From the NCBI GenBank assembly GCA_030149205.1, contig JASBSB010000001.1, positions 134,357 through 198,356 of the forward strand: 64,000 bases of DNA, read 5' to 3'. This document shows, one piece after another, positions 1-64,000 of this stretch. Every line of letters begins with the position of its first letter. Within the stretch, counting starts at the first letter, position 1. The notes below the pieces were generated by a model. That model worked only from the letters and a program-made list of their open reading frames with translations, did no database searches and had not been told where the DNA came from. This DNA comes from Candidatus Heimdallarchaeota archaeon (GTDB lineage Archaea > Asgardarchaeota > Heimdallarchaeia > Heimdallarchaeales > Kariarchaeaceae). A program made the position numbers and the translations under genes.

Positions 1-114
1 TCAATAGTAGATTCTTATCAACAAAAAGCTGCGAAATTACCACTCCCTAAAATTCTGCTCAAGTTAATCAGTTTACTGATAGAGGGAGTACAAGCTAAGA
101 TAAAGATTCTATAA
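1..114 (+). CDS. 3' end of an ORF entering from upstream of the window (unknown product)
   Basis: Frame 1 is open from base 1 to TAA at 112-114 (...KLPLPKILLKLISLLIEGVQAKIKIL*). Only 37 codons are visible and no motif is recognised. Confidence 0.2.
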   Translation, partial: SIVDSYQQKAAKLPLPKILLKLISLLIEGVQAKIKIL

Positions 115-552
115 ATTATAATTGTAAAATCATATTTGCTCTAATGTCGATTTTTGATTTTAAATTTGTTCATGAAAGGTATTGTCCATTGTAACCAGAA
201 CATCCCAATGAATTTGGGATTAAAATGAAAGAAATAGTTATTGATCGTAAAAAGAGAAGAGAAGAGTTGAAAACCAATATGGGTAGTTATCTAATTTAGT
301 GGTTTAGGTAGTTTACTTTACTAAATTAATACAATATTACAGAAGATTACAAAGATTAGATGTTTTAATTGCAAATATCATAAAAAACATTTCATCTTAG
401 TAAATTTTTTAGTTTGTACTAAAGCAGAGTATTATTTCACAAAAAACAATCTAAGTTTGTTAGAACAGAAGATAAACAACCATTTTAAGGAAAAATATAT
501 GCAAAAAGAAATTTAAGTTCGGGTTAATTCTTTTCAATGACCTAATATAATT

Positions 553-1386
553 TCAAGTGTCAAACTCTAATAAATCTATAAAGTCACACAATTTACAAAA
601 TTGACATACCTTAGATGTGAAATCTTGTTCAGGTAACTTTTTTATATTATTTAATTGTTGTGATTTTTCGTATAAATTAGAAATCTCTTGCAATAATCCC
701 CCAATCGTTTTCTGGTCAATTTTTTGAATTTGATCAAATTTTGGTTTACTATACCAAAGTTCAAGATTTATTTGCTGGTCTGGAAAAGAACTGTATAATA
801 TTTCACCATAAATTTTTATTTGATTCTCATCTTCTAGTTTTGGAGTACCCGTTTTGTATTCAATTATTCGTAATCCACCTGTTTCAGAAAATGCTACCAA
901 GTCAATCTTACCACGTATTTGAAAATTGTGGTTAATTCTATTGATAACAGTAAATTCATCTTGAATTACAAGTGATGTTATCTCATTATTATTAATTGTA
1001 ACCAAACTTTCTGCCATAAGAGCAAGATTATGAAGTTGACTTGTAATTATATCAAAACTATTTGAAAATTCTTGGCGATGGTATTTCCATGGACCTGTAT
1101 TATTCATCCATATTTTTTTTATTGAATCTAATTCAATTTCCATTGATAATAATATTGCATCCTTTATATTCTTACTTTTACGGTGATAAAAAAATTCAAC
1201 ATTACTAAAATTTCTTAGGAATACTCTCTGTAAAATTAAATGTAAAAAATTTCCCGCGTATACAAATTTGTTAGGTGTAAATGGTATTTTTATCTCCTGT
1301 TGAGCATATAATACCTGTAACATTGTTCTTCTTTTACAATTAAATTCATTTACACTTGTAACTCCTAATCTTATTGATTTATTCAT
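553..1386 (-). CDS. Cas4-like PD-(D/E)xK nuclease with predicted 4-Cys (Fe-S) cluster; last gene of the Argonaute operon
   Basis: Motif order matches the Cas4/AddB family. N-terminal Cys (SVNEFNCKRR), GNFLH, GKIDLV...RIIEYKTG (D...ExK core), QIKIY (QxxxY) and C-terminal CQFCKLC. The ATG overlaps the upstream gene's stop by 8 nt (1379-1386). Confidence 0.8.
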   Translation of the reverse strand: MNKSIRLGVTSVNEFNCKRRTMLQVLYAQQEIKIPFTPNKFVYAGNFLHLILQRVFLRNFSNVEFFYHRKSKNIKDAILLSMEIELDSIKKIWMNNTGPWKYHRQEFSNSFDIITSQLHNLALMAESLVTINNNEITSLVIQDEFTVINRINHNFQIRGKIDLVAFSETGGLRIIEYKTGTPKLEDENQIKIYGEILYSSFPDQQINLELWYSKPKFDQIQKIDQKTIGGLLQEISNLYEKSQQLNNIKKLPEQDFTSKVCQFCKLCDFIDLLEFDT

Positions 1387-3148
1387 TTAATGTCCTCCTA
1401 TTTTCCAATAAAAATTCTGAAGAATAGTGCATAGCTAATCCAAGGATAAATGGAAATTTCGGTTTTGATAAACTGTATGGGTTTATGAAGGTTTGATAAA
1501 ATACATCTTGAAGTATTTCTTGGATATCATGCAATCCTTTGATTTTTTCAATAAATAATGGTTTGGGAATACCTTCAAATAAATCATTAGGATATCCATT
1601 TGTCATAATTAATGACTTGTTATCATTAATACTAACTGATAAGCCATCAATTGCTTTAGAAGTATTTTCGATCTGTCCATAAAGGATTGAGTGTGATGAA
1701 TTAACTAAAACTAAACAAAAATTATAATGGGAAATTTTATCAATTAAAGGTAATAACTGTCTGTCTGAAATTTGAATTAAGAAGTGGTCTGAATCACTAA
1801 AATTAATCAATTTTTGTAAGAAATCATTAATTTTAACTTTTTCATCGATATTTTTGTCTCTATCATTATAAAAAATATCATGTGAAATGTTAATATTTCC
1901 CTTATTAGAACTAACACCTGATAATATCATCCATTCTCCTGCATAATATGGTGTTATATGAAGAGCGATTATATTCTGATGATACTTCATTGATACATTT
2001 TGATATAATTTTCGAGTGTATCTAAATCTAATATTCAACCAAATTAGTTTTACAATTTTTCCCCAATCATCTTCTAATATTGTTGAAAATTTAATGATTT
2101 TATTTGGAATTACAATTTTTTCTTTAGTTTTATTGTATACATATCCTGAACCCTTTATTCTATCGTCGATACATATTATAGCTGCATCTGCCTCAAATTT
2201 ATGAAGCTTGGAGACATAATAGCTTTGAATTGTAATATTTAATCCTGTAACTTCTGCAAAATATGAAATAAAATTCTGAATCTTAATGGGGGTATTATCT
2301 GTCACAGATTTATCAATTAAAAATAATATATTGCTAATAAATGGATCAAATGAAATGTTATCCTCTAAAATATCTACTAATGGAGTAGTGTTTAAAGTTT
2401 CAATAGTGTTTGAATTGATTTTTATCGACGGACTATTTATTAAATCCCCTTTCAGATTCTCAATAACAGATAATCTTACATTTCCGATTTGATTTGTATT
2501 TATTACTTTGATTATTTTAAGGAATCTTTGTTCCACTGATTCAAAATTTCGATGTAATTGTAATACTTCTTTTTCTATTACACCAGGTATTAATTTATTA
2601 GATGTTAAGTTAAATGAATTTTCAGATATTTCATGTCTGGGATCATAAAAAACCATAACCTTATCATCTCGCATCTCATGGCATTCAAACCTTTCAGCTT
2701 GAAAAATCGAATACGTGAATGTTTCATTAAACTGTTCAACAGTTTTTTCTACGATAGGATTTATTCTTTGACTAGCTACTCCTTTAGATTTTCCAATAAA
2801 TGACAGTACCTCACTGGGTCTATAATAACCTTTGTTTGAAAATGTAATATATAAGGCTGTCAATACGAATATGTCAAGATTTTGTATTTCTTTCTTTTCA
2901 TTAATCTCTGTAGTACAGATTGAAACAGGGATTGTAGCAATCTCCAAATGTGAAGGTGGTTTTTGTGCGAAAAGGTAATATGAATCCTTTACATATATAA
3001 TTGTAAATGGAACATCTGATAAAAAATCACCATTTTTTAATGCAAAGGTCAGAAAGCTAAATTCATAGTTGTACTGCATGGAAACTTTGTACATTTTTAA
3101 TACAGCTGTATCAATTTGTGCTATCCAACCAAGTATTTTGCATATCAT
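1379..3148 (-). CDS. Second, highly diverged Argonaute-like protein (MID-PIWI-like C-terminal half; N-terminal ~300 aa unassigned)
   Basis: By eye, aa ~325-592 follow the MID->PIWI motif order. YVYNKTKEKIVIPNKII is MID-like; KLIWLNIRFRY sits at the aKlGG helix position; HFLIQISDRQL at the hRDG strand position. GIPKPLFIEKI is GtprP-like and the C-terminal KPKFPFILGLAMHYS sits at the lPxPxxYA position. The ATG at 3148-3146 overlaps the pAgo TGA at 3147-3145 (ATGA). The track's GTG start at 3157 is the alternative. Confidence 0.55.
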   Translation of the reverse strand: MICKILGWIAQIDTAVLKMYKVSMQYNYEFSFLTFALKNGDFLSDVPFTIIYVKDSYYLFAQKPPSHLEIATIPVSICTTEINEKKEIQNLDIFVLTALYITFSNKGYYRPSEVLSFIGKSKGVASQRINPIVEKTVEQFNETFTYSIFQAERFECHEMRDDKVMVFYDPRHEISENSFNLTSNKLIPGVIEKEVLQLHRNFESVEQRFLKIIKVINTNQIGNVRLSVIENLKGDLINSPSIKINSNTIETLNTTPLVDILEDNISFDPFISNILFLIDKSVTDNTPIKIQNFISYFAEVTGLNITIQSYYVSKLHKFEADAAIICIDDRIKGSGYVYNKTKEKIVIPNKIIKFSTILEDDWGKIVKLIWLNIRFRYTRKLYQNVSMKYHQNIIALHITPYYAGEWMILSGVSSNKGNINISHDIFYNDRDKNIDEKVKINDFLQKLINFSDSDHFLIQISDRQLLPLIDKISHYNFCLVLVNSSHSILYGQIENTSKAIDGLSVSINDNKSLIMTNGYPNDLFEGIPKPLFIEKIKGLHDIQEILQDVFYQTFINPYSLSKPKFPFILGLAMHYSSEFLLENRRTLNE

Positions 3149-5346
3149 ATAAACCACGGCTTTTTAAAATGGAAATTCGCCATATCTTTAGGAATTTTGC
3201 CCATACCTCTACTTGATGAATGAATTGGAACTGGGAGCTTAGTTTCAATTCTATCCCATCCAGAATAACAATGGCATAAATCAAAAATCTCATAAAGAAG
3301 TTTTTCAAATCTCTCCTCATCACATTTAATATTTCTTAATACAATTGGATTTTGAGTCCCAACATTTCCTTGTGTTGAAATTAAACCAACTTCAGTCTTA
3401 GATATCCAATAAAAAGTCCCAATATGTGGCCGAAATATTCTATTTTTTTCATTCTTTGAATAAATACGAAGTGGAGACGAAGAAATTACCTCAACAATTG
3501 AATGTTTTAAATTAAGAATATTAAGGCTATGTTCAATATCTTTTAATTCTCTATCATAAAATTTTCCATTCTTTATTAAAACTACTTCATCATTATTTTT
3601 AGTGAGTAACTTAAAAGCACTTTCAAAATTTTGTTGACGATTTTCGACGTTATCAGAAATGTAGTATCCTCCACTAAATCTACCCGAATTATAATATGAA
3701 TTTAGTAACCCCCGATATTTAGTTGCATCTAGTGAGATGTTTTGAGATTGCAAACCAATATATTTTACAAAACCATTTTCATTAACATTCAGTAACCATG
3801 AATGTAGACCTAACTTTGCAATTATACCCAAAAATATATTCCGAAAATACCCATTTTGTCTTGATTCAATTTTATCCTTCAGAACATTAAAATTAATTCC
3901 CTGATGAGGATATTCATTTTTTATTAATTCACCAGATACTAATTCTTTGAATTCACTATCTACACTATCATTATCAGAATGAACCACTATGATACAATTG
4001 TTGTTATTTACAAATTTATCCATATATTCTGATAAGTCTCCCTTTTTTTCGAGAAGTTTTATTTCATCAAACTCAATTTCTGTACTAAGAAATTGTTGAA
4101 GAATGATTATTTCTTTTGTTTCTTTTAGAAATGGCTTTTTTATTAATCCTAATTGATATTCATTATACTCTCGATATAATAAAATCGATATTTTTAACTT
4201 TTCGGGACCCTTATCAAATATCCCATATTTTTGAATTTCTAATGCTGGGTAATCAGTCCTATGTGAATTACCAATAATGTAATTATTCAAATCTAATAGT
4301 CCAGAGTTACATGAGTTCCAAGATTGAAAGTTTCTAATTGGATTTAGAGTTATTGAACCCACGGTTAAATTACCTATAAAACGCATATAATTCTGTGATC
4401 GTTTAAATCTAATCGGAGGGTCAGGCCTAATTTGTTTCATCAGGGCACCTCTATCATGATAATCCAAATGTGAAAATGTTGGTAATTCTCGAATTCTTTC
4501 TAAAGGGTATGAATAATACTCATCATTATCATTTTTATAGAATGATAACGCAATAGGTGGTTCATCTTGTATAAATTCACCAAGCACGGGTGCTCTAGGA
4601 CAAATGAATTTTTGTTTGTGAAACTCAATTATATCTAAATTATCAATTATTACCTCTGAAGGTTTCTTATTTACAATTTTTTTCAATTTCACAGTCTTCC
4701 CAGTTCCAGCATATCTACAGTTTGAGAAAGGATCCTGTTTTTCTGGACATTGAATAATTGGACAAGTATCTACATAATAATTTTTCGGATTTATTTCTAT
4801 ACTAGAATATGAAAGTTTCTCTCTCAATGATACGGATGAATGAAATTTATATTTGAGATCAACTATTACTCCAACTTCACCATTTTTAAGCAAAATTGGA
4901 GCATATTGAAATCCTGGGAAAACATCAATTTTTCCAAAACCCTCGATGGTCTCAGGGCTAGAAACCTCAAATATTGAATTGTAAGTTTCTTGTATCTTCC
5001 ATAATTTATTACTATGTCGTAAATTGACAGCAATAGCATCTCCAATAATTCTTTTCAATAGATCTAAATCATCATCATTTTGGGCTGAAACTAATCTACT
5101 AGTAGGAGGAAATAAATTTACTGCCAAATCTTTTTCGAAATCATCTTCAAGTAATTCGGTTGAAATTATCTTATCTCCAAATTGAATTATAATTTTACGT
5201 CGATTATCTGGAACTTTCCTAAGATTAAGTAATACATCACCAAGTTTTCGAAAGTTTATTTCTTCTTTTTTCCTATATTCAAAGACTGTAACTTTATCTT
5301 TGAATGGTGTTTTTTCAAATTTTAAAATATTAGTTATTATTTCCAT
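3145..5346 (-). CDS. Long prokaryotic Argonaute (N-PAZ-MID-PIWI), predicted catalytically inactive
   Basis: N-terminal TNILKF; PAZ-like block DVFPGFQYAPILLKNGEVGVIVDLKYKF. The MID/PIWI junction reads YPHQGINFNVLKD...FRNIFLGIIAKLGLHSWLL. The PIWI C-terminus reads GTQNPIVL...ETKLPVPIHSS. The hRDG strand reads IKNG (nt 3565-3576), so the third catalytic Asp is Asn. Confidence 0.85.
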   Translation of the reverse strand: MEIITNILKFEKTPFKDKVTVFEYRKKEEINFRKLGDVLLNLRKVPDNRRKIIIQFGDKIISTELLEDDFEKDLAVNLFPPTSRLVSAQNDDDLDLLKRIIGDAIAVNLRHSNKLWKIQETYNSIFEVSSPETIEGFGKIDVFPGFQYAPILLKNGEVGVIVDLKYKFHSSVSLREKLSYSSIEINPKNYYVDTCPIIQCPEKQDPFSNCRYAGTGKTVKLKKIVNKKPSEVIIDNLDIIEFHKQKFICPRAPVLGEFIQDEPPIALSFYKNDNDEYYSYPLERIRELPTFSHLDYHDRGALMKQIRPDPPIRFKRSQNYMRFIGNLTVGSITLNPIRNFQSWNSCNSGLLDLNNYIIGNSHRTDYPALEIQKYGIFDKGPEKLKISILLYREYNEYQLGLIKKPFLKETKEIIILQQFLSTEIEFDEIKLLEKKGDLSEYMDKFVNNNNCIIVVHSDNDSVDSEFKELVSGELIKNEYPHQGINFNVLKDKIESRQNGYFRNIFLGIIAKLGLHSWLLNVNENGFVKYIGLQSQNISLDATKYRGLLNSYYNSGRFSGGYYISDNVENRQQNFESAFKLLTKNNDEVVLIKNGKFYDRELKDIEHSLNILNLKHSIVEVISSSPLRIYSKNEKNRIFRPHIGTFYWISKTEVGLISTQGNVGTQNPIVLRNIKCDEERFEKLLYEIFDLCHCYSGWDRIETKLPVPIHSSSRGMGKIPKDMANFHFKKPWFI

Positions 5347-5348
5347 AT

Positions 5349-6035
5349 TTATCTCTCTTTGTTTTTAAGTAACTCAAATGAACTTATCACCGCAAGGTCT
5401 GTGTTAACCGTTTTTGTTAGTATTTTCTTACAAGCTGAATGCATTATGAAAAATCCTGTACCTAACGCAGTTTTCATTAACTCGTTTTTTGCGGATTGCA
5501 ATAAAATATCATTAACTATTATTTCAGGATGAACTGATGTTGAAAAATATACTTGGATTGTAAATGAACTCGTATCATCCAAAAACAAAAAAGAATTTAT
5601 TCCATCTTTTTTCCAATTACACTTCAGTGAAAAAAGATCTTCAATTCTTGAATTAAACCCGTCTAATCTATTAAATTCTTCGCTAATTTCTTTGATAGGT
5701 AGTATAATTGAAGATTTTAACAAATAATTCCCCATAACTCTCAGGTGCCAATTAGAATTAAATTTATCTACGTCTAATACTTGTATAGTTTGATTGGATT
5801 GATACAATCCTGTATCTTCTTCATAAGAAAGCAGATTATCTTTAGTTAATTGGCTAAGTATCATTTCAACTTCTACATTTGGTATATGATCAAAATATAG
5901 ATTACTTCTCCCAGAACTCATCCAAATATGTTTCACTATATTTGATTTTTTTGCACTACCATAATCTCGCAGGAAATCAAGAATTAATTTTTTAATTGCT
6001 TTCTCCATTGAATCTTTAGGTTTCATATCAATCAC
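5349..6035 (-). CDS. Winged-helix (wHTH)-like N-terminal domain protein with uncharacterised C-terminal domain; Argonaute-operon gene 2
   Basis: The N-terminal ~75 aa (EKAIKKLILDFLRDYGSAKKSNIVKHI...ILSQLTKDNLLSYEEDTGLY) has a wHTH-like helix/wing pattern. The GTG at 6035 overlaps the upstream TGA (GTGA); an ATG at 6026 is the alternative. Only 2 nt separate its stop from the pAgo ATG. Confidence 0.5.
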   Translation of the reverse strand: MIDMKPKDSMEKAIKKLILDFLRDYGSAKKSNIVKHIWMSSGRSNLYFDHIPNVEVEMILSQLTKDNLLSYEEDTGLYQSNQTIQVLDVDKFNSNWHLRVMGNYLLKSSIILPIKEISEEFNRLDGFNSRIEDLFSLKCNWKKDGINSFLFLDDTSSFTIQVYFSTSVHPEIIVNDILLQSAKNELMKTALGTGFFIMHSACKKILTKTVNTDLAVISSFELLKNKER

Positions 6036-7072
6036 CTGACTATCTCCTTAATCTTTGACTTTAGTTCTTCAGAATTATCTACAATTACAACATTCTTAAA
6101 ATTGTAGCGTATTTCATCATAATATTGATTAGAATTGTTTAAAATAATAAAATGGGTAATATCAATAAACGAAGTAAAAGCAAAATTAATTTCATCTACC
6201 TCTTCAGAAGGTAAATGCATATCTACAATCCATAATCCAATTTTTAGGTTATTCAATTCAATGTAAATGGGAATTGTTATACTCTCATTCTGACTATTTG
6301 TAATCTTTATTTCCTTACGGATAAAAATTGGATTGAATTCTTGAATTACATTGAGGAAGCTTTGACCAATTTTCTCCTGTAAATACTTGAAATCATCACT
6401 GAAAGCCGGAATTCCAGATATTTCCTCAAAATCTTTTGCTGTGTATTTTGTTCTCATTTGAGAGCTTGATTTTGTAATTATTTGTTCTATTATATCTTGA
6501 AATATTTGTTTAGGATTACGAATTAGAATATTATATTTTGATAGCTCTTCAAGACATTTACTCTTAATATTATCGAATGGACTTGATGGATGATTGGGGG
6601 CAAAATAATTCCAAACAAATTCTATTTTTTTGAATACTTCAATTTTTTTCTGATCTGTGAATTTTCCTTTGAAAAGAGAATTTATTCTACCTTTATCAGC
6701 ATTTGAAATTTCTAAATTGTTCTGAAGGTTTTGTTGAATTTGCAGTAGTTCAGTAATTTCTGCATTCCAACCCGATTGAGTTGTAAATCGAAATTTAATT
6801 TCTTTTCCAGATAAATTTTTTTCATCTTCCTGTATGAACTTTGTTAAAATTGGTATCAAACTTGATTTATTCCAGACACTATGTTCTTTTTTCTTTACCT
6901 GTTCAAATATAAAGTACCCAGTATATTCTATGTTAATATCTTCTAATTCATCATCCTTTGATTCAAATTCAATTGATAAAATCTGATCTCCTTTAATGAA
7001 TTCAATGACTCTTAGTACTCCAACCATATTTTGGTAATTAATACCATAGTTTGTATCAATTCCACTTGGCAA
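6032..7072 (-). CDS. DUF4297 / Cap4-type dsDNA-endonuclease-like (PD-(D/E)xK fold) N-terminal domain protein; first gene of the Argonaute operon
   Basis: The N-terminus (YGINYQNMVGVLRVIEF...IEFESKDDELEDINIEY...FEQVKKK) matches the G-x-x-YQ ... E..D.D ... QxK pattern of DUF4297 nuclease domains. The C-terminal ~220 aa are unassigned. A TTG start at 7072 is needed to include the YQ motif. Confidence 0.6.
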   Translation of the reverse strand: MPSGIDTNYGINYQNMVGVLRVIEFIKGDQILSIEFESKDDELEDINIEYTGYFIFEQVKKKEHSVWNKSSLIPILTKFIQEDEKNLSGKEIKFRFTTQSGWNAEITELLQIQQNLQNNLEISNADKGRINSLFKGKFTDQKKIEVFKKIEFVWNYFAPNHPSSPFDNIKSKCLEELSKYNILIRNPKQIFQDIIEQIITKSSSQMRTKYTAKDFEEISGIPAFSDDFKYLQEKIGQSFLNVIQEFNPIFIRKEIKITNSQNESITIPIYIELNNLKIGLWIVDMHLPSEEVDEINFAFTSFIDITHFIILNNSNQYYDEIRYNFKNVVIVDNSEELKSKIKEIVR

Positions 7073-7091
7073 TATTTTAAATCTAGTTTTC

Positions 7092-7102
7092 TTTATAATA
7101 AT
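7092..7102 (-). promoter_or_regulatory. TATA-box-like element upstream of the Argonaute operon
   Basis: The minus strand reads attattataaa about 25 nt upstream of the TTG start at 7072, a spacing compatible with a leaderless or short-leader archaeal transcript. TATA-like strings are common in this AT-rich DNA. Confidence 0.3.
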
Positions 7103-7454
7103 TCAGAGATATTGTAATAATCAAAATGAAAGTTTTAAAAATTTAAATATACAATATGTGATATCAAAAAAATTTTATTGCAAAGACTTAAAATAAATGA
7201 GAACTCGAAGCTGGATAAAGACCTATAACCGTGATTTCCTTGAAATATCTCGGATATAATCAAGAAAATAAATTAGTAAATCTAAATCTTGATTGAAATA
7301 TTCTTCGTCTACTAATTATTCTTATTATATTGTTATCTTATAAGAGTTGGAAGTACACAGATATTCGACTTGCTAAGTCAGTATACAATATATATTCAAC
7401 CAGTATCTTTCAACTATGACTACCAATTCCAAAAAAAAAATGAAATTGAATGAA

Positions 7455-8597
7455 TTAATCCAGGTGTTTATTGTTTTTCTTAATATGCTGCAATGTATCT
7501 TCATTGTGAGCTGCCAAATACTCAAAAGAATTGTCATACATAGTTTGATTTAATCTATGAATAATGTCACTTTTTACGAAAATACTATATTCAACAGGAG
7601 TTTTGTTATCAATTGTAGATAAATTATTTGTTATGTATTTCATAAAATTTTCCAGATTTAACAATCCTATCGCAATTGTGGGATTAATTGGTATGTAATA
7701 TTCTAACATAACTGATACTCCATTTACTATTAACTCTGCTATAATCAATGGATTGTCTGAAGTAATTAATTCTACAGGGTGGTCTTGAGGATTTAGTCCA
7801 GATAGATTAATTATGATGATCGGCCTGAGTTCAGTATGTTTTAGTGGTTTATCAACTGTTTCATCAGGCAATTTTTGTAAAACTTCTCTGATTTTATTTT
7901 CAATTTCGATTTGACTATCTTTATGATCTAAAGATTTCTTTATTCCGATACTAATATTTTTACTTATTAAGGATATCATACCTTGTAAGTCGTTTTTTAA
8001 AAAATACCCCTGTGCTTTTTGTAAAAACACCTCGTCATATTTAATATTACTTTGATATAGAATCTCCTGTGTTTCAGTGCTAATAAAACTAAAATCCAAT
8101 ATCTTACTAAATTTCATGTAATTTCTAAATGAAGGTGTTCTAAACGTTAGATGATTAATAAAATCACATAAAATTTCGAAATTTGATTGCAAATGCATAG
8201 CATCTATGAAAGTCTCCGCAAATTTTTTTATATCTAATGATTTTTTGAATATGTTATCTCTATTACTAGGGTTGTAAATTTTTATTTTCTCAGTTTGAAA
8301 ATTTAATTTTTCTAATCCAGTAAAGAACTTAGCGACTTTATCCTCAGCTTCACTCATCAAATCGTCAATCAGTTCCTCTAAAAACCTTGGAGAATAAAAA
8401 CTTTGATTAATCTTTTTTTTGTCAATATCCCCAGTCTTTTTGTTCAACCTAAATACTCTTTTCTTTTTGTTATCTTTTTCAAAATCCTCCTCAATAACAA
8501 AATTTCGTAGAAACCACTGAGGAATATAATGTTGTTTTCTGCCTGACATGAACATAACTGTGGAATAATTGTATATTATAGTATTTGAACGAGACAT
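7455..8597 (-). CDS. DUF4238-like protein (function unknown)
   Basis: The N-terminal motif GRKQHYIPQWFLRNF matches the H-Y-[IV]-P-Q-x-[FY]-L-x-x-F signature of DUF4238. The rest is unassigned. It lies in the same low-GC block as the Argonaute operon. Confidence 0.55.
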   Translation of the reverse strand: MSRSNTIIYNYSTVMFMSGRKQHYIPQWFLRNFVIEEDFEKDNKKKRVFRLNKKTGDIDKKKINQSFYSPRFLEELIDDLMSEAEDKVAKFFTGLEKLNFQTEKIKIYNPSNRDNIFKKSLDIKKFAETFIDAMHLQSNFEILCDFINHLTFRTPSFRNYMKFSKILDFSFISTETQEILYQSNIKYDEVFLQKAQGYFLKNDLQGMISLISKNISIGIKKSLDHKDSQIEIENKIREVLQKLPDETVDKPLKHTELRPIIIINLSGLNPQDHPVELITSDNPLIIAELIVNGVSVMLEYYIPINPTIAIGLLNLENFMKYITNNLSTIDNKTPVEYSIFVKSDIIHRLNQTMYDNSFEYLAAHNEDTLQHIKKNNKHLD

Positions 8598-8704
8598 TAC
8601 AAAATTAATCGATAATTAGATCATTTTCTGAAATTTCAAAGGTTTGTGTTAACAAAAATAATATTAGTCAATATTTCAGACTTGTGTTTCAATCAACAAC
8701 TAAT

Positions 8705-9319
8705 CTACGAATCGAAACCTTCAATTTCTTCAAGATCGTCATAGGTCTGTCTAACTGCTTGATGAACTTGATCTTCGGTCTTTGCACCAGTACACACAAG
8801 ATTCCCACTTTGGAAGAGCAACAATACTGTTTTAGGTTCTTTTAATCGATAGATAAGTCCAGGAAACTGCTCAGGTTCATACATTGATTGTTCTAACCAC
8901 ATGTTTGCGGCTTCAAGGTTAATCACCCTATTGTTGAAATTCCCAGAGGCAACAATATTTTGGACGATAATTTCAGGAGTCTCTTCAATGGTTGTGCCCA
9001 CAGTTCTTAGGATATCAATCATCTGATAAACACCTTGATGAACCATTTCCTCAGATTTTGCACCCGTTATAACCAGTTTACCACTTGAAAACACAAGGGA
9101 TGAGATTTTAGGCTTTTTAGTTTTTAAGATCAGACCAGGAAACTGTTCTGGGTTATAGCTTACTTCTAATTCATCATCATCAATTAACTGTTGAAAGATA
9201 CTGACTAAATCTATGTTTGTGAACAGGTTAACTGAAGCTACACAGTTTTGGATTATAATTTTGAAATCTAATCCGTCGTCTTTGTTTTTTTCTCTTGAGG
9301 GAAGTGTTTCTTGACTCAT
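8705..9319 (-). CDS. tbp: TATA-box binding protein
   Basis: Two direct repeats are present, each with QNxVAS...EQFPGLI...SGKLVITGAK / SGNLVCTGAK. Confidence 0.95.
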   Translation of the reverse strand: MSQETLPSREKNKDDGLDFKIIIQNCVASVNLFTNIDLVSIFQQLIDDDELEVSYNPEQFPGLILKTKKPKISSLVFSSGKLVITGAKSEEMVHQGVYQMIDILRTVGTTIEETPEIIVQNIVASGNFNNRVINLEAANMWLEQSMYEPEQFPGLIYRLKEPKTVLLLFQSGNLVCTGAKTEDQVHQAVRQTYDDLEEIEGFDS

Positions 9320-9461
9320 CTTGATTCAAAATGATTAAGAACTTGCTCTTTTATAAGGCTTAGTAAAAATATCTTTTATTTTGTATGTTCTGATACATAA
9401 AAACACACGCTTGAATTGTAAAGAGAATGCATTTTTCTACAATTTTCCTACGACACAGTAA

Positions 9462-10007
9462 CTATTTTCTTACAAGCTTTTGGTTATCTTGAATCTTCCC
9501 AGCAATTTGCTCAATTTTTAATTCTAGAACCTTGATGATTTTTGTATTGTCGAACTCTTCAAGTGTTTCCCCACATTTTGGACAGATGAAATCATACTCC
9601 ATAGCTTCGTTGAACGTCAAACGGTAACACTCCTTCTTTCCACATGTGAAAAACATGTTTTCCTTCTCATGTTGAAGCCGTTCCATAAGTTTCCATTGTA
9701 TTGCCCTCTGTTTCTTAATAACGACAGAGTTTATGTTTTCAGTCAGTAGTTTCCAAAAATAAATATACCAACCTGTGTTTTTATCCCTGATCCTACGAAA
9801 ACTTGCTATCTCCAAATCATGGAGTTTATACAAGGATTTTCTAACCTCATCAAGTTTAATGTTTAGCTCATCTGCTATAAATTCATCTGTAACCTCTTCA
9901 TCTTGATCAATAAGTAGAATGGTTACTTTTCGGATCTCAGGTCCGGCTACATCCTCCACCATATCTAATAATGTTTGTCTTTCTTGCTCGTTAACTACCA
10001 AATCCAC
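9462..10007 (-). CDS. tfe: Transcription factor E (TFE alpha, TFIIE-alpha homologue)
   Basis: N-terminal wHTH (DEFIADELNIKLDEVRKSLYKLHD) followed by a Zn-ribbon (FFTCGKKEC...FICPKCGETL). Confidence 0.85.
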   Translation of the reverse strand: MDLVVNEQERQTLLDMVEDVAGPEIRKVTILLIDQDEEVTDEFIADELNIKLDEVRKSLYKLHDLEIASFRRIRDKNTGWYIYFWKLLTENINSVVIKKQRAIQWKLMERLQHEKENMFFTCGKKECYRLTFNEAMEYDFICPKCGETLEEFDNTKIIKVLELKIEQIAGKIQDNQKLVRK

Positions 10008-10175
10008 AACCTTTATCGAATTGATTACCAGAGGAATACCCTAATTAACATTAATTTTTGGTATTAAAACCCATATGATGTTGTACTAATCAATTTCACA
10101 TAAATTAGCATCAAGCTGAATAATAACTTTTTATTTGCAAAACTAACAAAGGTTTTAGATTTACCTAACAAATAT

Positions 10176-10766
10176 GTGGTTGTGTTAAAGCTAATTCATC
10201 TAAACATTATGAGGATGGTGGATGGAAAACCTCAGGGAGTGCCAATTTGGAAGACCCCACTAGATCCTGAAAAACACCCAAATTTGTCAGATGATACAAT
10301 CACAACGACGCTAGTGAGTCTTTCAAAGCGATTTGTACGACCATCCTTAGAGGGAAAAAATTATAATTTTGTAAAACTTTCCTTTAATAACATCATTTTT
10401 GATATTTACCTCCCTTCCAGTGGAAAAGATCAGTTTGCTTTAATCACTATCTTTCAATCTGAACCCCCAATAAAGACAACAGAAAAAGAAAGAGATGAAT
10501 TGATTTTAACCTTAGTCTCAAAGATTAAGAAGATAGAAGAATTTAGAAAGGTATTCACAAAAAGTTTTGGGGATCAAAGTTTAGAGATTGAATTCAATTC
10601 CACTCTGTACAAAAAAATCCTCAGTGTGGTCTTTGATGAGGTCGAAAAGTTCAACAACATTAAACTGCATAAACTGAAAGAGGAGATTGAAAAGAAAAGG
10701 AGGATACAGGAGGAGAAAATAGAAAAATTCATGTCAGATACTGAAAATACAGAGGATAATGAATAA
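10176..10766 (+). CDS. Hypothetical protein; possible Roadblock/longin-like alpha/beta domain plus C-terminal charged coiled coil
   Basis: The ORF starts with GTG; ATG codons at M12/M14 are alternatives. A beta-beta-alpha-beta-beta-beta-alpha-like hydrophobic pattern is seen by eye only. The C-terminus is EEIEKKRRIQEEKIEK. Confidence 0.4.
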   Translation: MVVLKLIHLNIMRMVDGKPQGVPIWKTPLDPEKHPNLSDDTITTTLVSLSKRFVRPSLEGKNYNFVKLSFNNIIFDIYLPSSGKDQFALITIFQSEPPIKTTEKERDELILTLVSKIKKIEEFRKVFTKSFGDQSLEIEFNSTLYKKILSVVFDEVEKFNNIKLHKLKEEIEKKRRIQEEKIEKFMSDTENTEDNE

Positions 10767-10829
10767 ATCATCACTCTAAATTACCTCTGTGATGAAAATA
10801 TTTAATATAAAAGTGAATTATGTTAAGTA

Positions 10830-11672
10830 TTGAATCTTTTTGATAAGTATTCCCCGAATAAAAAGAATACAGAAATCAGGGTGGGGACTGTAGAAGAGAA
10901 TTTTGTTTTAGAAGAACAACCATCAAGGGAAATTGTTTTTAAGTCAGCCAGTGAAATATTAGAGGACTCAAAGCTCTCCCAACCAATAAGTACTGGGGTC
11001 TCGGGTCTAAATCAGCTTTTGCATGGAGGAATAGAGCGAGGTAGTATTACGGAAGTGTTTGGCTCTCCCACGGTTGGCAAATCTCAATTTGCCTTTCAAA
11101 TAACCAAGAATAATTCTCTTGGGAAGTATAAACCAATTAGCATTTTTATTGATACCGAAGGTACTTTTAAACCTCAAAGAATTGTACAAATGTTGAAACA
11201 TCAAAAAGCAAGTCAATCATCAACCAAAGATGTTCTTGACAATATTATGGTGTTCTCAGTGAGTAATTATAAGGATCAAATAAAGGTGGTTCAAAGCATT
11301 TTTCAAATGCCAAATCTGGAGAATGTTGGGCTAATTGTAATTGATTCTCTAACAAACCTTTTCAGAGCTCAATTGAGCTCAAAAAGCCAAATTATCAGAA
11401 GACAGCAACTTATTAATCTTCAACTGTCGAAATTAAGAAGTTTAGCACAGAGAAACAAAATCGCAGTTCTTGTTACAAATCAGGTCGGAATGGATTACCA
11501 AGCCCAACGAAATATTCCAGTTGGTGGAAATATTCTTGCACATGGGGTGACCCATAGGCTACAGATAGAGAGAATGGACGGTGGAAATAAACGATTGTTT
11601 AAAATCGTTAGCTCTCCTTTCATACCAGAAGGTGTAATTGAATTACGTTTGACTGAACAAGGGTTAATCTGA
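10830..11672 (+). CDS. RadA/Rad51-family recombinase paralogue lacking the N-terminal HhH domain (RadB-like)
   Basis: Walker A GSPTVGKSQ, IDTEGTFKPQRIVQ, Walker B LIVIDSLTNLFRA, RRQQL...VLVTNQV and VGGNILAHGVTHRL. TTG start. Confidence 0.8.
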   Translation: MNLFDKYSPNKKNTEIRVGTVEENFVLEEQPSREIVFKSASEILEDSKLSQPISTGVSGLNQLLHGGIERGSITEVFGSPTVGKSQFAFQITKNNSLGKYKPISIFIDTEGTFKPQRIVQMLKHQKASQSSTKDVLDNIMVFSVSNYKDQIKVVQSIFQMPNLENVGLIVIDSLTNLFRAQLSSKSQIIRRQQLINLQLSKLRSLAQRNKIAVLVTNQVGMDYQAQRNIPVGGNILAHGVTHRLQIERMDGGNKRLFKIVSSPFIPEGVIELRLTEQGLI

Positions 11673-12020
11673 ATTCTCAAAGAAATCTGTAATACTCTTT
11701 TGACTCATCCTTTTTTCTAATCTCTCTAGCTTCATATCTTTGAATTCTTGAAGCAGTGAATTTGCTTCGTCATCCAATGCAAAAGCGAGAACAATTTGAT
11801 CTTTTAGAACATCCACATCAGCTAACTCCTCAATAAAATTGGTAAAAAAAAGATTGTTGTTATCGGTCAACTTGATAACACCATCCTTTGTGGCTTGTCT
11901 TAGTTTGATTGTTGCTTGAAGGAGTTCACCTAACTCTTCAATTAGTTTGTCTATCTGATGATTGATCCCAAATGTCTTGACTGCTTTTAAACTGATCTCC
12001 CGTCGTTTGTTAGCATCCAT
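11664..12020 (-). CDS. MazG-like nucleotide pyrophosphohydrolase domain protein
   Basis: Paired EExxE/D helices are present: IEELGELLQA and IEELADVDVL. Confidence 0.65.
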   Translation of the reverse strand: MDANKRREISLKAVKTFGINHQIDKLIEELGELLQATIKLRQATKDGVIKLTDNNNLFFTNFIEELADVDVLKDQIVLAFALDDEANSLLQEFKDMKLERLEKRMSQKSITDFFENSD

Positions 12021-12143
12021 CTCTATTCATTTAGTATTTCCTTAAATTATAAAGTCATCTATGAAATCAAGGGAACATTAATTCAGTAACCAATTAATTT
12101 CTAATAATTTTATTCATCGTTTTATGAAACCCTTTATACTGAT

Positions 12144-12548
12144 TTATTCATATCTCCAGCTAATTACAGTATTATTAACAGGAACCATCTGGTCGACTGC
12201 TAAAGAACCCCGAACATTATTGAGGTAGTATATCCAAAATGCATTTGATCGATTAATGTTGTTAAACACTCCATCAATGGAGGTAACAAAATATCCCAAA
12301 TTAGGATACACCTTAATTGTAACGTTGTTATCAAGGATTGTCAAGTTATAAACTGTAAGTGTGGTGTTGAGGAGATAAGATTTTTGGATATCCGGTTTTA
12401 TTCCATTAAACTTGACTTCTAGAGAATAATAGATTAAACCAACCGAAACACCTCCTTTTTGTTGATTTTGATTAAAGAGATACAAAGCGCCAGTTAATGT
12501 AATTAAGATAAATAACAACATCACCAAGAACAATAGAGTTCTTTTCAT
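12144..12548 (-). CDS. DUF4430-domain membrane-anchored protein (commonly next to ECF/cobalamin-type transporters)
   Basis: N-terminal TM helix. The C-terminus (GYFVTSIDGV...NAFWIYYLNNVRGSLAVDQ...VISWRYE) matches the DUF4430 pattern. ATGA overlap with the upstream gene. Confidence 0.6.
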   Translation of the reverse strand: MKRTLLFLVMLLFILITLTGALYLFNQNQQKGGVSVGLIYYSLEVKFNGIKPDIQKSYLLNTTLTVYNLTILDNNVTIKVYPNLGYFVTSIDGVFNNINRSNAFWIYYLNNVRGSLAVDQMVPVNNTVISWRYE

Positions 12549-13174
12549 TTATTGACCCCACGTGATTGAAGTAAATAATCATAGTTTATCTGTACGACGG
12601 GTAACACTGTTCTTTCTATATAGGGCAATGTGGCAAATAGATAGCTGTTTGCAACTACATGAATAATGGTAAAATTTATTCCAAATATAAATGTGGTCAG
12701 ATAGACCGAGATAAATTCAAGAGGAGTTGTAATGAAGAACAAGCTTGTTCCTAAGGTCACCACCATATCCCAAATAAGTGTAAAGAAGGCACCAATTATC
12801 AGAAATTCATAAGCCTTCTCGACTTTGAACTTATAACTTAAATGACCAGCAATCAAAAATAACAACCAGCCTATAACTTTAAGTGGGAATACAAGCAACC
12901 CTAACCCAAAAGTAAGTGAGGCTAATACTTCCCAGGAAAATATTATAACCAAACTCGTCACCAAGGCAAATTTTGTCCTAAATAAATACCCAATGAAAAA
13001 GATACTAAAAGAAATTATCTCCACATTTGGTATAGTGATGAGTAACCAGTTAATTCCAAGAACTGCTGCTCCAAGTTCAATCATTAATGCTTTGGTTTGC
13101 AGCTTCTCATCTGTGGACTCGAAATTTGAGATAATTTCATACGTATTTTCCTCTGTCTTAGTATGTGAATTCAA
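12545..13174 (-). CDS. Polytopic membrane protein, ECF-transporter S-component-like
   Basis: About 6 hydrophobic helices. It lies divergent to an ECF A-A-T module and is coupled to the DUF4430 gene. The assignment rests on context. Confidence 0.45.
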   Translation of the reverse strand: MNSHTKTEENTYEIISNFESTDEKLQTKALMIELGAAVLGINWLLITIPNVEIISFSIFFIGYLFRTKFALVTSLVIIFSWEVLASLTFGLGLLVFPLKVIGWLLFLIAGHLSYKFKVEKAYEFLIIGAFFTLIWDMVVTLGTSLFFITTPLEFISVYLTTFIFGINFTIIHVVANSYLFATLPYIERTVLPVVQINYDYLLQSRGVNK

Positions 13175-13223
13175 TTGATTTCTTTACCTAGTTTAATTAA
13201 TAGGATTTTTAACCTATAACTTA

Positions 13224-14531
13224 GTGACAGGTTCAACTGAACCTAGATTAACAACAGAAGACCTAGGAATTTCGTATACTCACCCATCAGAGGTTAAAGT
13301 TTTCGAGCACGTAGATTTGACCATTACTCAGGGGAAGATTGTACTAATCACCGGAAAAAATGGATCGGGAAAGTCTACGCTAATTTCAACTTTACTTCAA
13401 GCACATGCTAAAGGCTCAATCAAAAGCTCAGGAAGAATAAAAATTCTAAAAGGTGAAACGTTAAACTATTTATCACAAAAACCGGCATTCCACCTTCTAA
13501 CGCAGCGGGTAGATGAAGAGCTAGCCAGCCCCTTAGGATTTAAAAGAGTCCCAAGGGAAGAAAGGAGACATAGAGTTATTGATGTAATAAATCAATTTAA
13601 TTTCAAACCGACTCTCGAAAGGAATCCATTAAAACTGTCTTCGGGTGAACAACAGCTTCTGTTATTGATGGTGGGAAAAATTTCAGATTCTGATATTTTT
13701 CTTTTAGACGAACCATTTTCAATGCTTGATAAAACAAACGAAGAGTCAGTCATCAGTGCGTTGAACGTCTTAAAGGGACTCGGGAAGAGTATAGTTGTCG
13801 TATCACATCGACCACCTTTAAATTTGCTAAAATATATTGACAACATATTTTTGATTGAAGATTTTAGATTAAAACAAACTTCAATTCCCACATTCAAAAA
13901 TCACTTAGAACATTTGCAGGAGTTTGTAAATAGCTTACTGTCCAAATCAACTCAAAAGGAAAGGAATTTAGCCATTTATTGGGACAGTATGATATCTGTA
14001 GGAAGAGCTGAGATGTTATTTCAATGCCCTCCCATGAATATTAACTCTGGAGAGATCGTATGTTTTAGTGGATCAAACGGTTCAGGTAAAACTACATTTT
14101 TGTTAACCCTACATGGAAGCATTTCACCATTGGAAGGGTCGGTAACCAAAAAAGCAAAGACAAAGTTTGTACCTGCTGATCCACTACTTTTCTTTATGGA
14201 TGGAGAAATAAAGTCCTTGCTTAAAGAATACAAAATTGATAAAATGGATATTCCTAACAAATTCAAATCTGTGGAGACAATATTCCAACTTTCAGAGGGA
14301 CAACAAAAACTATTTGGCTTGTTCTTGGTATTTTTTAGTGACACAGAGATTCTTTTATTAGATGAGCCTACGTTTGCATTAGATAGTGAAAACATTAAAC
14401 TCCTATTAAAATGGTTAAGTGAGACTGAAAAGACTGTAATTATCGCATCGCATGAAGTTTTATTGTTTGGAAAACTACCTAATAAGTCGTACACAATCAC
14501 TTCCAAAAAGGCAATTAAGATGAGGAGATAA
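13224..14531 (+). CDS. ECF/ABC transporter ATPase, fused double ATP-binding cassette (EcfA1-EcfA2-like)
   Basis: Two cassettes are present: GKNGSGKST / LSSGEQQLL / FLLDEP and GSNGSGKTT / LSEGQQKLF / LLLDEPT. GTG start. Confidence 0.85.
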   Translation: MTGSTEPRLTTEDLGISYTHPSEVKVFEHVDLTITQGKIVLITGKNGSGKSTLISTLLQAHAKGSIKSSGRIKILKGETLNYLSQKPAFHLLTQRVDEELASPLGFKRVPREERRHRVIDVINQFNFKPTLERNPLKLSSGEQQLLLLMVGKISDSDIFLLDEPFSMLDKTNEESVISALNVLKGLGKSIVVVSHRPPLNLLKYIDNIFLIEDFRLKQTSIPTFKNHLEHLQEFVNSLLSKSTQKERNLAIYWDSMISVGRAEMLFQCPPMNINSGEIVCFSGSNGSGKTTFLLTLHGSISPLEGSVTKKAKTKFVPADPLLFFMDGEIKSLLKEYKIDKMDIPNKFKSVETIFQLSEGQQKLFGLFLVFFSDTEILLLDEPTFALDSENIKLLLKWLSETEKTVIIASHEVLLFGKLPNKSYTITSKKAIKMRR

Positions 14532-14536
14532 CTTAA

Positions 14537-15217
14537 ATGGAAGTTGAATTTCGAATAAAATTGCTGCTCGTACTGCTCCCCTTTGGATTAACATTTCTAA
14601 ACGTACTTCCCTCTCTACATTTTCTGCTTGTATTTTCTCTCGGACTTGCTCTCGTTAGTCTAGGTTATAGAAAAGTTATTTCTCTATTGTGGTCACTCAA
14701 ATGGATTATTTTGTTGGCCTCGTTGATTTTAATCCTAATTTCCCCCAATTTTTTAACTTTAAATTTCCTTGAGAAATTTTTGATAATGATTGGATTATTG
14801 GCTTTTTTAACAACTCAACTCAACTCTAGTGAGCTTTATGACCTGATGATTAAATCAAAGTTCCCTCATACATTTGCTTGGACAGTAACTCAAATTCAGA
14901 GAAATATGGAGTTTTTTGTTGATGAATTTCAAATTCTCCTTGAGATTCATAAAAGTAATCTAGATCAGGGATTCTTGTTACAAAGAATTAAAGCCCGTGT
15001 TAAATTTTCCACGTCGCTTTTAATCCTGGCATATGTTAGAGCTATACAAAGAGCAAAAATTCTTCCAATAACCTTACGTTCAAGAGGATGGAAGGGGGCA
15101 CACGAAAATTTATTTTTAAACATCACTCCAAAGCCTACAAATTGGCTAACAGTGCTGTTGATCTTTTCTGTCGAATTAATCGCAATTATTGGTACATATA
15201 CATTCACACTTACATAA
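14537..15217 (+). CDS. ecfT: ECF transporter transmembrane (T) component, CbiQ/EcfT family
   Basis: Multi-TM protein immediately after the ATPase. It has coupling-helix Arg motifs (AYVRAIQRAKILPITLRSRGW). Confidence 0.7.
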   Translation: MEVEFRIKLLLVLLPFGLTFLNVLPSLHFLLVFSLGLALVSLGYRKVISLLWSLKWIILLASLILILISPNFLTLNFLEKFLIMIGLLAFLTTQLNSSELYDLMIKSKFPHTFAWTVTQIQRNMEFFVDEFQILLEIHKSNLDQGFLLQRIKARVKFSTSLLILAYVRAIQRAKILPITLRSRGWKGAHENLFLNITPKPTNWLTVLLIFSVELIAIIGTYTFTLT

Positions 15218-15248
15218 AATATAGATAGAAGAAGATGGAATCTAAGTT

Positions 15249-16481
15249 ATGGCTGAAGCCCTTGATCAATACGAGATTGACCTGAGAATTTATGATGGTG
15301 TGGAGGGAAACTTCCTCTGGTACCAAAATTATTTTCAAACTCAGAGGGAAGATTATTTTAACAAGGGAATTGAAGGCTCGGTAACATCTAAGGTCATATC
15401 ATATTTTTTTGGTGGAATGGAGAACTTGGTAAAGGCTGATTCTTATTTTTGGAAGGGTGATTTCAAATCAGCTGTAAATGAATATACAAAGTCTCTCCGT
15501 GAGTTTAGTCTTTTTAAATCTTCAAGAGGAGCGAGCTTTAAACTTGATCTGTTAACACTTAAAAATATTCATTGGGTTAAAGGTATGATAGCTCTAAGCA
15601 GAGCCCTTCAAATGCCAGGTGACAAAAAATCCTTTGATTACTTCTCCGAAGCCCTGTTAGAATTTAACAATGAAGTTAATCAATCCACTGAAATGAAAGA
15701 AGAAATTAGTATGCTGGTGTCATTTTCGAGAGCTTCATTAACAGAAGCATTACTCTGGCAAGCGCGTGGAAACCAGGTAGAGATTGATAACAGCGCCGAA
15801 GCAAAAAGAAGATTGATGAAGGCAAGATCCGCAGTCCGACAGGCACAATACATTAACAAGTTAGTGACTGAATTTACCGAAAGTATAGAAGAAAATCTAG
15901 ATAACTTAACTCGAAAGCGGATTTTGGTGAAAGCAGATAAACTTGCGGTCCAAGGAACCATTGCGTCAGAAAAATCCGATTATCTTTCAGCAAAACAACT
16001 CTTTATTCAATCCAATCTTTTTTATAATAGAGCTGCTCAATTAGCCGAATCTGCGGGAAATAGAAGGATATTACTTTCAATGTCTAAGGTTATGGAAGCA
16101 TCAATTTTTGAATGTGACGCCAATGAGATGTATCGAAAAAATAACAATCTCAAAGAGGCACAGCTCAAATTTGATGAGGGCTCTTTGATAATAGATAAAG
16201 CAATCGCTTTATTGGGGTCATTGGGTTCATCGGAACTTAGAGACTCGTTCACTGCCCAAAGAGATTACTATTCAGCAATGGCTCTCTATTGTAAAGCAAC
16301 ACAAAGCTTTGATGAAGAAATTTATGATGAAGCTAAGGAGTTGTACCTGACTGCAAAGGACAAATTCCTCTCAGCAATTCAATTAGGTAAGAAATCTCAG
16401 AACACCACTATTGTGGAATTAACAGGTCAAGCACTTGCAGAAGTAGAAAGTTATTTACAACTGTGTGATACATTTCTTTAG
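15249..16481 (+). CDS. Hypothetical all-alpha (TPR-like?) protein
   Basis: Long ORF with amphipathic-helix periodicity. No catalytic or binding motif recognised. Confidence 0.45.
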   Translation: MAEALDQYEIDLRIYDGVEGNFLWYQNYFQTQREDYFNKGIEGSVTSKVISYFFGGMENLVKADSYFWKGDFKSAVNEYTKSLREFSLFKSSRGASFKLDLLTLKNIHWVKGMIALSRALQMPGDKKSFDYFSEALLEFNNEVNQSTEMKEEISMLVSFSRASLTEALLWQARGNQVEIDNSAEAKRRLMKARSAVRQAQYINKLVTEFTESIEENLDNLTRKRILVKADKLAVQGTIASEKSDYLSAKQLFIQSNLFYNRAAQLAESAGNRRILLSMSKVMEASIFECDANEMYRKNNNLKEAQLKFDEGSLIIDKAIALLGSLGSSELRDSFTAQRDYYSAMALYCKATQSFDEEIYDEAKELYLTAKDKFLSAIQLGKKSQNTTIVELTGQALAEVESYLQLCDTFL

Positions 16482-17332
16482 ATTATTTCAGATTTATTGG
16501 GGGGGACATACGGGGAATAGCCATTGGGATCAAAAGATACTTCTTTATACCCGAATTTCTTTAAAATTGATTTTATACGATCTATATTTGAGCTTAGTAT
16601 TCCAATTTCATCTCTGGACACTTGAATAAGTGCCTCATCATTCCCTAGATCACGAACACGGAGGATACGAAATTCAAAATTTTGCCTCAGGTACGATTCA
16701 GAGCTGTCTACTCTTTTTAATATATCCTGATCAATTTTGACGCCAGTATACACCCTACTTGCAAGACAAGGTAATGAAGGTTTATTCCAATTTGTCAATC
16801 CATTTTCATGAGCTATAGTTCGTATTTCTTCCTTTGTTAATTTGAAATCTGCAAGAGGTGTCGCTGCTCCTAATTCACTGATAGCTTTGTAACCTGGTCT
16901 ATGACCTGAAAGGTCAGAATAATTTGTTCCATTAACCACAACGTCATAAGAGAGTTCCACTCTTAACTGCTCTAGCTTTGAATGAAGAAGCTGTTTACAA
17001 TAATAACACCTGTTTGCAGGGTTTTGGGCATAATTAACACTTTCTTCAAATTCATTGTACTTGATCACATGTAACCCTAGATTCAATTGCTTTGCGACAT
17101 TTCGAGCATTTTCAATCTCACCTGATGCAAGACTGTCACCATCTTGAATAACTAGGAGAACAGAATTTGCTATTTTGGATAGTAGGAATGCAACTACCGT
17201 TGAGTCTACACCACCTGAAAAGGCTACAATTACCCTTTTGTTTTTGAACATATCCTGTAGTTTCTTTATTTTAACCTCTATAGCATCGCGATTCAGAATT
17301 TGTAACAACTTTACTTCTCCCAACCTGACCAA
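16478..17332 (-). CDS. larE: LarE-family PP-loop ATP pyrophosphatase (sacrificial sulfur transferase for the nickel-pincer cofactor)
   Basis: PP-loop AFSGGVDST. ENGLTNWNKPSLPCLASRVYTG closely parallels the LarE block ELGLTNWNK..SC..SRFPYG and includes the sulfur-donor Cys position. Confidence 0.85.
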   Translation of the reverse strand: MVRLGEVKLLQILNRDAIEVKIKKLQDMFKNKRVIVAFSGGVDSTVVAFLLSKIANSVLLVIQDGDSLASGEIENARNVAKQLNLGLHVIKYNEFEESVNYAQNPANRCYYCKQLLHSKLEQLRVELSYDVVVNGTNYSDLSGHRPGYKAISELGAATPLADFKLTKEEIRTIAHENGLTNWNKPSLPCLASRVYTGVKIDQDILKRVDSSESYLRQNFEFRILRVRDLGNDEALIQVSRDEIGILSSNIDRIKSILKKFGYKEVSFDPNGYSPYVPPNKSEII

Positions 17333-18375
17333 CCTAACTTTTTCTTTTTATCAGGTGGTACTGGAGCTCCTTCAGGTATGTCTTCTTTATCTATATGTTT
17401 TTCACTCTTCGATTTTTCAGGTTTAGGAATAGATGGAGCAGGGATGTTATACTTGTTAGTTTTTACCTTTCCAATATTTTGACCCTCAACATTTTTCTCT
17501 GGAAGTGAAGACAGAGGAATATTTGAATTTGGGGCAACTTTATCAGGTTTCATTTCCATCTGATCTGAACTGTTTGAAGATGTAGTATTCTTAGGCGATG
17601 GGATATCTGCGTTAATTAAGGGGTTAACTTTTGGATTTGGGGGACTCACAGCTTCGACTTTGTCCTCTCTTTGATGCTTTAAAATATCGGAGGGCTTTGC
17701 CCATTGATCATCAGTGTAATTATCCTCTGCTTTTGGTTCTTGCCATTCTATATTAGTTGAGCTTGCCTCTTCTGTAACGTACTTGTTATCGATCGGTTTT
17801 GGCTGTTGTTGGTTATTGGGCATATTTTTTTCTTTAAGCACATCTGAAAAAAGGTCTTCCTGTTCATCTACTGATGGTGTTGATGAGTCACCGTTCAATA
17901 AACTTGCCCAAATTCTCGGAGAAGGTTTTGAAAAAGCAGACACATATTTCCCTGATAAGACATGAGTATAGTTAACGTTAAGCGGCACCCTAGAGGGAAT
18001 TTGGCGTGATACTGTATTTATGGTTGTTGTTGCTTTAGGTTGTATGGGCTCAACATTGAGTATTTCTGAACTTTCCTCTGCAGTGACCAACTTTTCGTTG
18101 CTCATCGCAGCAGTTCTTAAATCAGAAGCATCTTCTGATTTTTTGGACAGCTCTTCCGGGATTTTCTCCCAATTAATTGTTAGACGAAGAAAATTGTTTT
18201 GTTCAGATTGATTTATTTCAAATTCCAGTTGAATATCCTTTGAAACGGATATAGATAATTTAGAGTCGCCAAGAGGTAGCTCAAGTGATTGATTTGTTCT
18301 GAGACTCTCAGAAAAGAGTGCAAACAACTCCGCAACTTCATTTGTGCTAAGATCAACATTCGTCTTTAAATCCAT
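17311..18375 (-). CDS. Amphi-Trp-like N-terminal domain protein with long Pro/Ser/Lys/Glu-rich disordered tail
   Basis: N-terminus LSTNEVAELFALFSESL...IQLEFEINQSEQNNFLRLTINWE. The remaining ~270 aa are low complexity and contain one KPSDIL motif. Confidence 0.45.
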   Translation of the reverse strand: MDLKTNVDLSTNEVAELFALFSESLRTNQSLELPLGDSKLSISVSKDIQLEFEINQSEQNNFLRLTINWEKIPEELSKKSEDASDLRTAAMSNEKLVTAEESSEILNVEPIQPKATTTINTVSRQIPSRVPLNVNYTHVLSGKYVSAFSKPSPRIWASLLNGDSSTPSVDEQEDLFSDVLKEKNMPNNQQQPKPIDNKYVTEEASSTNIEWQEPKAEDNYTDDQWAKPSDILKHQREDKVEAVSPPNPKVNPLINADIPSPKNTTSSNSSDQMEMKPDKVAPNSNIPLSSLPEKNVEGQNIGKVKTNKYNIPAPSIPKPEKSKSEKHIDKEDIPEGAPVPPDKKKKLGWSGWEK

Positions 18376-18554
18376 CTATAATTTTTAGTATCCTTGAGTG
18401 TTTAATATCTTTCCTTCAAAGTCTAAGTAAAGTAATAAGCTTCTAAAAATATTTGCACACTTCTATACGGGTTTACATTTCGTTATCCCAATGTAAATAT
18501 TGCAATCCTAAGAAATTGTTTTATCTTAGTAATCCTACAGCAAAACGATATCCA

Positions 18555-19319
18555 ATGAAGTTTGCCGATTCACATGCCCACTTACATCCTCCTGAGTTTA
18601 CAAACAACAATTTAAATCAAATTGTAGCTGAAGCTCTAGAGGCAAATGTGACTACAATTGTAAATTGTGCATCATTTCCAAAGGATTATTTCTTTGTTAG
18701 GTCTTCTAGTAGTTTTGATGAAGTTTACTTTACTCTTGGAATTCAACCAACAATTGCTCAATATCATAGGGGGACAGATTGGGAAATATTGTTTGCAGAT
18801 ATTTTAAACGAAGAAGTAAAATTTAAAGGAATTGGGGAGGTTGGTTTAGATTATTACTGGGTGAAAACAGAGAAGGAGAGAAAAATCCAACAGGAGGTAT
18901 TTAAAACACTTATTGAGACAGCAAATTCATTGAATTTAAACCTCATAATTCATTGTCGAAAAGCTGAAGAGAAAACTTTAGAATTGCTTGAGATGCTCGC
19001 AGAGGTTCCTGTGCTTCTGCATTCATTTGAAGGAAATTTAGAAGCGTGCAACAAAGCAAAAGACCTGGGGTACAAAGTAACAGTTCCTACAAATGTAACC
19101 ATTAGAAAAAATCGTAAAAAGGTAGTTCAACGTATGGGACTGGAGAACATTCTTCTTGAAACAGATTCTCCCTATTGCTCTCCCTCACCAGAAATAAAGA
19201 TAAACTCACCCAAAACCGTTCCAATTGCTGCTCAAACAGTAACCAAGGTCTTAGGGGCGACTTTAGAAGATGTAGCGAATGTTACCACTAATAATTTTAC
19301 AAAATTTTATAAAATTTGA
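18555..19319 (+). CDS. tatD: TatD-family metal-dependent hydrolase/DNase
   Basis: MKFADSHAHL, GEVGLDYYW, IIHCR, LHSF and ETDSPY motifs. The start is moved to the ATG at 18555, because the track ORF starts 34 codons earlier in non-conserved sequence. Confidence 0.85.
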   Translation: MKFADSHAHLHPPEFTNNNLNQIVAEALEANVTTIVNCASFPKDYFFVRSSSSFDEVYFTLGIQPTIAQYHRGTDWEILFADILNEEVKFKGIGEVGLDYYWVKTEKERKIQQEVFKTLIETANSLNLNLIIHCRKAEEKTLELLEMLAEVPVLLHSFEGNLEACNKAKDLGYKVTVPTNVTIRKNRKKVVQRMGLENILLETDSPYCSPSPEIKINSPKTVPIAAQTVTKVLGATLEDVANVTTNNFTKFYKI

Positions 19320-19502
19320 GAATCACAAATTTCTAAAATTCATCGAACTTATTGATAAATTCATAGGTCACTGTATTCTGATAATAATATTTTACATTTT
19401 AATATATTGATAAGTATTCTTAGGATGAGTACTTTAAGTCTATCATTTCGACTAATACAAATGTAAAATAAGTTATAATTAATTAGTAAGGCTTCTTTTA
19501 AC

Positions 19503-20054
19503 TTATCTTTTTCTTTTGACCACTACGACGGATGTAACTAGTAATGCAAATAAGGCACCTAAAATTTCATAACCTGGAAGAAAACTACCTGCTACACTTC
19601 CCACAACCAATGTTCCCTTCATACCAGCATCTTTATGACCTGAGACTGTGCACCAAAAATCAGTTTTTACATCTACATTTGGCATCTGAATGTTAAGTGA
19701 ATTAACTGCACCATCATATACCGTCTTACCATTAACTGTTGTTTCCCCTTCAATCATAAACGCTTTTACGTCTTTGTTTGTTGAGTTTTGTACGGCAAAA
19801 TCATGAAGTTGAGTATCTTTATTTACAAGGGTGAAGGTTACACAAGCACCTTTAGGTACCTTAATCTCGCTAACATTATATTTTAACCCTGGTCCTGCCT
19901 GAATGGTAACAGACTCAGTTGGAGTAGTACAATTACTTTTCATTATATATCCTAAGCCCATCTGTGGTGTTGCAGAAACATTATAGTTTGAGAAAACCAA
20001 CAGGAAAAGGATCATTGACATGAATAATGATGTCTTTATTACTTTGTTGTTCAA
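19503..20054 (-). CDS. Secreted type-1 (blue) copper protein, cupredoxin fold, with C-terminal membrane anchor
   Basis: Signal peptide present. Cu ligands are HDF ... CTVSGHKDAGM (C-x4-H-x4-M). The C-terminal LPGYEILGALFALLVTSVVVVKRKR resembles a PGF-CTERM-type sorting tail. Confidence 0.8.
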   Translation of the reverse strand: MNNKVIKTSLFMSMILFLLVFSNYNVSATPQMGLGYIMKSNCTTPTESVTIQAGPGLKYNVSEIKVPKGACVTFTLVNKDTQLHDFAVQNSTNKDVKAFMIEGETTVNGKTVYDGAVNSLNIQMPNVDVKTDFWCTVSGHKDAGMKGTLVVGSVAGSFLPGYEILGALFALLVTSVVVVKRKR

Positions 20055-20377
20055 TTTATCACCTGTTAAGATGAGCTAACTAAAAATTTGTTGTTTTTAA
20101 ATATATCGGGGATTGTCCTATTAATTTGTATTCAATCTATATTGATAGTAGAGACATAAGCATTAAATCTTTACTAAGTATAGTTGTTTTCAGGGGTAGG
20201 ATAAAAAAAATATCCACCCATTTGAAAAATTAAGACAATTTAATTTTTTTCTATTCATTAAGAGTTGAATAATATAGTGTGTAATATTTTCGATTTACCT
20301 AAATTTATAATATCTGAATTTCAATAAATTTCCCGTAACATTACTAAGATTTTAATCTTCAACTAATACCTAAGCTT

Positions 20378-22024
20378 ATGTCTGATCAAAAATCTTTACA
20401 GGAAGAGATTGTAGAGGTGTGCTTAAGAAGGGGGATAATATTCCCGACTGCAGAAATCTACGGAGGTGTGGCAGGTTTTTATGAGTTTGGCCCTGTTGGG
20501 CAGACACTTCGTCTACAGTTGATCAACCTCTGGAGACAACATTTCATTCAATCTGAAGAAAACATAGTTGAAATATTTGGTTCAACTATTTTGCCAGAGA
20601 AGGTTTTTGAAGCAAGTGGCCACATCGAAGGTTTTAGTGACCCATTAACTCAATGTGATAAGTGTAAATCAATGTATCGGGCAGATCATCTTCTTGAGAA
20701 TCATGATACTGAAACTATTAATTTTGATGTATTGACACTCCAAATGCTTGATACACGAATAAACGAATTAAAGATCAGGTGCCCAAGCTGTGGTGGTAAC
20801 CTTCTCCCAACTAAAAAGTTTAATTTGATGTTTGAAACCACAATTGGACCATCCTCAGATAAAAAGGGATATCTAAGACCTGAGACGGCACAAAATATTT
20901 TTATAAATTTCAAGAGAATTGCTAATTTTCTAAGAGATAAGTTACCTTTCGGAGTAGCTCAGATTGGAAAAGCTTACAGAAATGAAATTTCGCCAAGAAA
21001 TTTTTTGGTTAGGATGAGGGAATTTGAACAGATGGAGATTGAAATGTTTGTTAACCCAGATGAAATAAACGAACACCCAAGTTGGGATGAGATCTCTGAC
21101 CTTGAAATTAACATACTAACCAGAGAAAACCAACTGAAAAAACAAAAGTTCAAGAGAATGACAGTTCAAAAGGCATTAGACGATAATATCATTCCCAATC
21201 AATACTTTGGTTACTATCTTGCTCTTGAAAGTGAGTTTATAGAAATGTTAGGTGTAGAGACAAGCCAATTTTGGTTTAGACACCTACTCGAAGATGAGAC
21301 TGCACATTATAGCAAGGCAAACTTTGATTTAGAGGTTCAATTTCCTTTTGGCGTAGTTGAATGTGTGGGAAACGCTTACAGAACAGACTATGATTTAAAG
21401 AAGCACCAAGAGTATTCTAAGGCTAATCTCTTCGTGGTTACCCCAGAAGGAAAAAAGATAGTCCCTCATGTGATCGAACCATCTTTCGGTGTAACTAGGT
21501 TAATTTACATAATCTTGTTAAATGCATATCAAAATAAAAGCAGGGATTGGACCTGGTTCAAATTTCCCAATGTTCTTGCACCATATGAGGTACTGGTAGC
21601 GCCTCTGATGAAAAAAGATGGATTGAAAGAAGAGGCGTATAATTTCTTTTGGGAGTTAAAAGACGAAGGAATTGATGTGATTTATGATGAGTCCGGTAAA
21701 ATTGGAAAACGGTATGCTCGAGCAGACGAAGTTGGTGTCCTGTATTGTATTACTATAGATTACCAATCATTAGAGGACGAAACAGTTACCATTCGAGACC
21801 GTGATACTACTATCCAATATCGAATCCCAACGGATGCAACTGCTCAGGTGGTAAAAGAACTAGTTTTAGGATTGATCTCTTTTGAGGATCTACAGCAAGA
21901 ATTTGAAGAAATTAATGCTGGTGACACTAAAGGAGTAGAAAAGCGCAAAGTTGAAACGAACAAAACTCAACAGAATACAAAAAAAGGTAGAAGCAAGAAG
22001 AAACAAAACAAGAAAAGCTCGTAA
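20378..22024 (+). CDS. Glycine--tRNA ligase (archaeal/eukaryotic alpha2 type)
   Basis: Class II motifs are present (YLRPETAQ, FRNEISPR, REFEQMEIE, GVTRL). It has an anticodon-binding C-domain and a Lys-rich ~40 aa tail. Confidence 0.95.
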   Translation: MSDQKSLQEEIVEVCLRRGIIFPTAEIYGGVAGFYEFGPVGQTLRLQLINLWRQHFIQSEENIVEIFGSTILPEKVFEASGHIEGFSDPLTQCDKCKSMYRADHLLENHDTETINFDVLTLQMLDTRINELKIRCPSCGGNLLPTKKFNLMFETTIGPSSDKKGYLRPETAQNIFINFKRIANFLRDKLPFGVAQIGKAYRNEISPRNFLVRMREFEQMEIEMFVNPDEINEHPSWDEISDLEINILTRENQLKKQKFKRMTVQKALDDNIIPNQYFGYYLALESEFIEMLGVETSQFWFRHLLEDETAHYSKANFDLEVQFPFGVVECVGNAYRTDYDLKKHQEYSKANLFVVTPEGKKIVPHVIEPSFGVTRLIYIILLNAYQNKSRDWTWFKFPNVLAPYEVLVAPLMKKDGLKEEAYNFFWELKDEGIDVIYDESGKIGKRYARADEVGVLYCITIDYQSLEDETVTIRDRDTTIQYRIPTDATAQVVKELVLGLISFEDLQQEFEEINAGDTKGVEKRKVETNKTQQNTKKGRSKKKQNKKSS

Positions 22025-22121
22025 AACACCCAATTAATTTAAGGGTCTAAAGGTTTTATATTTGTTTAAGCCTAGGGTCTCTACTGAAAAGTACATATAC
22101 TAAATTTCGAATACTTTAATT

Positions 22122-22265
22122 ATGACAGAATATAGATGTTTACGCTGTAGAACAAGGATCAATCCCACAGAACTTGTTGATGAGAAAATTCAATGCACAT
22201 ACTGTGGGTACAGAATTCTTGAAAAAACCAGACCTGCAGTTATTCATCGAATTAGAACTGATTAA
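22122..22265 (+). CDS. rpoP: DNA-directed RNA polymerase subunit P (Rpo12 / RPABC4 homologue)
   Basis: 47-aa ORF absent from the supplied track (below its size cut-off): MTEYRCLRCRTRINPTELVDEKIQCTYCGYRILEKTRPAVIHRIRTD. CxxC-x15-CxxCG-x-RIL-x-K-x-R is the RpoP zinc-ribbon pattern. Confidence 0.75.
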   Translation: MTEYRCLRCRTRINPTELVDEKIQCTYCGYRILEKTRPAVIHRIRTD

Positions 22266-23017
22266 ACACCTTCTCTGAAATTAGATAAAATATCATTTAC
22301 AACTTTCCATTCATCTGAATCGAGCCAAGGTGCTGACAATATTATTCCATCAACATTTAACTGGTTTAGATCTAACAATCTGTTTTTAAGATTATTTGTT
22401 GTCAGTTCAATCTGAGTTCTATCTCTTTTACCTACCATTCTTTTAACCCACCCATTATACTTTTTAAAAGATCTAGGGGGAAGATCCTTAAGCAATAGGG
22501 GTGCATATACCATTATTTTATTGAAAGAGTACCCTTCAGTAATTTTTTTGACTTCAACTGGTGATGACGTATTCAATACTACACCAAACCCCTGATCAGA
22601 AGACCATTTTAATACCTTCGAAGACATAGAACCCACTAAGACTTTATCTTTTGGGAGGCTCTGAATAATTGAATCTAGGGAGTAAATAAGTTTTTGACTA
22701 GGCGAGGAAGGAAACATTTCCAGTTTCTTCAAACGTTCAAAATCTCCTAAGCCCAATCCTAAATACATGTCCAGTGAATTTACGGTGCTTGAATACTGTT
22801 TTAGCAGGTTGGTGTTGTTTGCAAGTATTATTGCTGATGCAATAGCTACTCCTACTGGCTGTAAAGTCTGGGATAACCTTTTTCTTTCGATAATCGCTTT
22901 GATGACCTCCTCCTCAGAAGAAGAGAGAGATGTCCCAAACCAAACCCTATCGTGCACCAAGTCCTTGGGTAGATTGGAGCCAATAGATTGGTTTATCCCA
23001 ATTTCTAACCGTGGCAT
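22262..23017 (-). CDS. Hypothetical protein (possibly a TIM-barrel/luciferase-like fold; not supported by clear motifs)
   Basis: 251-aa ORF whose stop overlaps the rpoP stop region by 4 nt (convergent). No diagnostic motif. Confidence 0.4.
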   Translation of the reverse strand: MPRLEIGINQSIGSNLPKDLVHDRVWFGTSLSSSEEEVIKAIIERKRLSQTLQPVGVAIASAIILANNTNLLKQYSSTVNSLDMYLGLGLGDFERLKKLEMFPSSPSQKLIYSLDSIIQSLPKDKVLVGSMSSKVLKWSSDQGFGVVLNTSSPVEVKKITEGYSFNKIMVYAPLLLKDLPPRSFKKYNGWVKRMVGKRDRTQIELTTNNLKNRLLDLNQLNVDGIILSAPWLDSDEWKVVNDILSNFREGV

Positions 23018-23023
23018 GAAGAT

Positions 23024-23350
23024 CTATTTTCGTATCAAATCAATACTTTCCCTTTCAAAACCAATTTCTTCCAATAAGTCGAGAATTCTAAACTCATGAT
23101 TTCCCTGAAGCTCTATTAAATCTCCTTTTACGGTTCCCCCACAAGCGAGCTTTGTTTTAAGGGTGTTGGCAATTTGTTTTAAATTGAATTCTTTGGGATC
23201 CAGACCTGAAATTACAGTATAGATCTTTCCCCATTTTCTTTTTTCTAGGACTACCTTTAACCTTGCTTCACCTTTTGCGACTTCATCACAAATGCACAAT
23301 TCTTCTGGTAATCCACATACTGAGCAAGTTTCTACTTCATCATCGAATAT
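23024..23350 (-). CDS. Translation initiation factor aIF1 (SUI1 family); start codon unresolved
   Basis: SUI1 core: KRKWGKIYTVISGL...LKTKLACGGTVKGDLIELQGNH. The Zn-knuckle ETCSVCGLPEELCICDE extends upstream of the TTG at 23299. The 5' limit is set at the in-frame ATA at 23350; the in-frame stop is at 23357-23359. Confidence 0.85.
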   Translation of the reverse strand: MFDDEVETCSVCGLPEELCICDEVAKGEARLKVVLEKRKWGKIYTVISGLDPKEFNLKQIANTLKTKLACGGTVKGDLIELQGNHEFRILDLLEEIGFERESIDLIRK

Positions 23351-23467
23351 TGTTGTTCAACCTCTTATAATTTGTTTCCATCTTTTGATGTTAAATCATA
23401 GTTACAGTAATCTATAATAAAGATTACCTCTATGCACTTTATATAAGCCAAAAAAGTGAATAATTTT

Positions 23468-24445
23468 TCAGATTGTGGTTACCTTCGCGCCTGACTCTTC
23501 GATGATCATTGTATGTTCAAATTGAGAAATAACAGCCTTTGAATCTGTTGCTCTAAGAACATGATATTCTTGTATCCCTGCAACTTTTCGAAGTTCCATC
23601 ATCCCCATCTTTAGTTCTGGTCTGGTGACACCCTTTTCAATAAGCCATCGTTCTGCAAAGGGAAGCCCTTGAAACTCATGAATAGCAAGCTTTTGAATTT
23701 TCTTAGCTGGTTTTGTTCTCAAAGGAACTTTGAATGGTGCAACTCTGAAAATGTTAACTTTGGAATAGTCCTGCCCAAGACCTCCTGGGTGAGTGCTAAC
23801 AAAAGGTTCAATTGCGAAGACCTCACCTAACTCAACTTTATCCCCTTTTTCTACCCTCACATTCGGAACAGTTTTCCCAGCATGAACTGCGAATCTTTCC
23901 ACTGAATGACCTCTTAATTCTCTAATTGGATAAAATCCTTCATCTGTTACAATTTTCTCAATAATACCACCGATTGACCCAGTGTCAGCCCCTGGTCTCA
24001 TAAACTGAATCGCTTCATCCAATGCCTTTTGATTTACTTCCAGAAGTTTGGAATAACTTCCATCCAGGTCCACTGAAGTTGCTGTATCGGAAATATACCC
24101 TTCAAGTGATACACCTACATCAATCTTTACCACTCCTTTCTTAGGTATCTTCAAATCATCTTCTGGAGTACCTGTGTAATGAGCAGCCACATCATTAATC
24201 CCAATATTAATGGGAAAAGCTGGCTTTGCCTCATTCTCTCTAATGAATGAATCTGCGATATTACAAAGATCGAGTACGGATGCATTAGGTTTTACCTCTA
24301 ATGCCATTTTATCCCGCAATTGTTTTCCAAGATCACCAGCTTTTAACCAAAGTTCATGTTCTTCCTCCTTAGAGTAGTCTTTTACCTTAAGGCTGGGATG
24401 TTGAACCTCATTTTGTAGGGCTAATGCTCTCTTGATGCTATACAT
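23468..24445 (-). CDS. map: Methionine aminopeptidase, type 2
   Basis: Pita-bread fold metal-ligand blocks are present: VKIDVGV, GYISDTA, LRGHSV, FAIEPF and QFEHT. Confidence 0.9.
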   Translation of the reverse strand: MYSIKRALALQNEVQHPSLKVKDYSKEEEHELWLKAGDLGKQLRDKMALEVKPNASVLDLCNIADSFIRENEAKPAFPINIGINDVAAHYTGTPEDDLKIPKKGVVKIDVGVSLEGYISDTATSVDLDGSYSKLLEVNQKALDEAIQFMRPGADTGSIGGIIEKIVTDEGFYPIRELRGHSVERFAVHAGKTVPNVRVEKGDKVELGEVFAIEPFVSTHPGGLGQDYSKVNIFRVAPFKVPLRTKPAKKIQKLAIHEFQGLPFAERWLIEKGVTRPELKMGMMELRKVAGIQEYHVLRATDSKAVISQFEHTMIIEESGAKVTTI

Positions 24446-24941
24446 AAATTATGTTATGAATATCAAAATTAAAAACCCTAGGTTAAATTCAAGGTGTTGA
24501 AAAGTAAAAGTAGTTGTTGTTTGATAGAAATTTTGGTGTATTTTTTATTTGGGGTCGTAAGATGAGCATTTCTTTACGTTTGGATAGTCTTTTTTGAGCA
24601 CCAAACATAGAAAGCTTTTCCCCTTAAAGGAACACGAAAGACACAATGAGTCTAATTCAACCAACTGCTCATGTACTCTGTCGATCATGTTTTGGTTTGT
24701 TATGATGTTTGTTACAGTCATTTTTGATTACCTTTGAATGTTTAATTCAACAGGTAGCCAACGAACCAAAGCTCGTCTATAGGTGTGATCAGAAAATCCC
24801 GTGGGATTTAATGTTAATCTTAGGTACGAATTAATCTTTATAAAGATTGTTTTTATGAAGAAATAACAGCATATTTTGTTATATAATAGCTAAATTTGTT
24901 GAACATTTTCCAGAAAATCTCGAAATTTATAAAAAATTTTA

Positions 24942-25700
24942 TCACTTAAATTTCGATTTGTCCTCGGTTAAATCATCATCATACTCATCATCATATGAGA
25001 GTGAAATCAATTGTTGACGTAAACTGCTTGCCTTTGTCTTCAACGTGGTAAGATCAATCCCGGTTAAAGCAATTTTTTCAAAGACTGTTAATACATTAAA
25101 TGCAGCCAAGTAGTCTGGAAGTTCTGGAATACAATCAGATAAAATGCTTATCACATTAATATCCTCAAGATAACCTTGCAATAAAGATAGAGCAACGGAA
25201 CCAAAAACTAAGCCTGATGTGGTAAATGATAGATTCGTCTTAGATAAAATTTCTTCTCTCAGTTTCTCATCTGATGTACCAAGATGATACGGGAGTTCAT
25301 CAGCGTCTCCTCGTCTCCCCGTTGGTAAACCTCCAAGAACATAAACTCTTGAAACCTCACCCTCTTTATAGGTTTTAAAAAGTAATTTGATTAGTGGTTT
25401 TAAATCAGATTTAGTAATATTTGCATTATTCACTACCGCAATATAACGATCGTTTTGAAAAATCCGCATAGGATGTTTGACAACCCCATCACGAACCACA
25501 GCAACATTTGGGATTAAATCACTCTCAATAAATGCCACCTCATCCAAGTCTAGAGATTGAATTAGATGATAAGAAGCCAAATTTCCAACAAATCCACTAC
25601 CCGTGAAAGATTGAAAGACTGTTTTACCCTTTAGAATTAACTCAGAATCTGAGATTTGGTTAATTTGAAGCTCCATGAAAATATTTAAAATTACTGACAT
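24942..25700 (-). CDS. PAC2-family protein (archaeal proteasome-assembly-chaperone-like)
   Basis: FTGSGFVGNLASYHLIQSLDLDEVAFIES...HPMRIFQ is typical of the PAC2/DUF75 family. The acidic C-terminal tail ends in a hydrophobic residue. The ATG at 25676 is an alternative start. Confidence 0.6.
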   Translation of the reverse strand: MSVILNIFMELQINQISDSELILKGKTVFQSFTGSGFVGNLASYHLIQSLDLDEVAFIESDLIPNVAVVRDGVVKHPMRIFQNDRYIAVVNNANITKSDLKPLIKLLFKTYKEGEVSRVYVLGGLPTGRRGDADELPYHLGTSDEKLREEILSKTNLSFTTSGLVFGSVALSLLQGYLEDINVISILSDCIPELPDYLAAFNVLTVFEKIALTGIDLTTLKTKASSLRQQLISLSYDDEYDDDLTEDKSKFK

Positions 25701-25753
25701 TAAAAGACTTAGATTGAACTGTCAAAATAGTTTATGATTTAAAGGTATGAAAC

Positions 25754-26755
25754 TCAATTTTCTCGTATGATTAATTCGTCCGATCCTGGTCCTGTAGATA
25801 GATATTTCACTGGTACACCTGTTTCAGATTCAACAGACTCAATAAATTTGATAGCTTCGGGAGTCAACTTATCCATTGTTGTTGCACTTTTGACCTCAGG
25901 AAATAGAACATCAAGCTTTGTCAAAGCGATCGCAGTTGCACCATTTAATCTTACTGATTTCTTAGCTAAAGTGTAATCAAATGGAGCTGCTCTTCTTAGT
26001 CTTCCAGTGACTGTACCATACTCGGTCCAACCTCTTTTTATTACCTCTTCCTCTGAAAGTTCACCATTCAATGGACCAGTTCCCACACGGGTTGTAAATC
26101 CCTTGAAAACGACTATAACCTCATCTACATAGGTTGGACCCACACCAACATCAGCAAGACATGTGGGCGCAGTGACATCTTTTGAAGTAACAAACGGATA
26201 GGTTCCGTGAATGAGACTGAGATGTGTTGCCTGTGATCCTTCGATAATTATGTCTTTACCTTGTTCAAGAAGATCGTTTAATTCATTAGAAACATCAATT
26301 AAATATTGTTTTAACTCTGGCATCTCTCTTGCCAATTTGAGCTTTCTTGATGCTCTGTCTTCATTAGCTGGACCACATCCAGTCCCAGTAGAACCAATTT
26401 TGTTATGGAGATGATCATCCTTGCGATCTCTATCAATATGATTTTGCTCAATGATCCCAGTGTGATAGTCCACGAAGACTCTCCCTGAAGTATTTGTTTC
26501 TTTTATCTCATTTAACAATATTGAAGGATTTACGAGGACACCCGCGCCAACGTATAACTTAAGATCTTTGTTGAAAAAGCCAGAGGGAAGTAACTGAAGC
26601 TTATAGGTTTGCCCATGATGAACCACAGTATGTCCTGCATTAGGCCCGGTTCCCGCTCTTGCAATTGCAGAGTATTTTGAACCAGTGGCAAGATATGAAA
26701 CTATTTTCCCTTTTCCTTCGTCTCCAAATTGACCCCCCACTACGATTGTGATCAC
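25754..26755 (-). CDS. purA: Adenylosuccinate synthetase (short archaeal form)
   Basis: GGQFGDEGKGK, GPNAGHTV, GSTGTGCGP, TTRVGTGP and GTVTGRLRR. Confidence 0.95.
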   Translation of the reverse strand: MITIVVGGQFGDEGKGKIVSYLATGSKYSAIARAGTGPNAGHTVVHHGQTYKLQLLPSGFFNKDLKLYVGAGVLVNPSILLNEIKETNTSGRVFVDYHTGIIEQNHIDRDRKDDHLHNKIGSTGTGCGPANEDRASRKLKLAREMPELKQYLIDVSNELNDLLEQGKDIIIEGSQATHLSLIHGTYPFVTSKDVTAPTCLADVGVGPTYVDEVIVVFKGFTTRVGTGPLNGELSEEEVIKRGWTEYGTVTGRLRRAAPFDYTLAKKSVRLNGATAIALTKLDVLFPEVKSATTMDKLTPEAIKFIESVESETGVPVKYLSTGPGSDELIIREN

Positions 26756-26939
26756 AGGTAAACAGTTACCTCATGATTAATAAAACTGTTAGTCGAGACT
26801 AGTCAAATTGTTAATAAATTAAAGTTAGACTTTATCAAACCATATAATTTAATCCTTATTTTTGAGAGTTTCAAGCAATACTTGTCTAGTCTTACAAAAA
26901 ATATTTATAAACTCACGAAAATGAATTTTTGCAAACCAA

Positions 26940-27506
26940 ATGAAGAGGTACATCTCAAAACTTGTGCTCTGTGGTGAAATGGCTGTAGGTAAGACCAGTA
27001 TCAGAAGAAAATATTTTGGTGAAAGATTTCTCAAAGAACACTTAGCCACACTGGGAGCAGATTTCAACATTAAGAGACTCACATTGGACGAAAACAACAC
27101 CTTAGAATTGCAAATTTGGGATATTGCAGGTCAAACCAACTTCCAAGGACTTCGAAAACGCTTTTTTAGAGGCGCCACTTGTGCGTTCATGATATTTGAT
27201 CTAACACGAAAAGATACTTTTTACAAACTTGAAAAATGGATTAATGAAGTTTGGGATGTAAATAAAAGCAAAGAAATGCCTATCGCGATAATTGGAAATA
27301 AGATGGATCTTGAAACTCCGGAGGTTAAAATGGAAGATGTCCTGCAATTTCTAAACAAAATTCGTTCTGAAAATGATCTGTCTGATAGCACCTTTCTGAA
27401 ATACTATGAAACAAGCGCTATGACTGGTGAGAACATAAATATCTGCTTTGAAGAAATGGCAAAGGCAGTAATAGAATTCAACAAAAAGTTTACCGAGGTA
27501 ATTTAA
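26940..27506 (+). CDS. Small GTPase of the Ras superfamily (Rab/Ras-like)
   Basis: G1 GEMAVGKTS, G2 TLGADF, G3 WDIAGQ, G4 GNKMDL and G5 ETSAM. There is no C-terminal Cys (no prenylation box). Confidence 0.85.
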   Translation: MKRYISKLVLCGEMAVGKTSIRRKYFGERFLKEHLATLGADFNIKRLTLDENNTLELQIWDIAGQTNFQGLRKRFFRGATCAFMIFDLTRKDTFYKLEKWINEVWDVNKSKEMPIAIIGNKMDLETPEVKMEDVLQFLNKIRSENDLSDSTFLKYYETSAMTGENINICFEEMAKAVIEFNKKFTEVI

Positions 27507-27556
27507 CAATTCTTCCATAGAACAAGCTTTTAAATAAATATCTTAGAATAAAATAC

Positions 27557-28378
27557 ATGAATACTCCCTTTTCAGTTTTGGATATATTGCAAGCAAAAAC
27601 TGATGGCAAAAAGCTTGTTGAAATAACAGCATATGACTATTCCTTTGCAAAACTAATTGATAAGACTTCTAACGTTGATATGATTCTGGTTGGAGACTCA
27701 CTAGGGATGGTTGTGCAAGGTAACCCTACACCTATCCCTGTGACAATAGACCAGATGGTCTATCATACCAACATGGTTAGTCGAGCGGCAGAACATGCGA
27801 TGGTCATTGGAGACATGCCTTTCTTGTCATACCAAATTGATGAAACCAGCGCAGTCAAAAACGCAGGAAGGTTAATTCAAGAAGGTGGAGCAAACGCAGT
27901 AAAATTAGAGGGAGCTGGAAGAATGACTCCTATTATTAAGCATCTCGTAGAAATCGGAATACCAGTTCAAGGACACCTGGGTTTGACTCCTCAATCTATT
28001 AACTTGCTCGGAGGTTGGAAGGTTCAAGGAAAAACAAAGTCTTCCGCAGAAAAAATCAGAGACCAAGCATTGGAACTTCAAGAGGCAGGTGTTTTTTCAA
28101 TTGTTCTCGAGGGACTACCAATTGACACCGCTAGATTTGTAACTGAAGCAGTTTCAGTACCAACTATTGGAATCGGTGCTGGATGGCACTGTGATGGTCA
28201 AGTTTTAGTAATGCATGACTTACTAGGTCTCTCTGAATTTTCACCTCGATTTGCAAAAAGGTACGCTGATCTTGGAAAGATGGTTAGTGATGCAGTTGAT
28301 GGTTATGCAAAAGAGGTTAGGGAAGGAATTTTCCCGAATGAGGAATATTCCTACAAAACCAGAGTTAATCTTTCTTAA
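27557..28378 (+). CDS. panB: 3-methyl-2-oxobutanoate hydroxymethyltransferase
   Basis: ITAYDYSFAKL, ILVGDSLGMVVQG, GDMPF, VKLEG, GHLGLTPQ and IGIGAG. Confidence 0.95.
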   Translation: MNTPFSVLDILQAKTDGKKLVEITAYDYSFAKLIDKTSNVDMILVGDSLGMVVQGNPTPIPVTIDQMVYHTNMVSRAAEHAMVIGDMPFLSYQIDETSAVKNAGRLIQEGGANAVKLEGAGRMTPIIKHLVEIGIPVQGHLGLTPQSINLLGGWKVQGKTKSSAEKIRDQALELQEAGVFSIVLEGLPIDTARFVTEAVSVPTIGIGAGWHCDGQVLVMHDLLGLSEFSPRFAKRYADLGKMVSDAVDGYAKEVREGIFPNEEYSYKTRVNLS

Positions 28379-28481
28379 ACATAAAAATATATTGAAATCA
28401 ATAATAACTCTAAAAAGAGCTAATCACCTTAGTTTATTGCACGTGTCCCACAGCAAACACAGATTAAATATTCGTATCATC

Positions 28482-30398
28482 ATGCTGATTCTTGCAATGG
28501 CTGCCTTTGCCACTGGAATCCAAAGAACAGTGCTATCTAGTTATACTGGGCAGCTATCTACAGGTATCGCGGTTTTACTCGCCAGTGGTATTGGTTTGGT
28601 TATCTATGGTTCAGCAAAATCCTTAGGAAATATATTTGGTGGGTTTGGTTCTGAGCGTATTGGTCGCAAAATTACAATGATTTACTCTACTGTCATCATC
28701 TTTATTGCTTCTGGTATTATTTTCTTATTTCAAAATCTAACAATGTATCTAATAGGCCTCTTATTTTTAGGGGTAGGTACAGGTCTATTATTTGCATCTG
28801 CTTCAATTGCTCTATCTGATCTTTACGGTATAAATGGTAGAACTCAAGCATTCTCATCAATGGAACTGGCTGTTTACTCAGGAACTGCTGCAGGAAGTTA
28901 TCTTGCGGGGACATTATCAGCAGGACTTTCATTCTCATTAGTCTTTGTGGTCAGTTTAGTTGTTGCTGCATTTTCAATTTTTGTTGTGTTTTATTTTATA
29001 AGGGATACCTCAGAGGAACAAAAATTAGAGGTTGAATCTATGGAGATTAGCTCTATAGATATTAAAGAGCAAATAAAAAAGTCTGTGAATGATCTTGGAC
29101 TTACAAAGGGTTCAGGAGAAAAATTGTTAGAAAATATAAATTACGATCTAAGTGTTTCACCTAAAAAACTTAGAAAACTTTTACTTAATCCAACAATCAT
29201 CTTAACTTTTACATTAGGTACTTCCACGAGACTCTTTGACACTATCTTTATAATCTTAACCCCGCTTTATTTGTCATTGAAATTTTCGGAAAATATTTTC
29301 TTCTATGGAACCCTGAACACAATATTTCTCTTAGCATGGGGTTTAGGCATCTTAGTTTCACCTTACGTTGTCAATTTCACAGGTCGAAAATTCCCTGTGG
29401 TTTTTGGATTTATTATACAGGGTATTGCCTTATTTATGATTGAAACAGTTCCTGTAGAATTAATGGTAATGATCTCGGTTTTCTTTGCAGGGTTTGGAAT
29501 TGGATTGTATTATCCCTTAGGTAGTACAATTACAGCAGATCTATTTGCACCTGATCAAAAGGGAATTGTAGTCGGAATCTACAGACTATTTCTTGATGGG
29601 GGTTATTTAGTAGGATTTGCTCTGTTATATTTACTCAGTGAGTTTATTGTTCCTGCAATTACTCCAAACCTTTCTACTTTAAGAAATTACAGTTTGACTT
29701 CACAGATAGTAGCAGGAGTTCTAATCACTATAGGCATTCTACAATTTATGTTTATGAAAGACACAAAACCTGTGTGGGGGCAGCTTCCCTTACTTGTCAA
29801 ACATGCTCAAAAAGCACGTGAAACTATTTTGTACAGCCTTTGGGGTATTCTTTCCTTTTTAGGTCAGAATAATATGACCAACGAAAACTATATAGCTAAG
29901 GCGAAAAAGGCAGAAAGAGAGGCTGATATACTTCTTGATAATTTGACCCACATTACATACATGTATTCAATTCCAAGAAGGGACGCTGTTGAGCTATTAA
30001 ATACTGCATCCTTAATTGACAAGTCTGCCGGGAGAGCCTTTAGAGCCTTAAAGAGAATAAATCTATATTCTGGCCCAATTGGTGAGGACTTAAAGGAAAA
30101 TTTGATTGAATATTCAATTTTACTGCTAACTCAGATTGATTCATTTATTAAAACAATTGAAACAATGAATCATACTATTAGCCTAACTGGCTTGAAAAGT
30201 CAGGAGGTTTCTCTGTTTGAAGAGATGATGGACAAGCTCTATGAAAACATGTGGAATGAGATTAAAGATTTGCATATTCAAGATCTGTTTGATTTTAGGT
30301 CATTGACCGACACAGTTGATCTTTTGGAAAAATCAGCGAACATTATAGAAGATGCAGGTCAACTTGTGAAATTATTGACCTACAAATATTATGTTTGA
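28482..30398 (+). CDS. MFS-type transporter fused to a C-terminal DUF47/PhoU-like cytoplasmic domain
   Basis: About 12 TM helices with GSERIGRK between TM2 and TM3. The C-terminal ~200 aa contain KAEREADILLDNL...IPRRDAVELLNTASLIDKSA (DUF47-like). The start is moved to the ATG at 28482 (GTG 28443 possible), because the track start at 28251 lies inside panB. Confidence 0.7.
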   Translation: MLILAMAAFATGIQRTVLSSYTGQLSTGIAVLLASGIGLVIYGSAKSLGNIFGGFGSERIGRKITMIYSTVIIFIASGIIFLFQNLTMYLIGLLFLGVGTGLLFASASIALSDLYGINGRTQAFSSMELAVYSGTAAGSYLAGTLSAGLSFSLVFVVSLVVAAFSIFVVFYFIRDTSEEQKLEVESMEISSIDIKEQIKKSVNDLGLTKGSGEKLLENINYDLSVSPKKLRKLLLNPTIILTFTLGTSTRLFDTIFIILTPLYLSLKFSENIFFYGTLNTIFLLAWGLGILVSPYVVNFTGRKFPVVFGFIIQGIALFMIETVPVELMVMISVFFAGFGIGLYYPLGSTITADLFAPDQKGIVVGIYRLFLDGGYLVGFALLYLLSEFIVPAITPNLSTLRNYSLTSQIVAGVLITIGILQFMFMKDTKPVWGQLPLLVKHAQKARETILYSLWGILSFLGQNNMTNENYIAKAKKAEREADILLDNLTHITYMYSIPRRDAVELLNTASLIDKSAGRAFRALKRINLYSGPIGEDLKENLIEYSILLLTQIDSFIKTIETMNHTISLTGLKSQEVSLFEEMMDKLYENMWNEIKDLHIQDLFDFRSLTDTVDLLEKSANIIEDAGQLVKLLTYKYYV

Positions 30399-30568
30399 AA
30401 ATAGCACTTCTTTGCTTTGGGTTTATGATGAGTTGTATTATTTTAATAAATAATACAATTATTTGTATAGTTAGTATGGTGCAGAAAAATGAATTTTTTT
30501 ATCAAACTTCGAATTATTATAGCTAAACCTTTAATAATTTATTTTACCCACACAGTATTGGGCAACCT

Positions 30569-31321
30569 ATGACACAACTTGCAGATTTACTAAACATCAA
30601 GTTACCATGGTATGTTTACCTTACAATACTCATTTTTGGTATTATGTTTGCCGTTCTGAAAGAAGTTTTAGAAATCGAAATTCCTGGTTCTGCTGAGTTT
30701 AGTCTCTCACTTCCCTACGCGATGTTTGTTTGGGGCATTTTTGGACTTGCAGGTGTAACCGAACCCTCCTCTTTCCTCATGGGGTTTTGTGGAGTTTTGA
30801 TCATATTCTACATGGTTTATAATTCTGTCATCTATGATTATGATGCTGAAGCTGTAATCATAGGCACTGAAGCTGAAGTTACTGTACCATTCGGAGATGA
30901 ACGCTCCTCTGGTGAAATTAAGTTTATGTCAAGACAAGGGATGCAGTTCAGAATCGCAAAAGGTACCTCCGATAAAAAGGGAGGATTCAAGAAGGGAGAC
31001 TTAGTTTATATCCAAGCTATTGAAGGAGCATTTGCAGTTATTGGCTCTAATAAGGTGGACTACACCATTAAAAGAAAACCTGTTGAAAGAGTCAACACAC
31101 TTAGAAAATTGCTGAGAGAACTCAGGTTTAGACCTAACAAGGATGAACTTTGTCAGATCTGTTATTCTAAAGTCTCTTATTCAGAGCTGGTAAACTGTCC
31201 CTGGTGTGATGCAAAGTTTCATGAGAACCATCTAGCAGATTGGTTATCAGTGTCTCCTAGGTGCCCTAACTGTCGTCAAGGGTTATTAATGCACGACAGT
31301 TCAATTATCAAGAGAAATTAA
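30569..31321 (+). CDS. NfeD-like membrane protein (C-terminal OB domain) fused to a RING-like cross-brace zinc finger
   Basis: N-terminal TM helices. NfeD OB block: GTEAEVTVPF...GEIKF...GDLVYIQAIEGAFAVI. aa 195-235 read CQIC-x11-CPWC-x4-H-x2-H-x10-CPNC, with FHENHLADWL...CPNCR resembling the RING-H2 core. Confidence 0.7.
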   Translation: MTQLADLLNIKLPWYVYLTILIFGIMFAVLKEVLEIEIPGSAEFSLSLPYAMFVWGIFGLAGVTEPSSFLMGFCGVLIIFYMVYNSVIYDYDAEAVIIGTEAEVTVPFGDERSSGEIKFMSRQGMQFRIAKGTSDKKGGFKKGDLVYIQAIEGAFAVIGSNKVDYTIKRKPVERVNTLRKLLRELRFRPNKDELCQICYSKVSYSELVNCPWCDAKFHENHLADWLSVSPRCPNCRQGLLMHDSSIIKRN

Positions 31322-31331
31322 GTGATATACT

Positions 31332-32669
31332 ATGACAACTAAATATTGGATGATAACAATCATCTTTGGAGCAACAGTGCTTGGATTTGCATATTGGGTT
31401 AATCCAGCATTGGGTGCTGGACTTACGATAGCCTTTATTATTGCATTTATCTTAATGCTCAGGTCGTACACTGTTGTGGATCTACAATCTATCCATGTCC
31501 TTTCAGGAAATGGAAGAGTTACTGAAAAAGTAGGGGGACAATCTTACATTTATCTACCCTTTGTAACCAAAAGGTCGATAGTTCCTCTTCAAGTATTGGA
31601 AATTGCAATTCCAAGAATAAAGCTTTTGGACATGAACAATCTACCATTTGGTGTTGAAATTAGCTGCAAGGTTCAAATTAGCGACGCAAGAACATCAGTC
31701 AGATCTTTAAATAGAACCACCCCTAATGAAATCAGACCTATTGTGGATGATACTATTCAGTCTGCTTCCAGAGCACAAGCCATGAAACAAACATTGCTGA
31801 AAATTATGCGAGAGAGAGATGAGGTTGAACAGTCAATTTTGACAGCAACGAATGACAGCCTATCCAGAATAGGAATAAGAGTAGTTCTATTCGACATCAA
31901 GAACATTGTGGATGTTCCAGGTTCAACTGTAATTTCTGATATGGAACGTGTGAAATCTGCTGAATTGGAGAGAATGGCTAGAGAAGCGGAAGCCCGTGAA
32001 AATAGCTCTGCAGAGATTGTTGAGGCGCAAAAAAAGGCTGAGGCAGAAATTCAAAGACAAAAAGCGTTCGAACAAAGTGAGCTTGCAAGGCTTAATCAAG
32101 AGATGATGATTGCTGATAAAGAGCGAGAACTTAAATTAAAGCGGATGGATATTATTAATGCTGAGAAGAAACGACAGGCAGAAATTGAGGCTGAGCGAAT
32201 TGAAATTGAATCAGCTGGTATTGCAAACAAGCAAAGAGAGCTTGCACAAGCAGAGGCAGACACCAGATTAATTAATATAAAAGCTGAAGCGGAGGCTATA
32301 GAGTTAAAAGCACAGGCTGACTCCACATCATTAAGATTGAAAGCTGAGGCAGAGGCAGAGGCAATAAATCTCAAACTTCAAGCGGAGGCCGAAGGTACTA
32401 CAAAATTAGCTGTTGCACTTAATAAATTCAATGAAAAAGCAATTAGTGTAAAGCTAGCTGAGATTCAGGCATCTGTACAATCCTCAGCAGCAGAATCAAT
32501 TGCAAGAGGTATCCAACATAACAGCAAACTAATTCTTCCTTCAAACGGTATGTCAAGCTTCTTTACAGAGATGATCACAGGGATAAACCTATTAAAAGAG
32601 AGTGGAGTCTCAATAGGCGATCTTTTCAATGGGAAGAAGAAGCTAGCCACACAAATTAAAGAAGAATAG
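31332..32669 (+). CDS. SPFH/Band-7 protein, flotillin-like
   Basis: N-terminal TM, then an SPFH domain. A long EA-rich coiled coil follows (AEAEAIELKAQA..., KAEAEAEAINLKLQAEAEG). It starts 10 nt after the NfeD-like gene. Confidence 0.85.
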   Translation: MTTKYWMITIIFGATVLGFAYWVNPALGAGLTIAFIIAFILMLRSYTVVDLQSIHVLSGNGRVTEKVGGQSYIYLPFVTKRSIVPLQVLEIAIPRIKLLDMNNLPFGVEISCKVQISDARTSVRSLNRTTPNEIRPIVDDTIQSASRAQAMKQTLLKIMRERDEVEQSILTATNDSLSRIGIRVVLFDIKNIVDVPGSTVISDMERVKSAELERMAREAEARENSSAEIVEAQKKAEAEIQRQKAFEQSELARLNQEMMIADKERELKLKRMDIINAEKKRQAEIEAERIEIESAGIANKQRELAQAEADTRLINIKAEAEAIELKAQADSTSLRLKAEAEAEAINLKLQAEAEGTTKLAVALNKFNEKAISVKLAEIQASVQSSAAESIARGIQHNSKLILPSNGMSSFFTEMITGINLLKESGVSIGDLFNGKKKLATQIKEE

Positions 32670-32752
32670 GAACCAAAAACCATTAAATTAATAATTTAAC
32701 TAGTTTTACTCAATTAGATAAATAAACAAAGCTGCTAAGCACATATTACGCA

Positions 32753-33532
32753 ATGATTCACCTCCTACTTTTAATAGACCGTAAAAAGAGTGTAGGATTG
32801 GAGCTTTTCAAAGATAACACAATCACATTTGATTCAGAACTGCTTATTCCCTTGATACAATCTATTCTATTAATATCACAGAGTTTTGGCAACTCTAAAC
32901 CGAAGGGCGAATTAAGAGAGTTAGAAATTGGCGACTACCAAATTGGAAGTTACGAGTTAGACAACCTTGCATATGTAATTATACAAGACACCTATGACAA
33001 TGAACCTTTCACCAAACAAATTCTTACATCGATAATTAATGAATTCCATGATAAATTTCTATCTATGGACTTTAGTAGAGAAATCCAGGGCTTAGGTTCA
33101 ATCAAAGAAAGGATAGTGGAACTCACAACGACAATGAAATTTCCAACCCAAGTCTTACAAAGTTTTCAATATAGGATTAAGGAGTTATTAACACGTGTTC
33201 AAGGGGTTGAGACTATATTTCTTGCAGACCTTGATGATGGTGTAAAACATATATGGCTTCGAAGAGAGAACAATATCATAACAGTTTTGATGGAAATTTT
33301 AAGTGAAATTCCTTTTGAAAGAAGTTGGTTGGGAGAAGTGAGACTTTTTAAACCCATCGAATTCAATGGTATAAGTTATACACACGAAGCTTGGATCATA
33401 GTGAGAATCGGTTTAACTGATTTTTGCATATTAGCTCGAGGATATTTTAACCAAAGTTTTAGAGATATCATGTTAAGCGAGTTTGAATCTCTTGCAGAAG
33501 AGTTTAACGAGGAGATATTGAAACACCTTTAG
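32753..33532 (+). CDS. Hypothetical protein; possible tandem Roadblock/longin-like domains
   Basis: Two segments (aa ~1-100 and ~140-240) show an alternating strand/helix hydrophobic pattern (IHLLLLIDRK...LIPLIQSILLISQSF...AYVIIQD). This is a by-eye call only. Confidence 0.35.
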   Translation: MIHLLLLIDRKKSVGLELFKDNTITFDSELLIPLIQSILLISQSFGNSKPKGELRELEIGDYQIGSYELDNLAYVIIQDTYDNEPFTKQILTSIINEFHDKFLSMDFSREIQGLGSIKERIVELTTTMKFPTQVLQSFQYRIKELLTRVQGVETIFLADLDDGVKHIWLRRENNIITVLMEILSEIPFERSWLGEVRLFKPIEFNGISYTHEAWIIVRIGLTDFCILARGYFNQSFRDIMLSEFESLAEEFNEEILKHL

Positions 33533-33546
33533 AGATTATTCCCAAG

Positions 33547-34245
33547 TTAATCATCACCTTTTTCGATGAGATTTTTGATCTCATCAATATTCTTTGTATC
33601 CATTATTATCTCCCCCTTATCAAGTACGAGAAATCGTTCTACCATCTTAAGAAGTTCCCAAGAATTGGAAGTACAAATTAATGTGGTATTCTTCTTTAAC
33701 TGTCCCAGTATCCCAATCAGCTGTTTTTGTGTCCAAAAATCTAATCCTGTGAACGGATGATCTAAAATAATGATTTTCGGATCAATTACAAGTATACCAA
33801 GTAATGCAACCAATTTTTTCTCACCAAAACTCAATGATGAGATTGATCTTTCAAGTAGATGAGAGATATTTAGTAAATTTGCCTTTACTTGCAACCTATG
33901 TAGGCTTTCCCTGCGTGAGAACCCAAGGTTTTCTAACCCAAATAGAACATCAGAACTAACTTTTGGCATGAAAATTTGATCTTCTGGATTTTCAAATAGG
34001 TATCCTATCAAATGAGGAAGATTAGACTGTGATTTAACAGAACGGACATATTTTCCGATTTTAATCTCACCATGTTGTAATTCAATAGCCCCAGTTAACA
34101 GATGCAATAAAGTTGTTTTTCCCTGTCCGTATTTTCCAAGGATTGCAGTAAATTCCAGTTCAAATAGTTCAAGATTTAGTTTGTGGAAAACTGCCCCATT
34201 ACCATAGCTGAAGCTTAAATCAGAAACACTGATAATAGGCACCAC
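33547..34245 (-). CDS. ABC/ECF transporter ATP-binding protein (CbiO/NikO-like)
   Basis: Walker A GKYGQGKTT, signature LSFGEKKLV and Walker B IILDHPFTGLD. It lies downstream of the CbiM-CbiQ-like gene. Confidence 0.85.
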   Translation of the reverse strand: MVPIISVSDLSFSYGNGAVFHKLNLELFELEFTAILGKYGQGKTTLLHLLTGAIELQHGEIKIGKYVRSVKSQSNLPHLIGYLFENPEDQIFMPKVSSDVLFGLENLGFSRRESLHRLQVKANLLNISHLLERSISSLSFGEKKLVALLGILVIDPKIIILDHPFTGLDFWTQKQLIGILGQLKKNTTLICTSNSWELLKMVERFLVLDKGEIIMDTKNIDEIKNLIEKGDD

Positions 34246-34298
34246 AGATTCACTTCAATAGATGAGAGTCTTAAACCATTGCGAGTAAAATTAAATTA

Positions 34299-35684
34299 TT
34301 ACAAATTCCAGAATCTAGTACTAAGCAAGATTAAACAAATCAAGCATGTAACAGTGATGAATATTATTTCTGTGACGGTATAACTCGAATTATATGTATA
34401 CTCTGGATGTGAAATACCCCGGAGTTGAATCGCTAGGCTAATCTTACGGAAATAATCATTGGATTGTAAGAAGAGGTTCTTGAACAAAAGGTATTGATGA
34501 TAGAAAACCCTATAATCCCTTGATTTTAAGCTAAATCCGAGATTAATTCCCCTTACTTTAGCTGCTTTTTTCGTTTCACTAAACCACTCAATTTGATCAA
34601 AGATGATTTTGTTTGCAAATAAAACCACTAATAACAGGGTATTCGGTAATTTGAGTTCAAGAATTCCACTCAAAAGTTCATTAACAGACCCCTCAGAATC
34701 TAACAGAATTGATGAGTGAGTAATTGAAGTTAAATACCTTAATCCAAGGGTCATAGTCAGACCTAAGTTATTTAGACTTAGGTAAAAAGTAAATGTGACA
34801 AGGGTGATAATTGGAAGAGAGTAGACGATTCTCTTTACAAAAAAGGATTTAGGACGATAAAGAAAGTATAGAGGGAGAGACAGAACAAAAAGTAGAGATG
34901 CTTGTAAAATAGTTGTACTCACCCCAAGTGTGATCAAAATAGTAAAAGTCATAATGATTTTGAGTTTTCTACTGATTAGATGTTTATCCTCTGTCAAGTT
35001 ATCAGAAAGAGGGGGATTATCTTTTGAAAATGATGGTAACGATTGAAGCAATAGTTTATTTTCTTGGAATCGCAGTTTAGTCTCTTTTGAGGTGTAAAAC
35101 AAATTAAAAGCCACAATTGAAAGCACCCCCTCTAGAAGGGCAGCTAAGCTTATCCAGATTAAAAGGATAAGAAGTATTGAGGAATCAATCTGTAAATTTG
35201 ATAAATACAATTCAACTAGTATTATCAGAAATTGTGAATAAATAAAACCAACTGCTGTGATAAAAACAAGAAGAGATTTTAACTTCCTCGGTTTCACTCT
35301 AAGAAGAAGAGTTCTTAATGGAACAACCCAAATTATTGTTGTAATTATTAAGTTCATCCCTTGTACACCCACGGAGCCTAAAAACCCAGGAATTAATAAA
35401 CTGGTAATGAAAATTGAAACTAAGCTTACTAAAATCCCCCGAAAAATTCCAAGTATTAATATTGCCGCTGGGATCCCTGTTAGACCAATTGTGACAGGGA
35501 ATCCTAAAAAGGGGATATTGGCTAGTTGAAGTATTATTTCAAGAGAAACTAGTAACCCCATTTTACTGTAATCTAAAACTTCATAATTTTTTCTTTTGAC
35601 AGTTAAAATCAAAAGTATGATGATGTAAGTTACCCAGCCTATTATGATTAACTCACTAGAATATAATCCGTCAGGTATCCTCAC
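34299..35684 (-). CDS. CbiM/NikM-like substrate-capture component fused to a CbiQ/EcfT-like T component
   Basis: The N-terminus MRIPDG compares with the canonical MHIPDG of CbiM/NikM. The protein has more than 10 TM helices. The C-terminal half carries a T-component Arg motif (AAKVRGINLGF). Confidence 0.6.
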   Translation of the reverse strand: MRIPDGLYSSELIIIGWVTYIIILLILTVKRKNYEVLDYSKMGLLVSLEIILQLANIPFLGFPVTIGLTGIPAAILILGIFRGILVSLVSIFITSLLIPGFLGSVGVQGMNLIITTIIWVVPLRTLLLRVKPRKLKSLLVFITAVGFIYSQFLIILVELYLSNLQIDSSILLILLIWISLAALLEGVLSIVAFNLFYTSKETKLRFQENKLLLQSLPSFSKDNPPLSDNLTEDKHLISRKLKIIMTFTILITLGVSTTILQASLLFVLSLPLYFLYRPKSFFVKRIVYSLPIITLVTFTFYLSLNNLGLTMTLGLRYLTSITHSSILLDSEGSVNELLSGILELKLPNTLLLVVLFANKIIFDQIEWFSETKKAAKVRGINLGFSLKSRDYRVFYHQYLLFKNLFLQSNDYFRKISLAIQLRGISHPEYTYNSSYTVTEIIFITVTCLICLILLSTRFWNL

Positions 35685-35747
35685 AGTGTATATTCTTTAG
35701 ATAGTTTGATTTTTAAGACGTTGTATGAAAAATTATTGAAATTCCTT

Positions 35748-38036
35748 TTATCCAGAAGAACCCATGATCAACGTTTGGAGTGTATCAATTAATATTTCAA
35801 ATGGGAAGGGTTCTGTCTTAACCCTGTCTCTCGTGGATTGTTCCATGTTTGCGAACATTGTCCCAATTGAATATACCTGTTGGGCTGTTCCTTCTGCATC
35901 AGGAGCTCCACTGGCACCTACTTGATCTGCACTAGAGTAAGCCAAGTCTTTGGCACTAGACCAGTTTGATATGGCTTCAGAATAATTTTTGTTAAGAGTT
36001 GCAACAGTTGCATTTAGTGCCTTTTCAATTGCTTCGATAAAGCTAATTGCACCAGTTAAGTTGCCCTTTAAGACTTTGAAAAAATCCCAGTTCACAAGAG
36101 AACCTCTAATTATTATGGGTGCTTGATTCTTTAACACTGCATCCAAGGCTACCAGAATATCTGAGAGTGCGGATTTAAAGGTATCGAGTTCCATTATGTC
36201 ATAAGCCATAATCCCCGGCTTTCCAGAACCCTTTCCTAAAGCGGAGCTCTCTATCAATACTGCAATTTTGTTAATGAAGGTGAACTGGATAAGAGCAGAC
36301 CTAAGCTGAATCTCAGCGATTAACCCCCTTAGGAGAGCATTTTTTGCAATTGGTTTTAATACGGTCTCAATTGTCTCCTGTAATGGCCCGGTGTTGTCCT
36401 TGGTACAATAGGAAATTGCATCAAAAATTAAAAAGTAAGATTTAGCCCTCATCATTAATTCTTTAACCGGGTTAGAACCAAATTCATTTTCTGCGATTGA
36501 TTGGATTTGGATTGCTTCAGTTGCTTCATTAATGGCATATAATTCTGCGACTGCCTGATCAGTGAATTCGCTTTGGTTAGGAAGTAGGAGAAATGAAACT
36601 AGAAGTAGATCAAGATGTCTGTTTATGTGAGTTAGTTGGCTGGGAGGTAACCCCTGTTTGAGAGCTTGCATCCACTGTGTTGTTAAGTGTTGAAAGGCCA
36701 CCTTAAGCCTCTCCTCCAAGGAATTGAACCGACTATTTATGAATTCCAAGTCTTTTTTACTGTTCTCTCCGTTTTCTTCATCTGCGATATGAGACACATA
36801 CGCAAATATATTATCATAAATCAAGGGAAAAGTCGATATAAACTGCAAATCTCCTTTTCCAAGCATTTCTTGTATGAGATTCTCTGAGTCTTTGATTTGT
36901 TTTTTGATACTCTTGAAATCCTTTTTCTGTATTAATTCCTCGATCCCTTTATATTTAATGTTAAGCTCGCAGATGGATTTGGAAAGGAAAAACAACTCAC
37001 GCTCTTCTTCAAGTGTATATTCAGTCCATCCATCAATGACCTCAAGTAATGCAGCTGGATCGTCCTCAGAAACGTTTATTAGGTTAAATGCCATTTGGAA
37101 GTAACTTCCAGCAGATTCTAAGTCTTTTGACGAAAGGGCATTAATTGCTAGAGTCTTGTAATGTTGAGCTAAATACGCGTTTGCAAGAAGTTCGGCACGT
37201 ACATGGTTAGCATCATAGACATCCAATATCTCTTTAGCCAAATCAGATGTAGTTTTCTCCAAGTTGTCTTTCATTGACTCCATATGGTTTAATGCATGAG
37301 ATACCATGGAATGCATTACGATTGGGTCTTGCCACCACCAACTAGTCAGACCAGAGGATAAACGTTTAAGCACGACAGTTAACAAGAAGTTGAATTGACC
37401 CATGTCATAAGTGCTTAGGAGTTGAGCTTTCTCTTCATTGAATGTTTTTGGGTCATAAATTTCACCTAAATAATTTAACCGTTTTTGGATTTGGTATAAC
37501 CTCAACAGTTCAATTAAGGAGGATAGTGCTTCTGGAGTGAACGAGGGTTGATCCTTAAAAGCTAATAATGTTAATTCATCTAACTTTAGTTTAGTATTAA
37601 CATATCCCTCTGTTTTTTTGTAAAGATTTGACTCTTTTAGAATTCCACTTCTCATCATAGTGGCATATGCATATCCCATTACATTTATATCAAACCAAAA
37701 ATCGGTAATAGATTGAATTCTTTTGAAATCTTCAGGTTTAACTTTTTCAGGAGACCTTTTCAATTCATCAATTATTCTATTGTATAATGATTCTGTTAAA
37801 TCCATTACAGATAACAGGTGTTCTACCACAGTCTGAGAAAAGTCATTCCAATCTCTTGCAATCTCACTTGTTTCATCTATATCAAGATAATTCTTGTATA
37901 ATAATTTATTTGCGTTAATCAATGATTCAAATTTCGAAAAAACAAGTCTTTCATCTAATTGAAACTTTAAATCCATCACTAGAATAATAGGATACTCTTT
38001 TTTTAATGTTTGGTAGTTTCTAATGTAATTCTGCAA
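35748..38036 (-). CDS. Large hypothetical all-alpha protein (762 aa)
   Basis: Uninterrupted ORF with helical-repeat-like composition. No recognisable motif. Confidence 0.5.
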   Translation of the reverse strand: MQNYIRNYQTLKKEYPIILVMDLKFQLDERLVFSKFESLINANKLLYKNYLDIDETSEIARDWNDFSQTVVEHLLSVMDLTESLYNRIIDELKRSPEKVKPEDFKRIQSITDFWFDINVMGYAYATMMRSGILKESNLYKKTEGYVNTKLKLDELTLLAFKDQPSFTPEALSSLIELLRLYQIQKRLNYLGEIYDPKTFNEEKAQLLSTYDMGQFNFLLTVVLKRLSSGLTSWWWQDPIVMHSMVSHALNHMESMKDNLEKTTSDLAKEILDVYDANHVRAELLANAYLAQHYKTLAINALSSKDLESAGSYFQMAFNLINVSEDDPAALLEVIDGWTEYTLEEERELFFLSKSICELNIKYKGIEELIQKKDFKSIKKQIKDSENLIQEMLGKGDLQFISTFPLIYDNIFAYVSHIADEENGENSKKDLEFINSRFNSLEERLKVAFQHLTTQWMQALKQGLPPSQLTHINRHLDLLLVSFLLLPNQSEFTDQAVAELYAINEATEAIQIQSIAENEFGSNPVKELMMRAKSYFLIFDAISYCTKDNTGPLQETIETVLKPIAKNALLRGLIAEIQLRSALIQFTFINKIAVLIESSALGKGSGKPGIMAYDIMELDTFKSALSDILVALDAVLKNQAPIIIRGSLVNWDFFKVLKGNLTGAISFIEAIEKALNATVATLNKNYSEAISNWSSAKDLAYSSADQVGASGAPDAEGTAQQVYSIGTMFANMEQSTRDRVKTEPFPFEILIDTLQTLIMGSSG

Positions 38037-38060
38037 TCTTGAGATAATTCTTAGGGATAT

Positions 38061-38360
38061 TTATTTCTTGAATTTAACTAATTCTTCTTGTGGGTCTATT
38101 TGAGCAACGTATTGCCCATCTTTTAGCCATTGAATTGGGACAATTTGAAACCTTCCATTATTGAATTGCCGTCTAATTCCAATAGGTAGTACTCTTGCAT
38201 TCAACTCTTCAGTGGCGAGTTTGATGGGGGGCAAACTGATATTTTCCATCTGCATGAGTACAGGAGCTCCATAACTAATTTGTAGCGCTCTTGCTCCAAC
38301 AATTCTGGCTCTTTCATACCTAGTAAGATATGGTGGTCCAACCTCAACCTTATCAGACAA
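38061..38360 (-). CDS. rpoK: DNA-directed RNA polymerase subunit K (Rpo6 / RPB6 homologue)
   Basis: [24 protein letters not shown] ... PIKLATEEL ... LPIGIRR. TTG start. Confidence 0.9.
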
Positions 38361-38643
38361 AATCTCTTTAGAAATTAACCTTCACCTAATAGTTGAATAT
38401 AACATGCTTGTTTTTAACTTTTGCAAAGCTTTCAACACAAATTGAAAGGATGTCCCATTGACCTCAAAACAGAGATATAATTTTTTCTATTTTTTTGCCC
38501 ATTTTCATAAATTATTGCCTCAAAAACCGGTTTTTTTCTAAATATTTCCTCAATTTAAACATATTCAAAAAAAAACAGAGAATTTATTACGAAAATCACG
38601 TAAGTAGAATGGATATTATAAGCACTGTAAAATTTAGTCACTT

Positions 38644-40047
38644 ATGTCTAGGGTAATTTCTCATCTACTAAGAGATATATCCAGCTTAACAAGATACCAT
38701 CAGGATGCATCTTCAAGGTTATGCTTTCTACTTGGTGCAAGAGAAGCAATAAGATTAATGATGGCTGTTAAAGATGCAGCAGAAAATCAATTTCTTATAT
38801 TAAATGTTCCACCCAAAGAAAAAAACATGGAGAGAGTAATGGAGAAGGTCATAAAGGAAATCAAGATTCAAGGTTATGAGTTTGAATTGAGAGAAGACTT
38901 AGGCAATGTTATAAGCATAAAGACCCGAGATCGAAAACTTGAACTTGAAAGAAGAATTGAAGAGGCCGAAAACGAAGAAGAGAAGAGTGAGATCCTTAAC
39001 AGGTTTGATATTGAATATGTTAAGCAGAAGGGAATTCCCACAGCAGTTGTTCGAAGGGAAGCATCAATTGCTGCCTCATTAGGCGCCTCTATTGTCTCTG
39101 GAGATATTCTACAGGATTCAAATATTCAACCACAACAGGAAGTTGTGATTCAAAACATCTACTATGACATTGTTGCTTATGGTATAGCTGAGCTAAGCAG
39201 TGAAGAGATAAAAAGATCTCCAAGAAGAATTGCCATCAGAACACTAGAAGGAAGGTTTGACACCTTTAATGTTCATCATCAAAAAAGGTTCAGGAATGGT
39301 CTTTACTCCGTCACAACTTTACCTAGAATTTTAGGTTTAAATTTGCTCAAATTTAAAAAATCTACTCCTGCAAACGTCTTGGTTATCGCAGAGGATAAAG
39401 GTGAAATTGCAGTTGAGCTTTTTAAGAAAGTACCTGAAGAATCACAAATTGCTATCGTCATCAATAATGACGCCCACCGAAGAGATGTGGTGGAGACAAT
39501 AGAACGACTGGGATTTGAAGAAAGCAACTTTAAATTCATCATTGATGGGATCGATAGATACGCTAAAAGCAGACCAAGGCGAAAATTTACACACTTCTTT
39601 ATTGAGTTTCCTTCATCAAACACGGGTATCCGACCTAACCCCTTTGTTGATTTAGAAGAAAAGAATATCATCAGCTATGCCAGAGGACAATTTCAGGGTA
39701 TACGTGCATTATCATTGCTTGGAACAAACGAATCACAGGTTGCTTATGTTTCCCATTCGATAGATCCAAGTGAAAATGAAGATATTGTGGTTCAATCGTT
39801 CAGGCAGGGTTACTTTTCACCTTTGGTTTTAACTGATGAACTAAGAAAAACCTATCCAATAATAATGCGAGCACTTCCAGAAATTCCCACAATTTCTCAA
39901 GGAGGAACAATTGATGGTTCCAGATTAAAGCAAGAAGAAATGTTTGCCTCCTGCTGGTTAGCAGTGGATCCGGAGATCCATAAATCAGATGCAGGGTTTG
40001 TTGCTTACTTTGAATTACTCCTTAAACCGAGTGGAAGAAGAAGATGA
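38644..40047 (+). CDS. Nop2/Sun (RsmB/Trm4)-like protein with PUA-like insert, predicted catalytically dead
   Basis: Colinear with m5C RNA methyltransferase motifs but degenerate. The SAM loop reads VIAEDKGEI (canonical DxCAAPGGK). Motif IV reads IEFPSSNTG (canonical DAPCSGTG). Motif VI reads YVSHSIDPSENE (canonical YSTCSxxxEENE). Confidence 0.5.
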   Translation: MSRVISHLLRDISSLTRYHQDASSRLCFLLGAREAIRLMMAVKDAAENQFLILNVPPKEKNMERVMEKVIKEIKIQGYEFELREDLGNVISIKTRDRKLELERRIEEAENEEEKSEILNRFDIEYVKQKGIPTAVVRREASIAASLGASIVSGDILQDSNIQPQQEVVIQNIYYDIVAYGIAELSSEEIKRSPRRIAIRTLEGRFDTFNVHHQKRFRNGLYSVTTLPRILGLNLLKFKKSTPANVLVIAEDKGEIAVELFKKVPEESQIAIVINNDAHRRDVVETIERLGFEESNFKFIIDGIDRYAKSRPRRKFTHFFIEFPSSNTGIRPNPFVDLEEKNIISYARGQFQGIRALSLLGTNESQVAYVSHSIDPSENEDIVVQSFRQGYFSPLVLTDELRKTYPIIMRALPEIPTISQGGTIDGSRLKQEEMFASCWLAVDPEIHKSDAGFVAYFELLLKPSGRRR

Positions 40048-40102
40048 AATCAAGGTTACTTATACATTTATTCAAATAGGAATTTACCATAGGTCACTTA
40101 GA

Positions 40103-40819
40103 ATGACATTATCTTTAGTGAACGAGGAAGATTCAAACGATGTCATTTCTCCAATATTAAAATCATTCCTTGCAAAAGATTTGGCAGAGGATATCGGAGA
40201 AACACTCCTAGACATGATAAAGTTTAATGAGGTTTCCTTGTATAAGATTTCAAATGATAAGAAATTAATTGGATTCCTGATCCTAAATGAACAGATGGAT
40301 TTTGATGATGATGATAAACCGTTTAAACTATTAGTCATAGATGAAATTTGGGTCTTACCTGATGTTGACACAGACGATTCTTCTCTTCAAGAGATACCTG
40401 GAGAGGTCCTTAAAATTGCAGAAACTAAAAAAATTAAATTTATTGAGATTGTTGTTAACGAAGGAAACATGTGGTTGAATAGATTCTTAGAAGAACAAGG
40501 ATTCTTAATAAGGGAAATACAAGGAAGAAAAATTGTGCCACATCCAGATTATGTAGCCGACATCATGTCACTTATTGAGAGCACATTACCTGATGTGGAT
40601 AAACTTGTTGAACTTTCATTTTCAAAAGATGATGAGAACATCAACGAATTTGGCATCAGTACAGATGAGATAATTGAGTACCGTAATGAGGGATGGATAC
40701 CTGAATTAGTCAATGTTTATTACGAGGTCAATTCAAAGGATGCAAGTAAAATAATTTCTGAGACCAGTCAAATTATTAATTGGGATGAGATTCAGGTAGT
40801 ATTTAAGAATATACAATAG
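40103..40819 (+). CDS. Hypothetical protein, GNAT-acetyltransferase-like N-terminal half (tentative)
   Basis: IGFLILNEQ...LLVIDEIWVLPD...IKFIEIVVNEGNMWLNRFLEEQGF has a GNAT-like strand/helix order. The start is moved to the ATG at 40103, because the track start at 39989 overlaps the previous gene. Confidence 0.4.
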   Translation: MTLSLVNEEDSNDVISPILKSFLAKDLAEDIGETLLDMIKFNEVSLYKISNDKKLIGFLILNEQMDFDDDDKPFKLLVIDEIWVLPDVDTDDSSLQEIPGEVLKIAETKKIKFIEIVVNEGNMWLNRFLEEQGFLIREIQGRKIVPHPDYVADIMSLIESTLPDVDKLVELSFSKDDENINEFGISTDEIIEYRNEGWIPELVNVYYEVNSKDASKIISETSQIINWDEIQVVFKNIQ

Positions 40820-40828
40820 GTGAGCTAA

Positions 40829-42430
40829 TTGGAAACTGATGAAAAGGTCACACATTGGACCGATAAGATAATTGATGAAGCTACGACAAAATTTGGTGGG
40901 AAGCATGTGATTATGGGAGGGTGGTCTCCCTCCGGAATTTTTCATATTGGAAATTCTAGAGAGATAATCACAGCAAATGCAATTAATAGAAAATTAAAGG
41001 ATTTAGGAATAACCTCAAATTTTGTTTTTGTAATTGACGATTTTGATGGACTAGAAAAAATTCCATCAACCCTAAAAAAATATAAAGGAAGCTTAAAAGA
41101 ATATATTGGTCATCCCTTATGTAGGGTTCCTGATCCAACTAAGCAATTTGCCTCATATAGTGAATTGTTTGCAAGTAGTCTCAAAGCAGCATGTAAAGAA
41201 TGGAACATTGATGTAGAGTTTTTAAATGCCTCTGACCTTTACAAGGAAGGAAAATATGATAAATTTTACAGTCTATATTTACAGAACTACCAGAAAGTTC
41301 AGGAGATCTTAAAGGATGTATCCGGGTCTGAATTATCCTCTTTTCTGATTGTCATTTGTCCGAACTGTGGTTCAAATAAGTCAACTGAGGTTCTCAAGAT
41401 GGATGATACCAAGATAAGTATAAAATGCCAAACATCAGGTCAATACAAAGGGTGTAACACCACGAGTGAAGTTTCCGTTGAGAGTCACGAGTGGAAATTG
41501 AAATGGAGATTAGATTGGCCTGCTAGACAAACATTTTGTGGTGTGACTATTGAACCTGCAGGTAAAGACCACTCTGTAGAAGGTGGATCCATAGATACCT
41601 CAATAGCCATCCATCGAGAAATATTAAACCATCAACCACCAGTCATGCCAAGGTATGGCTTCATTACTATTAACGGGAAAAAAATGAGTGGTAGCTCAGG
41701 GTTAGGATTACCAGTGGAAAAATTAAGTGAGATTGTTGATCCTAGCAGTTATTTATACCTGGTCTACAAAACTAACTTGACTAGAGATGTTGATTTTGAT
41801 TATAAGAGCATGAACTTACTAAATCTGATTGATGAATACATAGGTATCTGGAGGGATGAACTCTTTGGGGACAAATATGAAGGAACTACTCAACAGGTTA
41901 CTAAACTAAAGGCTGCGTTTTTGTTAACTAAAACCCCTTACCATGAGAAAAATAACCCATTATACATTAAAATGACTGAATTGTTGTTGTTGTACCAAAT
42001 TAGCTTGGAAAATTGGGATAGACTTCTAGATAAGCTAAAAAGCTTAGGAAAGTTAGAAGAGGATATTTCTCTGGAAGAGCTTTCTCTAAGACTTAAAAGA
42101 GCAATGAATTGGTTAAATACATATGGGCCAGATAACCTTAAATTTAAAATAAATGAAATTCCACCTGAAGGGGTCAACAAATATTGGACTAAGACTTACA
42201 AAGACATCTGGTTAGAGACTCTTAATACCCTTGATAAGAACAGTACCAAGGATGATATCTCAACTATATTGAGAGCAAAAGCAAACGAAAAACAGGTCCA
42301 ACCAAAGGAGTTGTTCAAACCCTTCTATCAACTGATTATCAGTAAAGACCGTGGCCCTAATGCTTCTCAATTGATTGTGTCATTGGGTTCTGAAACAGTC
42401 CTTAAGTTAATTTCTAAAATCGAAGTCTAA
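40829..42430 (+). CDS. lysK: Lysine--tRNA ligase, class I
   Basis: SPSGIFHIGNSREI (HIGH-type), DDFDGLEKIP, a Zn-binding insert CPNCG...C...C, and KMSGSSG (KMSKS-type). TTG start. Confidence 0.9.
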   Translation: METDEKVTHWTDKIIDEATTKFGGKHVIMGGWSPSGIFHIGNSREIITANAINRKLKDLGITSNFVFVIDDFDGLEKIPSTLKKYKGSLKEYIGHPLCRVPDPTKQFASYSELFASSLKAACKEWNIDVEFLNASDLYKEGKYDKFYSLYLQNYQKVQEILKDVSGSELSSFLIVICPNCGSNKSTEVLKMDDTKISIKCQTSGQYKGCNTTSEVSVESHEWKLKWRLDWPARQTFCGVTIEPAGKDHSVEGGSIDTSIAIHREILNHQPPVMPRYGFITINGKKMSGSSGLGLPVEKLSEIVDPSSYLYLVYKTNLTRDVDFDYKSMNLLNLIDEYIGIWRDELFGDKYEGTTQQVTKLKAAFLLTKTPYHEKNNPLYIKMTELLLLYQISLENWDRLLDKLKSLGKLEEDISLEELSLRLKRAMNWLNTYGPDNLKFKINEIPPEGVNKYWTKTYKDIWLETLNTLDKNSTKDDISTILRAKANEKQVQPKELFKPFYQLIISKDRGPNASQLIVSLGSETVLKLISKIEV

Positions 42431-42455
42431 TGTTTTTAGTTAAATTTTACTAATT

Positions 42456-43553
42456 CTAGTAAGATGGAGGTAAAATTTGATCAATTTTTGAAATATATTC
42501 CCTTAATTCTTCGTTAATCTCTTTCACTTCAATCCTGTCTTTAACCGTGATTTCAAGTTTGTTCACTATTTCATCCAACCCTTGGATTATATTTCTTACT
42601 GCTTCCTGATTTAGTTGGTTGTTTTCAATAATCTGTTCAACATCAAAATTAATATCTGACCTAATTGTTGAATAGGACTCTGCGAACTTTATAGATAATT
42701 GCTCCAGATTTTTAAATACCTCTCGACTGTTGGATGATATTTCTTGGAATTGTTCTTGTTCAAGATTTGCCGATTCTATAGCAATATTGATTGTGATCAG
42801 ATTCAAGCTTTCTGTAATTTCACGCATTTCTTCAGCCATTTCACCAAATGAAATTTCATATTCCTCTCTCCAAGACTTGGTTTGATTATAAATTTCCCTT
42901 AGATCATTAAGAAAAATCTGTTGATTGGATAAAAACCCTGAAAATTGGTTCAGGAGTTCCTGATAATTAAAGGTTCTTTGGTTTGTCTCACTGATTTTTC
43001 TCTCAACATCATTCACCCTCTCTTTTAATTTGTCAAAATATTGGTTTGCCATGTCAATTCTGTTCGCAATCTCCATGGTTGCCGAGTTGAAGGTCTTGGC
43101 AAACATTCGAAATTCAAAAGCACCCAACTCTATAAATCTAACAAAAAGTGCCTTATTTCCATACATGTCTAAGGCAGCTGTGATTTGTTGTACCGGAAAA
43201 ATTAACTGTTCTTCTACACCTCTTTTGCTGATAATGAAAAACAACAATCCAATAACAATGAGTGACAAACTCAACGCTAAAACGTCCCAACCAGCAATCC
43301 ATGATAAAAATCCATTGCTTGATATAGTGTCAGGAGAAACCAGTCTATTATTGAGCAATTCGAAAATTCCAATCCCTAAAAGAATACCACCTACAAAATT
43401 AAGGAAGGTCAACCTCCTTTCTAACCTCTTTATTCCACCTGATGGGTACTTCATTGAATTTAGGATTGTAAATATTCCTACCACAATTAGCAATAAAAAC
43501 ACAATTACGGCAGTGATTTGAAAGACCATGATTGTTGTTAAGATAATAATCAA
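42456..43553 (-). CDS. Membrane protein with coiled-coil cytoplasmic domain resembling a degenerate methyl-accepting-chemotaxis signalling hairpin
   Basis: Three N-terminal TM helices. ITESLNLITINIAIESANLEQEQFQEISSNSREVFKNLEQLS is colinear with the MCP tip QTNLLALNAAIEAARAGE.GRGFAVVA.EVRKLAE.S, but the tip residues are not conserved. Confidence 0.4.
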   Translation of the reverse strand: MIIILTTIMVFQITAVIVFLLLIVVGIFTILNSMKYPSGGIKRLERRLTFLNFVGGILLGIGIFELLNNRLVSPDTISSNGFLSWIAGWDVLALSLSLIVIGLLFFIISKRGVEEQLIFPVQQITAALDMYGNKALFVRFIELGAFEFRMFAKTFNSATMEIANRIDMANQYFDKLKERVNDVERKISETNQRTFNYQELLNQFSGFLSNQQIFLNDLREIYNQTKSWREEYEISFGEMAEEMREITESLNLITINIAIESANLEQEQFQEISSNSREVFKNLEQLSIKFAESYSTIRSDINFDVEQIIENNQLNQEAVRNIIQGLDEIVNKLEITVKDRIEVKEINEELREYISKIDQILPPSY

Positions 43554-43608
43554 TTAAATTCTTTGGGTGAACCTTATGTGAAAGCTTGATTTACTCTTAT
43601 GAATTGAT

Positions 43609-44067
43609 TTATGTTGATGGTTGGTTCGGACGAATTTTACCTAGATACAAATAAATTATATTTACAATTGCTATAAAGTCGATACTTGATGTTATAAGTA
43701 TTGGAGGATAGAACAATAAGCCTTCATAAATAATCAAAGACATGTTTAATGTCAGATCAAAGACAAACCCCAATAGAAATCCAACACTTCCTATAAGCAG
43801 TGATCTGGTGGATTTCACCCTATCCCAAAATTGAGAAATGATCCCAATGAAAAAAAGCCCAACTAAGGAGACGAGGTAAATAACCTGTCCAATTGTCCAA
43901 GAGAATGTGGAAACATCCAGTATAACCACCAAAATGGAGTAATAGACCAATATTTGTCCTGTATCTGAGGTTTTTAGCCAAAGTATCCATAATCTTTTAG
44001 CCCTTGGAGGAAGGTTCCGTATGAATGTGAGTAGATTTTTGAGGAGAGACCTTAAAATTGACAACAA
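43609..44067 (-). CDS. Hypothetical membrane protein (4 predicted TM helices)
   Basis: ORF with hydrophobic-helix pattern. No motif. Confidence 0.45.
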   Translation of the reverse strand: MLSILRSLLKNLLTFIRNLPPRAKRLWILWLKTSDTGQILVYYSILVVILDVSTFSWTIGQVIYLVSLVGLFFIGIISQFWDRVKSTRSLLIGSVGFLLGFVFDLTLNMSLIIYEGLLFYPPILITSSIDFIAIVNIIYLYLGKIRPNQPST

Positions 44068-44109
44068 TTAAAATTTACTATACACTCTTTTATCTTTTTT
44101 GATGACGAT

Positions 44110-44394
44110 TTAAGAAGCTGCAACATTAATTCCCCATTTAATTGGCTTAGGAGAGTTAATAAAAATTGTTGGTAGTTTGATTAATTTAGCTTGAAGTAAG
44201 GTCAAAGTTGATGCCTTATAGATTGTCGAACAGGTAGGACATTTAAATAGACACCTCTCAATCGCCACTTGTCCCTCAGCTATCGCAAGCTCTTGATGTG
44301 TTCGTGGGAAAATTATTGGCGAAAACTCCTGGCCACAAGTGTCATTCTTGCAGTGAAATAATTCATCTTTGTCCAAATCAGGAGGTAGTTCCAT
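44110..44394 (-). CDS. Small zinc-finger protein (CxxxxC ... CxxC)
   Basis: HCKNDTCGQEF ... CLFKCPTCSTIY. The start is moved to the ATG at 44394, because the first 15 codons of the track ORF translate a TATA-like element. Confidence 0.45.
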   Translation of the reverse strand: MELPPDLDKDELFHCKNDTCGQEFSPIIFPRTHQELAIAEGQVAIERCLFKCPTCSTIYKASTLTLLQAKLIKLPTIFINSPKPIKWGINVAAS

Positions 44395-44421
44395 TGGTAT
44401 ATTCAGTTTCAACACCTGAAG

Positions 44422-44429
44422 TATATAAA
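44422..44429 (-). promoter_or_regulatory. TATA-box-like element for the zinc-finger gene
   Basis: The minus strand reads tttatata starting 35 nt upstream of the ATG at 44394. Confidence 0.3.
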
Positions 44430-44603
44430 CTTGTGCCAAATGAATTTTTATATCACAAAATCTTTCGAAATCCGCGCAGTTTAACCTTAAAAAGCGCTTT
44501 TTTTCAGGGTTTTTGACTGTAGAGCGCGCGCTTTGGTTTTTTTATTGAGAAAACCAGTAAAAAATGGGTCTAATCTTGTTCATACCTAATATGAAAGAAC
44601 TAG

Positions 44604-45062
44604 CTAGTGACCCTCAGTTTCGAAGTTTCTGGCTGTTTTTGACAGCACCACATAGGTGTTAGTGTCTTTAACACCAGGGATCCTTCGAATATCTTCTATT
44701 CCTCTTTTTAGAAGTACATCTTTTTGGGTATTCAAGATAACAAACAAATCAATTTCACCTGTAACCTCATAGATTGCCTCAATACCATCTCCAACCTTCT
44801 TAATAATTTCATCTTTGATAGTCGTTGGTTCAACAGTACCTCCAATCACAACACCAACTACTGCACGTATTCCAGAAAGACGGTCGGTCAGTTCTATGGT
44901 AAACCGTTCAATTACACCGTTTTCCTTTAGTTTTTTAATTCTCTTCCTCACAGCTCCCTCCGTAATATCTAACTGACGAGCAATAACAGTGTTCTTTTCT
45001 CTGGCATTTGAAGTGAGGATCTGTAGGATTTTCTGATCAATCTTGTCAAGCATCTCTGACAT
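44604..45062 (-). CDS. Lrp/AsnC-family transcriptional regulator
   Basis: LDKIDQKILQILTSNAREKNTVIARQLDITEGAVRKRIKKLKENGVI (HTH) plus a C-terminal RAM-like domain. The start is set at MSEMLDK (45062), because upstream track codons cover a TATA-like element. Confidence 0.85.
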   Translation of the reverse strand: MSEMLDKIDQKILQILTSNAREKNTVIARQLDITEGAVRKRIKKLKENGVIERFTIELTDRLSGIRAVVGVVIGGTVEPTTIKDEIIKKVGDGIEAIYEVTGEIDLFVILNTQKDVLLKRGIEDIRRIPGVKDTNTYVVLSKTARNFETEGH

Positions 45063-45091
45063 TGGAATCAGTTGTTCATATTTGACAGACA

Positions 45092-45100
45092 TATATAAAT
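45092..45100 (-). promoter_or_regulatory. TATA-box-like element for the Lrp/AsnC gene
   Basis: The minus strand reads atttatata about 30-35 nt upstream of the ATG at 45062. Confidence 0.3.
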
Positions 45101-45241
45101 TATTTGAACTTACGAATTTCGTTTGTATGAAAAAAAAATGCATTGAAATCAACTGGTATGATACCTGTACATTTCCCAAATGAAGCACTAAAAGAATGAT
45201 AGAATACGATTTTCAGCCAAATGTGAAGTTTTTCGTAGTTT

Positions 45242-45475
45242 TTATACGATTTCAGACCTGATTCTAACAAGTTTGCTATGAGGAACAAAATTTATTCGAT
45301 TTTTTGCAATACGTGCCATTTCCTCAAAGGTAACACCTGCCAAATCGATTGCTAAGATTTTACAGTCAGATATAGAATTTACTTTACCAGCTTCCTCAAT
45401 GAAGATAGTGTACTCATTTTTCCTTTTCTCTGTTAGCTGTTGCATATGAACTGCACCATAATTCCCAGAAGTCAT
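45242..45475 (-). CDS. Hypothetical small protein (77 aa)
   Basis: ORF upstream of, and on the same strand as, the Lrp gene. No motif recognised. Confidence 0.35.
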   Translation of the reverse strand: MTSGNYGAVHMQQLTEKRKNEYTIFIEEAGKVNSISDCKILAIDLAGVTFEEMARIAKNRINFVPHSKLVRIRSEIV

Positions 45476-45603
45476 AAAATTTAGTTATTATATACGAATA
45501 AAAATTTTGTTAGGGAAGGGATACTATTTTTACAATTCATAGATGATATATGACAGGTTCAATTTAACAAAACTTCTAAACGCAATTACGGTAATCATGA
45601 TGA

Positions 45604-46530
45604 TTGAAGGCAAATTTACGCGCAGAGTACATCTTGCTCATTGGAATTCTAGCGGTCACTTCATCCAGCTTCATTATTCTTGCTGCTTATGAACCAAGTG
45701 GTGCACAGGTCGATAGGGTGAGTCTTGCTTTTGTTAGAGTTCTTTTTACAGCTTTGTTAAGTTTGACCATAGTTTGGATAAGAAGGAGCAAAACTCACAA
45801 ACTTGTGAAACATACCTACTCAAAGAAAGATTTCTTAGTAATCTCAAGCTCTGGACTAGCATTAGCTCTCCATTTCTCGTTTTGGTTCATTTCTTTGGAC
45901 TATCTCCCAATTGGTGTGTCTTTAGCACTTACAAACACAGCTCCAATTTGGATACTTGCATTTATGTTTATCTTTTATCGAGAAGTCCAAAAAGTTAAAC
46001 AAGTGATTGGGGTTTTAGTGGGAGTGGGAGGAGCAGTGGTGCTTAGTGTCAACAACTTGACATTGTTTTTAGACAAAGGACTTTCTTTGGGTGCACTCTT
46101 AGCTCTAATTTCTGCTTTTGGACTGGCTATATACTTGGCTCTTGCAAAGTATGGTGTGGACAAGTTTGGGCTATGGTTATATTTTGGGCAGGTTAATCTG
46201 GTTGCTGCGGTTGGGCTTTATATTTATTTAACAATTTCTGGAAATTTATCTCACGTCAGTCTTATGGCGATCACTTATGGACTTAGTCTGGCTTTAATCC
46301 CAGGACTACTTGGTCACGCATCATTTCAATATTCAATGAGCAAACTTCCCTCATCACTGGTGTCTATAGCAACTTTGGGAGAACCTCTTCTTGGAGCACT
46401 GTTTGCTTGGTTCATCTTCTCGCAAAAATTATCATTTGTTGAGGTCGTAGGGATGTTGTTAATCCCTATGGGCGTATTTTTAACACTTAATTTCAATGGA
46501 GATTCCCCCATTAATTATGAAGATCAATGA
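45604..46530 (+). CDS. EamA/DMT-family transporter
   Basis: Ten TM helices in two EamA-like halves. TTG start. Confidence 0.8.
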   Translation: MKANLRAEYILLIGILAVTSSSFIILAAYEPSGAQVDRVSLAFVRVLFTALLSLTIVWIRRSKTHKLVKHTYSKKDFLVISSSGLALALHFSFWFISLDYLPIGVSLALTNTAPIWILAFMFIFYREVQKVKQVIGVLVGVGGAVVLSVNNLTLFLDKGLSLGALLALISAFGLAIYLALAKYGVDKFGLWLYFGQVNLVAAVGLYIYLTISGNLSHVSLMAITYGLSLALIPGLLGHASFQYSMSKLPSSLVSIATLGEPLLGALFAWFIFSQKLSFVEVVGMLLIPMGVFLTLNFNGDSPINYEDQ

Positions 46531-46756
46531 GAGAATTGGCGGTACAATTATACCATTGGTAATTTACAAAAGGTATCAATCCTTCTAATTTCTAACAACT
46601 TCAGCCAATTTAGCTGTAAATTAGAAATTTAGTAAATTATTGCTTATTCATCATCACAATAATTTGGTTGAAGCTTTGCACCATATCTTTAAATTTAAAA
46701 TAGAAATTGATATAATTTAATTAGAAGTTCCAAAACAAAACTGTGGAGGATAAATT

Positions 46757-48385
46757 ATGAGTTTAACAGGACAACCAGTAATCATACTCAGAGAAGGCAC
46801 AACCAGAACAAAAGGAAAAGATGCTTTAAGAAACAATATTCAAGCTGCAAAAGTCATTGCAGAAGCTGTAAGATCTGCCCTAGGTCCAAAAGGTATGGAT
46901 AAGATGTTAGTTGATGGGTTTGGAGATGTTGTCATCACAAATGATGGTGCAACAATACTCAAAGAAATTGACGTTCAACATCCTGGGGCCAAGTTTGTTG
47001 TAGAACTTGCAAAAACACAGGATCAAGAGGTGGGTGATGGAACAACAAGTGTCGTTGTCCTCGCCGGTGAATTATTGAAGAAAAGTGAAGACCTTCTTGA
47101 TCAAAACATTCACCCAACAGTTATAGTTGAAGGATACAGACTTGCGAGAGAAAAGTCTCTGAACATTTTGAAGGAAAATTCCATCAAGGTGGATGTAAAT
47201 GACAGAAAACAATTAATTAATATCGCAAAAACATCAATGTCATCAAAGATAGTTTCTAATCAAAGTGACTTTCTTGCAGATTTAGTTGTAGACGCTATTC
47301 TTTCAGTTGCTGAGAAAAAGGAAGATGGGACATACACTGTAGATTTAGACAAAGTCGTGAAGGTTAAAAAAGTTGGTGAGAATTTAGAGAAATCAGAACT
47401 GGTTAAAGGATTAGTGCTTGATAAAGAGGGAGTTCACCCTGATATGCCTAACTATGTGAAGAATGCAAAAATTCTTGTGGTTAATTCTGCCTTAGAAATC
47501 ACTAAAACTGAATTTGATGCCAAGCTAACAATTTCTACTCCTGAAGAAGTTAAAAGCTTCTTGAAACGAGAAAAAGAGATGTTAAGAGAGATGGCTGATA
47601 AAGTTATTAACTCAGGAGCTAATGTTATCTTTACCCAAAAAGGGATTGATGATAATGTTCAACATTACCTTGCGGAGAAAAACATTCTTGCAGTAAGAAG
47701 GGTTAAGAAATCAGATATTTCAAGAATTTCTGAAATTAGTGGAGCCACAATTGTTACAAACATTAATGACATTGAAAAGTCTTACTTAGGTTCTGCTGGT
47801 TTAATTGAACAGGTTCCAATTGGTGGAGATGAGGTCATGGTATTAAGAGAAGCACCTCATGGTTCCGTAGTAACCCTTCTGATCAGAGGAAGTACAGAAT
47901 TCGTGCTTGATGAATATGAGAGATCAATCCATGATGCACTATCTGTAGTTCGAAACATTGTTGAGGATCAAGAACTTGTGTCCGGAGGAGGTGCAGTTGA
48001 ACTCCTTCTATCAAGAAAATTAAATGAGTTTGCAGATACTCAATCACCAAAAGTACAACTTGCAATTAGAGCATTTTCTCAGGCGTTACTGGCCATACCA
48101 AAAGCATTATCAGAAAATGCTGGTTTAGACCCCATTGAAATCATTGGTGAAATGAACAAAAAATTTGCCGAAGATAAAACCTCATTTGGTATCAATCCAT
48201 ATACAGGGAAAATAGATGATATGGCTGTTTTAGGTGTCTTAGAACCACTGAGGGTTAAATACCAAGCAATCTCTTCCGCTTCTGAAGCGGCTTCCATTTT
48301 GCTCAGAATTGACGACGTCGTTTCTGCAAAAGACCTTGGAGGATCTCCAGCCCCACCAGGTGGAGATATGGGAATGGACTATTAG
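46757..48385 (+). CDS. ths: Thermosome subunit (group II chaperonin)
   Basis: [32 protein letters not shown] and a C-terminal GGDMGMDY tail. Confidence 0.97.
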
Positions 48386-49478
48386 AAAAAGCATATTTTT
48401 ATATCATTACAATTTCAGATTTATCATCCATCACAAAAAATCGTTTTTATTCTTAATTGTTCTTATCTTGCTAATCAGTCAAAACCCTTTACACGCTAAA
48501 ACGGTAGAAAAACTACAACCCATTTCGCAGGTTGAAATTACAAAAACCATGAAAAATCAGCTTGATTTTGGTCCAAGGTACCCTGGATCAGAAGGTATCA
48601 AGTTATTTAGAGACTATTTTCAATCATTCGTTGACCAGTACCCAAATTGGGTGATGCGAGAGGAACCATTTCAATATAAGGGAGTAACTCTAGTAAATAT
48701 ATTTGTACATGAAAGAAATTACCCTGAGTTGCCTCAAATTCTTATAGGAGCTCATTATGATACAAGAAAGAGAGCCACCAAAGACCCTAATTATCCCACT
48801 CTTCCTATCTTAGGAGCTAATGACGGTGCCTCGGGAGTCTCTTCAATTATGGAGCTAATTCGAGTGATGAATAAAACACAGAATGGTAAGATTGGATTTG
48901 TCCTGTTTGATGGGGAGGACCAAGGATTTGACACTGGATTTGGAATGGAAGGATGGGAATGGATTGTTGGCTCAACTCATTTTGTTGATTTTCATAAAAA
49001 TGAGATCAATAACATCAAGAACTTTATATTACTGGACATGATTGCGAACAAAAATCTTCAGATATTTTACGAGGGAGGAAGTAACCTGACCCTTGCATCA
49101 AAAATCTGGGATGTTGCACACAAATACAATTTCACTAAAGAATTTGTCAAAAAGGTGGGATATTATCTAATTGATGACCACACACCGTTTGTCAAAGCTG
49201 GGGTTAATTCTGTTGATATAATCGACTTCAATTACCCCGAACATCATACATTGGCTGATGATCTACAGTCTATATCAACATTATCCATAACAATAGTCAC
49301 TAAGGTTGTTTATGAATGGATAAACCTTGAACTACAACCAACAACCACAAAAATCTCACAGAGCTTATCAACCAAAACCCCTGCAACCCTATTTGAAGTG
49401 ATTGCAGCAGGTGCCTTAAGCTTGATTATAATTGTTAAGAAATCGGGTAAGCGACGAAATGGGCACGCTGCACATTAA
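48309..49478 (+). CDS. Secreted M28-family metallopeptidase (aminopeptidase / glutaminyl-cyclase-like) with C-terminal TM anchor; start unresolved
   Basis: GAHYDTR, GANDGASGV, FVLFDGEDQG and DDHTPF. The signal-peptide-like KKSFLFLIVLILLISQNPLHA lies after the thermosome stop. The only upstream ATG (48309) is 77 nt inside the thermosome gene, and the next ATG is at 48549. Confidence 0.7.
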   Translation: MTTSFLQKTLEDLQPHQVEIWEWTIRKSIFLYHYNFRFIIHHKKSFLFLIVLILLISQNPLHAKTVEKLQPISQVEITKTMKNQLDFGPRYPGSEGIKLFRDYFQSFVDQYPNWVMREEPFQYKGVTLVNIFVHERNYPELPQILIGAHYDTRKRATKDPNYPTLPILGANDGASGVSSIMELIRVMNKTQNGKIGFVLFDGEDQGFDTGFGMEGWEWIVGSTHFVDFHKNEINNIKNFILLDMIANKNLQIFYEGGSNLTLASKIWDVAHKYNFTKEFVKKVGYYLIDDHTPFVKAGVNSVDIIDFNYPEHHTLADDLQSISTLSITIVTKVVYEWINLELQPTTTKISQSLSTKTPATLFEVIAAGALSLIIIVKKSGKRRNGHAAH

Positions 49479-50006
49479 ACTAATTTTCTTTTGGCTGATT
49501 TTTCCTTTGTTTTGCTTCAGGTAGAGATACAATAGACCAGCAAAAATTGTGAGTGATTCTTCCCTAGAATTATTTGATGGTTGAAAATTCAACAGAAACC
49601 TCCTAAACTCAGGAACAAGGACATTTAATTTATTTAATGGTTGATCAAAAATCCAAATTAGGTCTACGAGAGAGATTTGGATGGGTTTGAGACCTAATTT
49701 GCTCATGATTTCAACATAGGCAGTATAAGTTTGAGGAGAAGACAATTGGTTTGCAATTTGATGAGGGAAAAGCAAATGGTTAGATATAATTCCATAGTAA
49801 ACTATTCCAGAAAAAATATCGCGATTTAAAGCGATGTTTTTCCTTTGTAGAGCTGAAGAGACCACAAGCACACGAACTTTGAGTCTATAACCCAAATATT
49901 GTATGGAATCCTTAAGATAACCATCCAGATATGGTTCATACTTTGAATACAGGGTGTGAAATTTTGATTCTATGACACGCAAGAATGCCAAAGAGTATGA
50001 AAGCAC
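49416..50006 (-). CDS. Hypothetical helical protein with C-terminal HTH-like segment (cyclin/TFIIB-core-like?)
   Basis: ISQKKISLMCSVPISSLTRFL at the C-terminus. The ORF's 3' end overlaps the peptidase gene by 63 nt (convergent). Confidence 0.35.
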   Translation of the reverse strand: MLSYSLAFLRVIESKFHTLYSKYEPYLDGYLKDSIQYLGYRLKVRVLVVSSALQRKNIALNRDIFSGIVYYGIISNHLLFPHQIANQLSSPQTYTAYVEIMSKLGLKPIQISLVDLIWIFDQPLNKLNVLVPEFRRFLLNFQPSNNSREESLTIFAGLLYLYLKQNKGKISQKKISLMCSVPISSLTRFLNNYNQA

Positions 50007-50166
50007 GTAGGTCTAGCAATTAGATGGATTTTAAAAAAGTAAGCTTTCTCATTAAAATTATTCTCTAATTAGAACATTAATGGCTCTCAATTGTTTTCAG
50101 ATTTTAAGTTAGGTTAATTAAGGACAAGAGAAGGAAATAGTAAGAGACTTCCAGGAGGATAAATTT

Positions 50167-51165
50167 GTGAAAAATTTTATTATTATAGTTCCTCAGAGTA
50201 AAAAGGATGTGCTTGCAGAATCTCTTCAAGAAATGAACATCCCCTACCATCTTATTCTGGGAGAAGGTAATGCAACCTTCAACTTTATCATCCAAACCGA
50301 ATATTCTAACACCTTGCTACATGAACTTAAATTGAGGGGGGTCGGGACTGTTTTTGGTGAGATTGTTGTAGCACCAATAGTAACTCACCTTTCTCCAAAG
50401 AACCCATCACCGAGTATCAAGAAATCAGGGGGGGCAAATGTGGAAGAGATCAGATCAGTGTTACTTGAATCTGGGGACTTAAATATAAATTATATCATTC
50501 TTGTACTACTTTCTGCGATTTTAGCTAGTTATGGTTTGTATGCCAACAATGTCGTTATAATTATAGGATCTATGATTGTGGCACCTCTTATGGCCCCTAT
50601 TGCATTGACATCTTTGGGAGCAATTTTACCAGGCTCTAGACTTTTGCAAAAAGGATTAATAGCTGAAATTCTAGGGATTTCCTTAACTGTTATTGTGGGG
50701 TATATAGTTGGGATAGTTGTTAATGTTCATTCAACTCCAATTGATACCTTACCTGAGCTTAAGTCACGAGGTGTGATCGATGGGGTAGCATTAATTTTTG
50801 CATTGGTTTCAGGTCTTGCTGCCGGAATAATAATTGCAAAGGGGTCAAACCTATCTATTGTTGGTGTGGCAATTGCTGCATCATTAGCACCACCAGCAGC
50901 AGCCATTGGTCTATTCTTAGCGGGTACTATGTGGAAATATGCGTCAGAAGCATCATTGTTGCTCTTATTAAACATAGTAGCCATCAATCTAGCTTGCTCT
51001 TTAGTTTTCCTATTTTTAGGACTTGCTTCGACGACAGGAGAATCCAGGAGGTCAACTGAAATTGCAAGCCGTACGAATAAAATATTGATTTATGTTGCCA
51101 GTGTAATTCTGTTAGCAATTATTTTAGTAATTGCAAATAATAACAGGGTATTTGGACCAATCTAA
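50167..51165 (+). CDS. DUF389 / TIGR00341-family membrane protein
   Basis: A soluble N-domain followed by the hydrophobic repeat IIGSMIVAPLMAPIALTSLG. GTG start. Confidence 0.7.
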   Translation: MKNFIIIVPQSKKDVLAESLQEMNIPYHLILGEGNATFNFIIQTEYSNTLLHELKLRGVGTVFGEIVVAPIVTHLSPKNPSPSIKKSGGANVEEIRSVLLESGDLNINYIILVLLSAILASYGLYANNVVIIIGSMIVAPLMAPIALTSLGAILPGSRLLQKGLIAEILGISLTVIVGYIVGIVVNVHSTPIDTLPELKSRGVIDGVALIFALVSGLAAGIIIAKGSNLSIVGVAIAASLAPPAAAIGLFLAGTMWKYASEASLLLLLNIVAINLACSLVFLFLGLASTTGESRRSTEIASRTNKILIYVASVILLAIILVIANNNRVFGPI

Positions 51166-51211
51166 ACATAGGAAATTTATTTGGATTTGTGCCGATATTA
51201 CATATTGAGTA

Positions 51212-52645
51212 TTAACGGCTGTTTCGACCATCTCTGCCTTTTTTTAACCTGCGTGAGTGGAGTAAGGACTTTAAATCTCTTGGTTTTTCTCTCTCTTCTT
51301 TGAGATTTTTAATTCTACGTTGGTTAAGATGTTCCTCCCAGAATTTCTTCCTCTCTTGAAAATTCATCCTAGACATATCATCAGGTTCAACTTTGTTTCC
51401 TTGAATTATGTTTCTTTTAAACCGTTTTTCCAAACTTTGACTTCCCTTAGAACTGGTTTCAGAACCCGTTTCAGAACTCGCAGCGGAACTAGTGGAAGAA
51501 GAAATATCAACCCTTGAAATTCTGTTTTCCCATAATTTCTTTCTCTCTTCAAATTGTTCCTTAAAATTTTTTAATTCATTTAACCTACTTGACTTTTTAG
51601 AGGTTACCTCAGTCTTTTGATTTCGAACACCTATTCTCGAAGGTGATCGGGGAGTAACAGAAATAGGTTCAGCCATTACATCCCCAATTTTTTGATAAAC
51701 CCTATGACTACCAGATATTGTTTTAAGAGTGTTTTTCCAACTTCCAAAAAGAGTTTCAGTTCTCCCAATGATTAAGAACCCACCAGGGTTCAATGATTCT
51801 ACAAATTTCTCAATTATCCTCCTCTGTTCCTGCTTATCAATATAAATTAAAACATTTCTGCAGAAAATTGCATCAAATCCCTTTGGATAGGTATCTTTAT
51901 TGAGATCGTGTAAAGAGAAGTTTACTCTATTACGAATTTCCTTATTTACCTTGTAATACCCTTCCCCTGTAAGTTTAAAATATTTTGTGGCTTCAATCTT
52001 ACGAGTCTCACTTAAATAAGAGCCATCGTAAGTCGCATGTCGAGCAATTTCGAGTAAATCTGGATTGACGTCTGTGGCTAAAATTCTCAACCTCAGGTCA
52101 TTTGTTCTTAATTTGTCTTCGAATATCATTGAGATCGTATAAGGTTCTGCTCCCACTGCGCACCCTGCTGACCAAATTTTGATTTCACTCCCTTTCCTCG
52201 AACCATTGGAAGTGATCTGTGGTACAATATGATCTCTCACAAGTTCAAATGTATCTCTGTTTCTGAAGAATCGAGTTACATTGATTGACAATGACTCCTT
52301 GATTTTCGAAATTTCACCAAAATTTCTTTTGATATAGGCCAAATACTCAGAATAAGAACTCATGTTTAACCTATTCATTCTCATCCTTATCCTACGAGTG
52401 ATATATCGCTCTTTGTAAGCTGAGGTTTCGATTCCTTGCTTTTTAAGATGAGATAGCAAATAAGGCAGGTTGGTCTCATCTAGTTTACGCTCTTTTGTAT
52501 TAATTGAAAATAGCCGTTCAGAAACAGTTGAATTACCCTTTCGAGGCGATTTACTTGAAGTTTTGTTCAAATAAGATTCTGGACCTAATCCCCGACCGAG
52601 GGTTGCTCCTTTTGCAACTTTTGGTTTATCTTTACCTGAGACCAC
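51212..52645 (-). CDS. cheR: CheR-type protein-glutamate O-methyltransferase with basic N- and long Ser/Lys/Arg-rich C-terminal extensions
   Basis: TRFFRNRDTFE, IKIWSAGCAVGAEPYTISM, ILATDVN, IFCRNVLIYID and LNPGGFLIIG. Confidence 0.8.
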   Translation of the reverse strand: MVSGKDKPKVAKGATLGRGLGPESYLNKTSSKSPRKGNSTVSERLFSINTKERKLDETNLPYLLSHLKKQGIETSAYKERYITRRIRMRMNRLNMSSYSEYLAYIKRNFGEISKIKESLSINVTRFFRNRDTFELVRDHIVPQITSNGSRKGSEIKIWSAGCAVGAEPYTISMIFEDKLRTNDLRLRILATDVNPDLLEIARHATYDGSYLSETRKIEATKYFKLTGEGYYKVNKEIRNRVNFSLHDLNKDTYPKGFDAIFCRNVLIYIDKQEQRRIIEKFVESLNPGGFLIIGRTETLFGSWKNTLKTISGSHRVYQKIGDVMAEPISVTPRSPSRIGVRNQKTEVTSKKSSRLNELKNFKEQFEERKKLWENRISRVDISSSTSSAASSETGSETSSKGSQSLEKRFKRNIIQGNKVEPDDMSRMNFQERKKFWEEHLNQRRIKNLKEEREKPRDLKSLLHSRRLKKGRDGRNSR

Positions 52646-52680
52646 AATAATAATAAGATTTACTCAAATAAAACTCTTAT

Positions 52681-54189
52681 CTATCTTTTTAACTTTCTAA
52701 TAATTACCAAAATTAGTGTGAAAATAACGAATGAGATAATCGTAAAGGGAACAGGAGTAGTTTTGCTGTCAAACTGAGCGGACAAAATCCCTGAATTTTT
52801 GATTTGTCTAACCCATAGCCCATTAGAGTTTTGACTATCTAGCAAGGTAGTTGTTAATCTTTGAATTGTATTGTTGACTATCCCCGATAGTTGGAGAATC
52901 CGCAAAGTTTCATAATTTTTAGCCAAAACCTGCAATACCCCAGCTATACCTTCAGAATAGGAAAGATCGAAAAATCGATCTTCTTTATTAGACGAGTGGA
53001 TCAGATAATAATTCCAACTACCTGTTTGGACGTTGGTTACATTCACAATTTGTGAGTTAAGAAAGTCAAGAAAGGCAGATTTTAGAGATGTCTGTTGAGT
53101 CCGAGTAAGTTTATTATAACTACTCAAAAGGAAATCAAAAACACCAAGGACACCTGAACTTAGGGAGTTTAGTTGAATTGAACTGTTCGGTTGCACGTGA
53201 AAATAGGGGGAGACAGAGGAAAGTTTATTCATCACTAATTGGAGTGGTGTTTGTATCTCTTTTGAATAATCAGTTTGTGAGCTTCCTAAAGATTCAAGGA
53301 TACCAGAGACACCTGAATTAAGATTGTAATTAAGCTCAGTTGTATCGTTTTCCGTATTCCAAAGACCATTGGGTAGCTGCCTAGAGACCAAGTAGGAATA
53401 CACCTTTTTGGAAAAATCTAATATTGAGGAATTTTGACTTATTCCTGCAAAATTTTGAAGTGATAGGGCTATTCCTGCCATTCCCTTCCCATATCCGTAT
53501 ATTTCAACTCCAGCAAACCCCTTTTCAAATGGGTACCAAGGTATTGATATCCCCGATTGGTGTTTGGTTGAAATTGAATACAACCAATTCACTACTTTTT
53601 CTCCCCATTTAAGATAGGTTTGATTCTTTGTTAATTTATACAAGGAACCAACTGCTCCTAAGATTCCTGCTGAGCCGAATTCAAGTCCTGACAGAGGGAT
53701 GCCAAATGCTTTGCTCACATTTGAATCCGCATATCCCCAGAAAGCCTTGTTTCCATCCAAAATTGAGCGGGTAAATAATAAATTGAGGGCGGACTGAGCC
53801 TGGTCAAACCAAATCCTATTCTTTGAAAAATTGTAATAGGACAACAACGAATTAATTATTCCTGACTGACCATATTTATCACCAACATAAATTACTGAAT
53901 AATTATCAACCGTTTTTCGCCAAAGGGAGAGGGGGGTCCCATATAGGTCATTTATACGCTCATTTAAAAGGCCCTGATAAAATTGACTTAAGCTCCTGTT
54001 TACTTCACCCTGTAACTTAACTGGGAGAATAGGGTAGACTTTAATCAAAGTTTTTGCAATACCAGCCCCACCATATTCAAATCCCAGGTATGTTGAATAG
54101 TCTTGTTCTGGAAGCGGTGGTGCTTGAGAATGAACTGTCAGAGGCAAAATAAGAATTAATACTATAAATAACCCGGAAAATAACCTCAC
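52681..54189 (-). CDS. Secreted, C-terminally anchored LanC-like (alpha/alpha-toroid) repeat protein without cysteines
   Basis: Signal peptide present. There are at least 7 G-x-[AS]-G-I motifs at helix starts: GGAGIAKTL, GQSGIINSL, GSAGILGAV, GMAGIALSL, GVSGILESL, GVLGVFDFL and GIAGVLQVL. The C-terminus is a TM helix plus RKLKR. Confidence 0.5.
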   Translation of the reverse strand: MRLFSGLFIVLILILPLTVHSQAPPLPEQDYSTYLGFEYGGAGIAKTLIKVYPILPVKLQGEVNRSLSQFYQGLLNERINDLYGTPLSLWRKTVDNYSVIYVGDKYGQSGIINSLLSYYNFSKNRIWFDQAQSALNLLFTRSILDGNKAFWGYADSNVSKAFGIPLSGLEFGSAGILGAVGSLYKLTKNQTYLKWGEKVVNWLYSISTKHQSGISIPWYPFEKGFAGVEIYGYGKGMAGIALSLQNFAGISQNSSILDFSKKVYSYLVSRQLPNGLWNTENDTTELNYNLNSGVSGILESLGSSQTDYSKEIQTPLQLVMNKLSSVSPYFHVQPNSSIQLNSLSSGVLGVFDFLLSSYNKLTRTQQTSLKSAFLDFLNSQIVNVTNVQTGSWNYYLIHSSNKEDRFFDLSYSEGIAGVLQVLAKNYETLRILQLSGIVNNTIQRLTTTLLDSQNSNGLWVRQIKNSGILSAQFDSKTTPVPFTIISFVIFTLILVIIRKLKR

Positions 54190-54275
54190 AACTTTACTTG
54201 AATTCTCATGCTTATTATTTTAGTCATAACTTCAAGACTTCACGAATAATTTTTTCTAAACTTGTAAGGTTTTCT

Positions 54276-54899
54276 CTAAATTGCCTTCAACCAATGGAGA
54301 ACCTGTTCTCCTAACAGATCAAAAGCCTCCTTAACGTTTAATCCGGTTTTTGCAGAGGTATCAAGGTAATGTACTTCAAACTTACCTTTACTGTATGATT
54401 TGTTCAAATTGGAAATAAAGTCTTCTATTTCTTCGGCTGGAACGCCTGTCCCGTCCTCCACCAAATCAGCTTTGTTTCCAAGGATAATTAGAGGGACATG
54501 TCCTCTAGAGCTATGTTTAGATAATTCTTCTAGCCAATGTTTCAAATTTTGAAATGAGGATGGTCTCGTTCTATCGAAGACTAATATTCCACCAAAACAT
54601 CCCTTGTAATACATCGATCTCACCGAATTAAATGTTTCCTGACCTGCAAGATCCCAAATTTGAAAAGTTACATCATATTTCTTCCCATTAAACTCGTACT
54701 TCACAGATTTAGCAGCGAAATCCGCACCAATTGTTAAGATGTGCTCCTCAGTAAACCCTACACCAAGGTAATTTCGTCTTAGGCTAGTTTTTCCAACTGC
54801 ACCATCTCCCATAAGCACGAGTTTTATAAAGTAAGCAGATGGATCATCTTTCTTTGATTTTTGAGTGGTGGGTTCTGAGGACTTCTTTTTCCAAAACAA
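54276..54899 (-). CDS. Small GTPase of the Ras superfamily (Rab-like)
   Basis: G1 GDGAVGKTS, G2 TIGADF, G3 WDLAGQE, G4 GNKADL and G5 TSAKTG. It has a ~20 aa basic N-extension and no C-terminal Cys. Confidence 0.85.
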   Translation of the reverse strand: MFWKKKSSEPTTQKSKKDDPSAYFIKLVLMGDGAVGKTSLRRNYLGVGFTEEHILTIGADFAAKSVKYEFNGKKYDVTFQIWDLAGQETFNSVRSMYYKGCFGGILVFDRTRPSSFQNLKHWLEELSKHSSRGHVPLIILGNKADLVEDGTGVPAEEIEDFISNLNKSYSKGKFEVHYLDTSAKTGLNVKEAFDLLGEQVLHWLKAI

Positions 54900-55166
54900 A
54901 CTAATTCAAACCTCCGTGTAATCTGAACTATAAAAAATTACTCTATTCGAAGATAAGAATTTCTAAAATTATTTAGCAAGCTTCACAGACTTAGTAACTA
55001 TTTTAAATTGACTAAAAATCACCTACAATAAACTTTTATAGCCAATTATGATAAATACATTTGTTTACAATAGAGGTATGTAACTATTCTTTGTCCTAAA
55101 TGTCAGTCATATTTTGTAAGATACCCATGTCCGGAATGCGGAGCCACTGAGGCAGATGCAGACAAA

Positions 55167-55739
55167 TTGATGGAACAATCCGTTGATGAAGCAATAGAGA
55201 CTAAAGCCGAAGAAGTGGAACATGTTTTAACACCAAAGGAATATCTTGCCAAAAAAAAGCAGGAAGCTAACCCAGAGCCTGAAGAACGATTGCTTAAGCC
55301 TTCTGAATTGATGAAAACAAAAGAAGATATGCCAGAGCCTGAAGAATCAAAGGAAATTCAAAAACCAACTGCCAAAGAACTACCAGTGAAACCGTCAGAT
55401 GTTTATCAGAAAGCTATGGAAGAAAAATATGGGAAAGATGAGAAAAATCTCAAACCCTCTGAACTTATCAAATCACAAGACTCAAGGTTTGGAACCCCAG
55501 AATCAACTTCAAAGGATACGCTAAAGAAACCATCAGAAATTGCCAAGCAAGGTGTGATACAAAGACCCGCTCAACCTCCAAAAAAATATGACCCCGTCAT
55601 TACAGATACGCGATATATTGATGGAGACTTACCAAACCATATTGAGAGAAAAGATGGGGAAACTGATGAAGAATACAAAGAAAGAGTAAAGGACACTCTA
55701 CAAGAAGTGGTTTCATTACTTGAAAAGCTGTTAGATTAG
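55167..55739 (+). CDS. Lys/Glu/Pro-rich protein with four KPS[ED] repeats; probable N-terminal Zn-ribbon encoded upstream of the first canonical start
   Basis: The track ORF starts at TTG 55167. The in-frame upstream codons 55086-55166 encode ILCPKCQSYFVRYPCPECGATEADADK. Repeats: LKPSELMK, VKPSDVYQ, LKPSELIK and KKPSEIAK. Confidence 0.55.
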   Translation: MMEQSVDEAIETKAEEVEHVLTPKEYLAKKKQEANPEPEERLLKPSELMKTKEDMPEPEESKEIQKPTAKELPVKPSDVYQKAMEEKYGKDEKNLKPSELIKSQDSRFGTPESTSKDTLKKPSEIAKQGVIQRPAQPPKKYDPVITDTRYIDGDLPNHIERKDGETDEEYKERVKDTLQEVVSLLEKLLD

Positions 55740-55747
55740 GTGGTCTT

Positions 55748-56002
55748 ATGGTCTATAAAACCAGAATTGCTTTTTCCTGTCCAGAAGAATTGAATCAAGA
55801 ACTATTTAGGCTGGCTAAACAGCAAGGAATCCCCAAAGGAACTTTAATTTCAGAGCTTTTGGAATACGCGATATCTGTTAAATATGACTTTGAAATCGAA
55901 AAATCAAACCTCAAGAGGATCAAAGAACTCGAAACGGACATTAGAGAACTTAAGAAATGGAAACATGAAACAGAAAAGATTCTTAAAAAGCTGTCAGAAT
56001 AA
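55748..56002 (+). CDS. Ribbon-helix-helix (CopG-like) small protein with C-terminal coiled coil
   Basis: KTRIAFSCPEELNQELFRLAKQQGIPKGTLISELLEYAI fits strand-helix-helix. Confidence 0.45.
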   Translation: MVYKTRIAFSCPEELNQELFRLAKQQGIPKGTLISELLEYAISVKYDFEIEKSNLKRIKELETDIRELKKWKHETEKILKKLSE

Positions 56003-56068
56003 GAAGTAATGTGCTAAAATCTTTCAGTGCTGAGATAGTTTTAAGTTCCTTTAAAAATTATAATAACT

Positions 56069-56368
56069 ATGGTTAAAACCTTGTATTACTCCGGGGGAGA
56101 ATTTAAGGAACAAGTTAAGGGAGAAGCACTAGCCACTCTAGAGCTTATTCCTGATGGAAGCGATGGTATAGCTAATTTAAACTTTAACGGAAATGTAGGA
56201 ATCGTCAAACAAAGAACCATTATTAGACAATCAAATAACCTATGTGTCAGTGGATTCAAATTAGGTAGTGGAGAAATGATTGGAAGAAATTTCAAATTGG
56301 TGGTTCTCAATGAGGCTGAGGTTGAGGACAAATTAAAGGGTGCAAGAGACAGCTTTAAGGCGAGATAA
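56069..56368 (+). CDS. Hypothetical protein (99 aa)
   Basis: ORF only. It lies directly upstream of the EutA-like gene. Confidence 0.4.
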   Translation: MVKTLYYSGGEFKEQVKGEALATLELIPDGSDGIANLNFNGNVGIVKQRTIIRQSNNLCVSGFKLGSGEMIGRNFKLVVLNEAEVEDKLKGARDSFKAR

Positions 56369-56436
56369 ACCTGATTTAATAGAAAGTAGATGGAGCTTAT
56401 TGGTTAATTAACAAAGATTTTTGAAAACACTAAAAC

Positions 56437-57897
56437 TTGAAGCCTATGAATGACGATCGAATTGTCTTGCTCAGTGTAGGAATTGATATTGGGTCTTCTA
56501 CCAGTCACTTGGTATTTAGTAACATTACATTAGAGAGAAATGAGCATTCTTACTCAAGAAGGTTTGAAATTGTAGACAGAAAGGTTGTATTTTCATCCAT
56601 TATAATCGATACCCCCTTACTGAATCCCACAACAATAGATGTAAAACAATTGGTTAAATTCTTACAAGATCAGTACGAACTTGCAAAAATTACAAAAGAG
56701 CAGGTACAGACTGGTGTGGTCATAGTTACCGGTGAAACAGCAAAGAAGGAAAATGCAAAAGAAATAGTTGAAACCTTGGCAGAAGATGCAGGAAGCTTTG
56801 TTGCTGCAACAGCTGGACCAAATTTTGAGTCACTAATTGCAGCATATGGAAGTGGTGCAGTTCAAAGGTCAGAACGGGAAGAAATAGCAATTCTTTCATG
56901 TGATATCGGAGGAGGCACCTCGAACATTGCCATTTCTAAAGGTGGCTTAGTCCAAGAAACCTCCTGTATTTCAGTCGGAGGTCGACTCATCGCATTTGAC
57001 AAGGATAGGATTATAACCAGGATTGATGGACCAGGAAGACTGGTACTTGATGAACTGGGACTGAATCTAAATATAGGTTCTGAGATAACAGAGACCCAAC
57101 AGAAACAGGTTGCTGAAAGGCTTGCGACTGCATTACTAAATAGTATTACTCGAAACCATTCGGATAAGCTTGTTGATAAACTTCTGATGACGGAAAACGT
57201 TTCAATACCTATTTCAGAAATCGACGAGGTGTTCTACTCTGGTGGAGTCTCAGAGTTTGTTTATGGATCAAAAAGAGAGTACTATAATGATCTAGGATAC
57301 GAGCTAGGTAAAGCAATTAAGGTCAAAACAGAAGAATTAGGGATCCAAATGTTTGAACCAGAAAATAAAATTAGGGCAACGGTAATTGGTGCTGGAAACT
57401 ATACACTTCAGGTGTCAGGTTCTACCTGTTTCCTAGATGATATGGATTTTCCAATAAAAAATATACCCGTCTTGGAAGCAAACATCCAAAGAGAATTCTT
57501 GAGTGAAGATCATGTAATAGAAGAGATTTCTAAGGCTTTCAAGAGATTTGACTTCATTGAAGGAGAAGAGATAGTAGCTTTTCACTTTAAAGATCCTGTG
57601 AGAGCTGCATATCAAAAATTGAAGACCTTTGCGATCTCATTAGAGAAAGCACTTCCTAACACAATAAAGTCAGGGATACCTGTGATCTTGATTTTTGAAA
57701 GAGATATTGGAAATTCGGTTGGGAATGTAATCAGACGTGAAACAGCCATTGAAGATAATCTCATAAGTATTGATGAGATACATGTAAAAGAAGGAGATTG
57801 GATAGACATTGGCAAACCAATGGTAAGTGGTCAAGTTGTTCCAGTAACTGTCAAATCATTAGTCTTCTCCAAAACAAACAATAATAATGGAAGATAA
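56437..57897 (+). CDS. EutA-like ASKHA (actin/Hsp70-fold) ATPase
   Basis: LLSVGIDIGSSTSHLVFS (phosphate-1), VIVTGETAKKENA and SCDIGGGTSNIAI (phosphate-2). Its length is close to ethanolamine ammonia-lyase reactivase EutA. Confidence 0.7.
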   Translation: MKPMNDDRIVLLSVGIDIGSSTSHLVFSNITLERNEHSYSRRFEIVDRKVVFSSIIIDTPLLNPTTIDVKQLVKFLQDQYELAKITKEQVQTGVVIVTGETAKKENAKEIVETLAEDAGSFVAATAGPNFESLIAAYGSGAVQRSEREEIAILSCDIGGGTSNIAISKGGLVQETSCISVGGRLIAFDKDRIITRIDGPGRLVLDELGLNLNIGSEITETQQKQVAERLATALLNSITRNHSDKLVDKLLMTENVSIPISEIDEVFYSGGVSEFVYGSKREYYNDLGYELGKAIKVKTEELGIQMFEPENKIRATVIGAGNYTLQVSGSTCFLDDMDFPIKNIPVLEANIQREFLSEDHVIEEISKAFKRFDFIEGEEIVAFHFKDPVRAAYQKLKTFAISLEKALPNTIKSGIPVILIFERDIGNSVGNVIRRETAIEDNLISIDEIHVKEGDWIDIGKPMVSGQVVPVTVKSLVFSKTNNNNGR

Positions 57898-57919
57898 ACA
57901 AATTACACCTAAGACCTAT

Positions 57920-58405
57920 TCACTTTGAGTAAGCTGTTTTGATAGTCTCCCGAATATCCTGTCGAACATTCCCCGGGAGCTCTTTTAACATTTCAAGAAC
58001 GGATTTAACCTCCGTTGGAATGTCTCTTTTGACGAAATTGTCATAGCCAACAACAACTCTGGAAATGTAGCCTGACGCACAGATCTCTCCAGTTTCTTTG
58101 TTCACAATAACATGATTTGTTGTGAAGGAATGATTTCCAATCCTAGAAACATAACACAAAACTTCTACCTCATCACCAAATTTCAACGGATGGTGAAAGC
58201 TGGTCTTATGTTCAATTATTGGTAGCAAAAAATCCAACTTTTTGTGAGCTTCCCAATCCAATCCATAATACCGAAGAATTCCTAAAAAATTCTCATCAAA
58301 GTAAGTGGCAAATGACCCAAAGTACAGTATACCAGCTGCATCCGTGTCACTGAATCTCACTATCTCAGTTGTTTTATACATAGTAAATAGTCTCGAGAAG
58401 GTCAT
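57920..58405 (-). CDS. Acyl-CoA thioesterase, 4HBT/YbgC-like hotdog fold
   Basis: VRFSDTDAAGILYFGSFATYFDE carries the catalytic Asp motif. Length is also consistent. Confidence 0.8.
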   Translation of the reverse strand: MTFSRLFTMYKTTEIVRFSDTDAAGILYFGSFATYFDENFLGILRYYGLDWEAHKKLDFLLPIIEHKTSFHHPLKFGDEVEVLCYVSRIGNHSFTTNHVIVNKETGEICASGYISRVVVGYDNFVKRDIPTEVKSVLEMLKELPGNVRQDIRETIKTAYSK

Positions 58406-58460
58406 ATAAATTTAGCTTAAGAGATAAAGTTTGATGTTTACTCAACTAAATTTCCATTGA

Positions 58461-58802
58461 TCAGATTGACTTTTCTCTCAGAGTTGATATCTTTACGATG
58501 CGAGGTTTCTCAATCGTAATTGATTCTACTACCTGTCGGGAAATCCACTTTGAGATAGTCTTAAACTGTCTGATATCGTTGACTATTTCCTTTCCTCGAT
58601 TAGTTAGCTTAAACAGACTAAACCTTTGAACTACCAACCCATCATCCATAAACTCTTTTAAGAAGCGATTTGTGGTTTTAGCCTTAAGCCCAAATTCCAT
58701 AAGCTCTTTAATTGTTCCAAGTCCCAGTGAATCTAGTGCAACCAAAGTTTTTGCCCTTAATGGTGTTCGAAGGCTATAGGGATAATCATCCTTGTCGAAC
58801 AT
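58461..58802 (-). CDS. Winged-helix DNA-binding-like small protein
   Basis: LVALDSLGLGTIKELMEFGLKAKTTNRFLKEFMDDGLVVQ...KLTNRGKE has a MarR/ArsR-like layout. Confidence 0.45.
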   Translation of the reverse strand: MFDKDDYPYSLRTPLRAKTLVALDSLGLGTIKELMEFGLKAKTTNRFLKEFMDDGLVVQRFSLFKLTNRGKEIVNDIRQFKTISKWISRQVVESITIEKPRIVKISTLREKSI

Positions 58803-58843
58803 GACATCAAATGAGTTTCAAGATATAAAAACTCATGACTAAT

Positions 58844-60520
58844 TCAACTGGGTGTTAGTATATACCTAGTAAACCAATCAAATACTGCTTCAGACGAACT
58901 AATAGGATCATCTTTGGCTTTCCATGCAAGTGTGCTTATCGTATCCTCATCATTTAGGGTAAATTCATTTGAAAACAAGGATTTTCGTGTAAATTTGTAA
59001 TCTGATTCTAATATATTCCGATTTAAAAAATTTGAAAAGCTGGATTTAGCCTTAGAAAACAATGAATCAGTACGTTCGATCTCTATTTCAGAGTGGTTAA
59101 CATCACTCATTGCCTCCAGCAATTCGATAGGTGAAGCATCAAAGCTTTTGAAACTAAACATGCCCTCTGAACTCTTGTTAATTAGCAAAGCAATTGCACG
59201 AGATAAATCTAGTTCAGTTATCCATGAAATTTTATTCTTACCAGAGCTTGGTAATGAGATCCTCTGAAGTTTCACACCTTTGCAAAATTCAAATGTAAGT
59301 TCTCTATCAAAAGCACCGAAGTAGAATCCTGGTCTTAGTATGCTTAATTTGGGATAGTAGGGTTCTTCCTTTTCACTAGGCTGATCTGAAAGGTCTGGAT
59401 CAAGAGATTCTTCAACTGTATTACTTAAATTAGGGACATTGGGTTTACCATCTAAGTTAGGGACACTGGGTTTACCATCCAAGTTGGGAACGCTCGATTT
59501 ACCATCCAAGTTGGGGACATTGGGTTTACCATCTAAGTTAGGGATACCAGGCTTATTGTCTAAATTGGGGACACTGGGTTTGCCATCTAGATTAGGGACA
59601 CTGGGTTTACCATCCAAGTTGGGGACACTCGGTTTGCCATCTAAGTTGGGGACACTCGATTTGCCATCCAAGTTGGGGACACTGGGTTTACCATCTAAGT
59701 TAGGGATACTAGGCTTATTGTCTAAATTGGGGACACTCGGTTTGCCATCTAGATTGGGGACATTGGGTTTACCATGTAAATTGGGGACACTCGGTTTGCC
59801 ATCCAAGTTGGGGACACTCGGTTTGCCATCCAAGTTGGGGACACTCGGTTTGCCATCCAAGTTGGGGACACTCGGTTTGCCATCTAGATTGGGGACATTG
59901 GGTTTGCCATCCAAGTTAGGTGAAGAAGTAGAGATTTTTATATTTTTATCAGATTCCGAAGGGTCTTCATTTGTGTTTGATTTGAATCCTGTTCCTTCGG
60001 AGGACCTTATAGAATCCATCCATTCATCGTAATTTGAAGGTGTTCCAAAGTCTGAATGAGAGAAGTAGTTTTTACATACTTCAATTGCTCCAATCAAAGA
60101 CAAATGATAAGGGTCATTCGTGTCATAATCAGAGTCGGGAGAGATAAATTTCATAGAGTTCCAACTTAAGAACATTGGAACCACGCTTATGACCTGTTTG
60201 ACCTTTTTCTCCTTTGCAATAGCCAGCAAATTGATTAACCCCTGTCTATGTAGTATCATAGAATCCATTGATGAAAGTCTTGGATTCAAGGAGAAATCAA
60301 CTTGGCCGTTTACCACAATATCATTTTCTTGAAATATATGTTTTAAGCTCTCAGGATATCTGACATCTGCAAGATGTAAATCAAACCTTTGAAATATCCC
60401 TCGTGGAGCAGACCCCTCAGAGCTGCAAAATACCAGATCCTTAATTGGCATCCGTGGAATGAGATATCTTGCAAAGATACTTCCCACCAAATAATCCACT
60501 CCAAGAATGACAACTCTCAT
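58844..60520 (-). CDS. NAD-dependent epimerase/dehydratase-like (extended SDR fold, degenerate motifs) protein interrupted by an ~18.5-copy nonapeptide repeat
   Basis: N-terminal Rossmann-like MRVVILGVDYLVGS. C-terminal block ILRPGFYFGAFD...ISWITELDLSRAI. The central array of PNLDGKPSV units spans aa ~200-365. Confidence 0.7.
   Translation of the reverse strand: MRVVILGVDYLVGSIFARYLIPRMPIKDLVFCSSEGSAPRGIFQRFDLHLADVRYPESLKHIFQENDIVVNGQVDFSLNPRLSSMDSMILHRQGLINLLAIAKEKKVKQVISVVPMFLSWNSMKFISPDSDYDTNDPYHLSLIGAIEVCKNYFSHSDFGTPSNYDEWMDSIRSSEGTGFKSNTNEDPSESDKNIKISTSSPNLDGKPNVPNLDGKPSVPNLDGKPSVPNLDGKPSVPNLDGKPSVPNLHGKPNVPNLDGKPSVPNLDNKPSIPNLDGKPSVPNLDGKSSVPNLDGKPSVPNLDGKPSVPNLDGKPSVPNLDNKPGIPNLDGKPNVPNLDGKSSVPNLDGKPSVPNLDGKPNVPNLSNTVEESLDPDLSDQPSEKEEPYYPKLSILRPGFYFGAFDRELTFEFCKGVKLQRISLPSSGKNKISWITELDLSRAIALLINKSSEGMFSFKSFDASPIELLEAMSDVNHSEIEIERTDSLFSKAKSSFSNFLNRNILESDYKFTRKSLFSNEFTLNDEDTISTLAWKAKDDPISSSEAVFDWFTRYILTPS
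59425..59920. repeat. 27-bp tandem repeat array (about 18.5 units), in-frame within the CDS 58844-60520
   Basis: Plus-strand units such as ttagggacattgggtttaccatctaag and ttggggacactcggtttgccatccaag are repeated head-to-tail. Boundaries are approximate (+/- 10 nt). Confidence 0.9.
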
Positions 60521-60634
60521 AAATTAAATATTAGCTTTACGCTTAAATTTATTTTGGAAAGGAATAAACATTTGTCCGTCCAAGTTTTCCAAAAAACTTT
60601 TAATTTAGACTATGAATCATAATACTATTTTGGA

Positions 60635-60919
60635 GTGAACTTATTGGAACAAAACGATTCTGATCTAACTACTTGGTTGAGACTCGGGGAACTTGAAAAA
60701 GTGAACTTATTGGCGGTTCATTCAGATTTACCCATCGAAATATTAGTAACTGCAGCTAAAGACTCGTCTCTAAGTGTGAGGATGTCCCTACTGTCACACT
60801 TACACTCCATTTCTCCTTTAAATTTTAATATAGTAAGAATTCTTCAGATGGTTGAAACAAAAGACCCCGAAGACATTGTCAGAAAATCAGCAAGCCATAT
60901 ACTTAAGAAGGTCAGGTAG
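60635..60919 (+). CDS. Hypothetical small protein, HEAT-like repeats (tentative)
   Basis: AAKDSSLSVRMSLLSHL and DPEDIVRKSASHILKKV resemble PBS-lyase HEAT-like units. GTG start. Confidence 0.35.
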   Translation: MNLLEQNDSDLTTWLRLGELEKVNLLAVHSDLPIEILVTAAKDSSLSVRMSLLSHLHSISPLNFNIVRILQMVETKDPEDIVRKSASHILKKVR

Positions 60920-61604
60920 ATTTAATTAAATTCGCTATACGTACAGCTATAGCAGCAGCAGAAATACCATTCCCTATGTTGACCACTGATAAACCAGGGG
61001 AACAGGATTGTAGAGCAGAAAACAAGGCTGCCTCACCTTGTCCTCCTTTCCCATATCCAACAGGAGAGGGTACTGCAATTACAGGTATTGAAAACAAAGA
61101 ATTAACAACTGAGAACAGAGCACCCTCAAAACCTGCAACTACAATAACTGAGGTGAAATCTGCCTCATCAATGTTAGAATAGAGAGACGAGAGTCTTCTT
61201 AAATTTGCGACACCAACATCTTGGTAACTTTCAAAGCCTAAACCATGAAATTCTAAAGCTAATGCAATTTCTTCAACAACAGAAATATCACTTGATCCCC
61301 CAGATAGGATTAATACTTTACCTGTTCGTATCTTTGGTTTACCACCCCCAATAATATAAGTTGACCCAAATCTGGATTTTTTGTAAACTGTCACATTTTT
61401 CTCTTTTAATAGATAAGCCTGTTCCTTAGTCACTTTAGAGAGCAGAAAAAGAGTATCATTTAGATTGTCTGTGATTTGATCTAATATTTCTAGAAAGACC
61501 TCATTTGGTTTTCCTTCACAATAAATTACCTCAGTGAACCCTTGACGGTTCTCCCTATCAAACTCAAAATTAAAGTATTCACTCATTTTATTCACGACCT
61601 CCAT
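60912..61604 (-). CDS. larB: LarB-like nickel-pincer-cofactor biosynthesis protein (PurE/AIR-carboxylase-related)
   Basis: VLILSGGSSDISVVEEIALALEFHG, VIVVAGFEGALFSVVNSL and IPVIAVPSPVGYG. It overlaps larC by 17 nt. Confidence 0.8.
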   Translation of the reverse strand: MEVVNKMSEYFNFEFDRENRQGFTEVIYCEGKPNEVFLEILDQITDNLNDTLFLLSKVTKEQAYLLKEKNVTVYKKSRFGSTYIIGGGKPKIRTGKVLILSGGSSDISVVEEIALALEFHGLGFESYQDVGVANLRRLSSLYSNIDEADFTSVIVVAGFEGALFSVVNSLFSIPVIAVPSPVGYGKGGQGEAALFSALQSCSPGLSVVNIGNGISAAAIAVRIANLIKST

Positions 61605-62835
61605 CTTTAACTATATCTTGTTTCTTAGTTTTCTCCTTATTTGATTCAATCTTTTCAATAGCTTGATCAAAAGAGAGTCTTTGTTGAAGCTCTAAAGGAG
61701 TAATACCAAGATGCTTTGCTGCATTCTGAAGATCTTCAAATTCATATTTCTTGGAATATAACCCACGTTTAATTCGTATTTGTGGGTTCATGTCAACAAC
61801 AGATTCAACTTTTCTACCGCTGATATGACGGAATGCTGTCGTTATTCTAACACCTAATGTCCCAGTTTCCCTCATCACCAGTTCTGAGACCTTATCAACA
61901 TCTTGAATTTTAGTTAGTACTCTTAAACACCAACCTGGCCTGTTTTTTTTCATAATTAGAGGATAGTAGGAGACATCCAATGCACCAGCGGTTGCTAAAC
62001 TTTCAAAACTGTGACCGAGGAATTCTCCAGAGATATCATCCAAATGTGTCTCTATAACTGCAATTTCAGAGGGAGTTTGTGCTAAATAGCCAATTCTAAG
62101 TCGAAGAAAGTTTGAAAAGTTCTCGAACTCTTTGACCCCAAATCCTAATGCAGATCCAGTCCAAATTACTTGGTTCACAGATTTGAAATTCTGAAATAAT
62201 GAGCGAATAATTGACGCTCCGGTTGGTGTGAGGAACTCTCCTGAAACGATGGAGGGTACTGTCTGTAGTGGAACTCCCTCCAAAATTTTCAGAGTAACTG
62301 GACTGGGAACAGGAACGACACCATGAGAGGTTTTAACTCTTCCAGATCCGACATTAATTGGAGAAAACCCAACAAATTGAACGCTGAGAAAATCTAAGAG
62401 GTATGCTGTTGAATAAATATCAAAAAGAGTATCTAAAGTCCCAAGCTCATGTAAATGAAGATGCTTGGTTTCAACACCATGAACATCCTTTTCTGAACTT
62501 ACCAACAAATCTAGTGCTTCCTGCCCAAATGACCTGTATTTTTCTCTTAAATTAGTACTAAATTCAACTAGGTTGTTCGATAATTCTTGAACCGTTTGCC
62601 TTTTTTCGAGACCAGTTAACATGAGTTGGTAACCAGAAAATCCGTGACTATTGACCTTTTTAAGATCAATTGTTACTCCTTCGCTGACCTTTGAAAACTT
62701 GGTTAAAATGTTCTCCAAAACCTTAATTCGATCAGATTCAGATAACAGACCTAGTAAGGCTGAAACCACCATATCACCCGAAGCCCCAGCCACAGCGGCA
62801 TCAACCCAGAGAACCAAATTTGTAATTTTCTTCAA
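61588..62835 (-). CDS. larC: LarC-like nickel insertion protein (DUF111 family)
   Basis: N-terminus VLWVDAAVAGASGDMVVSALLGL (DUF111 GxSGDM motif). LHLHELGTLDTLFDI. Length about 415 aa. Confidence 0.8.
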   Translation of the reverse strand: MKKITNLVLWVDAAVAGASGDMVVSALLGLLSESDRIKVLENILTKFSKVSEGVTIDLKKVNSHGFSGYQLMLTGLEKRQTVQELSNNLVEFSTNLREKYRSFGQEALDLLVSSEKDVHGVETKHLHLHELGTLDTLFDIYSTAYLLDFLSVQFVGFSPINVGSGRVKTSHGVVPVPSPVTLKILEGVPLQTVPSIVSGEFLTPTGASIIRSLFQNFKSVNQVIWTGSALGFGVKEFENFSNFLRLRIGYLAQTPSEIAVIETHLDDISGEFLGHSFESLATAGALDVSYYPLIMKKNRPGWCLRVLTKIQDVDKVSELVMRETGTLGVRITTAFRHISGRKVESVVDMNPQIRIKRGLYSKKYEFEDLQNAAKHLGITPLELQQRLSFDQAIEKIESNKEKTKKQDIVKDGGRE

Positions 62836-63012
62836 TATGTCTGCTTATTTAGATTTTTGAAAAAATTATCTAAAGGGGGACACGAATAGAGGAATTTTAT
62901 AACACGACACTGTATTTTTGGACTCTTTTATATATTAAATTTTATATTATACGATTCCAAAGACGATAAGAAATAAATACACCTGTAGGGGAAGGTTCGA
63001 GATTGAGAATTT

Positions 63013-64000
63013 ATGGTCAGAGACTTAATCGAAAGAGTGAAAAATTTTTATTCCTCTGAGCACCCATTCTCCGAATTAACACTTTCTGAGTTTGATATTC
63101 AATTAAAGGCAGCCTTTGAAACCAGACAATACTTCTCTTTAGGAAAGAATTCTGTTGTGGTTCCGGGATGGATACTTGAGCAACTTGCCCCTGGTGGAAA
63201 GGCAAAGCATGGTTTAGCTGCACTGCCAATCATTTCAAACAATGAGTATAGAGATTACTATGCGGTGGGGTCTCCTGATTCTAGTATTGAACCTGTAATA
63301 GACCATAGAGGAGGTATAATCCCAAAACCTGACTCCTACACTCTCGTTGTAGGGACAATTGTAAATGATAAACCAATTTACTCCTCTGAAGCAGGTAAAA
63401 TTGATATTCAGCTCCATGATGACGGATTCCCTATAGTCATGGTGAATTGGAAAGTTGACGGAGATGAATGCTCGTATGAATGTGTTGCAGACAGAGATGA
63501 AGAAGGAGTAGAGACTCTCGCTATCAATGTTGTTAGAGGTTTTGCTAATCACCAACTACTTCTGACACTCACACCACTTGATCAGGTGAAACTTACAAGG
63601 GTTGAGACCCTTGAATGGATGGATAAGTCCCAGACATTAATTGTCAATGGGAAAGCACAAATCAAAGTTTCAGAAAAGCCCCTCAACGCTGTTGCATTAC
63701 CTATTGAAAGAGGTCATGCTGGAAGGTGGGTCAATAAGCTTGAACCATCACACGTAGCGACTTGTAAATCTCAAGCTGCTTCGTGGGCCGTAAGGTTTCC
63801 TGTAAGAACCAGAGTTTCAATTCTTGTTAACTTGACTGAGGGACAAGAATTTGAGATGGTTGACTCTGATGATGTAGAGGATAAATGGATAGAGGAGATT
63901 GAAAACTTTCCAATAATCCACACTGGAGACCCTTTAGTTGACACTTTGTTTAAGAATAGTGCAATAACACTGAGATTACTCCTCGATAAAATCAATGATG
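63013..64000 (+). CDS. 5' part of an unlisted ORF running off the 3' end of the window (unknown product)
   Basis: Hand translation from the ATG at 63013 (MVRDLIERVKNFYSSEHPFSELTL...) is stop-free for 329 codons to the window edge. The three minus-strand track ORFs in this interval are short and low-complexity, consistent with antisense shadows. Confidence 0.6.
   Translation, partial: MVRDLIERVKNFYSSEHPFSELTLSEFDIQLKAAFETRQYFSLGKNSVVVPGWILEQLAPGGKAKHGLAALPIISNNEYRDYYAVGSPDSSIEPVIDHRGGIIPKPDSYTLVVGTIVNDKPIYSSEAGKIDIQLHDDGFPIVMVNWKVDGDECSYECVADRDEEGVETLAINVVRGFANHQLLLTLTPLDQVKLTRVETLEWMDKSQTLIVNGKAQIKVSEKPLNAVALPIERGHAGRWVNKLEPSHVATCKSQAASWAVRFPVRTRVSILVNLTEGQEFEMVDSDDVEDKWIEEIENFPIIHTGDPLVDTLFKNSAITLRLLLDKIND

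What the first reader, a model, noticed from the sequence alone, without database searches (positions are those of the whole stretch)
1..8650. Compositionally distinct (more AT-rich) block abutting the tbp-tfe housekeeping genes
By eye, 60-nt rows inside the Ago operon often contain only about 12-16 G+C, whereas rows in tbp, the thermosome gene and purA typically contain 22-26. This is my rough visual estimate, not a computed value. The change occurs around 8.6-8.7 kb, just before tbp. This is the pattern expected for a horizontally acquired defence island. No integrase, tRNA or direct repeats marking its ends were seen in the window, and the left end may lie outside it.
Basis: partly seen in the sequence, partly recalled or inferred. 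Interest (0 to 1): 0.45.

Follow-up and report, generated by a model that had tools for sequence, protein, structure and literature searches.

The report
AT-rich defence island beside tbp
A 9-kb AT-rich stretch next to the TATA-binding-protein gene of a Heimdall (Asgard) archaeon is a horizontally acquired defence island; it carries a DUF4238 anti-phage gene and a rare five-gene cassette built around a catalytically dead Argonaute, an ordinary kind of event with unusual cargo.

Summary
Window 1-8650 has 27.7% GC against 35.9% for the rest, and the change point falls at ~8,700, the tbp stop codon. The source contig places the other edge only ~250-390 bp beyond the window's left end, at the start of the next host gene, so the block is ~9 kb. 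Its six genes are the six lowest in GC and GC3 of 66 genes. The composition-normalised tetranucleotide signature also deviates.

Two Heimdallarchaeota relatives keep the same gene order, p196-tfe-tbp-p307-p320-p97-LRR-amidohydrolase, but tbp lies 90-200 bp from p307 and no block is present.

The cargo is a DUF4238 gene, a published single-gene anti-phage system, plus a cassette of five genes:
- a Cap4/HamA-like nuclease
- a ~230-aa protein of unknown function
- a long pAgo that lacks catalytic Asp residues
- a second PIWI-domain paralogue
- a Cas4-family nuclease

The cassette's four-gene core recurs in seven unrelated neighbourhoods. It is always more AT-rich than its flanks. One copy sits beside an IS1634 transposase fragment, and one has a caspase in place of the nuclease.

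No integrase, tRNA, att site or target-site duplication was found. The "horizontally acquired defence island" reading is supported. The island is ordinary, but the cassette architecture appears undescribed.

The parts
1..552 (.). AT-rich non-coding tail of the island. It is the in-window part of a 940-bp gene-free gap between the Cas4-like gene and host gene p307, and the gap continues ~390 bp beyond window position 1.
   Evidence: No ORF of 60 aa or more. GC is 0.20-0.34 per 100 nt. There is no Rfam hit and no tandem repeat. Folding is no better than shuffles, z = 0.5 and 0.0. There is no similarity to the gaps after the cassette in L007 or L009.
553..1386 (-). Cas4-family PD-(D/E)xK nuclease, 277 aa, last gene of the cassette.
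   Evidence: Pfam PDDEXK_1 E = 5e-11. PADLOC Cas4c 2e-7 and Aga_Cas4-like_Nuc 2e-4. C17, D162, E176-x-K178, Q189xxxY193 and C261xxC264xxC267 are invariant in five homologues.
1379..3157 (-). Second Argonaute-family protein, 589-592 aa. It has a C-terminal PIWI domain and an uncharacterised N-terminal ~325 aa.
   Evidence: A six-sequence profile compared with the pAgo-clade profile gives hhalign probability 94.5%, E = 8e-8, with residues 327-588 aligned to pAgo 463-724. PDB Argonaute 9iad_A scores 2e-6 and TtAgo 4e-4. No Pfam hit. AlphaFold was uninformative, pLDDT 32.6.
3145..5346 (-). Long prokaryotic Argonaute, 733 aa, predicted catalytically inactive.
   Evidence: PADLOC PprPIWI 1e-39 and pAgo 9e-29. 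The clade profile hits CpAgo 9jh8 at 2.5e-33 and CbAgo 6qzk at 9e-28. CpAgo 'GLDV' aligns to GLQS, 'HRDG' to IKNG and 'YAD' to HSS, with no Asp at these positions anywhere in the clade. Only 53 cluster representatives among 1.84 billion proteins.
5349..6035 (-). Conserved ~228-aa cassette protein of unknown function.
   Evidence: No significant family hit. A protein of 225-237 aa occupies this position in all seven cassette copies. Sequence homology is detected in L007 and L009. L010-L012 gave no tblastn hit at E <= 1e-3, and the direct L011 comparison scored E = 0.47.
6032..7072 (-). Cap4/HamA/LmuA-like PD-(D/E)xK nuclease, 346 aa, first gene of the cassette and the presumed effector.
   Evidence: Pfam Cap4_nuclease E = 1e-9, 39.4 bits against a cut-off of 26.2. 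PADLOC LmuA 3e-4 and HamA 4e-4. E37, D45 and E57-Q-V-K60 are invariant in four homologues. In L011 a Peptidase_C14 caspase occupies this position.
7093..7114 (-). 22-nt element 20-40 nt upstream of the cassette's first start codon, 95% identical in L007. Presumed promoter or 5' leader.
   Evidence: It is the only significant non-coding match between cassette copies (blastn-short E = 1e-5). Its function is inferred.
7455..8597 (-). DUF4238 protein, 380 aa. A separate single-gene defence candidate, not part of the cassette in other genomes.
   Evidence: Pfam DUF4238 E = 6e-15, 55.8 bits against a cut-off of 27. GC 0.278 and GC3 0.249. Absent from L002 and L003 and from all other cassette loci. 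Anti-T7 activity of the family is reported in 10.1101/2021.01.21.427644.
8598..8704 (.). Right junction of the island, between the DUF4238 start and the tbp stop.
   Evidence: Change point at 8,680-8,730 and 8,707. Alignment with L002 and L003 loses similarity immediately after the tbp stop codon.
8705..9319 (-). tbp, a host gene that flanks the island and is not part of it.
   Evidence: Pfam TBP 6e-54. It is 92-93% identical in L002 and L003. GC 0.369.

Best explanation
The block is a ~9-kb defence island that entered a Heimdallarchaeial (Asgard) chromosome by horizontal transfer. It now fills what is otherwise a 90-200-bp spacer between tbp and the RING-finger-like gene p307. It holds two independent immune modules.

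(i) A DUF4238 single-gene system.

(ii) A five-gene operon. My proposed mechanism for it is inferred, not shown:
- The catalytically dead long pAgo (733 aa) and a second PIWI-domain paralogue (~590 aa) act as the guide-loaded sensor of invader nucleic acid.
- The Cas4-family nuclease generates or trims guides, as ACE1 does for cyanobacterial pAgos.
- The Cap4/HamA-like PD-(D/E)xK nuclease is the effector released on target recognition. In one relative a caspase-like protease takes its place.
- The ~230-aa protein is an adaptor or regulator.

The strong AT bias reflects two things: origin in a ~26-30% GC gene pool with limited amelioration, and the general tendency of this cassette to stay more AT-rich than any host.

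The vehicle of integration left no trace. There is no integrase, tRNA, att site or target-site duplication. IS-mediated transfer, or recombination after DNA uptake, is the most likely route.
For: Shown by computation:
- The GC step is 27.7% against 35.9%, with boundaries exactly at the tbp stop and the p307 start.
- The six block genes are the six lowest in GC and GC3 of 66.
- The tetranucleotide signature is deviant, and synonymous codon use differs at p = 3e-26.
- The site is empty in L002 and L003, which have identical flanking order on both sides.
- The cassette is present with the same gene order in L007, L009, L010, L011, L012 and a JGI contig, each with different neighbours.
- The closest copy, L007, is only 64% identical in the pAgo and 69% identical in DNA. 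It sits beside an IS1634 transposase fragment.
- The pAgo clade is extremely sparse: two close proteins in 5.8 billion and 53 representatives in 1.84 billion.
- The cassette is more AT-rich than its flanks in all four loci with usable flanks.
- Identities of the cargo.
- The same gene neighbourhood occurs on a 995-kb NCBI contig and a 191-kb Logan contig.

From the literature:
- pAgos spread mainly by HGT, and inactive ones pair with Cas4 or other PD-(D/E)xK nucleases (PMC6299218).
- Asgard Agos are polyphyletic and exchanged by HGT (PMC11217426).
- ACE1 Cas4-family enzymes bind the MID-PIWI lobe and process guides (PMC12094033).
- DUF4238 protects against T7.
Against: - No mobility gene, tRNA, att site, terminal inverted repeat or target-site duplication marks the ends.
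- L002 and L003 are sisters, so one ancestral deletion could also explain the empty site.
- The host has no close sequenced relative: p307 finds only itself, and the metagenome scan added nothing. The event can therefore not be dated.
- Codon usage differs from the host in degree rather than in kind.
- The conserved LRR gene nearby has 30% GC, so AT-richness is not exclusive to foreign DNA here.
- All functional roles in the cassette are inferred from homology and gene order. The structure prediction for the PIWI paralogue failed.
- PADLOC models do not recognise the DUF4238 protein.
Confidence: 0.85

Rival explanations
1. The block is ancestral to this Heimdallarchaeial group and was deleted once in the common ancestor of L002 and L003. 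On this view its AT-richness is an intrinsic feature of rapidly evolving, weakly expressed defence genes and not a sign of foreign origin.
For: L002 and L003 are each other's closest relatives (TBP 98%, p307 54%), and the host branches outside them, so one deletion suffices. The cassette is more AT-rich than its flanks in every host, including a 44-49% GC host. Island codon usage is an exaggeration of the host's own bias.
Against: The boundaries coincide to within a few tens of bases with the two host genes that are adjacent in the relatives. The composition-normalised tetranucleotide signature is also deviant. The cassette sits in seven unrelated contexts, once next to an IS1634 transposase. 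It is extremely patchy, with only one homologue above 40% identity in 5.8 billion proteins. DUF4238 never accompanies the cassette elsewhere.
Confidence: 0.08
2. The block is the remnant of an integrated mobile element (provirus, integrative plasmid or composite transposon) that carried the defence genes and has since lost its integrase or transposase and its ends. The 940-bp gene-free stretch would be the decayed remainder.
For: An unusually long 940-bp non-coding AT-rich stretch lies at one end. L009 also has a 725-bp AT-rich gap after the cassette. L007 has an IS1634 transposase fragment directly upstream of the cassette.
Against: There are no integrase or transposase remnants, no ORF of 60 aa or more in the gap, no TIR, TSD or att repeats, and no tRNA. 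No relatives were found in 2.9 million viral contigs. Only the Cas4-like nuclease hits PHROG families (exonuclease and CRISPR/Cas-associated); the other five genes do not, and there are no structural or replication genes. The gaps of different copies share no sequence.
Confidence: 0.1
3. The block is an assembly or binning artefact: a fragment of a lower-GC organism from the same metagenome joined into a Heimdallarchaeial contig.
For: The source is a metagenome or enrichment assembly (Logan SRR23576960). The composition changes abruptly at both ends.
Against: The same gene neighbourhood is reported on two assemblies, a 191-kb Logan contig and a 995-kb NCBI contig. Both junctions fall precisely in one intergenic spacer whose flanks are contiguous in relatives. 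That pattern is what an insertion predicts, and a chimera would need two coincident misjoins. Host sequence continues for 48 kb or more on one side and far beyond the window on the other.
Confidence: 0.03

Closest known systems
Prokaryotic defence islands / genomic islands acquired by HGT
   Same: The block shows a compositional anomaly and is absent from the syntenic site in relatives. Two unrelated immune modules are clustered in it. The cargo is found in varied contexts elsewhere, next to an IS element in L007 and an R-M methylase-like gene in L011.
   Different: There is no integrase, tRNA target, direct repeats or other mobility hallmark. It is inserted between core transcription genes (tfe-tbp) and a conserved lineage-specific gene, not in a recognised hotspot. 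The tbp flanks in L004 and L005 carry only ordinary genes.
Long-B pAgo-nuclease systems (BPAN) and other inactive-pAgo plus effector systems such as SPARDA and SPARTA
   Same: A catalytically dead Argonaute is co-encoded with a PD-(D/E)xK nuclease that presumably acts as the effector after guide-directed target recognition. The effector position is exchangeable: nuclease in most copies, caspase in L011.
   Different: This is a five-gene operon, not two genes. It contains a second PIWI-domain protein and a Cas4-family nuclease. The nearest solved structures to the pAgo are long-A enzymes (CpAgo, CbAgo, AaAgo), not long-B. The effector is Cap4/HamA-like rather than the BPAN nuclease. The phylogenetic clade was not determined.
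APACE1/APACE2 systems (long-A pAgo plus Argonaute-associated Cas4-family enzyme; PMC12094033)
   Same: A Cas4-family protein of ~277 aa carries the D-ExK motif, one N-terminal Cys and three C-terminal Cys ('iron staple'). It is encoded next to a long pAgo. A plausible shared role is guide processing in a complex with the MID-PIWI lobe.
   Different: APACE pAgos are active slicers, whereas here the tetrad is lost. ACE1 and ACE2 are reported from bacteria, and this one is archaeal. Three additional conserved genes are present. Membership of the ACE1 or ACE2 clade was not tested.
Rst_DUF4238 single-gene anti-phage system (Rousset et al., P2/P4 hotspots)
   Same: The protein has a DUF4238 domain above the Pfam gathering score, is a stand-alone gene and lies inside a defence-rich locus.
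   Different: It is an archaeal homologue. The best domain stretch covers only the first ~97 of 281 profile positions. No PADLOC model hits it. Activity is untested.
Asgard Argonautes HrAgo1 and HrAgo2 (PMC11217426)
   Same: It is an Asgard-encoded Argonaute in an operon-like cluster outside CRISPR/CBASS islands. It is part of the polyphyletic, HGT-prone asAgo diversity.
   Different: HrAgo1 is an active, eukaryote-like RNA-guided slicer flanked by RNase III and a helicase. HrAgo2 is short and linked to transposition genes. The present pAgo is long, inactive and nuclease-associated, with no evident link to eukaryotic AGO or PIWI.

Membership tests
Horizontally acquired genomic/defence island | Base composition and oligonucleotide signature deviate from the host background | tested here: met
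   27.7% against 35.9% GC. The six block genes are the six lowest in GC and GC3 of 66. Tetranucleotide delta* is 0.23-0.25 against at most 0.195 elsewhere.
Horizontally acquired genomic/defence island | Absent from the orthologous site in related genomes that have conserved flanks | tested here: met
   L002 and L003 have tfe-tbp-p307-p320-p97-LRR-amidohydrolase with a 90-200 bp tbp-p307 spacer. Caveat: the two relatives are sisters.
Horizontally acquired genomic/defence island | Cargo occurs in unrelated genomic contexts or lineages (patchy distribution) | tested here: met
   Seven contexts with different neighbours. 53 representatives among 1.84 billion proteins.
Horizontally acquired genomic/defence island | Two or more defence systems are clustered | tested here: met
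   DUF4238 (Pfam 6e-15) plus the pAgo cassette (PADLOC 1e-39; PDB profile 2.5e-33). Defence activity itself was not testable.
Horizontally acquired genomic/defence island | Mobility hallmarks: integrase or transposase, tRNA or att site, flanking direct repeats | tested here: not met
   No tRNA. No recombinase domain in any ORF. No boundary repeats beyond chance. This feature is common but not obligatory for defence islands.
Argonaute (long pAgo) | Homologous MID-PIWI module, with a full-length protein of ~700-770 aa aligning to long pAgos | tested here: met
   Clade profile positions 221-719 align to CpAgo 213-732 at E = 2.5e-33. CbAgo, AaAgo and KmAgo are also hit.
Argonaute (long pAgo) | Catalytic DEDX tetrad (required for slicer activity, not for family membership) | tested here: not met
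   Asp positions 1, 3 and 4 of CpAgo align to Q/S, N (variable in the clade) and S. No Asp occurs there in any of 14 clade members.
Long-B pAgo-nuclease (BPAN) | Phylogenetic placement of the pAgo in the long-B clade | not tested
   No reference pAgo tree was built. The nearest solved structures are long-A enzymes, which argues against membership but does not decide it.
Long-B pAgo-nuclease (BPAN) | Inactive pAgo co-encoded with a nuclease effector | tested here: met
   Inactive tetrad. Cap4/HamA-like nuclease with an intact D...E-x-x-K motif in the same operon.
APACE (pAgo plus ACE Cas4-family enzyme) | Cas4-family hallmarks: D-ExK, QxxxY, 1+3 Cys Fe-S 'iron staple' | tested here: met
   C17, D162, E176-x-K178, Q189/Y193 and C261/C264/C267 are invariant in five homologues. 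Pfam PDDEXK_1 5e-11.
APACE (pAgo plus ACE Cas4-family enzyme) | The associated pAgo is a catalytically active long-A slicer | tested here: not met
   Tetrad lost.
CBASS Cap4 effector | Nuclease domain fused to a SAVED/cyclic-oligonucleotide sensor and linked to a CD-NTase | tested here: not met
   Only the Cap4_nuclease domain (residues 3-202) is detected. There is no SAVED hit and no CD-NTase in the block. It shares the nuclease fold only.
Rst_DUF4238 defence system | DUF4238 domain above the family threshold in a stand-alone gene | tested here: met
   55.8 bits against a cut-off of 27. It is monocistronic, with 382-bp and 107-bp gaps on its two sides.
Rst_DUF4238 defence system | Confers phage resistance | not testable with these tools
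   Experimental. Shown only for an E. coli P2-hotspot homologue.
Integrated provirus / ICE | Structural, replication or conjugation genes plus a site-specific recombinase | tested here: not met
   No such Pfam, NCBIfam or PHROG hits. No viral-contig relatives.

The most novel reading that the evidence does not exclude
The main cargo may be an undescribed type of Argonaute immune system. It has a conserved four-gene core: a ~230-aa protein, an inactive long pAgo, a second divergent PIWI-domain protein and a Cas4-family nuclease. A swappable effector gene precedes the core, either a Cap4/HamA-like nuclease or a caspase-like protease. In this reading two Argonaute-family proteins work as a heteromeric sensor. 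The system circulates by HGT among Asgard and other uncultured prokaryotes.
Probability: 0.4. Interest if true: 0.65.

Novelty: new variant of a known kind. Interest (0 to 1): 0.42.

Why it matters
As a genomic event this is textbook: an AT-rich defence island dropped into a conserved housekeeping neighbourhood. Its value is as a clean, well-bounded example of recent gene flow into Heimdallarchaeia, the archaeal lineage closest to eukaryotes. For these organisms, separating vertically inherited from horizontally acquired 'eukaryote-like' genes, Argonautes included, is essential to arguments about the origin of RNAi and innate immunity. This Argonaute is clearly an import and should not be read as ancestral Asgard heritage.

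The cargo is the more interesting part. It is a rare pAgo clade whose members always travel with a second PIWI-domain paralogue, a Cas4-family nuclease and an exchangeable effector. I found no description of this architecture in the searchable literature. It could broaden the known repertoire of inactive-Argonaute abortive-infection or interference systems.

Tried and rejected
- Boundary repeats, att sites and target-site duplications: generic and junction-targeted searches gave nothing beyond chance.
- tRNA and ncRNA: ARAGORN found none in 64 kb. Rfam found nothing at gathering threshold on the window, and only two sub-threshold chance hits in the island.
- The 940-bp gene-free gap: no ORF of 60 aa or more, no tandem array, no excess RNA structure, and no similarity to the gaps in other cassette copies. 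I could not show it to be a decayed gene or an RNA locus.
- Closer relatives of the host: p307 retrieves only itself from 5.8 billion proteins. The tbp scan of JGI metagenomes returned only a contig already held. The insertion could therefore be neither dated nor polarised by an outgroup.
- tbp flank as an integration hotspot: L004 and L005 have different but ordinary genes there, such as DNA-alkylation repair, a phosphodiesterase, GluRS and EF-2. The hotspot idea was rejected. L004 is rearranged and says nothing about this junction.
- Viral carriage: no pAgo-clade relative in IMG/VR.
- AlphaFold of the PIWI paralogue with the only two admissible sequences: pLDDT 32.6, discarded, and no fold search was run. 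The three-sequence profile gave only 36% hhalign probability. This was superseded by the six-sequence profile at 94.5%.
- My per-gene codon log-likelihood score proved misleading. Island genes score better than host genes because they overuse the host's preferred A/T-ending codons. I used the chi-square test and GC3 instead.
- Literature searches for 'PprPIWI' and for pAgo with Cap4 and Cas4 returned nothing. The meaning of the PADLOC model name remains unknown to me.


Full report
**1. The observation**

The window's first 8,650 bases have 27.65% G+C and the remaining 55 kb has 35.94%.
- Per 60-nt row this is 16.6 ± 3.1 G+C against 21.6 ± 3.9.
- No 8,650-nt window elsewhere falls below 34.7% GC.
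- A single-change-point likelihood fit peaks at 8,680-8,730, 118.6 nats above the null.
- The sliding profile shows the same step.
- The six genes in the block have GC 0.269-0.290 and GC3 0.176-0.249. Each of the other 60 genes I called in 73 kb has GC of at least 0.304 and GC3 of at least 0.251.
- By my arithmetic, the chance that the six lowest of 66 genes form one run is about 7e-7.
- Synonymous codon usage differs at p = 3e-26. It differs as an intensified version of the host's own A/T-ending preference (AAT, TTA, GTA and ATA up; AAC, ATC, ACC and GTG down). Amino-acid usage shifts to I, N, K and F at the expense of A, G, V and L.
- The tetranucleotide signature normalised for base composition is also an outlier over the cassette: delta* is 0.23-0.25 against 0.13-0.195, and correlation with the background is 0.67-0.73 against 0.77-0.91.

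**2. The true extent**

An exact-protein look-up recovered the source contig, Logan SRR23576960_5003 (191 kb). The same proteins are also on a 995-kb NCBI contig.
- Locus L001 is the reverse complement of the window and runs 9.4 kb past its left end. The conversion is window position = 11,387 - L001 position.
- Low GC spans L001 ~2,700-11,700.
- A two-change-point fit gives 2,680 and 11,640-11,760, with 27.5% GC inside and 34.1% outside.
- These coincide with the tbp stop codon (L001 2,682, window 8,705) and the start of the next host gene, p307 (L001 11,776, window -389).
- The island is therefore ~9.0 kb, and all but ~0.3 kb of it is inside the window.
- Window 1-552 is part of a 940-bp gene-free AT-rich stretch.

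**3. Synteny**

A tbp-anchored scan of GTDB species representatives found five loci, all labelled Heimdallarchaeota or uncultured archaeon.
- L002 and L003 (TBP 92-93% identical) carry p196-tfe-tbp-p307-p320-p97-LRR(-)-amidohydrolase. This is exactly the order in L001, except that tbp and p307 are 200 and 90 bp apart and none of the six block genes is present.
- Nucleotide alignment of the tbp 3' ends loses similarity right after the stop codon.
- L002 and L003 are sisters, and the host branches outside them. L004 is more distant and rearranged (p320-p307-tbp), so it does not inform this junction.
- L004 and L005 have ordinary genes next to tbp, so there is no evidence for a tbp-linked hotspot.
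- No closer relative exists in the databases: p307 finds only itself, and the metagenome scan returned only the L005 contig.

**4. The cargo**

All six genes are on the minus strand.

*DUF4238 protein (7455-8597).* It scores Pfam 6e-15. This family was shown to give strong resistance to T7 when cloned from a P2 prophage hotspot (bioRxiv 10.1101/2021.01.21.427644). It is listed among DefenseFinder systems.

*The tightly packed operon (6032-7072 down to 553-1386).* It has five genes.
- (a) A 346-aa Cap4/HamA/LmuA-like PD-(D/E)xK nuclease. Pfam Cap4_nuclease scores 1e-9, above the gathering score. E37, D45 and E57-Q-V-K60 are invariant.
- (b) A ~228-aa protein with no family hit.
- (c) A 733-aa long pAgo. 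PADLOC PprPIWI scores 1e-39, and the clade profile hits CpAgo at 2.5e-33 and CbAgo at 9e-28.
- (d) A 589-592-aa protein, described below.
- (e) A 277-aa Cas4-family nuclease with every family hallmark conserved: C17, D162, E176xK178, Q189xxxY193 and C261xxC264xxC267.

*The pAgo is catalytically dead.* The positions that align to CpAgo's catalytic GLDV, HRDG and YAD are GLQS, IKNG and HSS. No member of the 14-sequence clade alignment has Asp at these positions.

*The 592-aa protein is a second PIWI-domain protein.* It has no Pfam hit, and its early signals were weak. A six-sequence profile then aligned residues 327-588 to positions 463-724 of the pAgo-clade profile with hhalign probability 94.5%, E = 8e-8. 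The same profile hits solved Argonautes: 9iad_A at 2e-6 and TtAgo at 4e-4. AlphaFold with the only two admissible sequences failed, pLDDT 32.6.

**5. The cassette elsewhere**

The pAgo is very rare. It has one homologue above 40% identity among 5.8 billion proteins (P0002, 64%) and 53 cluster representatives at E <= 1e-3 among 1.84 billion. Context look-ups for six relatives show the same gene order each time, in different neighbourhoods:
- L007: an IS1634 transposase fragment (NCBIfam 1.2e-25) on one side and a DUF4145 gene on the other.
- L009: NosD on one side and ferredoxin and MMPL genes on the other.
- L010 and a JGI contig: NurA/HerA/Mre11/Rad50 genes, on opposite sides in the two cases.
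- L011: a restriction-methylase-like fragment.

The ~230-aa / pAgo / PIWI-paralogue / Cas4-like core is present in all seven contexts. The first gene is the Cap4-like nuclease in five. In L011 a Peptidase_C14 caspase takes its place. Exchange of one gene within a conserved frame is typical of effector modules in defence systems.

DUF4238 accompanies the cassette only in this genome. DNA homology between L001 and L007 (69% over 6.5 kb) starts 79 bp upstream of the first cassette gene and excludes DUF4238. The island therefore holds two separate systems.

The only conserved non-coding element is a 22-nt stretch 20-40 nt upstream of the first start codon. I take it to be a promoter or 5' leader.

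**6. What the AT-richness means**

The cassette has 28.1% GC here, 25.8% in L007 and 26.4% in L009. It has 40.9% in L010, 36.0% in L011 and 33.7% in L012.
- In each of the four loci with usable flanks it is 2.5-8 points below its neighbours.
- The bias is therefore partly a standing property of this mobile cassette, as is usual for horizontally circulating genes. It is partly ameliorated toward each host.
- The closest relatives of the present copy are the ~26% GC versions. This fits import from a ~26-30% GC pool into a ~36% GC genome with little amelioration.
- GC alone cannot date the event. The conserved LRR gene nearby has 30.4% GC, which shows that moderate AT-richness also occurs in vertically inherited genes here.

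**7. How it got there**

I found no tRNA and no integrase or transposase domain. There were no TIR, TSD or att repeats beyond chance, no viral-contig relatives, and no coding remnant, repeat array or stable structure in the 940-bp gap. The vehicle is unknown. The IS1634 fragment beside the L007 copy hints at IS-assisted movement in the gene pool.

**8. How it most likely works (inferred)**

By analogy with inactive-pAgo systems and with APACE1 (PMC6299218; PMC12094033), I propose the following:
- The dead pAgo, possibly together with the PIWI paralogue, binds small guides and senses invader nucleic acid.
- The Cas4-family nuclease produces or trims guides.
- The Cap4/HamA-like nuclease is the effector. 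The caspase in L011 would play the same role.

Only the homologies, motif conservation and gene order are shown. The interactions, the guide type and the outcome (interference or abortive infection) are inferred.

**9. Verdict**

As a genomic island it is an ordinary member of a well-known class, with atypically clean boundaries and no mobility marks. Its main cargo looks like an undescribed variant of Argonaute-based immunity. Literature searches found no description of this architecture. The searchable library is incomplete, and PADLOC already holds a model (PprPIWI) that recognises the pAgo. I score interest at 0.42.

Noticed in passing
L011:144-1322 (NCBI GCA_048885365.1 contig JBHLPY010000398.1): In this copy of the cassette a caspase-like Peptidase_C14 protein (NCBIfam caspase_w_EACC1, 7e-9) occupies the first-gene position in place of the Cap4/HamA-like nuclease. 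The other four genes are retained. This is an effector swap inside a pAgo system.
   Followed up: partly
L010:263-5885 and JGI 3300042731 contig (genes at 7361-12367; no DNA held): In two independent contigs the cassette lies directly beside a NurA/HerA/Mre11/Rad50 DNA-end-resection cluster, upstream in one and downstream in the other. This could be coincidence, related hosts, or a functional link to guide generation from DNA ends.
   Followed up: no
window 4600-4765 (pAgo residues ~195-249): A Cys cluster (C195-P-x2-4-C200 ... C210 ... C249) is invariant in all 14 members of the pAgo clade. It lies in the N-terminal half, where canonical pAgos have the L1/PAZ region. It may be a zinc-binding insert.
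   Followed up: no
window 1-552 plus L001:10835-11775; L009:10107-10831: Long gene-free AT-rich stretches (940 bp here, 725 bp in L009, ~340 bp in the JGI contig) follow the Cas4-like gene in several copies. They share no sequence, no Rfam hit and no excess structure. Their origin is unexplained.
   Followed up: yes
L001:14106-16034 (outside the window, ~3-4.6 kb left of position 1): A 642-aa leucine-rich-repeat protein has only 30.4% GC yet is syntenically conserved in L002 and L003. Moderately low GC in this genome is therefore not by itself a mark of foreign DNA.
   Followed up: partly
window 1-64000: No tRNA gene (ARAGORN) and no Rfam family at gathering threshold were found anywhere in 64 kb of otherwise gene-dense Asgard chromosome.
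   Followed up: no
window 58844-60520 and 63235-63555: There is a local GC maximum of 0.415-0.42 over a 558-aa ORF with no Pfam hit. A 106-aa ORF has an anomalous GC3 of 0.56 with GC1 of 0.29. That ORF is probably not a real gene in that frame, or it overlaps something on the other strand.
   Followed up: no
L001:11776-12699 (p307), just left of the window: The host gene that borders the island encodes a fast-evolving protein with a C-terminal RING/zinc-ribbon-like Cys motif (weak Prok-RING_1 hit, 3e-4, below cut-off). It lies adjacent to tbp in L002, L003 and L004.
   Followed up: partly
L005:6198-7757: A DUF5677 protein sits in a low-GC stretch (~0.27-0.29) about 5 kb from tbp in a more distant relative. 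It may be another small variable or defence-like region.
   Followed up: no

Follow-up and report, generated by a model that had tools for sequence, protein, structure and literature searches.

The window, which is the whole 64,000-nucleotide stretch that was analysed, contains five consecutive minus-strand genes at positions 553 to 7072. All five open reading frames lie where a preliminary description of this DNA had placed them. The genes and the region upstream of them are as follows.

6032..7072, minus strand: gene 1, effector (346 aa), with an N-terminal Cap4/DUF4297-type PD-(D/E)xK nuclease and a C-terminal domain of ~130 aa
5349..6035, minus strand: gene 2, wHTH protein (228 aa from the GTG at 6035; 225 aa from the ATG at 6026)
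3145..5346, minus strand: gene 3, long Argonaute (733 aa), matched by PADLOC pAgo models
1379..3148/3157, minus strand: gene 4, second Argonaute-fold protein (589/592 aa), assigned from predicted structure and family profile
553..1386, minus strand: gene 5, Cas4-family PD-(D/E)xK nuclease (277 aa), matched by Pfam PDDEXK_1
7073..7454, minus strand: AT-rich intergenic region of 382 nt that precedes gene 1 and presumably holds the operon promoter

The genes are tightly packed. Genes 3 and 4 share an ATGA overlap (3145-3148), genes 4 and 5 overlap by 8 nt (1379-1386), and genes 2 and 3 are joined as TAA, 2 nt and ATG (spacer 5347-5348), all read directly from the sequence and as previously described. 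The GTGA overlap that had also been claimed for genes 1 and 2 (6032-6035) holds only if gene 2 starts at GTG. Gene callers instead start gene 2 at an ATG 9 nt downstream, which leaves a 5-nt spacer after gene 1; the overlapping GTG start is used by the gene 2 orthologue in locus L001. We infer that the five products are made in fixed stoichiometry. The intergenic region at 7073..7454 is the sole sizeable noncoding gap on this strand from a DUF4238 gene to gene 1. No repeats were found in it, and a scan for bacterial-type promoters was uninformative. The locus is surrounded by housekeeping genes, with no obvious defence island, and the window includes a low-GC island (26-30% versus 33-37%).

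The gene 4 family is very rare, with 31 representatives among 1.84 billion. Gene order is identical in all loci that offer sufficient sequence, namely 8 complete metagenomic loci and 7 partial ones, including one from an Odinarchaeota MAG, and junction gaps across loci range from -29 to +28 nt. The ATGA overlap between genes 3 and 4 occurs in 5 of the 7 loci in which it was measured. With protein identities of 14-64%, the recurrence of the five-gene order across 8 independent loci is far beyond chance. All four core proteins diverge in parallel, as illustrated by the long Argonaute (64/32/30/22/23/22% identity) and the compact one encoded by gene 4 (50/29/26/20/24/22%). Failure of the genes to be co-conserved in related genomes had been named beforehand as a refuting result, and what was found is the same order in all 8 complete loci. 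A catalogued system of this architecture, which would also have been a refuting result, turned up neither in the literature that could be searched nor in PADLOC.

The product of gene 3 is a long pAgo, as first proposed. PADLOC pAgo models match it (PprPIWI at 1.2e-39, and others too), and its MID-PIWI core is recovered by profile. The family profile matches CpAgo at 3.9e-21 (residues 294-706), CbAgo at 1.9e-17 and 9iad at 3.7e-13, whereas long-B EcAgo is matched at only 3e-4. These matches to solved structures suggest that the protein is nearer to long-A pAgos (CpAgo/CbAgo) than to long-B. The catalytic positions are occupied by Q533 (D1), N593 (D2) and S712 (the fourth position), and are non-acidic in 6 of 6 orthologues. 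In the MID domain, Q482 and K511 are invariant and the positions equivalent to the Y and K of the pocket (K467 and S471) are variable; by this mapping, half of the 5'-phosphate pocket is lost. A four-cysteine motif in the central region (C195, C200, C210 and C249) is invariant in all 6 orthologues.

Gene 4 is not recognizable as an Argonaute from its single sequence (E 0.11), and Pfam models including Piwi do not match it. However, the AF2 model (pLDDT 88.3, pTM 0.88) retrieves full-length Ago/PIWI structures as each of its best 50 Foldseek matches, with E-values down to 1.1e-23 and query-normalised TM-scores of 0.57-0.68; these include Mili, KmAgo, PliAgo, TtAgo and hAGO2. The alignment with long Agos runs the full length of the model, N-terminal lobe included. 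At the sequence-family level, the gene 4 profile matches the TtAgo PIWI domain at 3e-4, PADLOC pAgo models match 9 of 23 family members (best 4e-19), and HHalign relates the gene 4 and gene 3 families with a probability of 97.6% (E 2.9e-12). Long Agos are ~150 aa longer than the protein, and its predicted secondary-structure map has no space in which a PAZ domain could fit. Gene 4 thus apparently encodes a whole Argonaute fold, N-L1-L2-MID-PIWI, from which PAZ is absent. It had been described as MID-PIWI-like; PIWI and MID are indeed recovered, but the predicted fold extends well beyond them.

The two Argonautes differ in their MID pockets. Y338 (21 Y, 2 H), K342, K350 and R376 are conserved in a 23-sequence gene 4 family that has only seven invariant residues, three of which are K342, K350 and R376. 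K350 and R376 align with Q482 and K511 of gene 3 in HHalign; Y338 and K342, which lie upstream of residue 344, are mapped by spacing and predicted secondary structure only. The compact Argonaute is therefore predicted to keep a Y/H-K-K-R pocket of the 5'-phosphate type. Its catalytic positions (H397, I460 and M573) are variable and almost never acidic among orthologues. With the DEDX tetrad absent from both proteins by residue mapping, both are predicted to be catalytically inactive, in agreement with the earlier suggestion that the Argonautes are impaired.

These pockets bear on which Argonaute would hold a guide. It is possible that the long pAgo is the sole guide-binding sensor and that the compact protein is a degenerate scaffold that forms a bridge to the effector and does not itself bind nucleic acid ends, in the manner of APAZ or N-L1-L2 proteins. 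The long pAgo is architecturally fuller and better conserved (64% versus 50% identity to the closest orthologue), and some pAgos with noncanonical MID pockets are functional; PliAgo-type structures with 5'-OH and 5'-P guides are among the PDB matches. Also, AfAgo is reported to work in a heterodimer whose other member is an N-L1-L2 protein from a gene of its own (PMC10954474). However, three of the seven invariant residues of the compact protein, together with Y/H338, fall on pocket positions, which would be hard to explain for a mere scaffold, and the equivalent Y and K positions of the long pAgo are not conserved. We consider this reversal of roles unlikely, and favour the compact Argonaute as the guide-binding subunit.

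Gene 5 was described as a Cas4-like nuclease with four cysteines, and the data agree. It matches Pfam PDDEXK_1 (5e-11, 43.4 bits against a cut-off of 22) and the PADLOC models Cas4c (2e-7) and Aga_Cas4-like_Nuc (2e-4), and its cysteines form a 1+3 pattern of the Fe-S type. Among 7 orthologues, the N-terminal Cys, the aspartate of G-x-x-D, the lysine of K-T-G, a Q and the three C-terminal Cys are invariant, and the acidic position in (E/D)-x-K is E or D throughout. Assignment as a CRISPR-associated Cas4 was rejected, because the score falls below the TIGR00372 cas4 equivalog cut-off (22.7 bits versus 65) and the neighbourhood contains no cas genes. A search of the two flanking intergenic regions gave no CRISPR-like repeats. 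One close parallel is APACE1, a pairing of a long-A pAgo with the Argonaute-associated Cas4-family enzyme ACE1 (PMC12094033). The present operon shares with it a Cas4-family nuclease that bears a D...(D/E)xK motif and 1+3 Cys and is encoded beside a pAgo, the nearest solved relatives of the pAgo here being long-A. ACE1 itself, a Cas4-family single-stranded DNA endonuclease, binds to the MID-PIWI lobe and processes single-stranded DNA guides (PMC12094033). In contrast to the present operon, APACE pAgos are active slicers in two-gene systems of Cyanobacteria and Bacillota; here the pAgo appears to be dead and is accompanied by a second Argonaute, a wHTH protein and a separate effector, making five genes.

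The first gene is where the loci differ. In the window, gene 1 matches Pfam Cap4_nuclease (PF14130) at 9.7e-10 (39.4 bits against a gathering cut-off of 26.2) over aa 3-202, spanning positions 2-200 of the 200-position model, so that its original assignment as a DUF4297/Cap4-like nuclease is borne out. PADLOC gives weak LmuA and HamA matches. The residues D45...E57-Q-x-K60 are kept across the Cap4-type orthologues. Among the 8 complete loci, the first gene is Cap4-like in three, a metallophosphoesterase in three (Metallophos at 1e-17 in L012 and 4e-15 in L016, and also in L018), caspase-like in one (Peptidase_C14 at 1.1e-15 in L010) and unassigned in one, L014, where Pfam gives no match. The first gene is thus a swappable effector slot with catalytic motifs retained, and the other four genes are a constant core. 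Effector swapping at a fixed position is a hallmark of defence systems, and its occurrence here is an element that the preliminary description did not contain. That description had two PD-(D/E)xK nucleases bracketing the operon; Pfam matches for genes 1 and 5 support nuclease folds in both flanking proteins at the window locus, but for the system as a whole only the Cas4-like gene is constant.

The C-terminal domain of gene 1 has no Pfam match. It is also present in the caspase-type effector (hmmsearch conditional E 6.8e-7), and is undetectable in the Metallophos-type and L014-type effectors. Docking of effectors through this module has partial support, the module having been detected in the nuclease and caspase types. 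CBASS, Lamassu (LmuA) and HerA-DUF4297 effectors contain the same Cap4/DUF4297 nuclease domain, and Lamassu and CBASS also swap enzyme types in the effector slot. In contrast to all of these, gene 1 has no SAVED domain and lacks a HerA or SMC partner, and it shares its C-terminal domain with the caspase-like effector of the same Argonaute system. Assignment as a CBASS Cap4 effector was rejected, because Pfam and PADLOC reveal neither a SAVED fusion nor a CD-NTase among the operon proteins.

Gene 2 encodes two predicted domains: aa ~3-77 form a winged helix at the N-terminus, and an alpha/beta domain lies at the C-terminus. The former has the alpha1-beta1-alpha2-alpha3-beta2-beta3 winged-helix fold in the predicted structure, as its original naming as a wHTH protein implied. 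The product is presumed to be an adaptor or regulator. A transcriptional regulator would also be compatible with the winged helix, and perhaps genes 1 and 2 form an independent toxin/regulator or sensor/effector pair with which genes 3 to 5 merely travel as an APACE-like module. In several loci genes 2 and 3 do not overlap but are separated by a short spacer (+2, +5, +1 and +25 nt), and pairs of APACE-type pAgos and Cas4-family proteins work without extra effectors. However, both halves occur in the same order in 8 of 8 complete loci, down to 14-22% identity, and no locus has the Ago-Ago-Cas4 genes beside a different upstream neighbour. Moreover, the supposed partner enzyme of the wHTH protein swaps, whereas the wHTH protein itself does not, and, with both Argonautes dead, genes 3 to 5 would have no target-directed output except the Cas4-like nuclease. 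Two merely adjacent systems are therefore improbable, and a single five-gene system is the preferred reading.

Several loci adjoin RM, BREX or TIR genes. The defence neighbours are an MmeI-type RM gene in L007, PglZ and TIR_2 in L014, and SLFN_AlbA_2 in L016. An ORF upstream of the L001 cassette that was read by eye as a transposase fragment is unsupported by Pfam. A nonimmune role, as a guide-directed DNA-processing module for a mobile element, DNA repair or replication, of a kind that has been proposed for some pAgos and for the HrAgo2 neighbourhood, would fit the patchy distribution of the cassette and the low-GC stretch in the window, both of which are compatible with mobility. In addition, Asgard Agos of the HrAgo2 type adjoin transposition and replication genes (PMC11217426), and repair is among the roles of Cas4-family and RecB-like nucleases. 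On the other hand, the cassette has no conserved transposase, integrase or replication gene beside it, the neighbours that are found include RM, BREX and TIR genes, and swapping among nuclease, caspase-like and phosphoesterase types is typical of abortive infection and hard to square with repair. A role outside immunity thus seems very improbable.

We infer an immune function for the operon, and give a probability of roughly 60% to its being an Argonaute-based immune system with five components that belongs to uncultured archaea. Most likely it is a guide-directed abortive-infection or interference system in which two Argonautes would form a heterodimeric sensor, a Cas4-like enzyme would process the guides and the effector is modular. 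The two Argonautes would be produced in step through the ATGA overlap, here and in most loci, and their physical interaction is suggested by this overlap and by co-conservation. The Cas4-family nuclease may trim invader-derived single strands to guides, as ACE1 does for long-A pAgos, and the compact Argonaute would hold the 5'-phosphorylated guide. The long Argonaute, with its zinc-type Cys4 insert, might aid binding of the guide/target duplex or relay a conformational signal. Once a target is recognised, the complex would activate the variable effector, with the wHTH/alpha-beta protein and a docking domain at the C-terminus of the effector as probable intermediaries. In the window this effector would be a Cap4-type DNA endonuclease, and elsewhere a caspase-like protease or a metallophosphoesterase, and once activated it would destroy invader or host macromolecules, or both.

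Other Argonaute systems share parts of this scheme. Inactive pAgos act through co-encoded effectors (PMC13535254), and the long-B systems BPAN, BPAS and BPAM, according to that source and work cited in it, combine a full-length inactive pAgo with a co-encoded effector, such as a nuclease, of interchangeable type. However, those systems have two genes and one Argonaute; the present one adds a wHTH protein and a Cas4-like protein to a pair of Argonautes. Long-B membership of gene 3 was rejected on its profile values (4e-21 for long-A structures versus 3e-4 for EcAgo) and on the presence of four partner genes. In SPARTA, SPARSA, SPARDA, SPARHA and AfAgo/N-L1-L2 (PMC10954474), an inactive PAZ-less Argonaute with a Y/H-K type MID pocket is part of an obligate hetero-complex, and modular effectors are activated on target binding; the present operon would resemble them in these respects. 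There, the APAZ or N-L1-L2 partner completes a single bilobed unit, whereas here the compact Argonaute holds N-L1-L2-MID-PIWI in one chain and its presumed partner is a second complete Argonaute. A short pAgo system was rejected, as gene 4 covers the N-terminal lobe and no APAZ-containing partner is matched; PADLOC and Pfam models for APAZ, TIR, SIR2, DREN and HNH match none of the five proteins. SiAgo-Aga1-Aga2 of Sulfolobus islandicus is likewise archaeal and multicomponent; its Argonaute works with accessory proteins and its output is abortive infection (PMC11788926), but it has one short Argonaute and a membrane effector, Aga2. PADLOC models of the Aga1 or Aga2 type do not match any of the five proteins.

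A more specific reading, which we hold tentatively and at somewhat less than an even chance, is that the operon represents a hitherto unrecognised "twin-Ago" class of immunity in Asgard (Odinarchaeota) and other uncultured archaea. Here the two inactive Argonautes would form an obligate heterodimer, in which the compact protein carries the guide and the zinc-bearing long protein signals through the wHTH adaptor to interchangeable effectors, with guides made by the Cas4-family enzyme. If this is true, twin-Ago would be the first example in nature of a complex in which two Argonautes cooperate.

The Argonaute (Ago) cassette at 553-7072 consists of five consecutive minus-strand open reading frames (ORFs), all of which were found in a six-frame ORF list, as the preliminary description had claimed. 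The cassette and the gene directly upstream of it are arranged as follows.

7455-8597, minus strand, DUF4238 protein gene, 380 aa (Pfam 6e-15)
6032-7072, minus strand, gene 1, Cap4-like effector, 346 aa (six-frame ORF list)
5349-6035, minus strand, gene 2, wHTH/alpha-beta protein, 228 aa (six-frame ORF list; 225 aa from ATG in public gene calls)
3145-5346, minus strand, gene 3, long Ago, 733 aa (six-frame ORF list)
1379-3157, minus strand, gene 4, compact Ago, 592 aa (589 aa from ATG at 3148)
553-1386, minus strand, gene 5, Cas4-family nuclease, 277 aa (six-frame ORF list)

Read on the minus strand, the junctions proposed earlier stand for genes 2 and 3 (TAA, 2 nt, ATG), genes 3 and 4 (an ATGA overlap), and genes 4 and 5 (an 8-nt overlap). 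The proposed GTGA overlap of genes 1 and 2 holds only with a GTG start, but the ATG of public gene calls lies 9 nt further in and leaves a 5-nt spacer. Start codons other than ATG are frequent across cassettes. Gene 1 begins at 7072 with TTG in the window and with ATG at the same position in its orthologue in locus L001 (MPSGIDTNYG versus MPDGIDTNYG).

The gene order is conserved elsewhere, as had been anticipated: contig look-ups of gene 4 family members yielded eight distinct complete loci with all five genes, the window included.

Protein sizes (aa) of genes 1 to 5, in that order, in the complete loci; L numbers are handles for cassette-bearing contigs or loci.
Window (= L002): 346, 225, 733, 589, 277
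L001 (Dive100 'archaeon' MAG): 346, 230, 733, 589, 276
L007-9: 368, 237, 745, 604, 271
L010 (Candidatus Odinarchaeota MAG; proteins annotated hypothetical): 392, 237, 738, 612, 288
L012: 426, 236, 755, 612, 292
L014: 377, 238, 788, 671, 336
L016/17: 431, 226, 738, 637, 341
L018: 441, 216, 746, 636, 298

Seven partial contigs (L003, L004, L005, L011, L013, L015, and L019) agree in order as far as they reach. In seven complete loci (L018 left out), junction gaps all range from -29 to +28 nt; in five of these seven, the two Ago genes overlap by 4 nt. Sequence identity declines in parallel across the four downstream proteins, from 64 to 22% (long Ago), 50 to 20% (compact Ago), 64 to 23% (Cas4-like protein), and 53 to 14% (wHTH protein). 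The conservation pattern is less consistent with two juxtaposed systems than with a single one. Genes near the cassette include MmeI/Eco57I-type restriction-modification genes (L007), BREX PglZ and a TIR protein (L014), and a Schlafen/AlbA_2 protein (L016); a non-immune function of the cassette is likewise less consistent with how its genes are conserved. An ORF upstream of the L001 cassette that by eye resembled a transposase fragment received no support from Pfam.

One locus is found in an Odinarchaeota (Asgard) MAG, and the remaining loci with a source name are archaeal. A scan of 185,579 species-representative genomes recovered the Dive100 MAG alone, and metagenome scans returned nothing. 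Because a viral scan was also empty, carriage of the cassette by viruses is without evidence.

GC content is 26-30% over the cassette and its DUF4238 neighbor (window 1-8500), versus 33-37% beyond ~8.5 kb, which is consistent with horizontal acquisition of the cassette stretch. The DUF4238 gene is absent beside the cassette in every other locus compared, which makes it probably an island gene in its own right. Outside this stretch, the window is typical archaeal chromosome, encoding TBP, TFE-alpha, a RadA-like protein, a thermosome subunit, and class-I LysRS. At 90% clustering, every housekeeping protein checked for this genome was a singleton, implying a host from a poorly sampled archaeal lineage. 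Three large ORFs lack any Pfam match at E <= 1e-5: 35748-38036 (minus strand, 762 aa), 38644-40047 (plus strand, 467 aa), and 58844-60520 (minus strand, 558 aa).

Downstream of gene 5, ~940 nt (window 1-552, continuing to L002 14795-15735) contain no called gene. No direct or inverted repeats of at least 14 nt were detected in this gap, and none were found in the intergenic regions flanking the cassette. Rfam gave no match anywhere in the window, including 1-552. A sigma-70 promoter scan showed no enrichment, this consensus being bacterial and irrelevant for archaea.

Gene 3 has no Pfam match. Its proposed identity as a prokaryotic Argonaute (pAgo) is borne out by PADLOC pAgo models (1.2e-39) and a solved Argonaute, 9iad (2e-5). 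The gene 3 profile scores far better against the long-A nucleases CpAgo (3.9e-21) and CbAgo (1.9e-17) than against the long-B EcAgo (3e-4), and the protein looks like a degenerate long-A-type pAgo. In its central region (window 4600-4764), C195, C200, C210, and C249 are invariant in 6/6 orthologues. These cysteines form a C-x4-C...C...C motif (DTCPxxxCPEKxDPFSxC ... ICP) located where PAZ would be, and they may constitute a zinc-binding insert. We know of no such insert described as a pAgo feature.

Gene 4, taken alone, has no match in Pfam and only marginal C-terminal PIWI signals (PADLOC 1.2e-5; SPARTA pAgo at E 0.11 by phmmer against PDB). Word-indexed homologue searches returned two to five proteins; across 5.8 billion proteins, genes 3 and 4 had one homologue apiece, both on the same 8-kb MAG contig. 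Searching 1.84 billion cluster representatives exhaustively with a HMMER profile revealed a gene 4 family of 31 proteins, mostly 580-670 aa, with end-to-end matches. The family profile reaches the PIWI C-terminus of TtAgo (3e-4) and KmAgo (2e-3). Among the 23 sequences in the family alignment, nine singly match PADLOC pAgo models (best 4e-19) and none matches Pfam. In L004 (3225-4996, Logan contig), the compact-Ago gene is broken into two ORFs of 143 and 447 aa with a 4-nt overlap; the break is either an error of assembly or a frameshift (pseudogene).

An AlphaFold2 model of gene 4 built with the 23-sequence alignment has a pLDDT of 88.3 and a pTM of 0.88. A Foldseek search of the PDB with this model gave full-length Argonaute/PIWI proteins as all 50 of the best matches, with E-values to 1e-23 and query-normalized TM-scores of 0.57-0.68; matches include Mili, KmAgo, PliAgo, TtAgo, AaAgo, CbAgo, and hAGO2. 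Gene 4 therefore adopts a complete Argonaute fold. The earlier label "MID-PIWI-like" was right in that MID-PIWI is present, but too narrow for the whole protein. The secondary-structure map comprises an N-lobe beta domain, L1, L2, a Rossmann-like MID, and an RNase-H-like PIWI. The protein is ~150 aa shorter than long Agos, and the map of the model appears to leave no space for PAZ.

The two Agos are related to each other. Residues 344-583 of gene 4 align with 476-720 of gene 3 at an HHalign probability of 97.6% (E 2.9e-12, 15% identity) when profiles of 23 and 6 sequences are compared; two-sequence alignments gave 0.3%, a false negative beside the deeper profiles. Catalytic positions were mapped through this alignment and alignments of gene 3 to 9iad and CpAgo. 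The first catalytic Asp corresponds to Q533 in gene 3 and H397 in gene 4, the second to N593 and I460, and the fourth position to S712 and M573. Because these columns vary across orthologues and practically never hold an acidic residue, both Agos are predicted to be non-slicers, in line with the catalytic impairment suspected earlier.

The putative guide-binding pocket is better preserved in the compact Ago. HHalign places K350 of gene 4 on the canonical Gln (gene 3 Q482) and R376 on the 'KLGG' lysine (gene 3 K511). The 23 family sequences share only seven invariant residues, among them K342, K350, and R376, and position 338 is Y in 21 and H in two. The gene 4 MID thus looks like an intact Y/H-K-type 5'-phosphate pocket, with Y338 and K342 placed by spacing only. 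In gene 3, Q482 and K511 are conserved, and K467 and S471, which align to the Y and K of CpAgo, are not. Reversed roles for the two Agos are less consistent with this conservation pattern than guide binding by the compact Ago.

Gene 5 matches Pfam PDDEXK_1 (5e-11), in agreement with the PD-(D/E)xK nuclease proposed for it, and more weakly Cas4 models. It scores under the CRISPR Cas4 equivalog cut-off, so it was rejected as a CRISPR Cas4. Across seven aligned orthologues, the N-terminal Cys, the G-x-x-D Asp, three C-terminal Cys, the K-T-G Lys of the (E/D)-x-K motif, and the Q of QxxxY are all invariant, and the acidic residue of (E/D)-x-K is always E or D. These motifs point to a Cas4/AddB-type nuclease with an Fe-S 'staple', as expected from its four cysteines. 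In L001 (7388-8110, minus strand), gene 5 is overlapped at its end by a convergent gene of 240 aa, which has a sub-threshold DUF4145 match (22.1 bits versus a cut-off of 23.1).

Gene 2 has no match in Pfam or PADLOC searches. Foldseek matches of its C-terminal domain are weak and inconsistent (AdoMetDC, KA1, TBP-like).

The first gene of the cassette is a swappable effector. The window protein matches the whole Pfam Cap4_nuclease model (9.7e-10, 39.4 bits versus a cut-off of 26.2), which upholds its description as a Cap4-like nuclease. Cap4-like proteins also occupy this position in L001 and L007, the latter scoring 24.7 bits, just below the cut-off, with 26% identity over the full length (BLASTP 2e-38). 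The first gene in L010 encodes a caspase-like Peptidase_C14 (1.1e-15), with GH and DAC motifs seen in the alignment, and Metallophos proteins are found in L012 (1e-17), L016 (4e-15), and L018. The L014 protein has no Pfam match. A ~130-aa C-terminal profile of the Cap4-type proteins matches ~120 residues at the caspase-type C-terminus (conditional E 6.8e-7; BLASTP 6e-4), which suggests a common docking module. In the Metallophos and L014 effectors this module goes undetected, with scores inside the shuffled range.

These features fit the known logic of inactive pAgos, in which a sensor is paired with a co-encoded effector. Short pAgo/APAZ systems follow the same logic. Long-B BPAN/BPAS/BPAM systems likewise combine an inactive pAgo sensor with a co-encoded effector (PMC13535254). 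ACE1, a Cas4-family single-stranded DNA endonuclease, processes guides and binds the MID-PIWI lobe (PMC12094033). On the strength of this fit and the ACE1 precedent, we propose that the two Agos form a heterodimeric sensor. The compact Ago would bind a 5'-phosphorylated guide generated or trimmed by the Cas4-like enzyme, and the wHTH/alpha-beta protein would couple the sensor to the variable effector, which would fire upon target recognition.

Membership in CBASS Cap4, SPARTA-like, SiAgo-like, BPAN, and APACE systems was rejected on feature-by-feature tests, and PADLOC recognizes individual parts alone, not the whole cassette. To our knowledge, every characterized Argonaute system has a single Ago-fold unit per functional protomer, formed by a single chain or by a short Ago together with the APAZ/N-L1-L2 partner that completes it. 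In contrast, the cassette encodes two Argonaute folds, each complete and each highly divergent from the other. The literature searched comprised Makarova 2009, Ryazansky 2018, papers on Asgard Agos and Asgard defense, a 2026 archaeal immunity survey, the ACE1 (PMC12094033) and long-B (PMC13535254) papers, and keyword searches, and it included few subscription-journal papers. It describes single pAgos with Cas4-like neighbors, and genomes that carry multiple pAgos; a conserved tandem of two Ago-fold genes accompanied by a swappable effector, a Cas4-family nuclease, and a wHTH protein is undescribed in it. The cassette would be a form of pAgo-plus-effector immunity with an unusually distinctive architecture, of which an earlier description is possible.

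For tool developers, the compact 589-aa putative guide-binding Ago could be of interest, as could a protease or nuclease whose activation is programmable. An Ago pairing kept down to ~20% identity, with a fixed, putatively guide-processing nuclease and a plug-in effector slot, would widen the range of designs known for guide-directed immunity. It would add caspase-like and metallophosphoesterase outputs to pAgo signaling and offer a test case for the relay of target recognition between Ago subunits. Because one locus is Asgard (Odinarchaeota) and the other source-named ones are archaeal, the cassette may also bear on the rise of multi-component Ago machineries before eukaryotes.

Follow-up and report, generated by a model that had tools for sequence, protein, structure and literature searches.

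A conserved archaeal operon encodes a translationally coupled pair of diverged Argonautes predicted to be catalytically inactive

Described Argonaute systems and the operon in the window

To our knowledge, every characterised prokaryotic Argonaute (pAgo) system has one Argonaute, acting by itself or together with partners that are not Argonautes (APAZ-effector proteins, nucleases, SIR2, membrane proteins, Cas4-family enzymes), and our literature search on tandem, paired or heterodimeric pAgos returned no description of a dual-Argonaute arrangement. Argonaute pairs are familiar from the eukaryotic ping-pong cycle, in which heterotypic PIWI proteins, active slicers encoded at separate loci, act sequentially on RNA. 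In APACE, a long-A pAgo is combined with a Cas4-family enzyme, ACE1 or ACE2; ACE1 binds to the MID-PIWI lobe of these pAgos and trims their guides (PMC12094033). In the BPAN, BPAS and BPAM systems, the pAgo is an inactive long-B protein that switches on a nuclease, SIR2 or membrane effector (PMC10620215), and in SPARTA, SPARSA, SPARDA and the AfAgo/AfAgo-N pair an N-L1-L2/APAZ-like lobe and an inactive MID-PIWI lobe together make up a PAZ-less Argonaute (PMC10954474).

The operon described here lies within the window, that is, the whole stretch of 64,000 nucleotides of DNA that was analysed. Its order is Cap4-like nuclease, ~230-aa protein, AgoL, AgoS and Cas4-family nuclease, with the following features.

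6032..7072, minus strand: predicted effector, a Cap4/DUF4297-type dsDNA endonuclease domain (aa 3-202) followed by a C-terminal domain (Pfam Cap4_nuclease, E 1e-9; PADLOC LmuA and HamA, E 3e-4)
5349..6035, minus strand: conserved ~230-aa protein; orthologous genes occupy this position in 8 loci
3145..5346, minus strand: AgoL, a 733-aa long pAgo predicted to be catalytically inactive (PADLOC pAgo models, E 1e-39 and 9e-29)
3145..3148, minus strand: ATGA start/stop overlap of AgoL and AgoS, read directly in the sequence
1379..3148, minus strand: AgoS, a PAZ-less Argonaute (N-L1-L2-MID-PIWI) predicted to be catalytically inactive, 589 aa from its ATG
553..1386, minus strand: Cas4-family PD-(D/E)xK nuclease, 277 aa (Pfam PDDEXK_1, E 5e-11; PADLOC Cas4c, 2e-7, and Aga_Cas4-like_Nuc, 2e-4)

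The reading frame that the initial annotation had assigned to AgoS (3148..1379, 589 aa, minus strand) is present, and all five peptide strings quoted from it occur in the translation. The reported ATGA coupling to the 733-aa pAgo is likewise read in the sequence, the AgoS ATG (3148-3146) overlapping the AgoL TGA stop codon (3147-3145), and it recurs as a 4-nt ATGA or GTGA overlap in six homologous loci (L001, L002, L004, L006, L009 and L011). An alternative GTG start at 3157, 9 nt upstream, is possible; the ATG agrees with the N-termini of homologues. At the other end of AgoS, its stop codon is overlapped by the Cas4-family nuclease gene by 8 nt. The window contains a low-GC island (27-29% vs 34-39%). 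A scan for sigma-70 promoters and terminators, based on a bacterial model that does not fit an archaeon, stayed at chance level, and an Rfam scan of the window found no RNA family.

In the Cas4-family nuclease, a single cysteine lies in the N-terminal part and three (CxxCxxC) in the C-terminal part, along with a D...ExK motif and QxxxY, and these motifs are conserved in 8 orthologues. As in APACE (PMC12094033), a pAgo thus stands beside a Cas4-family nuclease of ~280 aa that carries D...(D/E)xK and 1+3 cysteines. In contrast to APACE, whose pAgos are active slicers in a two-protein system, both AgoL and AgoS are without catalytic residues (see below), and the operon has two Argonautes where APACE has an active long-A pAgo as sole Argonaute, plus a further ~230-aa protein and a slot for a toxic effector. 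Furthermore, the Cas4-like gene adjoins the PAZ-less AgoS, not the long-A-like AgoL. The SiAgo-Aga1-Aga2 system of Sulfolobus islandicus (PMC11788926) differs in having a single Argonaute and no Cas4-family enzyme.

The first gene of the cassette is a swappable predicted effector slot: it encodes a Cap4-like nuclease in the window, L002 and L006 and a more distant relative in L012, and elsewhere a Peptidase_C14 (caspase-like) protein (L011) or a protein with two TM segments (L013). TIR, SIR2 and DREN domains were sought in the window operon with Pfam and PADLOC, and none was found. By gene content, the combination of an inactive full-length pAgo with one interchangeable predicted toxic effector, a PD-(D/E)xK nuclease or membrane protein, in the same operon resembles the long-B systems BPAN, BPAS and BPAM (PMC10620215). 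Each of those systems pairs a single pAgo with a single effector. The present cassette adds a second Argonaute, a Cas4-family enzyme and the ~230-aa protein, its nuclease effector is of Cap4/DUF4297 type, and one variant has a caspase-like protein instead. The ~230-aa protein matches nothing in Pfam, PADLOC or NCBIfam, and its profile gives a weak, non-significant match in the PDB to the winged-helix region of RPC6 (E 0.04). Its N-terminal ~80 aa may be winged-helix-like, and the protein is a possible adaptor or regulator.

Identity and residue conservation of the two Argonautes

AgoS is a genuine but highly diverged prokaryotic Argonaute, by profile and by fold. A profile of five AgoS orthologues matches KmAgo (E 7e-5), TtAgo (E 3e-4) and also short pAgos in the PDB. 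The PADLOC pAgo model PprPIWI matches the window AgoS at E 1.2e-5, and PADLOC pAgo models match 11 of the 30 AgoS family members (best E 1.3e-27). Comparison of the AgoS and AgoL families by hhalign yields a probability of 97.7% and an E value of 1.5e-12. The AF2 model of AgoS (pLDDT 89) reaches E 1e-22 with Foldseek, its best 50 matches all being Ago/PIWI proteins. These comparisons place the MID-PIWI likeness proposed in the initial annotation far above chance, and the condition set there for rejecting it, no significant resemblance to PIWI/Ago lobes in profile or structure, does not apply. Both the MID-PIWI lobe with its RNase-H-like PIWI fold and the N-terminal lobe (N, L1, L2) that characterise the Argonaute/PIWI superfamily are found in AgoS, with the domains and pocket motif placed as follows.

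2345..3148, minus strand: AgoS N-terminal lobe (N, L1, L2; aa 1-268), with the family-conserved GKxKG (aa 119-123) and YDPRHEISE (aa 168-176)
2009..2344, minus strand: AgoS MID domain (about aa 269-380)
2021..2152, minus strand: putative AgoS 5'-end-binding pocket motif GSGYVYNKTKEKIVIPNKIIKFSTI...LNIRFR (G333, Y338, K342, K350, T356, R374, R376), from family conservation and hhalign
1382..2008, minus strand: RNase-H-like AgoS PIWI domain (about aa 381-589), from TtAgo/KmAgo alignments, the family alignment and hhalign to AgoL

The homology of AgoS and AgoL is visible at the profile level only. Direct BLASTP between the two is not significant (E 0.1), and the pair is therefore not a recent tandem duplicate. 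Pfam and NCBIfam searches of AgoS and AgoL gave no match, Pfam Piwi detects just 2 of the 30 AgoS family members (the window AgoS not among these), and a phmmer search of the PDB with the outlier member P0041 also returned nothing. Because AgoL and AgoS are invisible to Pfam Piwi, systems of this kind are missed by routine annotation.

The earlier suggestion that the N-terminal part could be N/L1/L2- or APAZ-like agrees with our model, in which an N-L1-L2 lobe is present and this half of the protein resembles APAZ/AfAgo-N. No PAZ domain is inserted between L1 and L2, as it is in long pAgos and eAgos: merely ~12 residues separate the strand at 163-176 from the helix at 189-197 in the AF2 model, and AgoS has 589 aa vs 733 aa in AgoL. 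In joining an N-L1-L2/APAZ-like lobe to an inactive MID-PIWI lobe, AgoS resembles the PAZ-less Argonautes of SPARTA, SPARSA, SPARDA and AfAgo with AfAgo-N (PMC10954474). Unlike these, it carries both lobes in one polypeptide with no fused effector domain, and its partner is another complete Argonaute instead of the separate APAZ-effector fusion that accompanies a MID-PIWI-only short pAgo.

In the PIWI domain, none of the three alignable catalytic acidic positions is kept, a count that leaves aside the glutamate finger, whose position is not alignable. ALHITP stands for GxDV, with H396 at that position; QISDRQ stands for RDG, which is not conserved; and LAMHY stands for the last D/H, with M573 at the position of TtAgo D660. 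AgoS thus lacks the DEDX tetrad of slicing Argonautes, and as judged from these positions it is catalytically inactive. The same columns are not conserved in 29 of the 30 family members; only the outlier P0041 keeps GIDV, RDG and AAED.

The statement in the initial annotation that no sharply conserved residue is retained does not stand for the MID pocket. Two elements persist, the Y-x3-K dyad in MID (Y338, K342) and a G-x-P-x-P strand (G526, P528, P530), and their residues rank among the best conserved in the family. Across 30 sequences that are otherwise 16-50% identical, K342 is invariant (30/30), and G333, K350, T356 and R376 are each conserved in at least 90%; Y338 is present in at least 90% of the 10 closest members. 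In the AgoS model, Y338 and K342 lie on the helix 334-344 and K350 on the strand 349-353, followed by R374 and R376. By hhalign, K350 is opposite the conserved MID residue Q482 of AgoL, which itself aligns to the MID glutamine of CtAgo and CpAgo, so that a lysine occupies the glutamine position of the canonical pocket (Y/H/R, K, Q, K). Compared with canonical Agos, the loop joining helix and strand lacks 3-4 residues. Y338, K342 and K350 were mapped from sequence and secondary-structure register together with a non-significant local hhalign alignment to a human Ago2 segment (E 0.32). We regard the most conserved AgoS residues (Y338, K342, K350, R376) as a putative MID 5'-end-binding pocket. 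Since this basic, tyrosine-capped candidate pocket is kept, we expect AgoS to engage small nucleic-acid guides by their 5' ends, but the glutamine-to-lysine replacement and the shorter loop mean that the pocket could bind something else.

These residues also bear on whether AgoS is instead a pseudo-Argonaute that has kept only the fold and, without binding nucleic acid, serves AgoL or the effector as a structural scaffold or regulator. Such a role would suit the missing PAZ and catalytic residues, the APAZ-like N half and the very fast divergence of AgoS, which shows the lowest conservation in the AgoL/AgoS/Cas4 trio, and it has parallels in the PIWI-fold protein Med13 and in the APAZ/N-L1-L2 partners that complete short pAgos. 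However, the strongest constraint falls on basic and aromatic residues at the position of the MID pocket, which is hard to explain for a pure scaffold, and AgoL has its own N-terminal lobe and therefore does not need an APAZ-like complement. We consider this role improbable. AgoS as a decaying duplicate was rejected, because ~30 cluster representatives are full length, their ORFs are intact and they share invariant pocket residues.

For AgoL, orthologue alignments of 6 and 9 sequences were used. The family profile matches CpAgo (E 2e-22), CbAgo (1e-18), CtAgo (4e-16; 9iad) and EcAgo (9e-4) in the PDB, the last of which we equate with the long-B pAgo in the BPAN system of E. coli. Among solved structures, AgoL is thus, by profile comparison, nearest to the long-A pAgos CpAgo, CbAgo and CtAgo and looks closer to long-A than to the long-B pAgos of BPAN, BPAS and BPAM; it shares with APACE that these best matches include CtAgo, a partner of ACE1. 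The catalytic residues are kept in none of nine sequences (0/9). Four invariant cysteines (C195, C200, C210, C249) lie in the PAZ region, and in the MID domain Q482 and K511 are kept while the Y-K dyad is missing, so that AgoL may not load a 5'-phosphorylated guide alone. From its profile matches and residues, AgoL is a long-A-like, catalytically dead pAgo with a degenerate MID pocket and a Cys4 insertion.

Conservation of the cassette across loci

AgoL accompanies AgoS in all 13 distinct related loci, at AgoS identities of 16-50%; they include loci from MAGs of different samples, one of them an Odinarchaeota MAG. In the window and in L002, L006/L007, L010, L011, L012, L013 and L015, AgoL lies directly upstream and the PD-(D/E)xK/Cas4-like gene directly downstream of AgoS. 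AgoL is also upstream in L004, whose contig stops short of the downstream position, and the short contigs L001, L003 and L008 carry AgoL C-termini upstream of AgoS. L014 is permuted (AgoS-Cas4-AgoL) and keeps all three genes. Wherever the position can be checked, L014 included, the gene right after AgoS is the Cas4-like one. The ~230-aa protein and the swappable first gene belong to the cassette in most complete loci and, where present, are always on the AgoL side, so the conserved unit is larger than the Ago pair and also takes in the Cas4-family nuclease, the ~230-aa protein and the effector. L014 has no recognisable counterpart of the ~230-aa protein or of the effector, and the five-gene scheme is therefore not universal; its 302-aa and 191-aa genes downstream of AgoL were considered as relatives of the ~230-aa protein and rejected as unrelated.

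Functional coupling of the two Argonautes, as proposed in the initial annotation, is strongly supported, because their co-occurrence is conserved in 13 of 13 loci and even in the permuted L014. Pairwise identities co-vary between AgoL and AgoS (r = 0.90) and between AgoL and Cas4 (r = 0.97), although simple co-inheritance would also produce co-divergence and synteny. Searching outwards from AgoL yielded a single locus, in which AgoS is present as well.

These data also speak to the reading that AgoL and AgoS are independent defence systems sharing a defence island, the ATGA overlap being incidental. Defence genes do cluster, restriction-modification genes neighbour the cassette in L006 and L013, and the pair is not a recent tandem duplicate by BLASTP. 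Against this, the association is retained in every locus at 16-50% AgoS identity, including the permuted locus and MAGs of different samples, the AgoL, AgoS and Cas4 genes co-diverge, start/stop codon overlaps recur, and both Agos are catalytically dead with one effector slot per operon. We therefore regard independence as very improbable.

Homologue searches from AgoL and from the 30-sequence AgoS alignment returned close relatives only. A scan of genome contigs recovered only the already known L002, and neither a metagenome scan with the AgoS alignment nor a scan of viral contigs with AgoL gave a match. The operon appears rare, archaeal and defence-like.

A proposed dual-Argonaute sensor

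Taken together, AgoS is probably a subunit of a conserved, multi-gene, guide-dependent defence module, an abortive-infection-type dual-Argonaute sensor, with the defence role inferred from gene content. The restriction-modification genes beside the cassette in L006 and L013 and the low-GC island of the window fit a defence context. In the proposed mechanism, the Cas4-family nuclease would produce or trim guides, by analogy with ACE1 and long-A pAgos, and the guide would be anchored by AgoS, as its putative pocket suggests. AgoL and AgoS, most simply as a heteromeric sensor, would then recognise invader nucleic acid, and the ~230-aa protein would pass this recognition on to whichever toxic effector the slot encodes (DNA endonuclease, caspase-like protease or membrane protein), whose activation may result in an abortive-infection-type response.

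A physical AgoL-AgoS heterodimer is a plausible hypothesis. The losses of the two proteins are complementary: AgoS is without PAZ and keeps the MID pocket residues, whereas AgoL has a full N-terminal lobe and a degenerate MID pocket, which raises the question of whether guide binding, target sensing and signalling are divisible between two Argonaute subunits. In its more specific form, which we put forward tentatively, the heterodimer would be obligate and the tasks of one Argonaute would be split, with AgoS holding the guide 5' end, and AgoL (full N-PAZ lobe, Cys4 metal site, degenerate MID) holding the 3' end or the target, or sensing the duplex and signalling to the effector.

Alternatively, the operon could comprise two cooperating but physically separate modules, an APACE-like one for guide acquisition and holding (AgoS and Cas4) and a BPAN/BPAM-like one for sensing and effector action (AgoL, the ~230-aa protein and the effector), between which guides or signals pass without a stable Ago-Ago heterodimer. 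Gene order fits this arrangement, as the AgoS-Cas4 pair is adjacent wherever checkable and stays intact in the permuted L014 with AgoL downstream, while the effector and the ~230-aa gene keep to the AgoL side. In addition, ACE1 and its pAgo form a 1:1 complex (PMC12094033), and long-B pAgos operate with a single effector (PMC10620215). However, the 4-nt overlap of the AgoL stop and the AgoS start in most loci suggests stoichiometric co-production, AgoL may depend on another protein for a 5'-phosphorylated guide given its missing dyad, and no locus with only one of the AgoS-Cas4 and AgoL-effector modules was found within a limited search depth. On this evidence, separate modules seem rather unlikely to us.

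A conserved, translationally coupled pair of different dead Argonautes would add a new architecture to those described. If the tasks of one Argonaute are indeed split across an obligate heterodimer, this would be the first sensor made of two Argonautes and a new principle of organisation in Argonaute immunity. The pair resembles the ping-pong PIWI proteins in placing two Argonaute paralogues in one pathway, but differs from them in that AgoL and AgoS are both inactive, as judged from their residues, and translationally coupled. The swappable effector slot, caspase-like protease included, would extend the catalogue of Argonaute-triggered effectors. The cassette is present in Asgard (Odinarchaeota) and other archaea, and its occurrence in at least one Asgard (Odinarchaeota) MAG bears on Argonaute diversification near the origin of eukaryotic RNA silencing.

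Organization of the cassette and its genomic island

AgoS, the 589-aa Argonaute that was the subject of the initial annotation, and AgoL, the 733-aa pAgo encoded directly upstream of it, belong to a cassette of five closely packed ORFs (553-7072, minus strand).

Features of the cassette region
7072..6032, minus strand, predicted effector ORF, 346 aa
6035..5349, minus strand, ORF of the ~230-aa protein, 228 aa
5346..3145, minus strand, AgoL ORF, 733 aa
3148..1379, minus strand, AgoS ORF, 589 aa counted from the ATG
1386..553, minus strand, Cas4-like nuclease ORF, 277 aa
8705..9319, TATA-binding-protein (TBP) gene, bordering the cassette region

The overlap between adjacent cassette ORFs is 4 or 8 nt, the sole exception being a 2-nt gap before AgoL. 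All five peptide strings quoted in the initial annotation lie within the AgoS ORF, and the start/stop coupling of this ORF to the pAgo is borne out: the AgoS ATG and the AgoL TGA, read from the sequence, form ATGA at 3148..3145, homologue N-termini match this ATG in the alignment, and a 4-nt overlap (ATGA/GTGA) recurs in six homologous loci.

The cassette lies in a compositionally distinct island, with a G+C content of 27-29% in window 1-8650 versus 34-39% in the remaining window; a thermosome subunit and a class I lysyl-tRNA synthetase are also encoded within the window, which together with TBP marks the host as an archaeon. This difference in G+C, together with the TBP gene at the border, suggests that window 1-8650 belongs to an island gained by horizontal transfer, with its left end beyond the window. 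Immediately upstream of the cassette, the same low-GC island encodes a DUF4238 protein (7455-8597, minus strand; Pfam E 6e-15), which has no PADLOC match and is probably not a part of the system, since the homologous loci lack it. LanC-like and EutA-like proteins (window 52681-54189 and 56437-57897) belong to the housekeeping part and are unrelated to the cassette.

Fold, active site and MID pocket of AgoS

AgoS has no match in Pfam or NCBIfam, and its C-terminus is matched by PADLOC pAgo models (E 1.2e-5). Only four close homologues were found in a 5.8-billion-protein index, and the resulting five-sequence profile matched KmAgo (7e-5), TtAgo (3e-4) and also short pAgos in the PDB, in every case at the end of PIWI. 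When 1.84 billion representatives were searched exhaustively by HMM, 56 proteins matched, among them ~30 full-length relatives (585-705 aa), several fragments and a few long pAgos similar in PIWI only. Within the 30-member family alignment, one PADLOC pAgo model matched 11 members (best 1.3e-27, an alignment spanning the entire MID-PIWI profile) and a second matched 10 (6.6e-22), while Pfam Piwi detected just 2. With the AlphaFold2 model computed from this alignment (pLDDT 89.0, pTM 0.89), the top 50 Foldseek matches were all Argonaute/PIWI proteins (E 1e-22 to 3e-19, TM 0.58-0.69). Only ~12 residues separate the long L1 strands (to 176) from the L2 helices (from 189) in the model, and PAZ is therefore absent from the predicted fold. 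Profiles and model together describe AgoS as a single-chain N-L1-L2-MID-PIWI Argonaute, in agreement with the C-terminal MID/PIWI resemblance proposed initially and with N/L1/L2, one of the two possibilities raised there for the N-terminal half. Among the best-kept stretches of the family are YDPRHEISE (aa 168-176, 2621-2647) and GKxKG (aa 119-123, 2780-2794) in the N-terminal lobe; we know of no Argonaute counterpart of either motif, and they could serve in contacts with a partner or with nucleic acid.

The earlier remark that none of the sharply conserved residues is retained holds for the catalytic positions compared (GxDV, RDG and the last position; the glutamate finger could not be aligned) but not for the MID pocket. 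AgoS carries ALHITP at the GxDV position, QISDRQ at the RDG position and, by alignment, M573 at the position of TtAgo D660, and the GxDV and RDG positions are unconserved in the family. Only the most distant member, P0041/P0067 (705 aa; locus L014, 2254-4371), retains GIDV, RDG and AAED, and because these are kept at the catalytic positions, this protein may be an active slicer. Conservation in the family peaks in the MID domain, where K342 is invariant (30/30), G333, K350, T356 and R376 are each present in at least 90% of the 30 members, and Y338 is present in at least 90% of the ten nearest. The model puts Y338 and K342 on one helix (334-344) with a spacing of four residues, and K350 on the next strand; hhalign pairs K350 with Q482 of AgoL, the residue that HMMER aligns with the conserved glutamine in the MID domains of CtAgo and CpAgo. 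A human Ago2 MID-PIWI segment falls in the same register (Y338=Y529, K342=K533, K350=Q545), an alignment that is not significant (E 0.32) and serves as a consistency check only. Judged from residue conservation, the model and the alignments, the AgoS MID pocket is probably functional, with K replacing Q.

AgoL and its relationship to AgoS

AgoL matches PADLOC pAgo models at 1e-39 and 9e-29, and a profile of six orthologues matches the long-A pAgos CpAgo (2e-22), CbAgo (1e-18) and CtAgo (4e-16), with matches that run from the PAZ/L2 region through the C-terminus. The catalytic positions are replaced in all nine orthologues (GLQS or GYSS for GxDV; KNG, RGG or QGK for RDG; HSSS at the last position). 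Eight of the nine keep K511 and the MID glutamine Q482, and the canonical Y and K positions, 15 and 11 residues ahead of Q482, are unconserved. In the region occupied by PAZ in long pAgos (aa 195-249, about nt 4600-4764), C195, C200, C210 and C249 are invariant (9/9; D-x-CP-x3-C-x9-C ... C), a sequence pattern that suggests a metal-binding insertion. AgoS and AgoL are homologous at the profile level only (hhalign E 1.5e-12), and BLASTP between them returned nothing significant, which rules out recent duplicates.

Conservation and possible working of the cassette

The full order effector / ~230-aa protein / AgoL / AgoS / Cas4-like nuclease is found in L002 (an archaeal MAG), L006 and L007, L011 (a Candidatus Odinarchaeota MAG, GCA_048885365.1), L012 and L013, and shorter contigs carry partial cassettes (L004, L010, L015, L001, L003, L008). 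The AgoL C-terminus (...PVPIH...WF[IV]) stands immediately upstream of AgoS in L001, L003 and L008; in L004, where AgoS is in two pieces (143 and 447 aa), the contig stops directly after it. AgoL, AgoS and the Cas4-like protein diverge in step across eight loci (pairwise identities correlated at r 0.90-0.97), AgoS evolving fastest, and the sole locus recovered by a scan seeded with AgoL also carries AgoS.

The 277-aa protein belongs to the Cas4 family of PD-(D/E)xK nucleases (Pfam 5e-11; PADLOC Cas4c and Aga_Cas4-like_Nuc). Conserved in it are an N-terminal Cys, D...ExK, QxxxY and, at the C-terminus, CxxCxxC, the features described for ACE1/ACE2; it is an APACE-like enzyme of the Cas4 family (PMC12094033). 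In the window, L002 and L006, the first gene encodes an endonuclease domain of the Cap4/DUF4297 type; its counterpart in L012 is a distant relative. In L011 (144-1322), a Peptidase_C14 (caspase) protein (Pfam E 1e-15) takes the place of the nuclease and would be a candidate protease effector in an Argonaute operon, and in L013 (5265-5924) a 219-aa protein with two N-terminal hydrophobic segments, predicted as transmembrane helices, is a putative membrane effector. A C-terminal region common to the nuclease and caspase variants is only weakly indicated (E 0.009). The ~230-aa protein was assigned to no family, its N-terminus giving only a hint of a winged helix; read from its GTG start, it is absent from a 15-billion-protein collection in which the four neighbouring proteins are present, and gene callers probably picked a different start codon.

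The fold, dead active sites, effector slot and genomic neighbourhood would place the cassette among guide-dependent pAgo systems acting via accessory effectors (PMC10620215), from which it differs in having two distinct Argonautes, apparently obligate and with complementary losses. The simplest mechanism would be a heteromeric AgoL-AgoS sensor, into which guides processed by the Cas4-like nuclease would be loaded; AgoS would anchor the guide 5' end, and recognition would be passed via the ~230-aa protein to the effector. The main rival is a two-module arrangement with no stable Ago-Ago contact, and the permuted L014 locus (AgoS / Cas4-like / AgoL) fits it about as well as the heteromeric sensor. 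Here, a 740-aa protein (5231-7453) shows a full-length match to the AgoL profile (probability 99.8%, E 4e-29), and the locus contains neither the ~230-aa protein nor a recognisable effector; this AgoS variant also occurs on the short contig L009, where a Cas4-like gene comes after it. In the literature searched, which took in large pAgo surveys (PMC6299218, PMC2743648), Asgard Argonaute papers (PMC11217426, PMC11291487) and long-B and APACE papers, no account was found of two Argonautes encoded together or forming a heteromer, a coverage incomplete enough that an earlier description is possible.

Restriction-modification genes adjoin the cassette in L006 and L013, those in L013 being type I genes directly upstream. 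Tn7-like genes, encoding TniB/AAA_22 and a 1041-aa protein weakly matching TnsA-N and Mu-transposase-C, adjoin it in L012 (366-4779), and the L012 cassette is therefore possibly transposon cargo.
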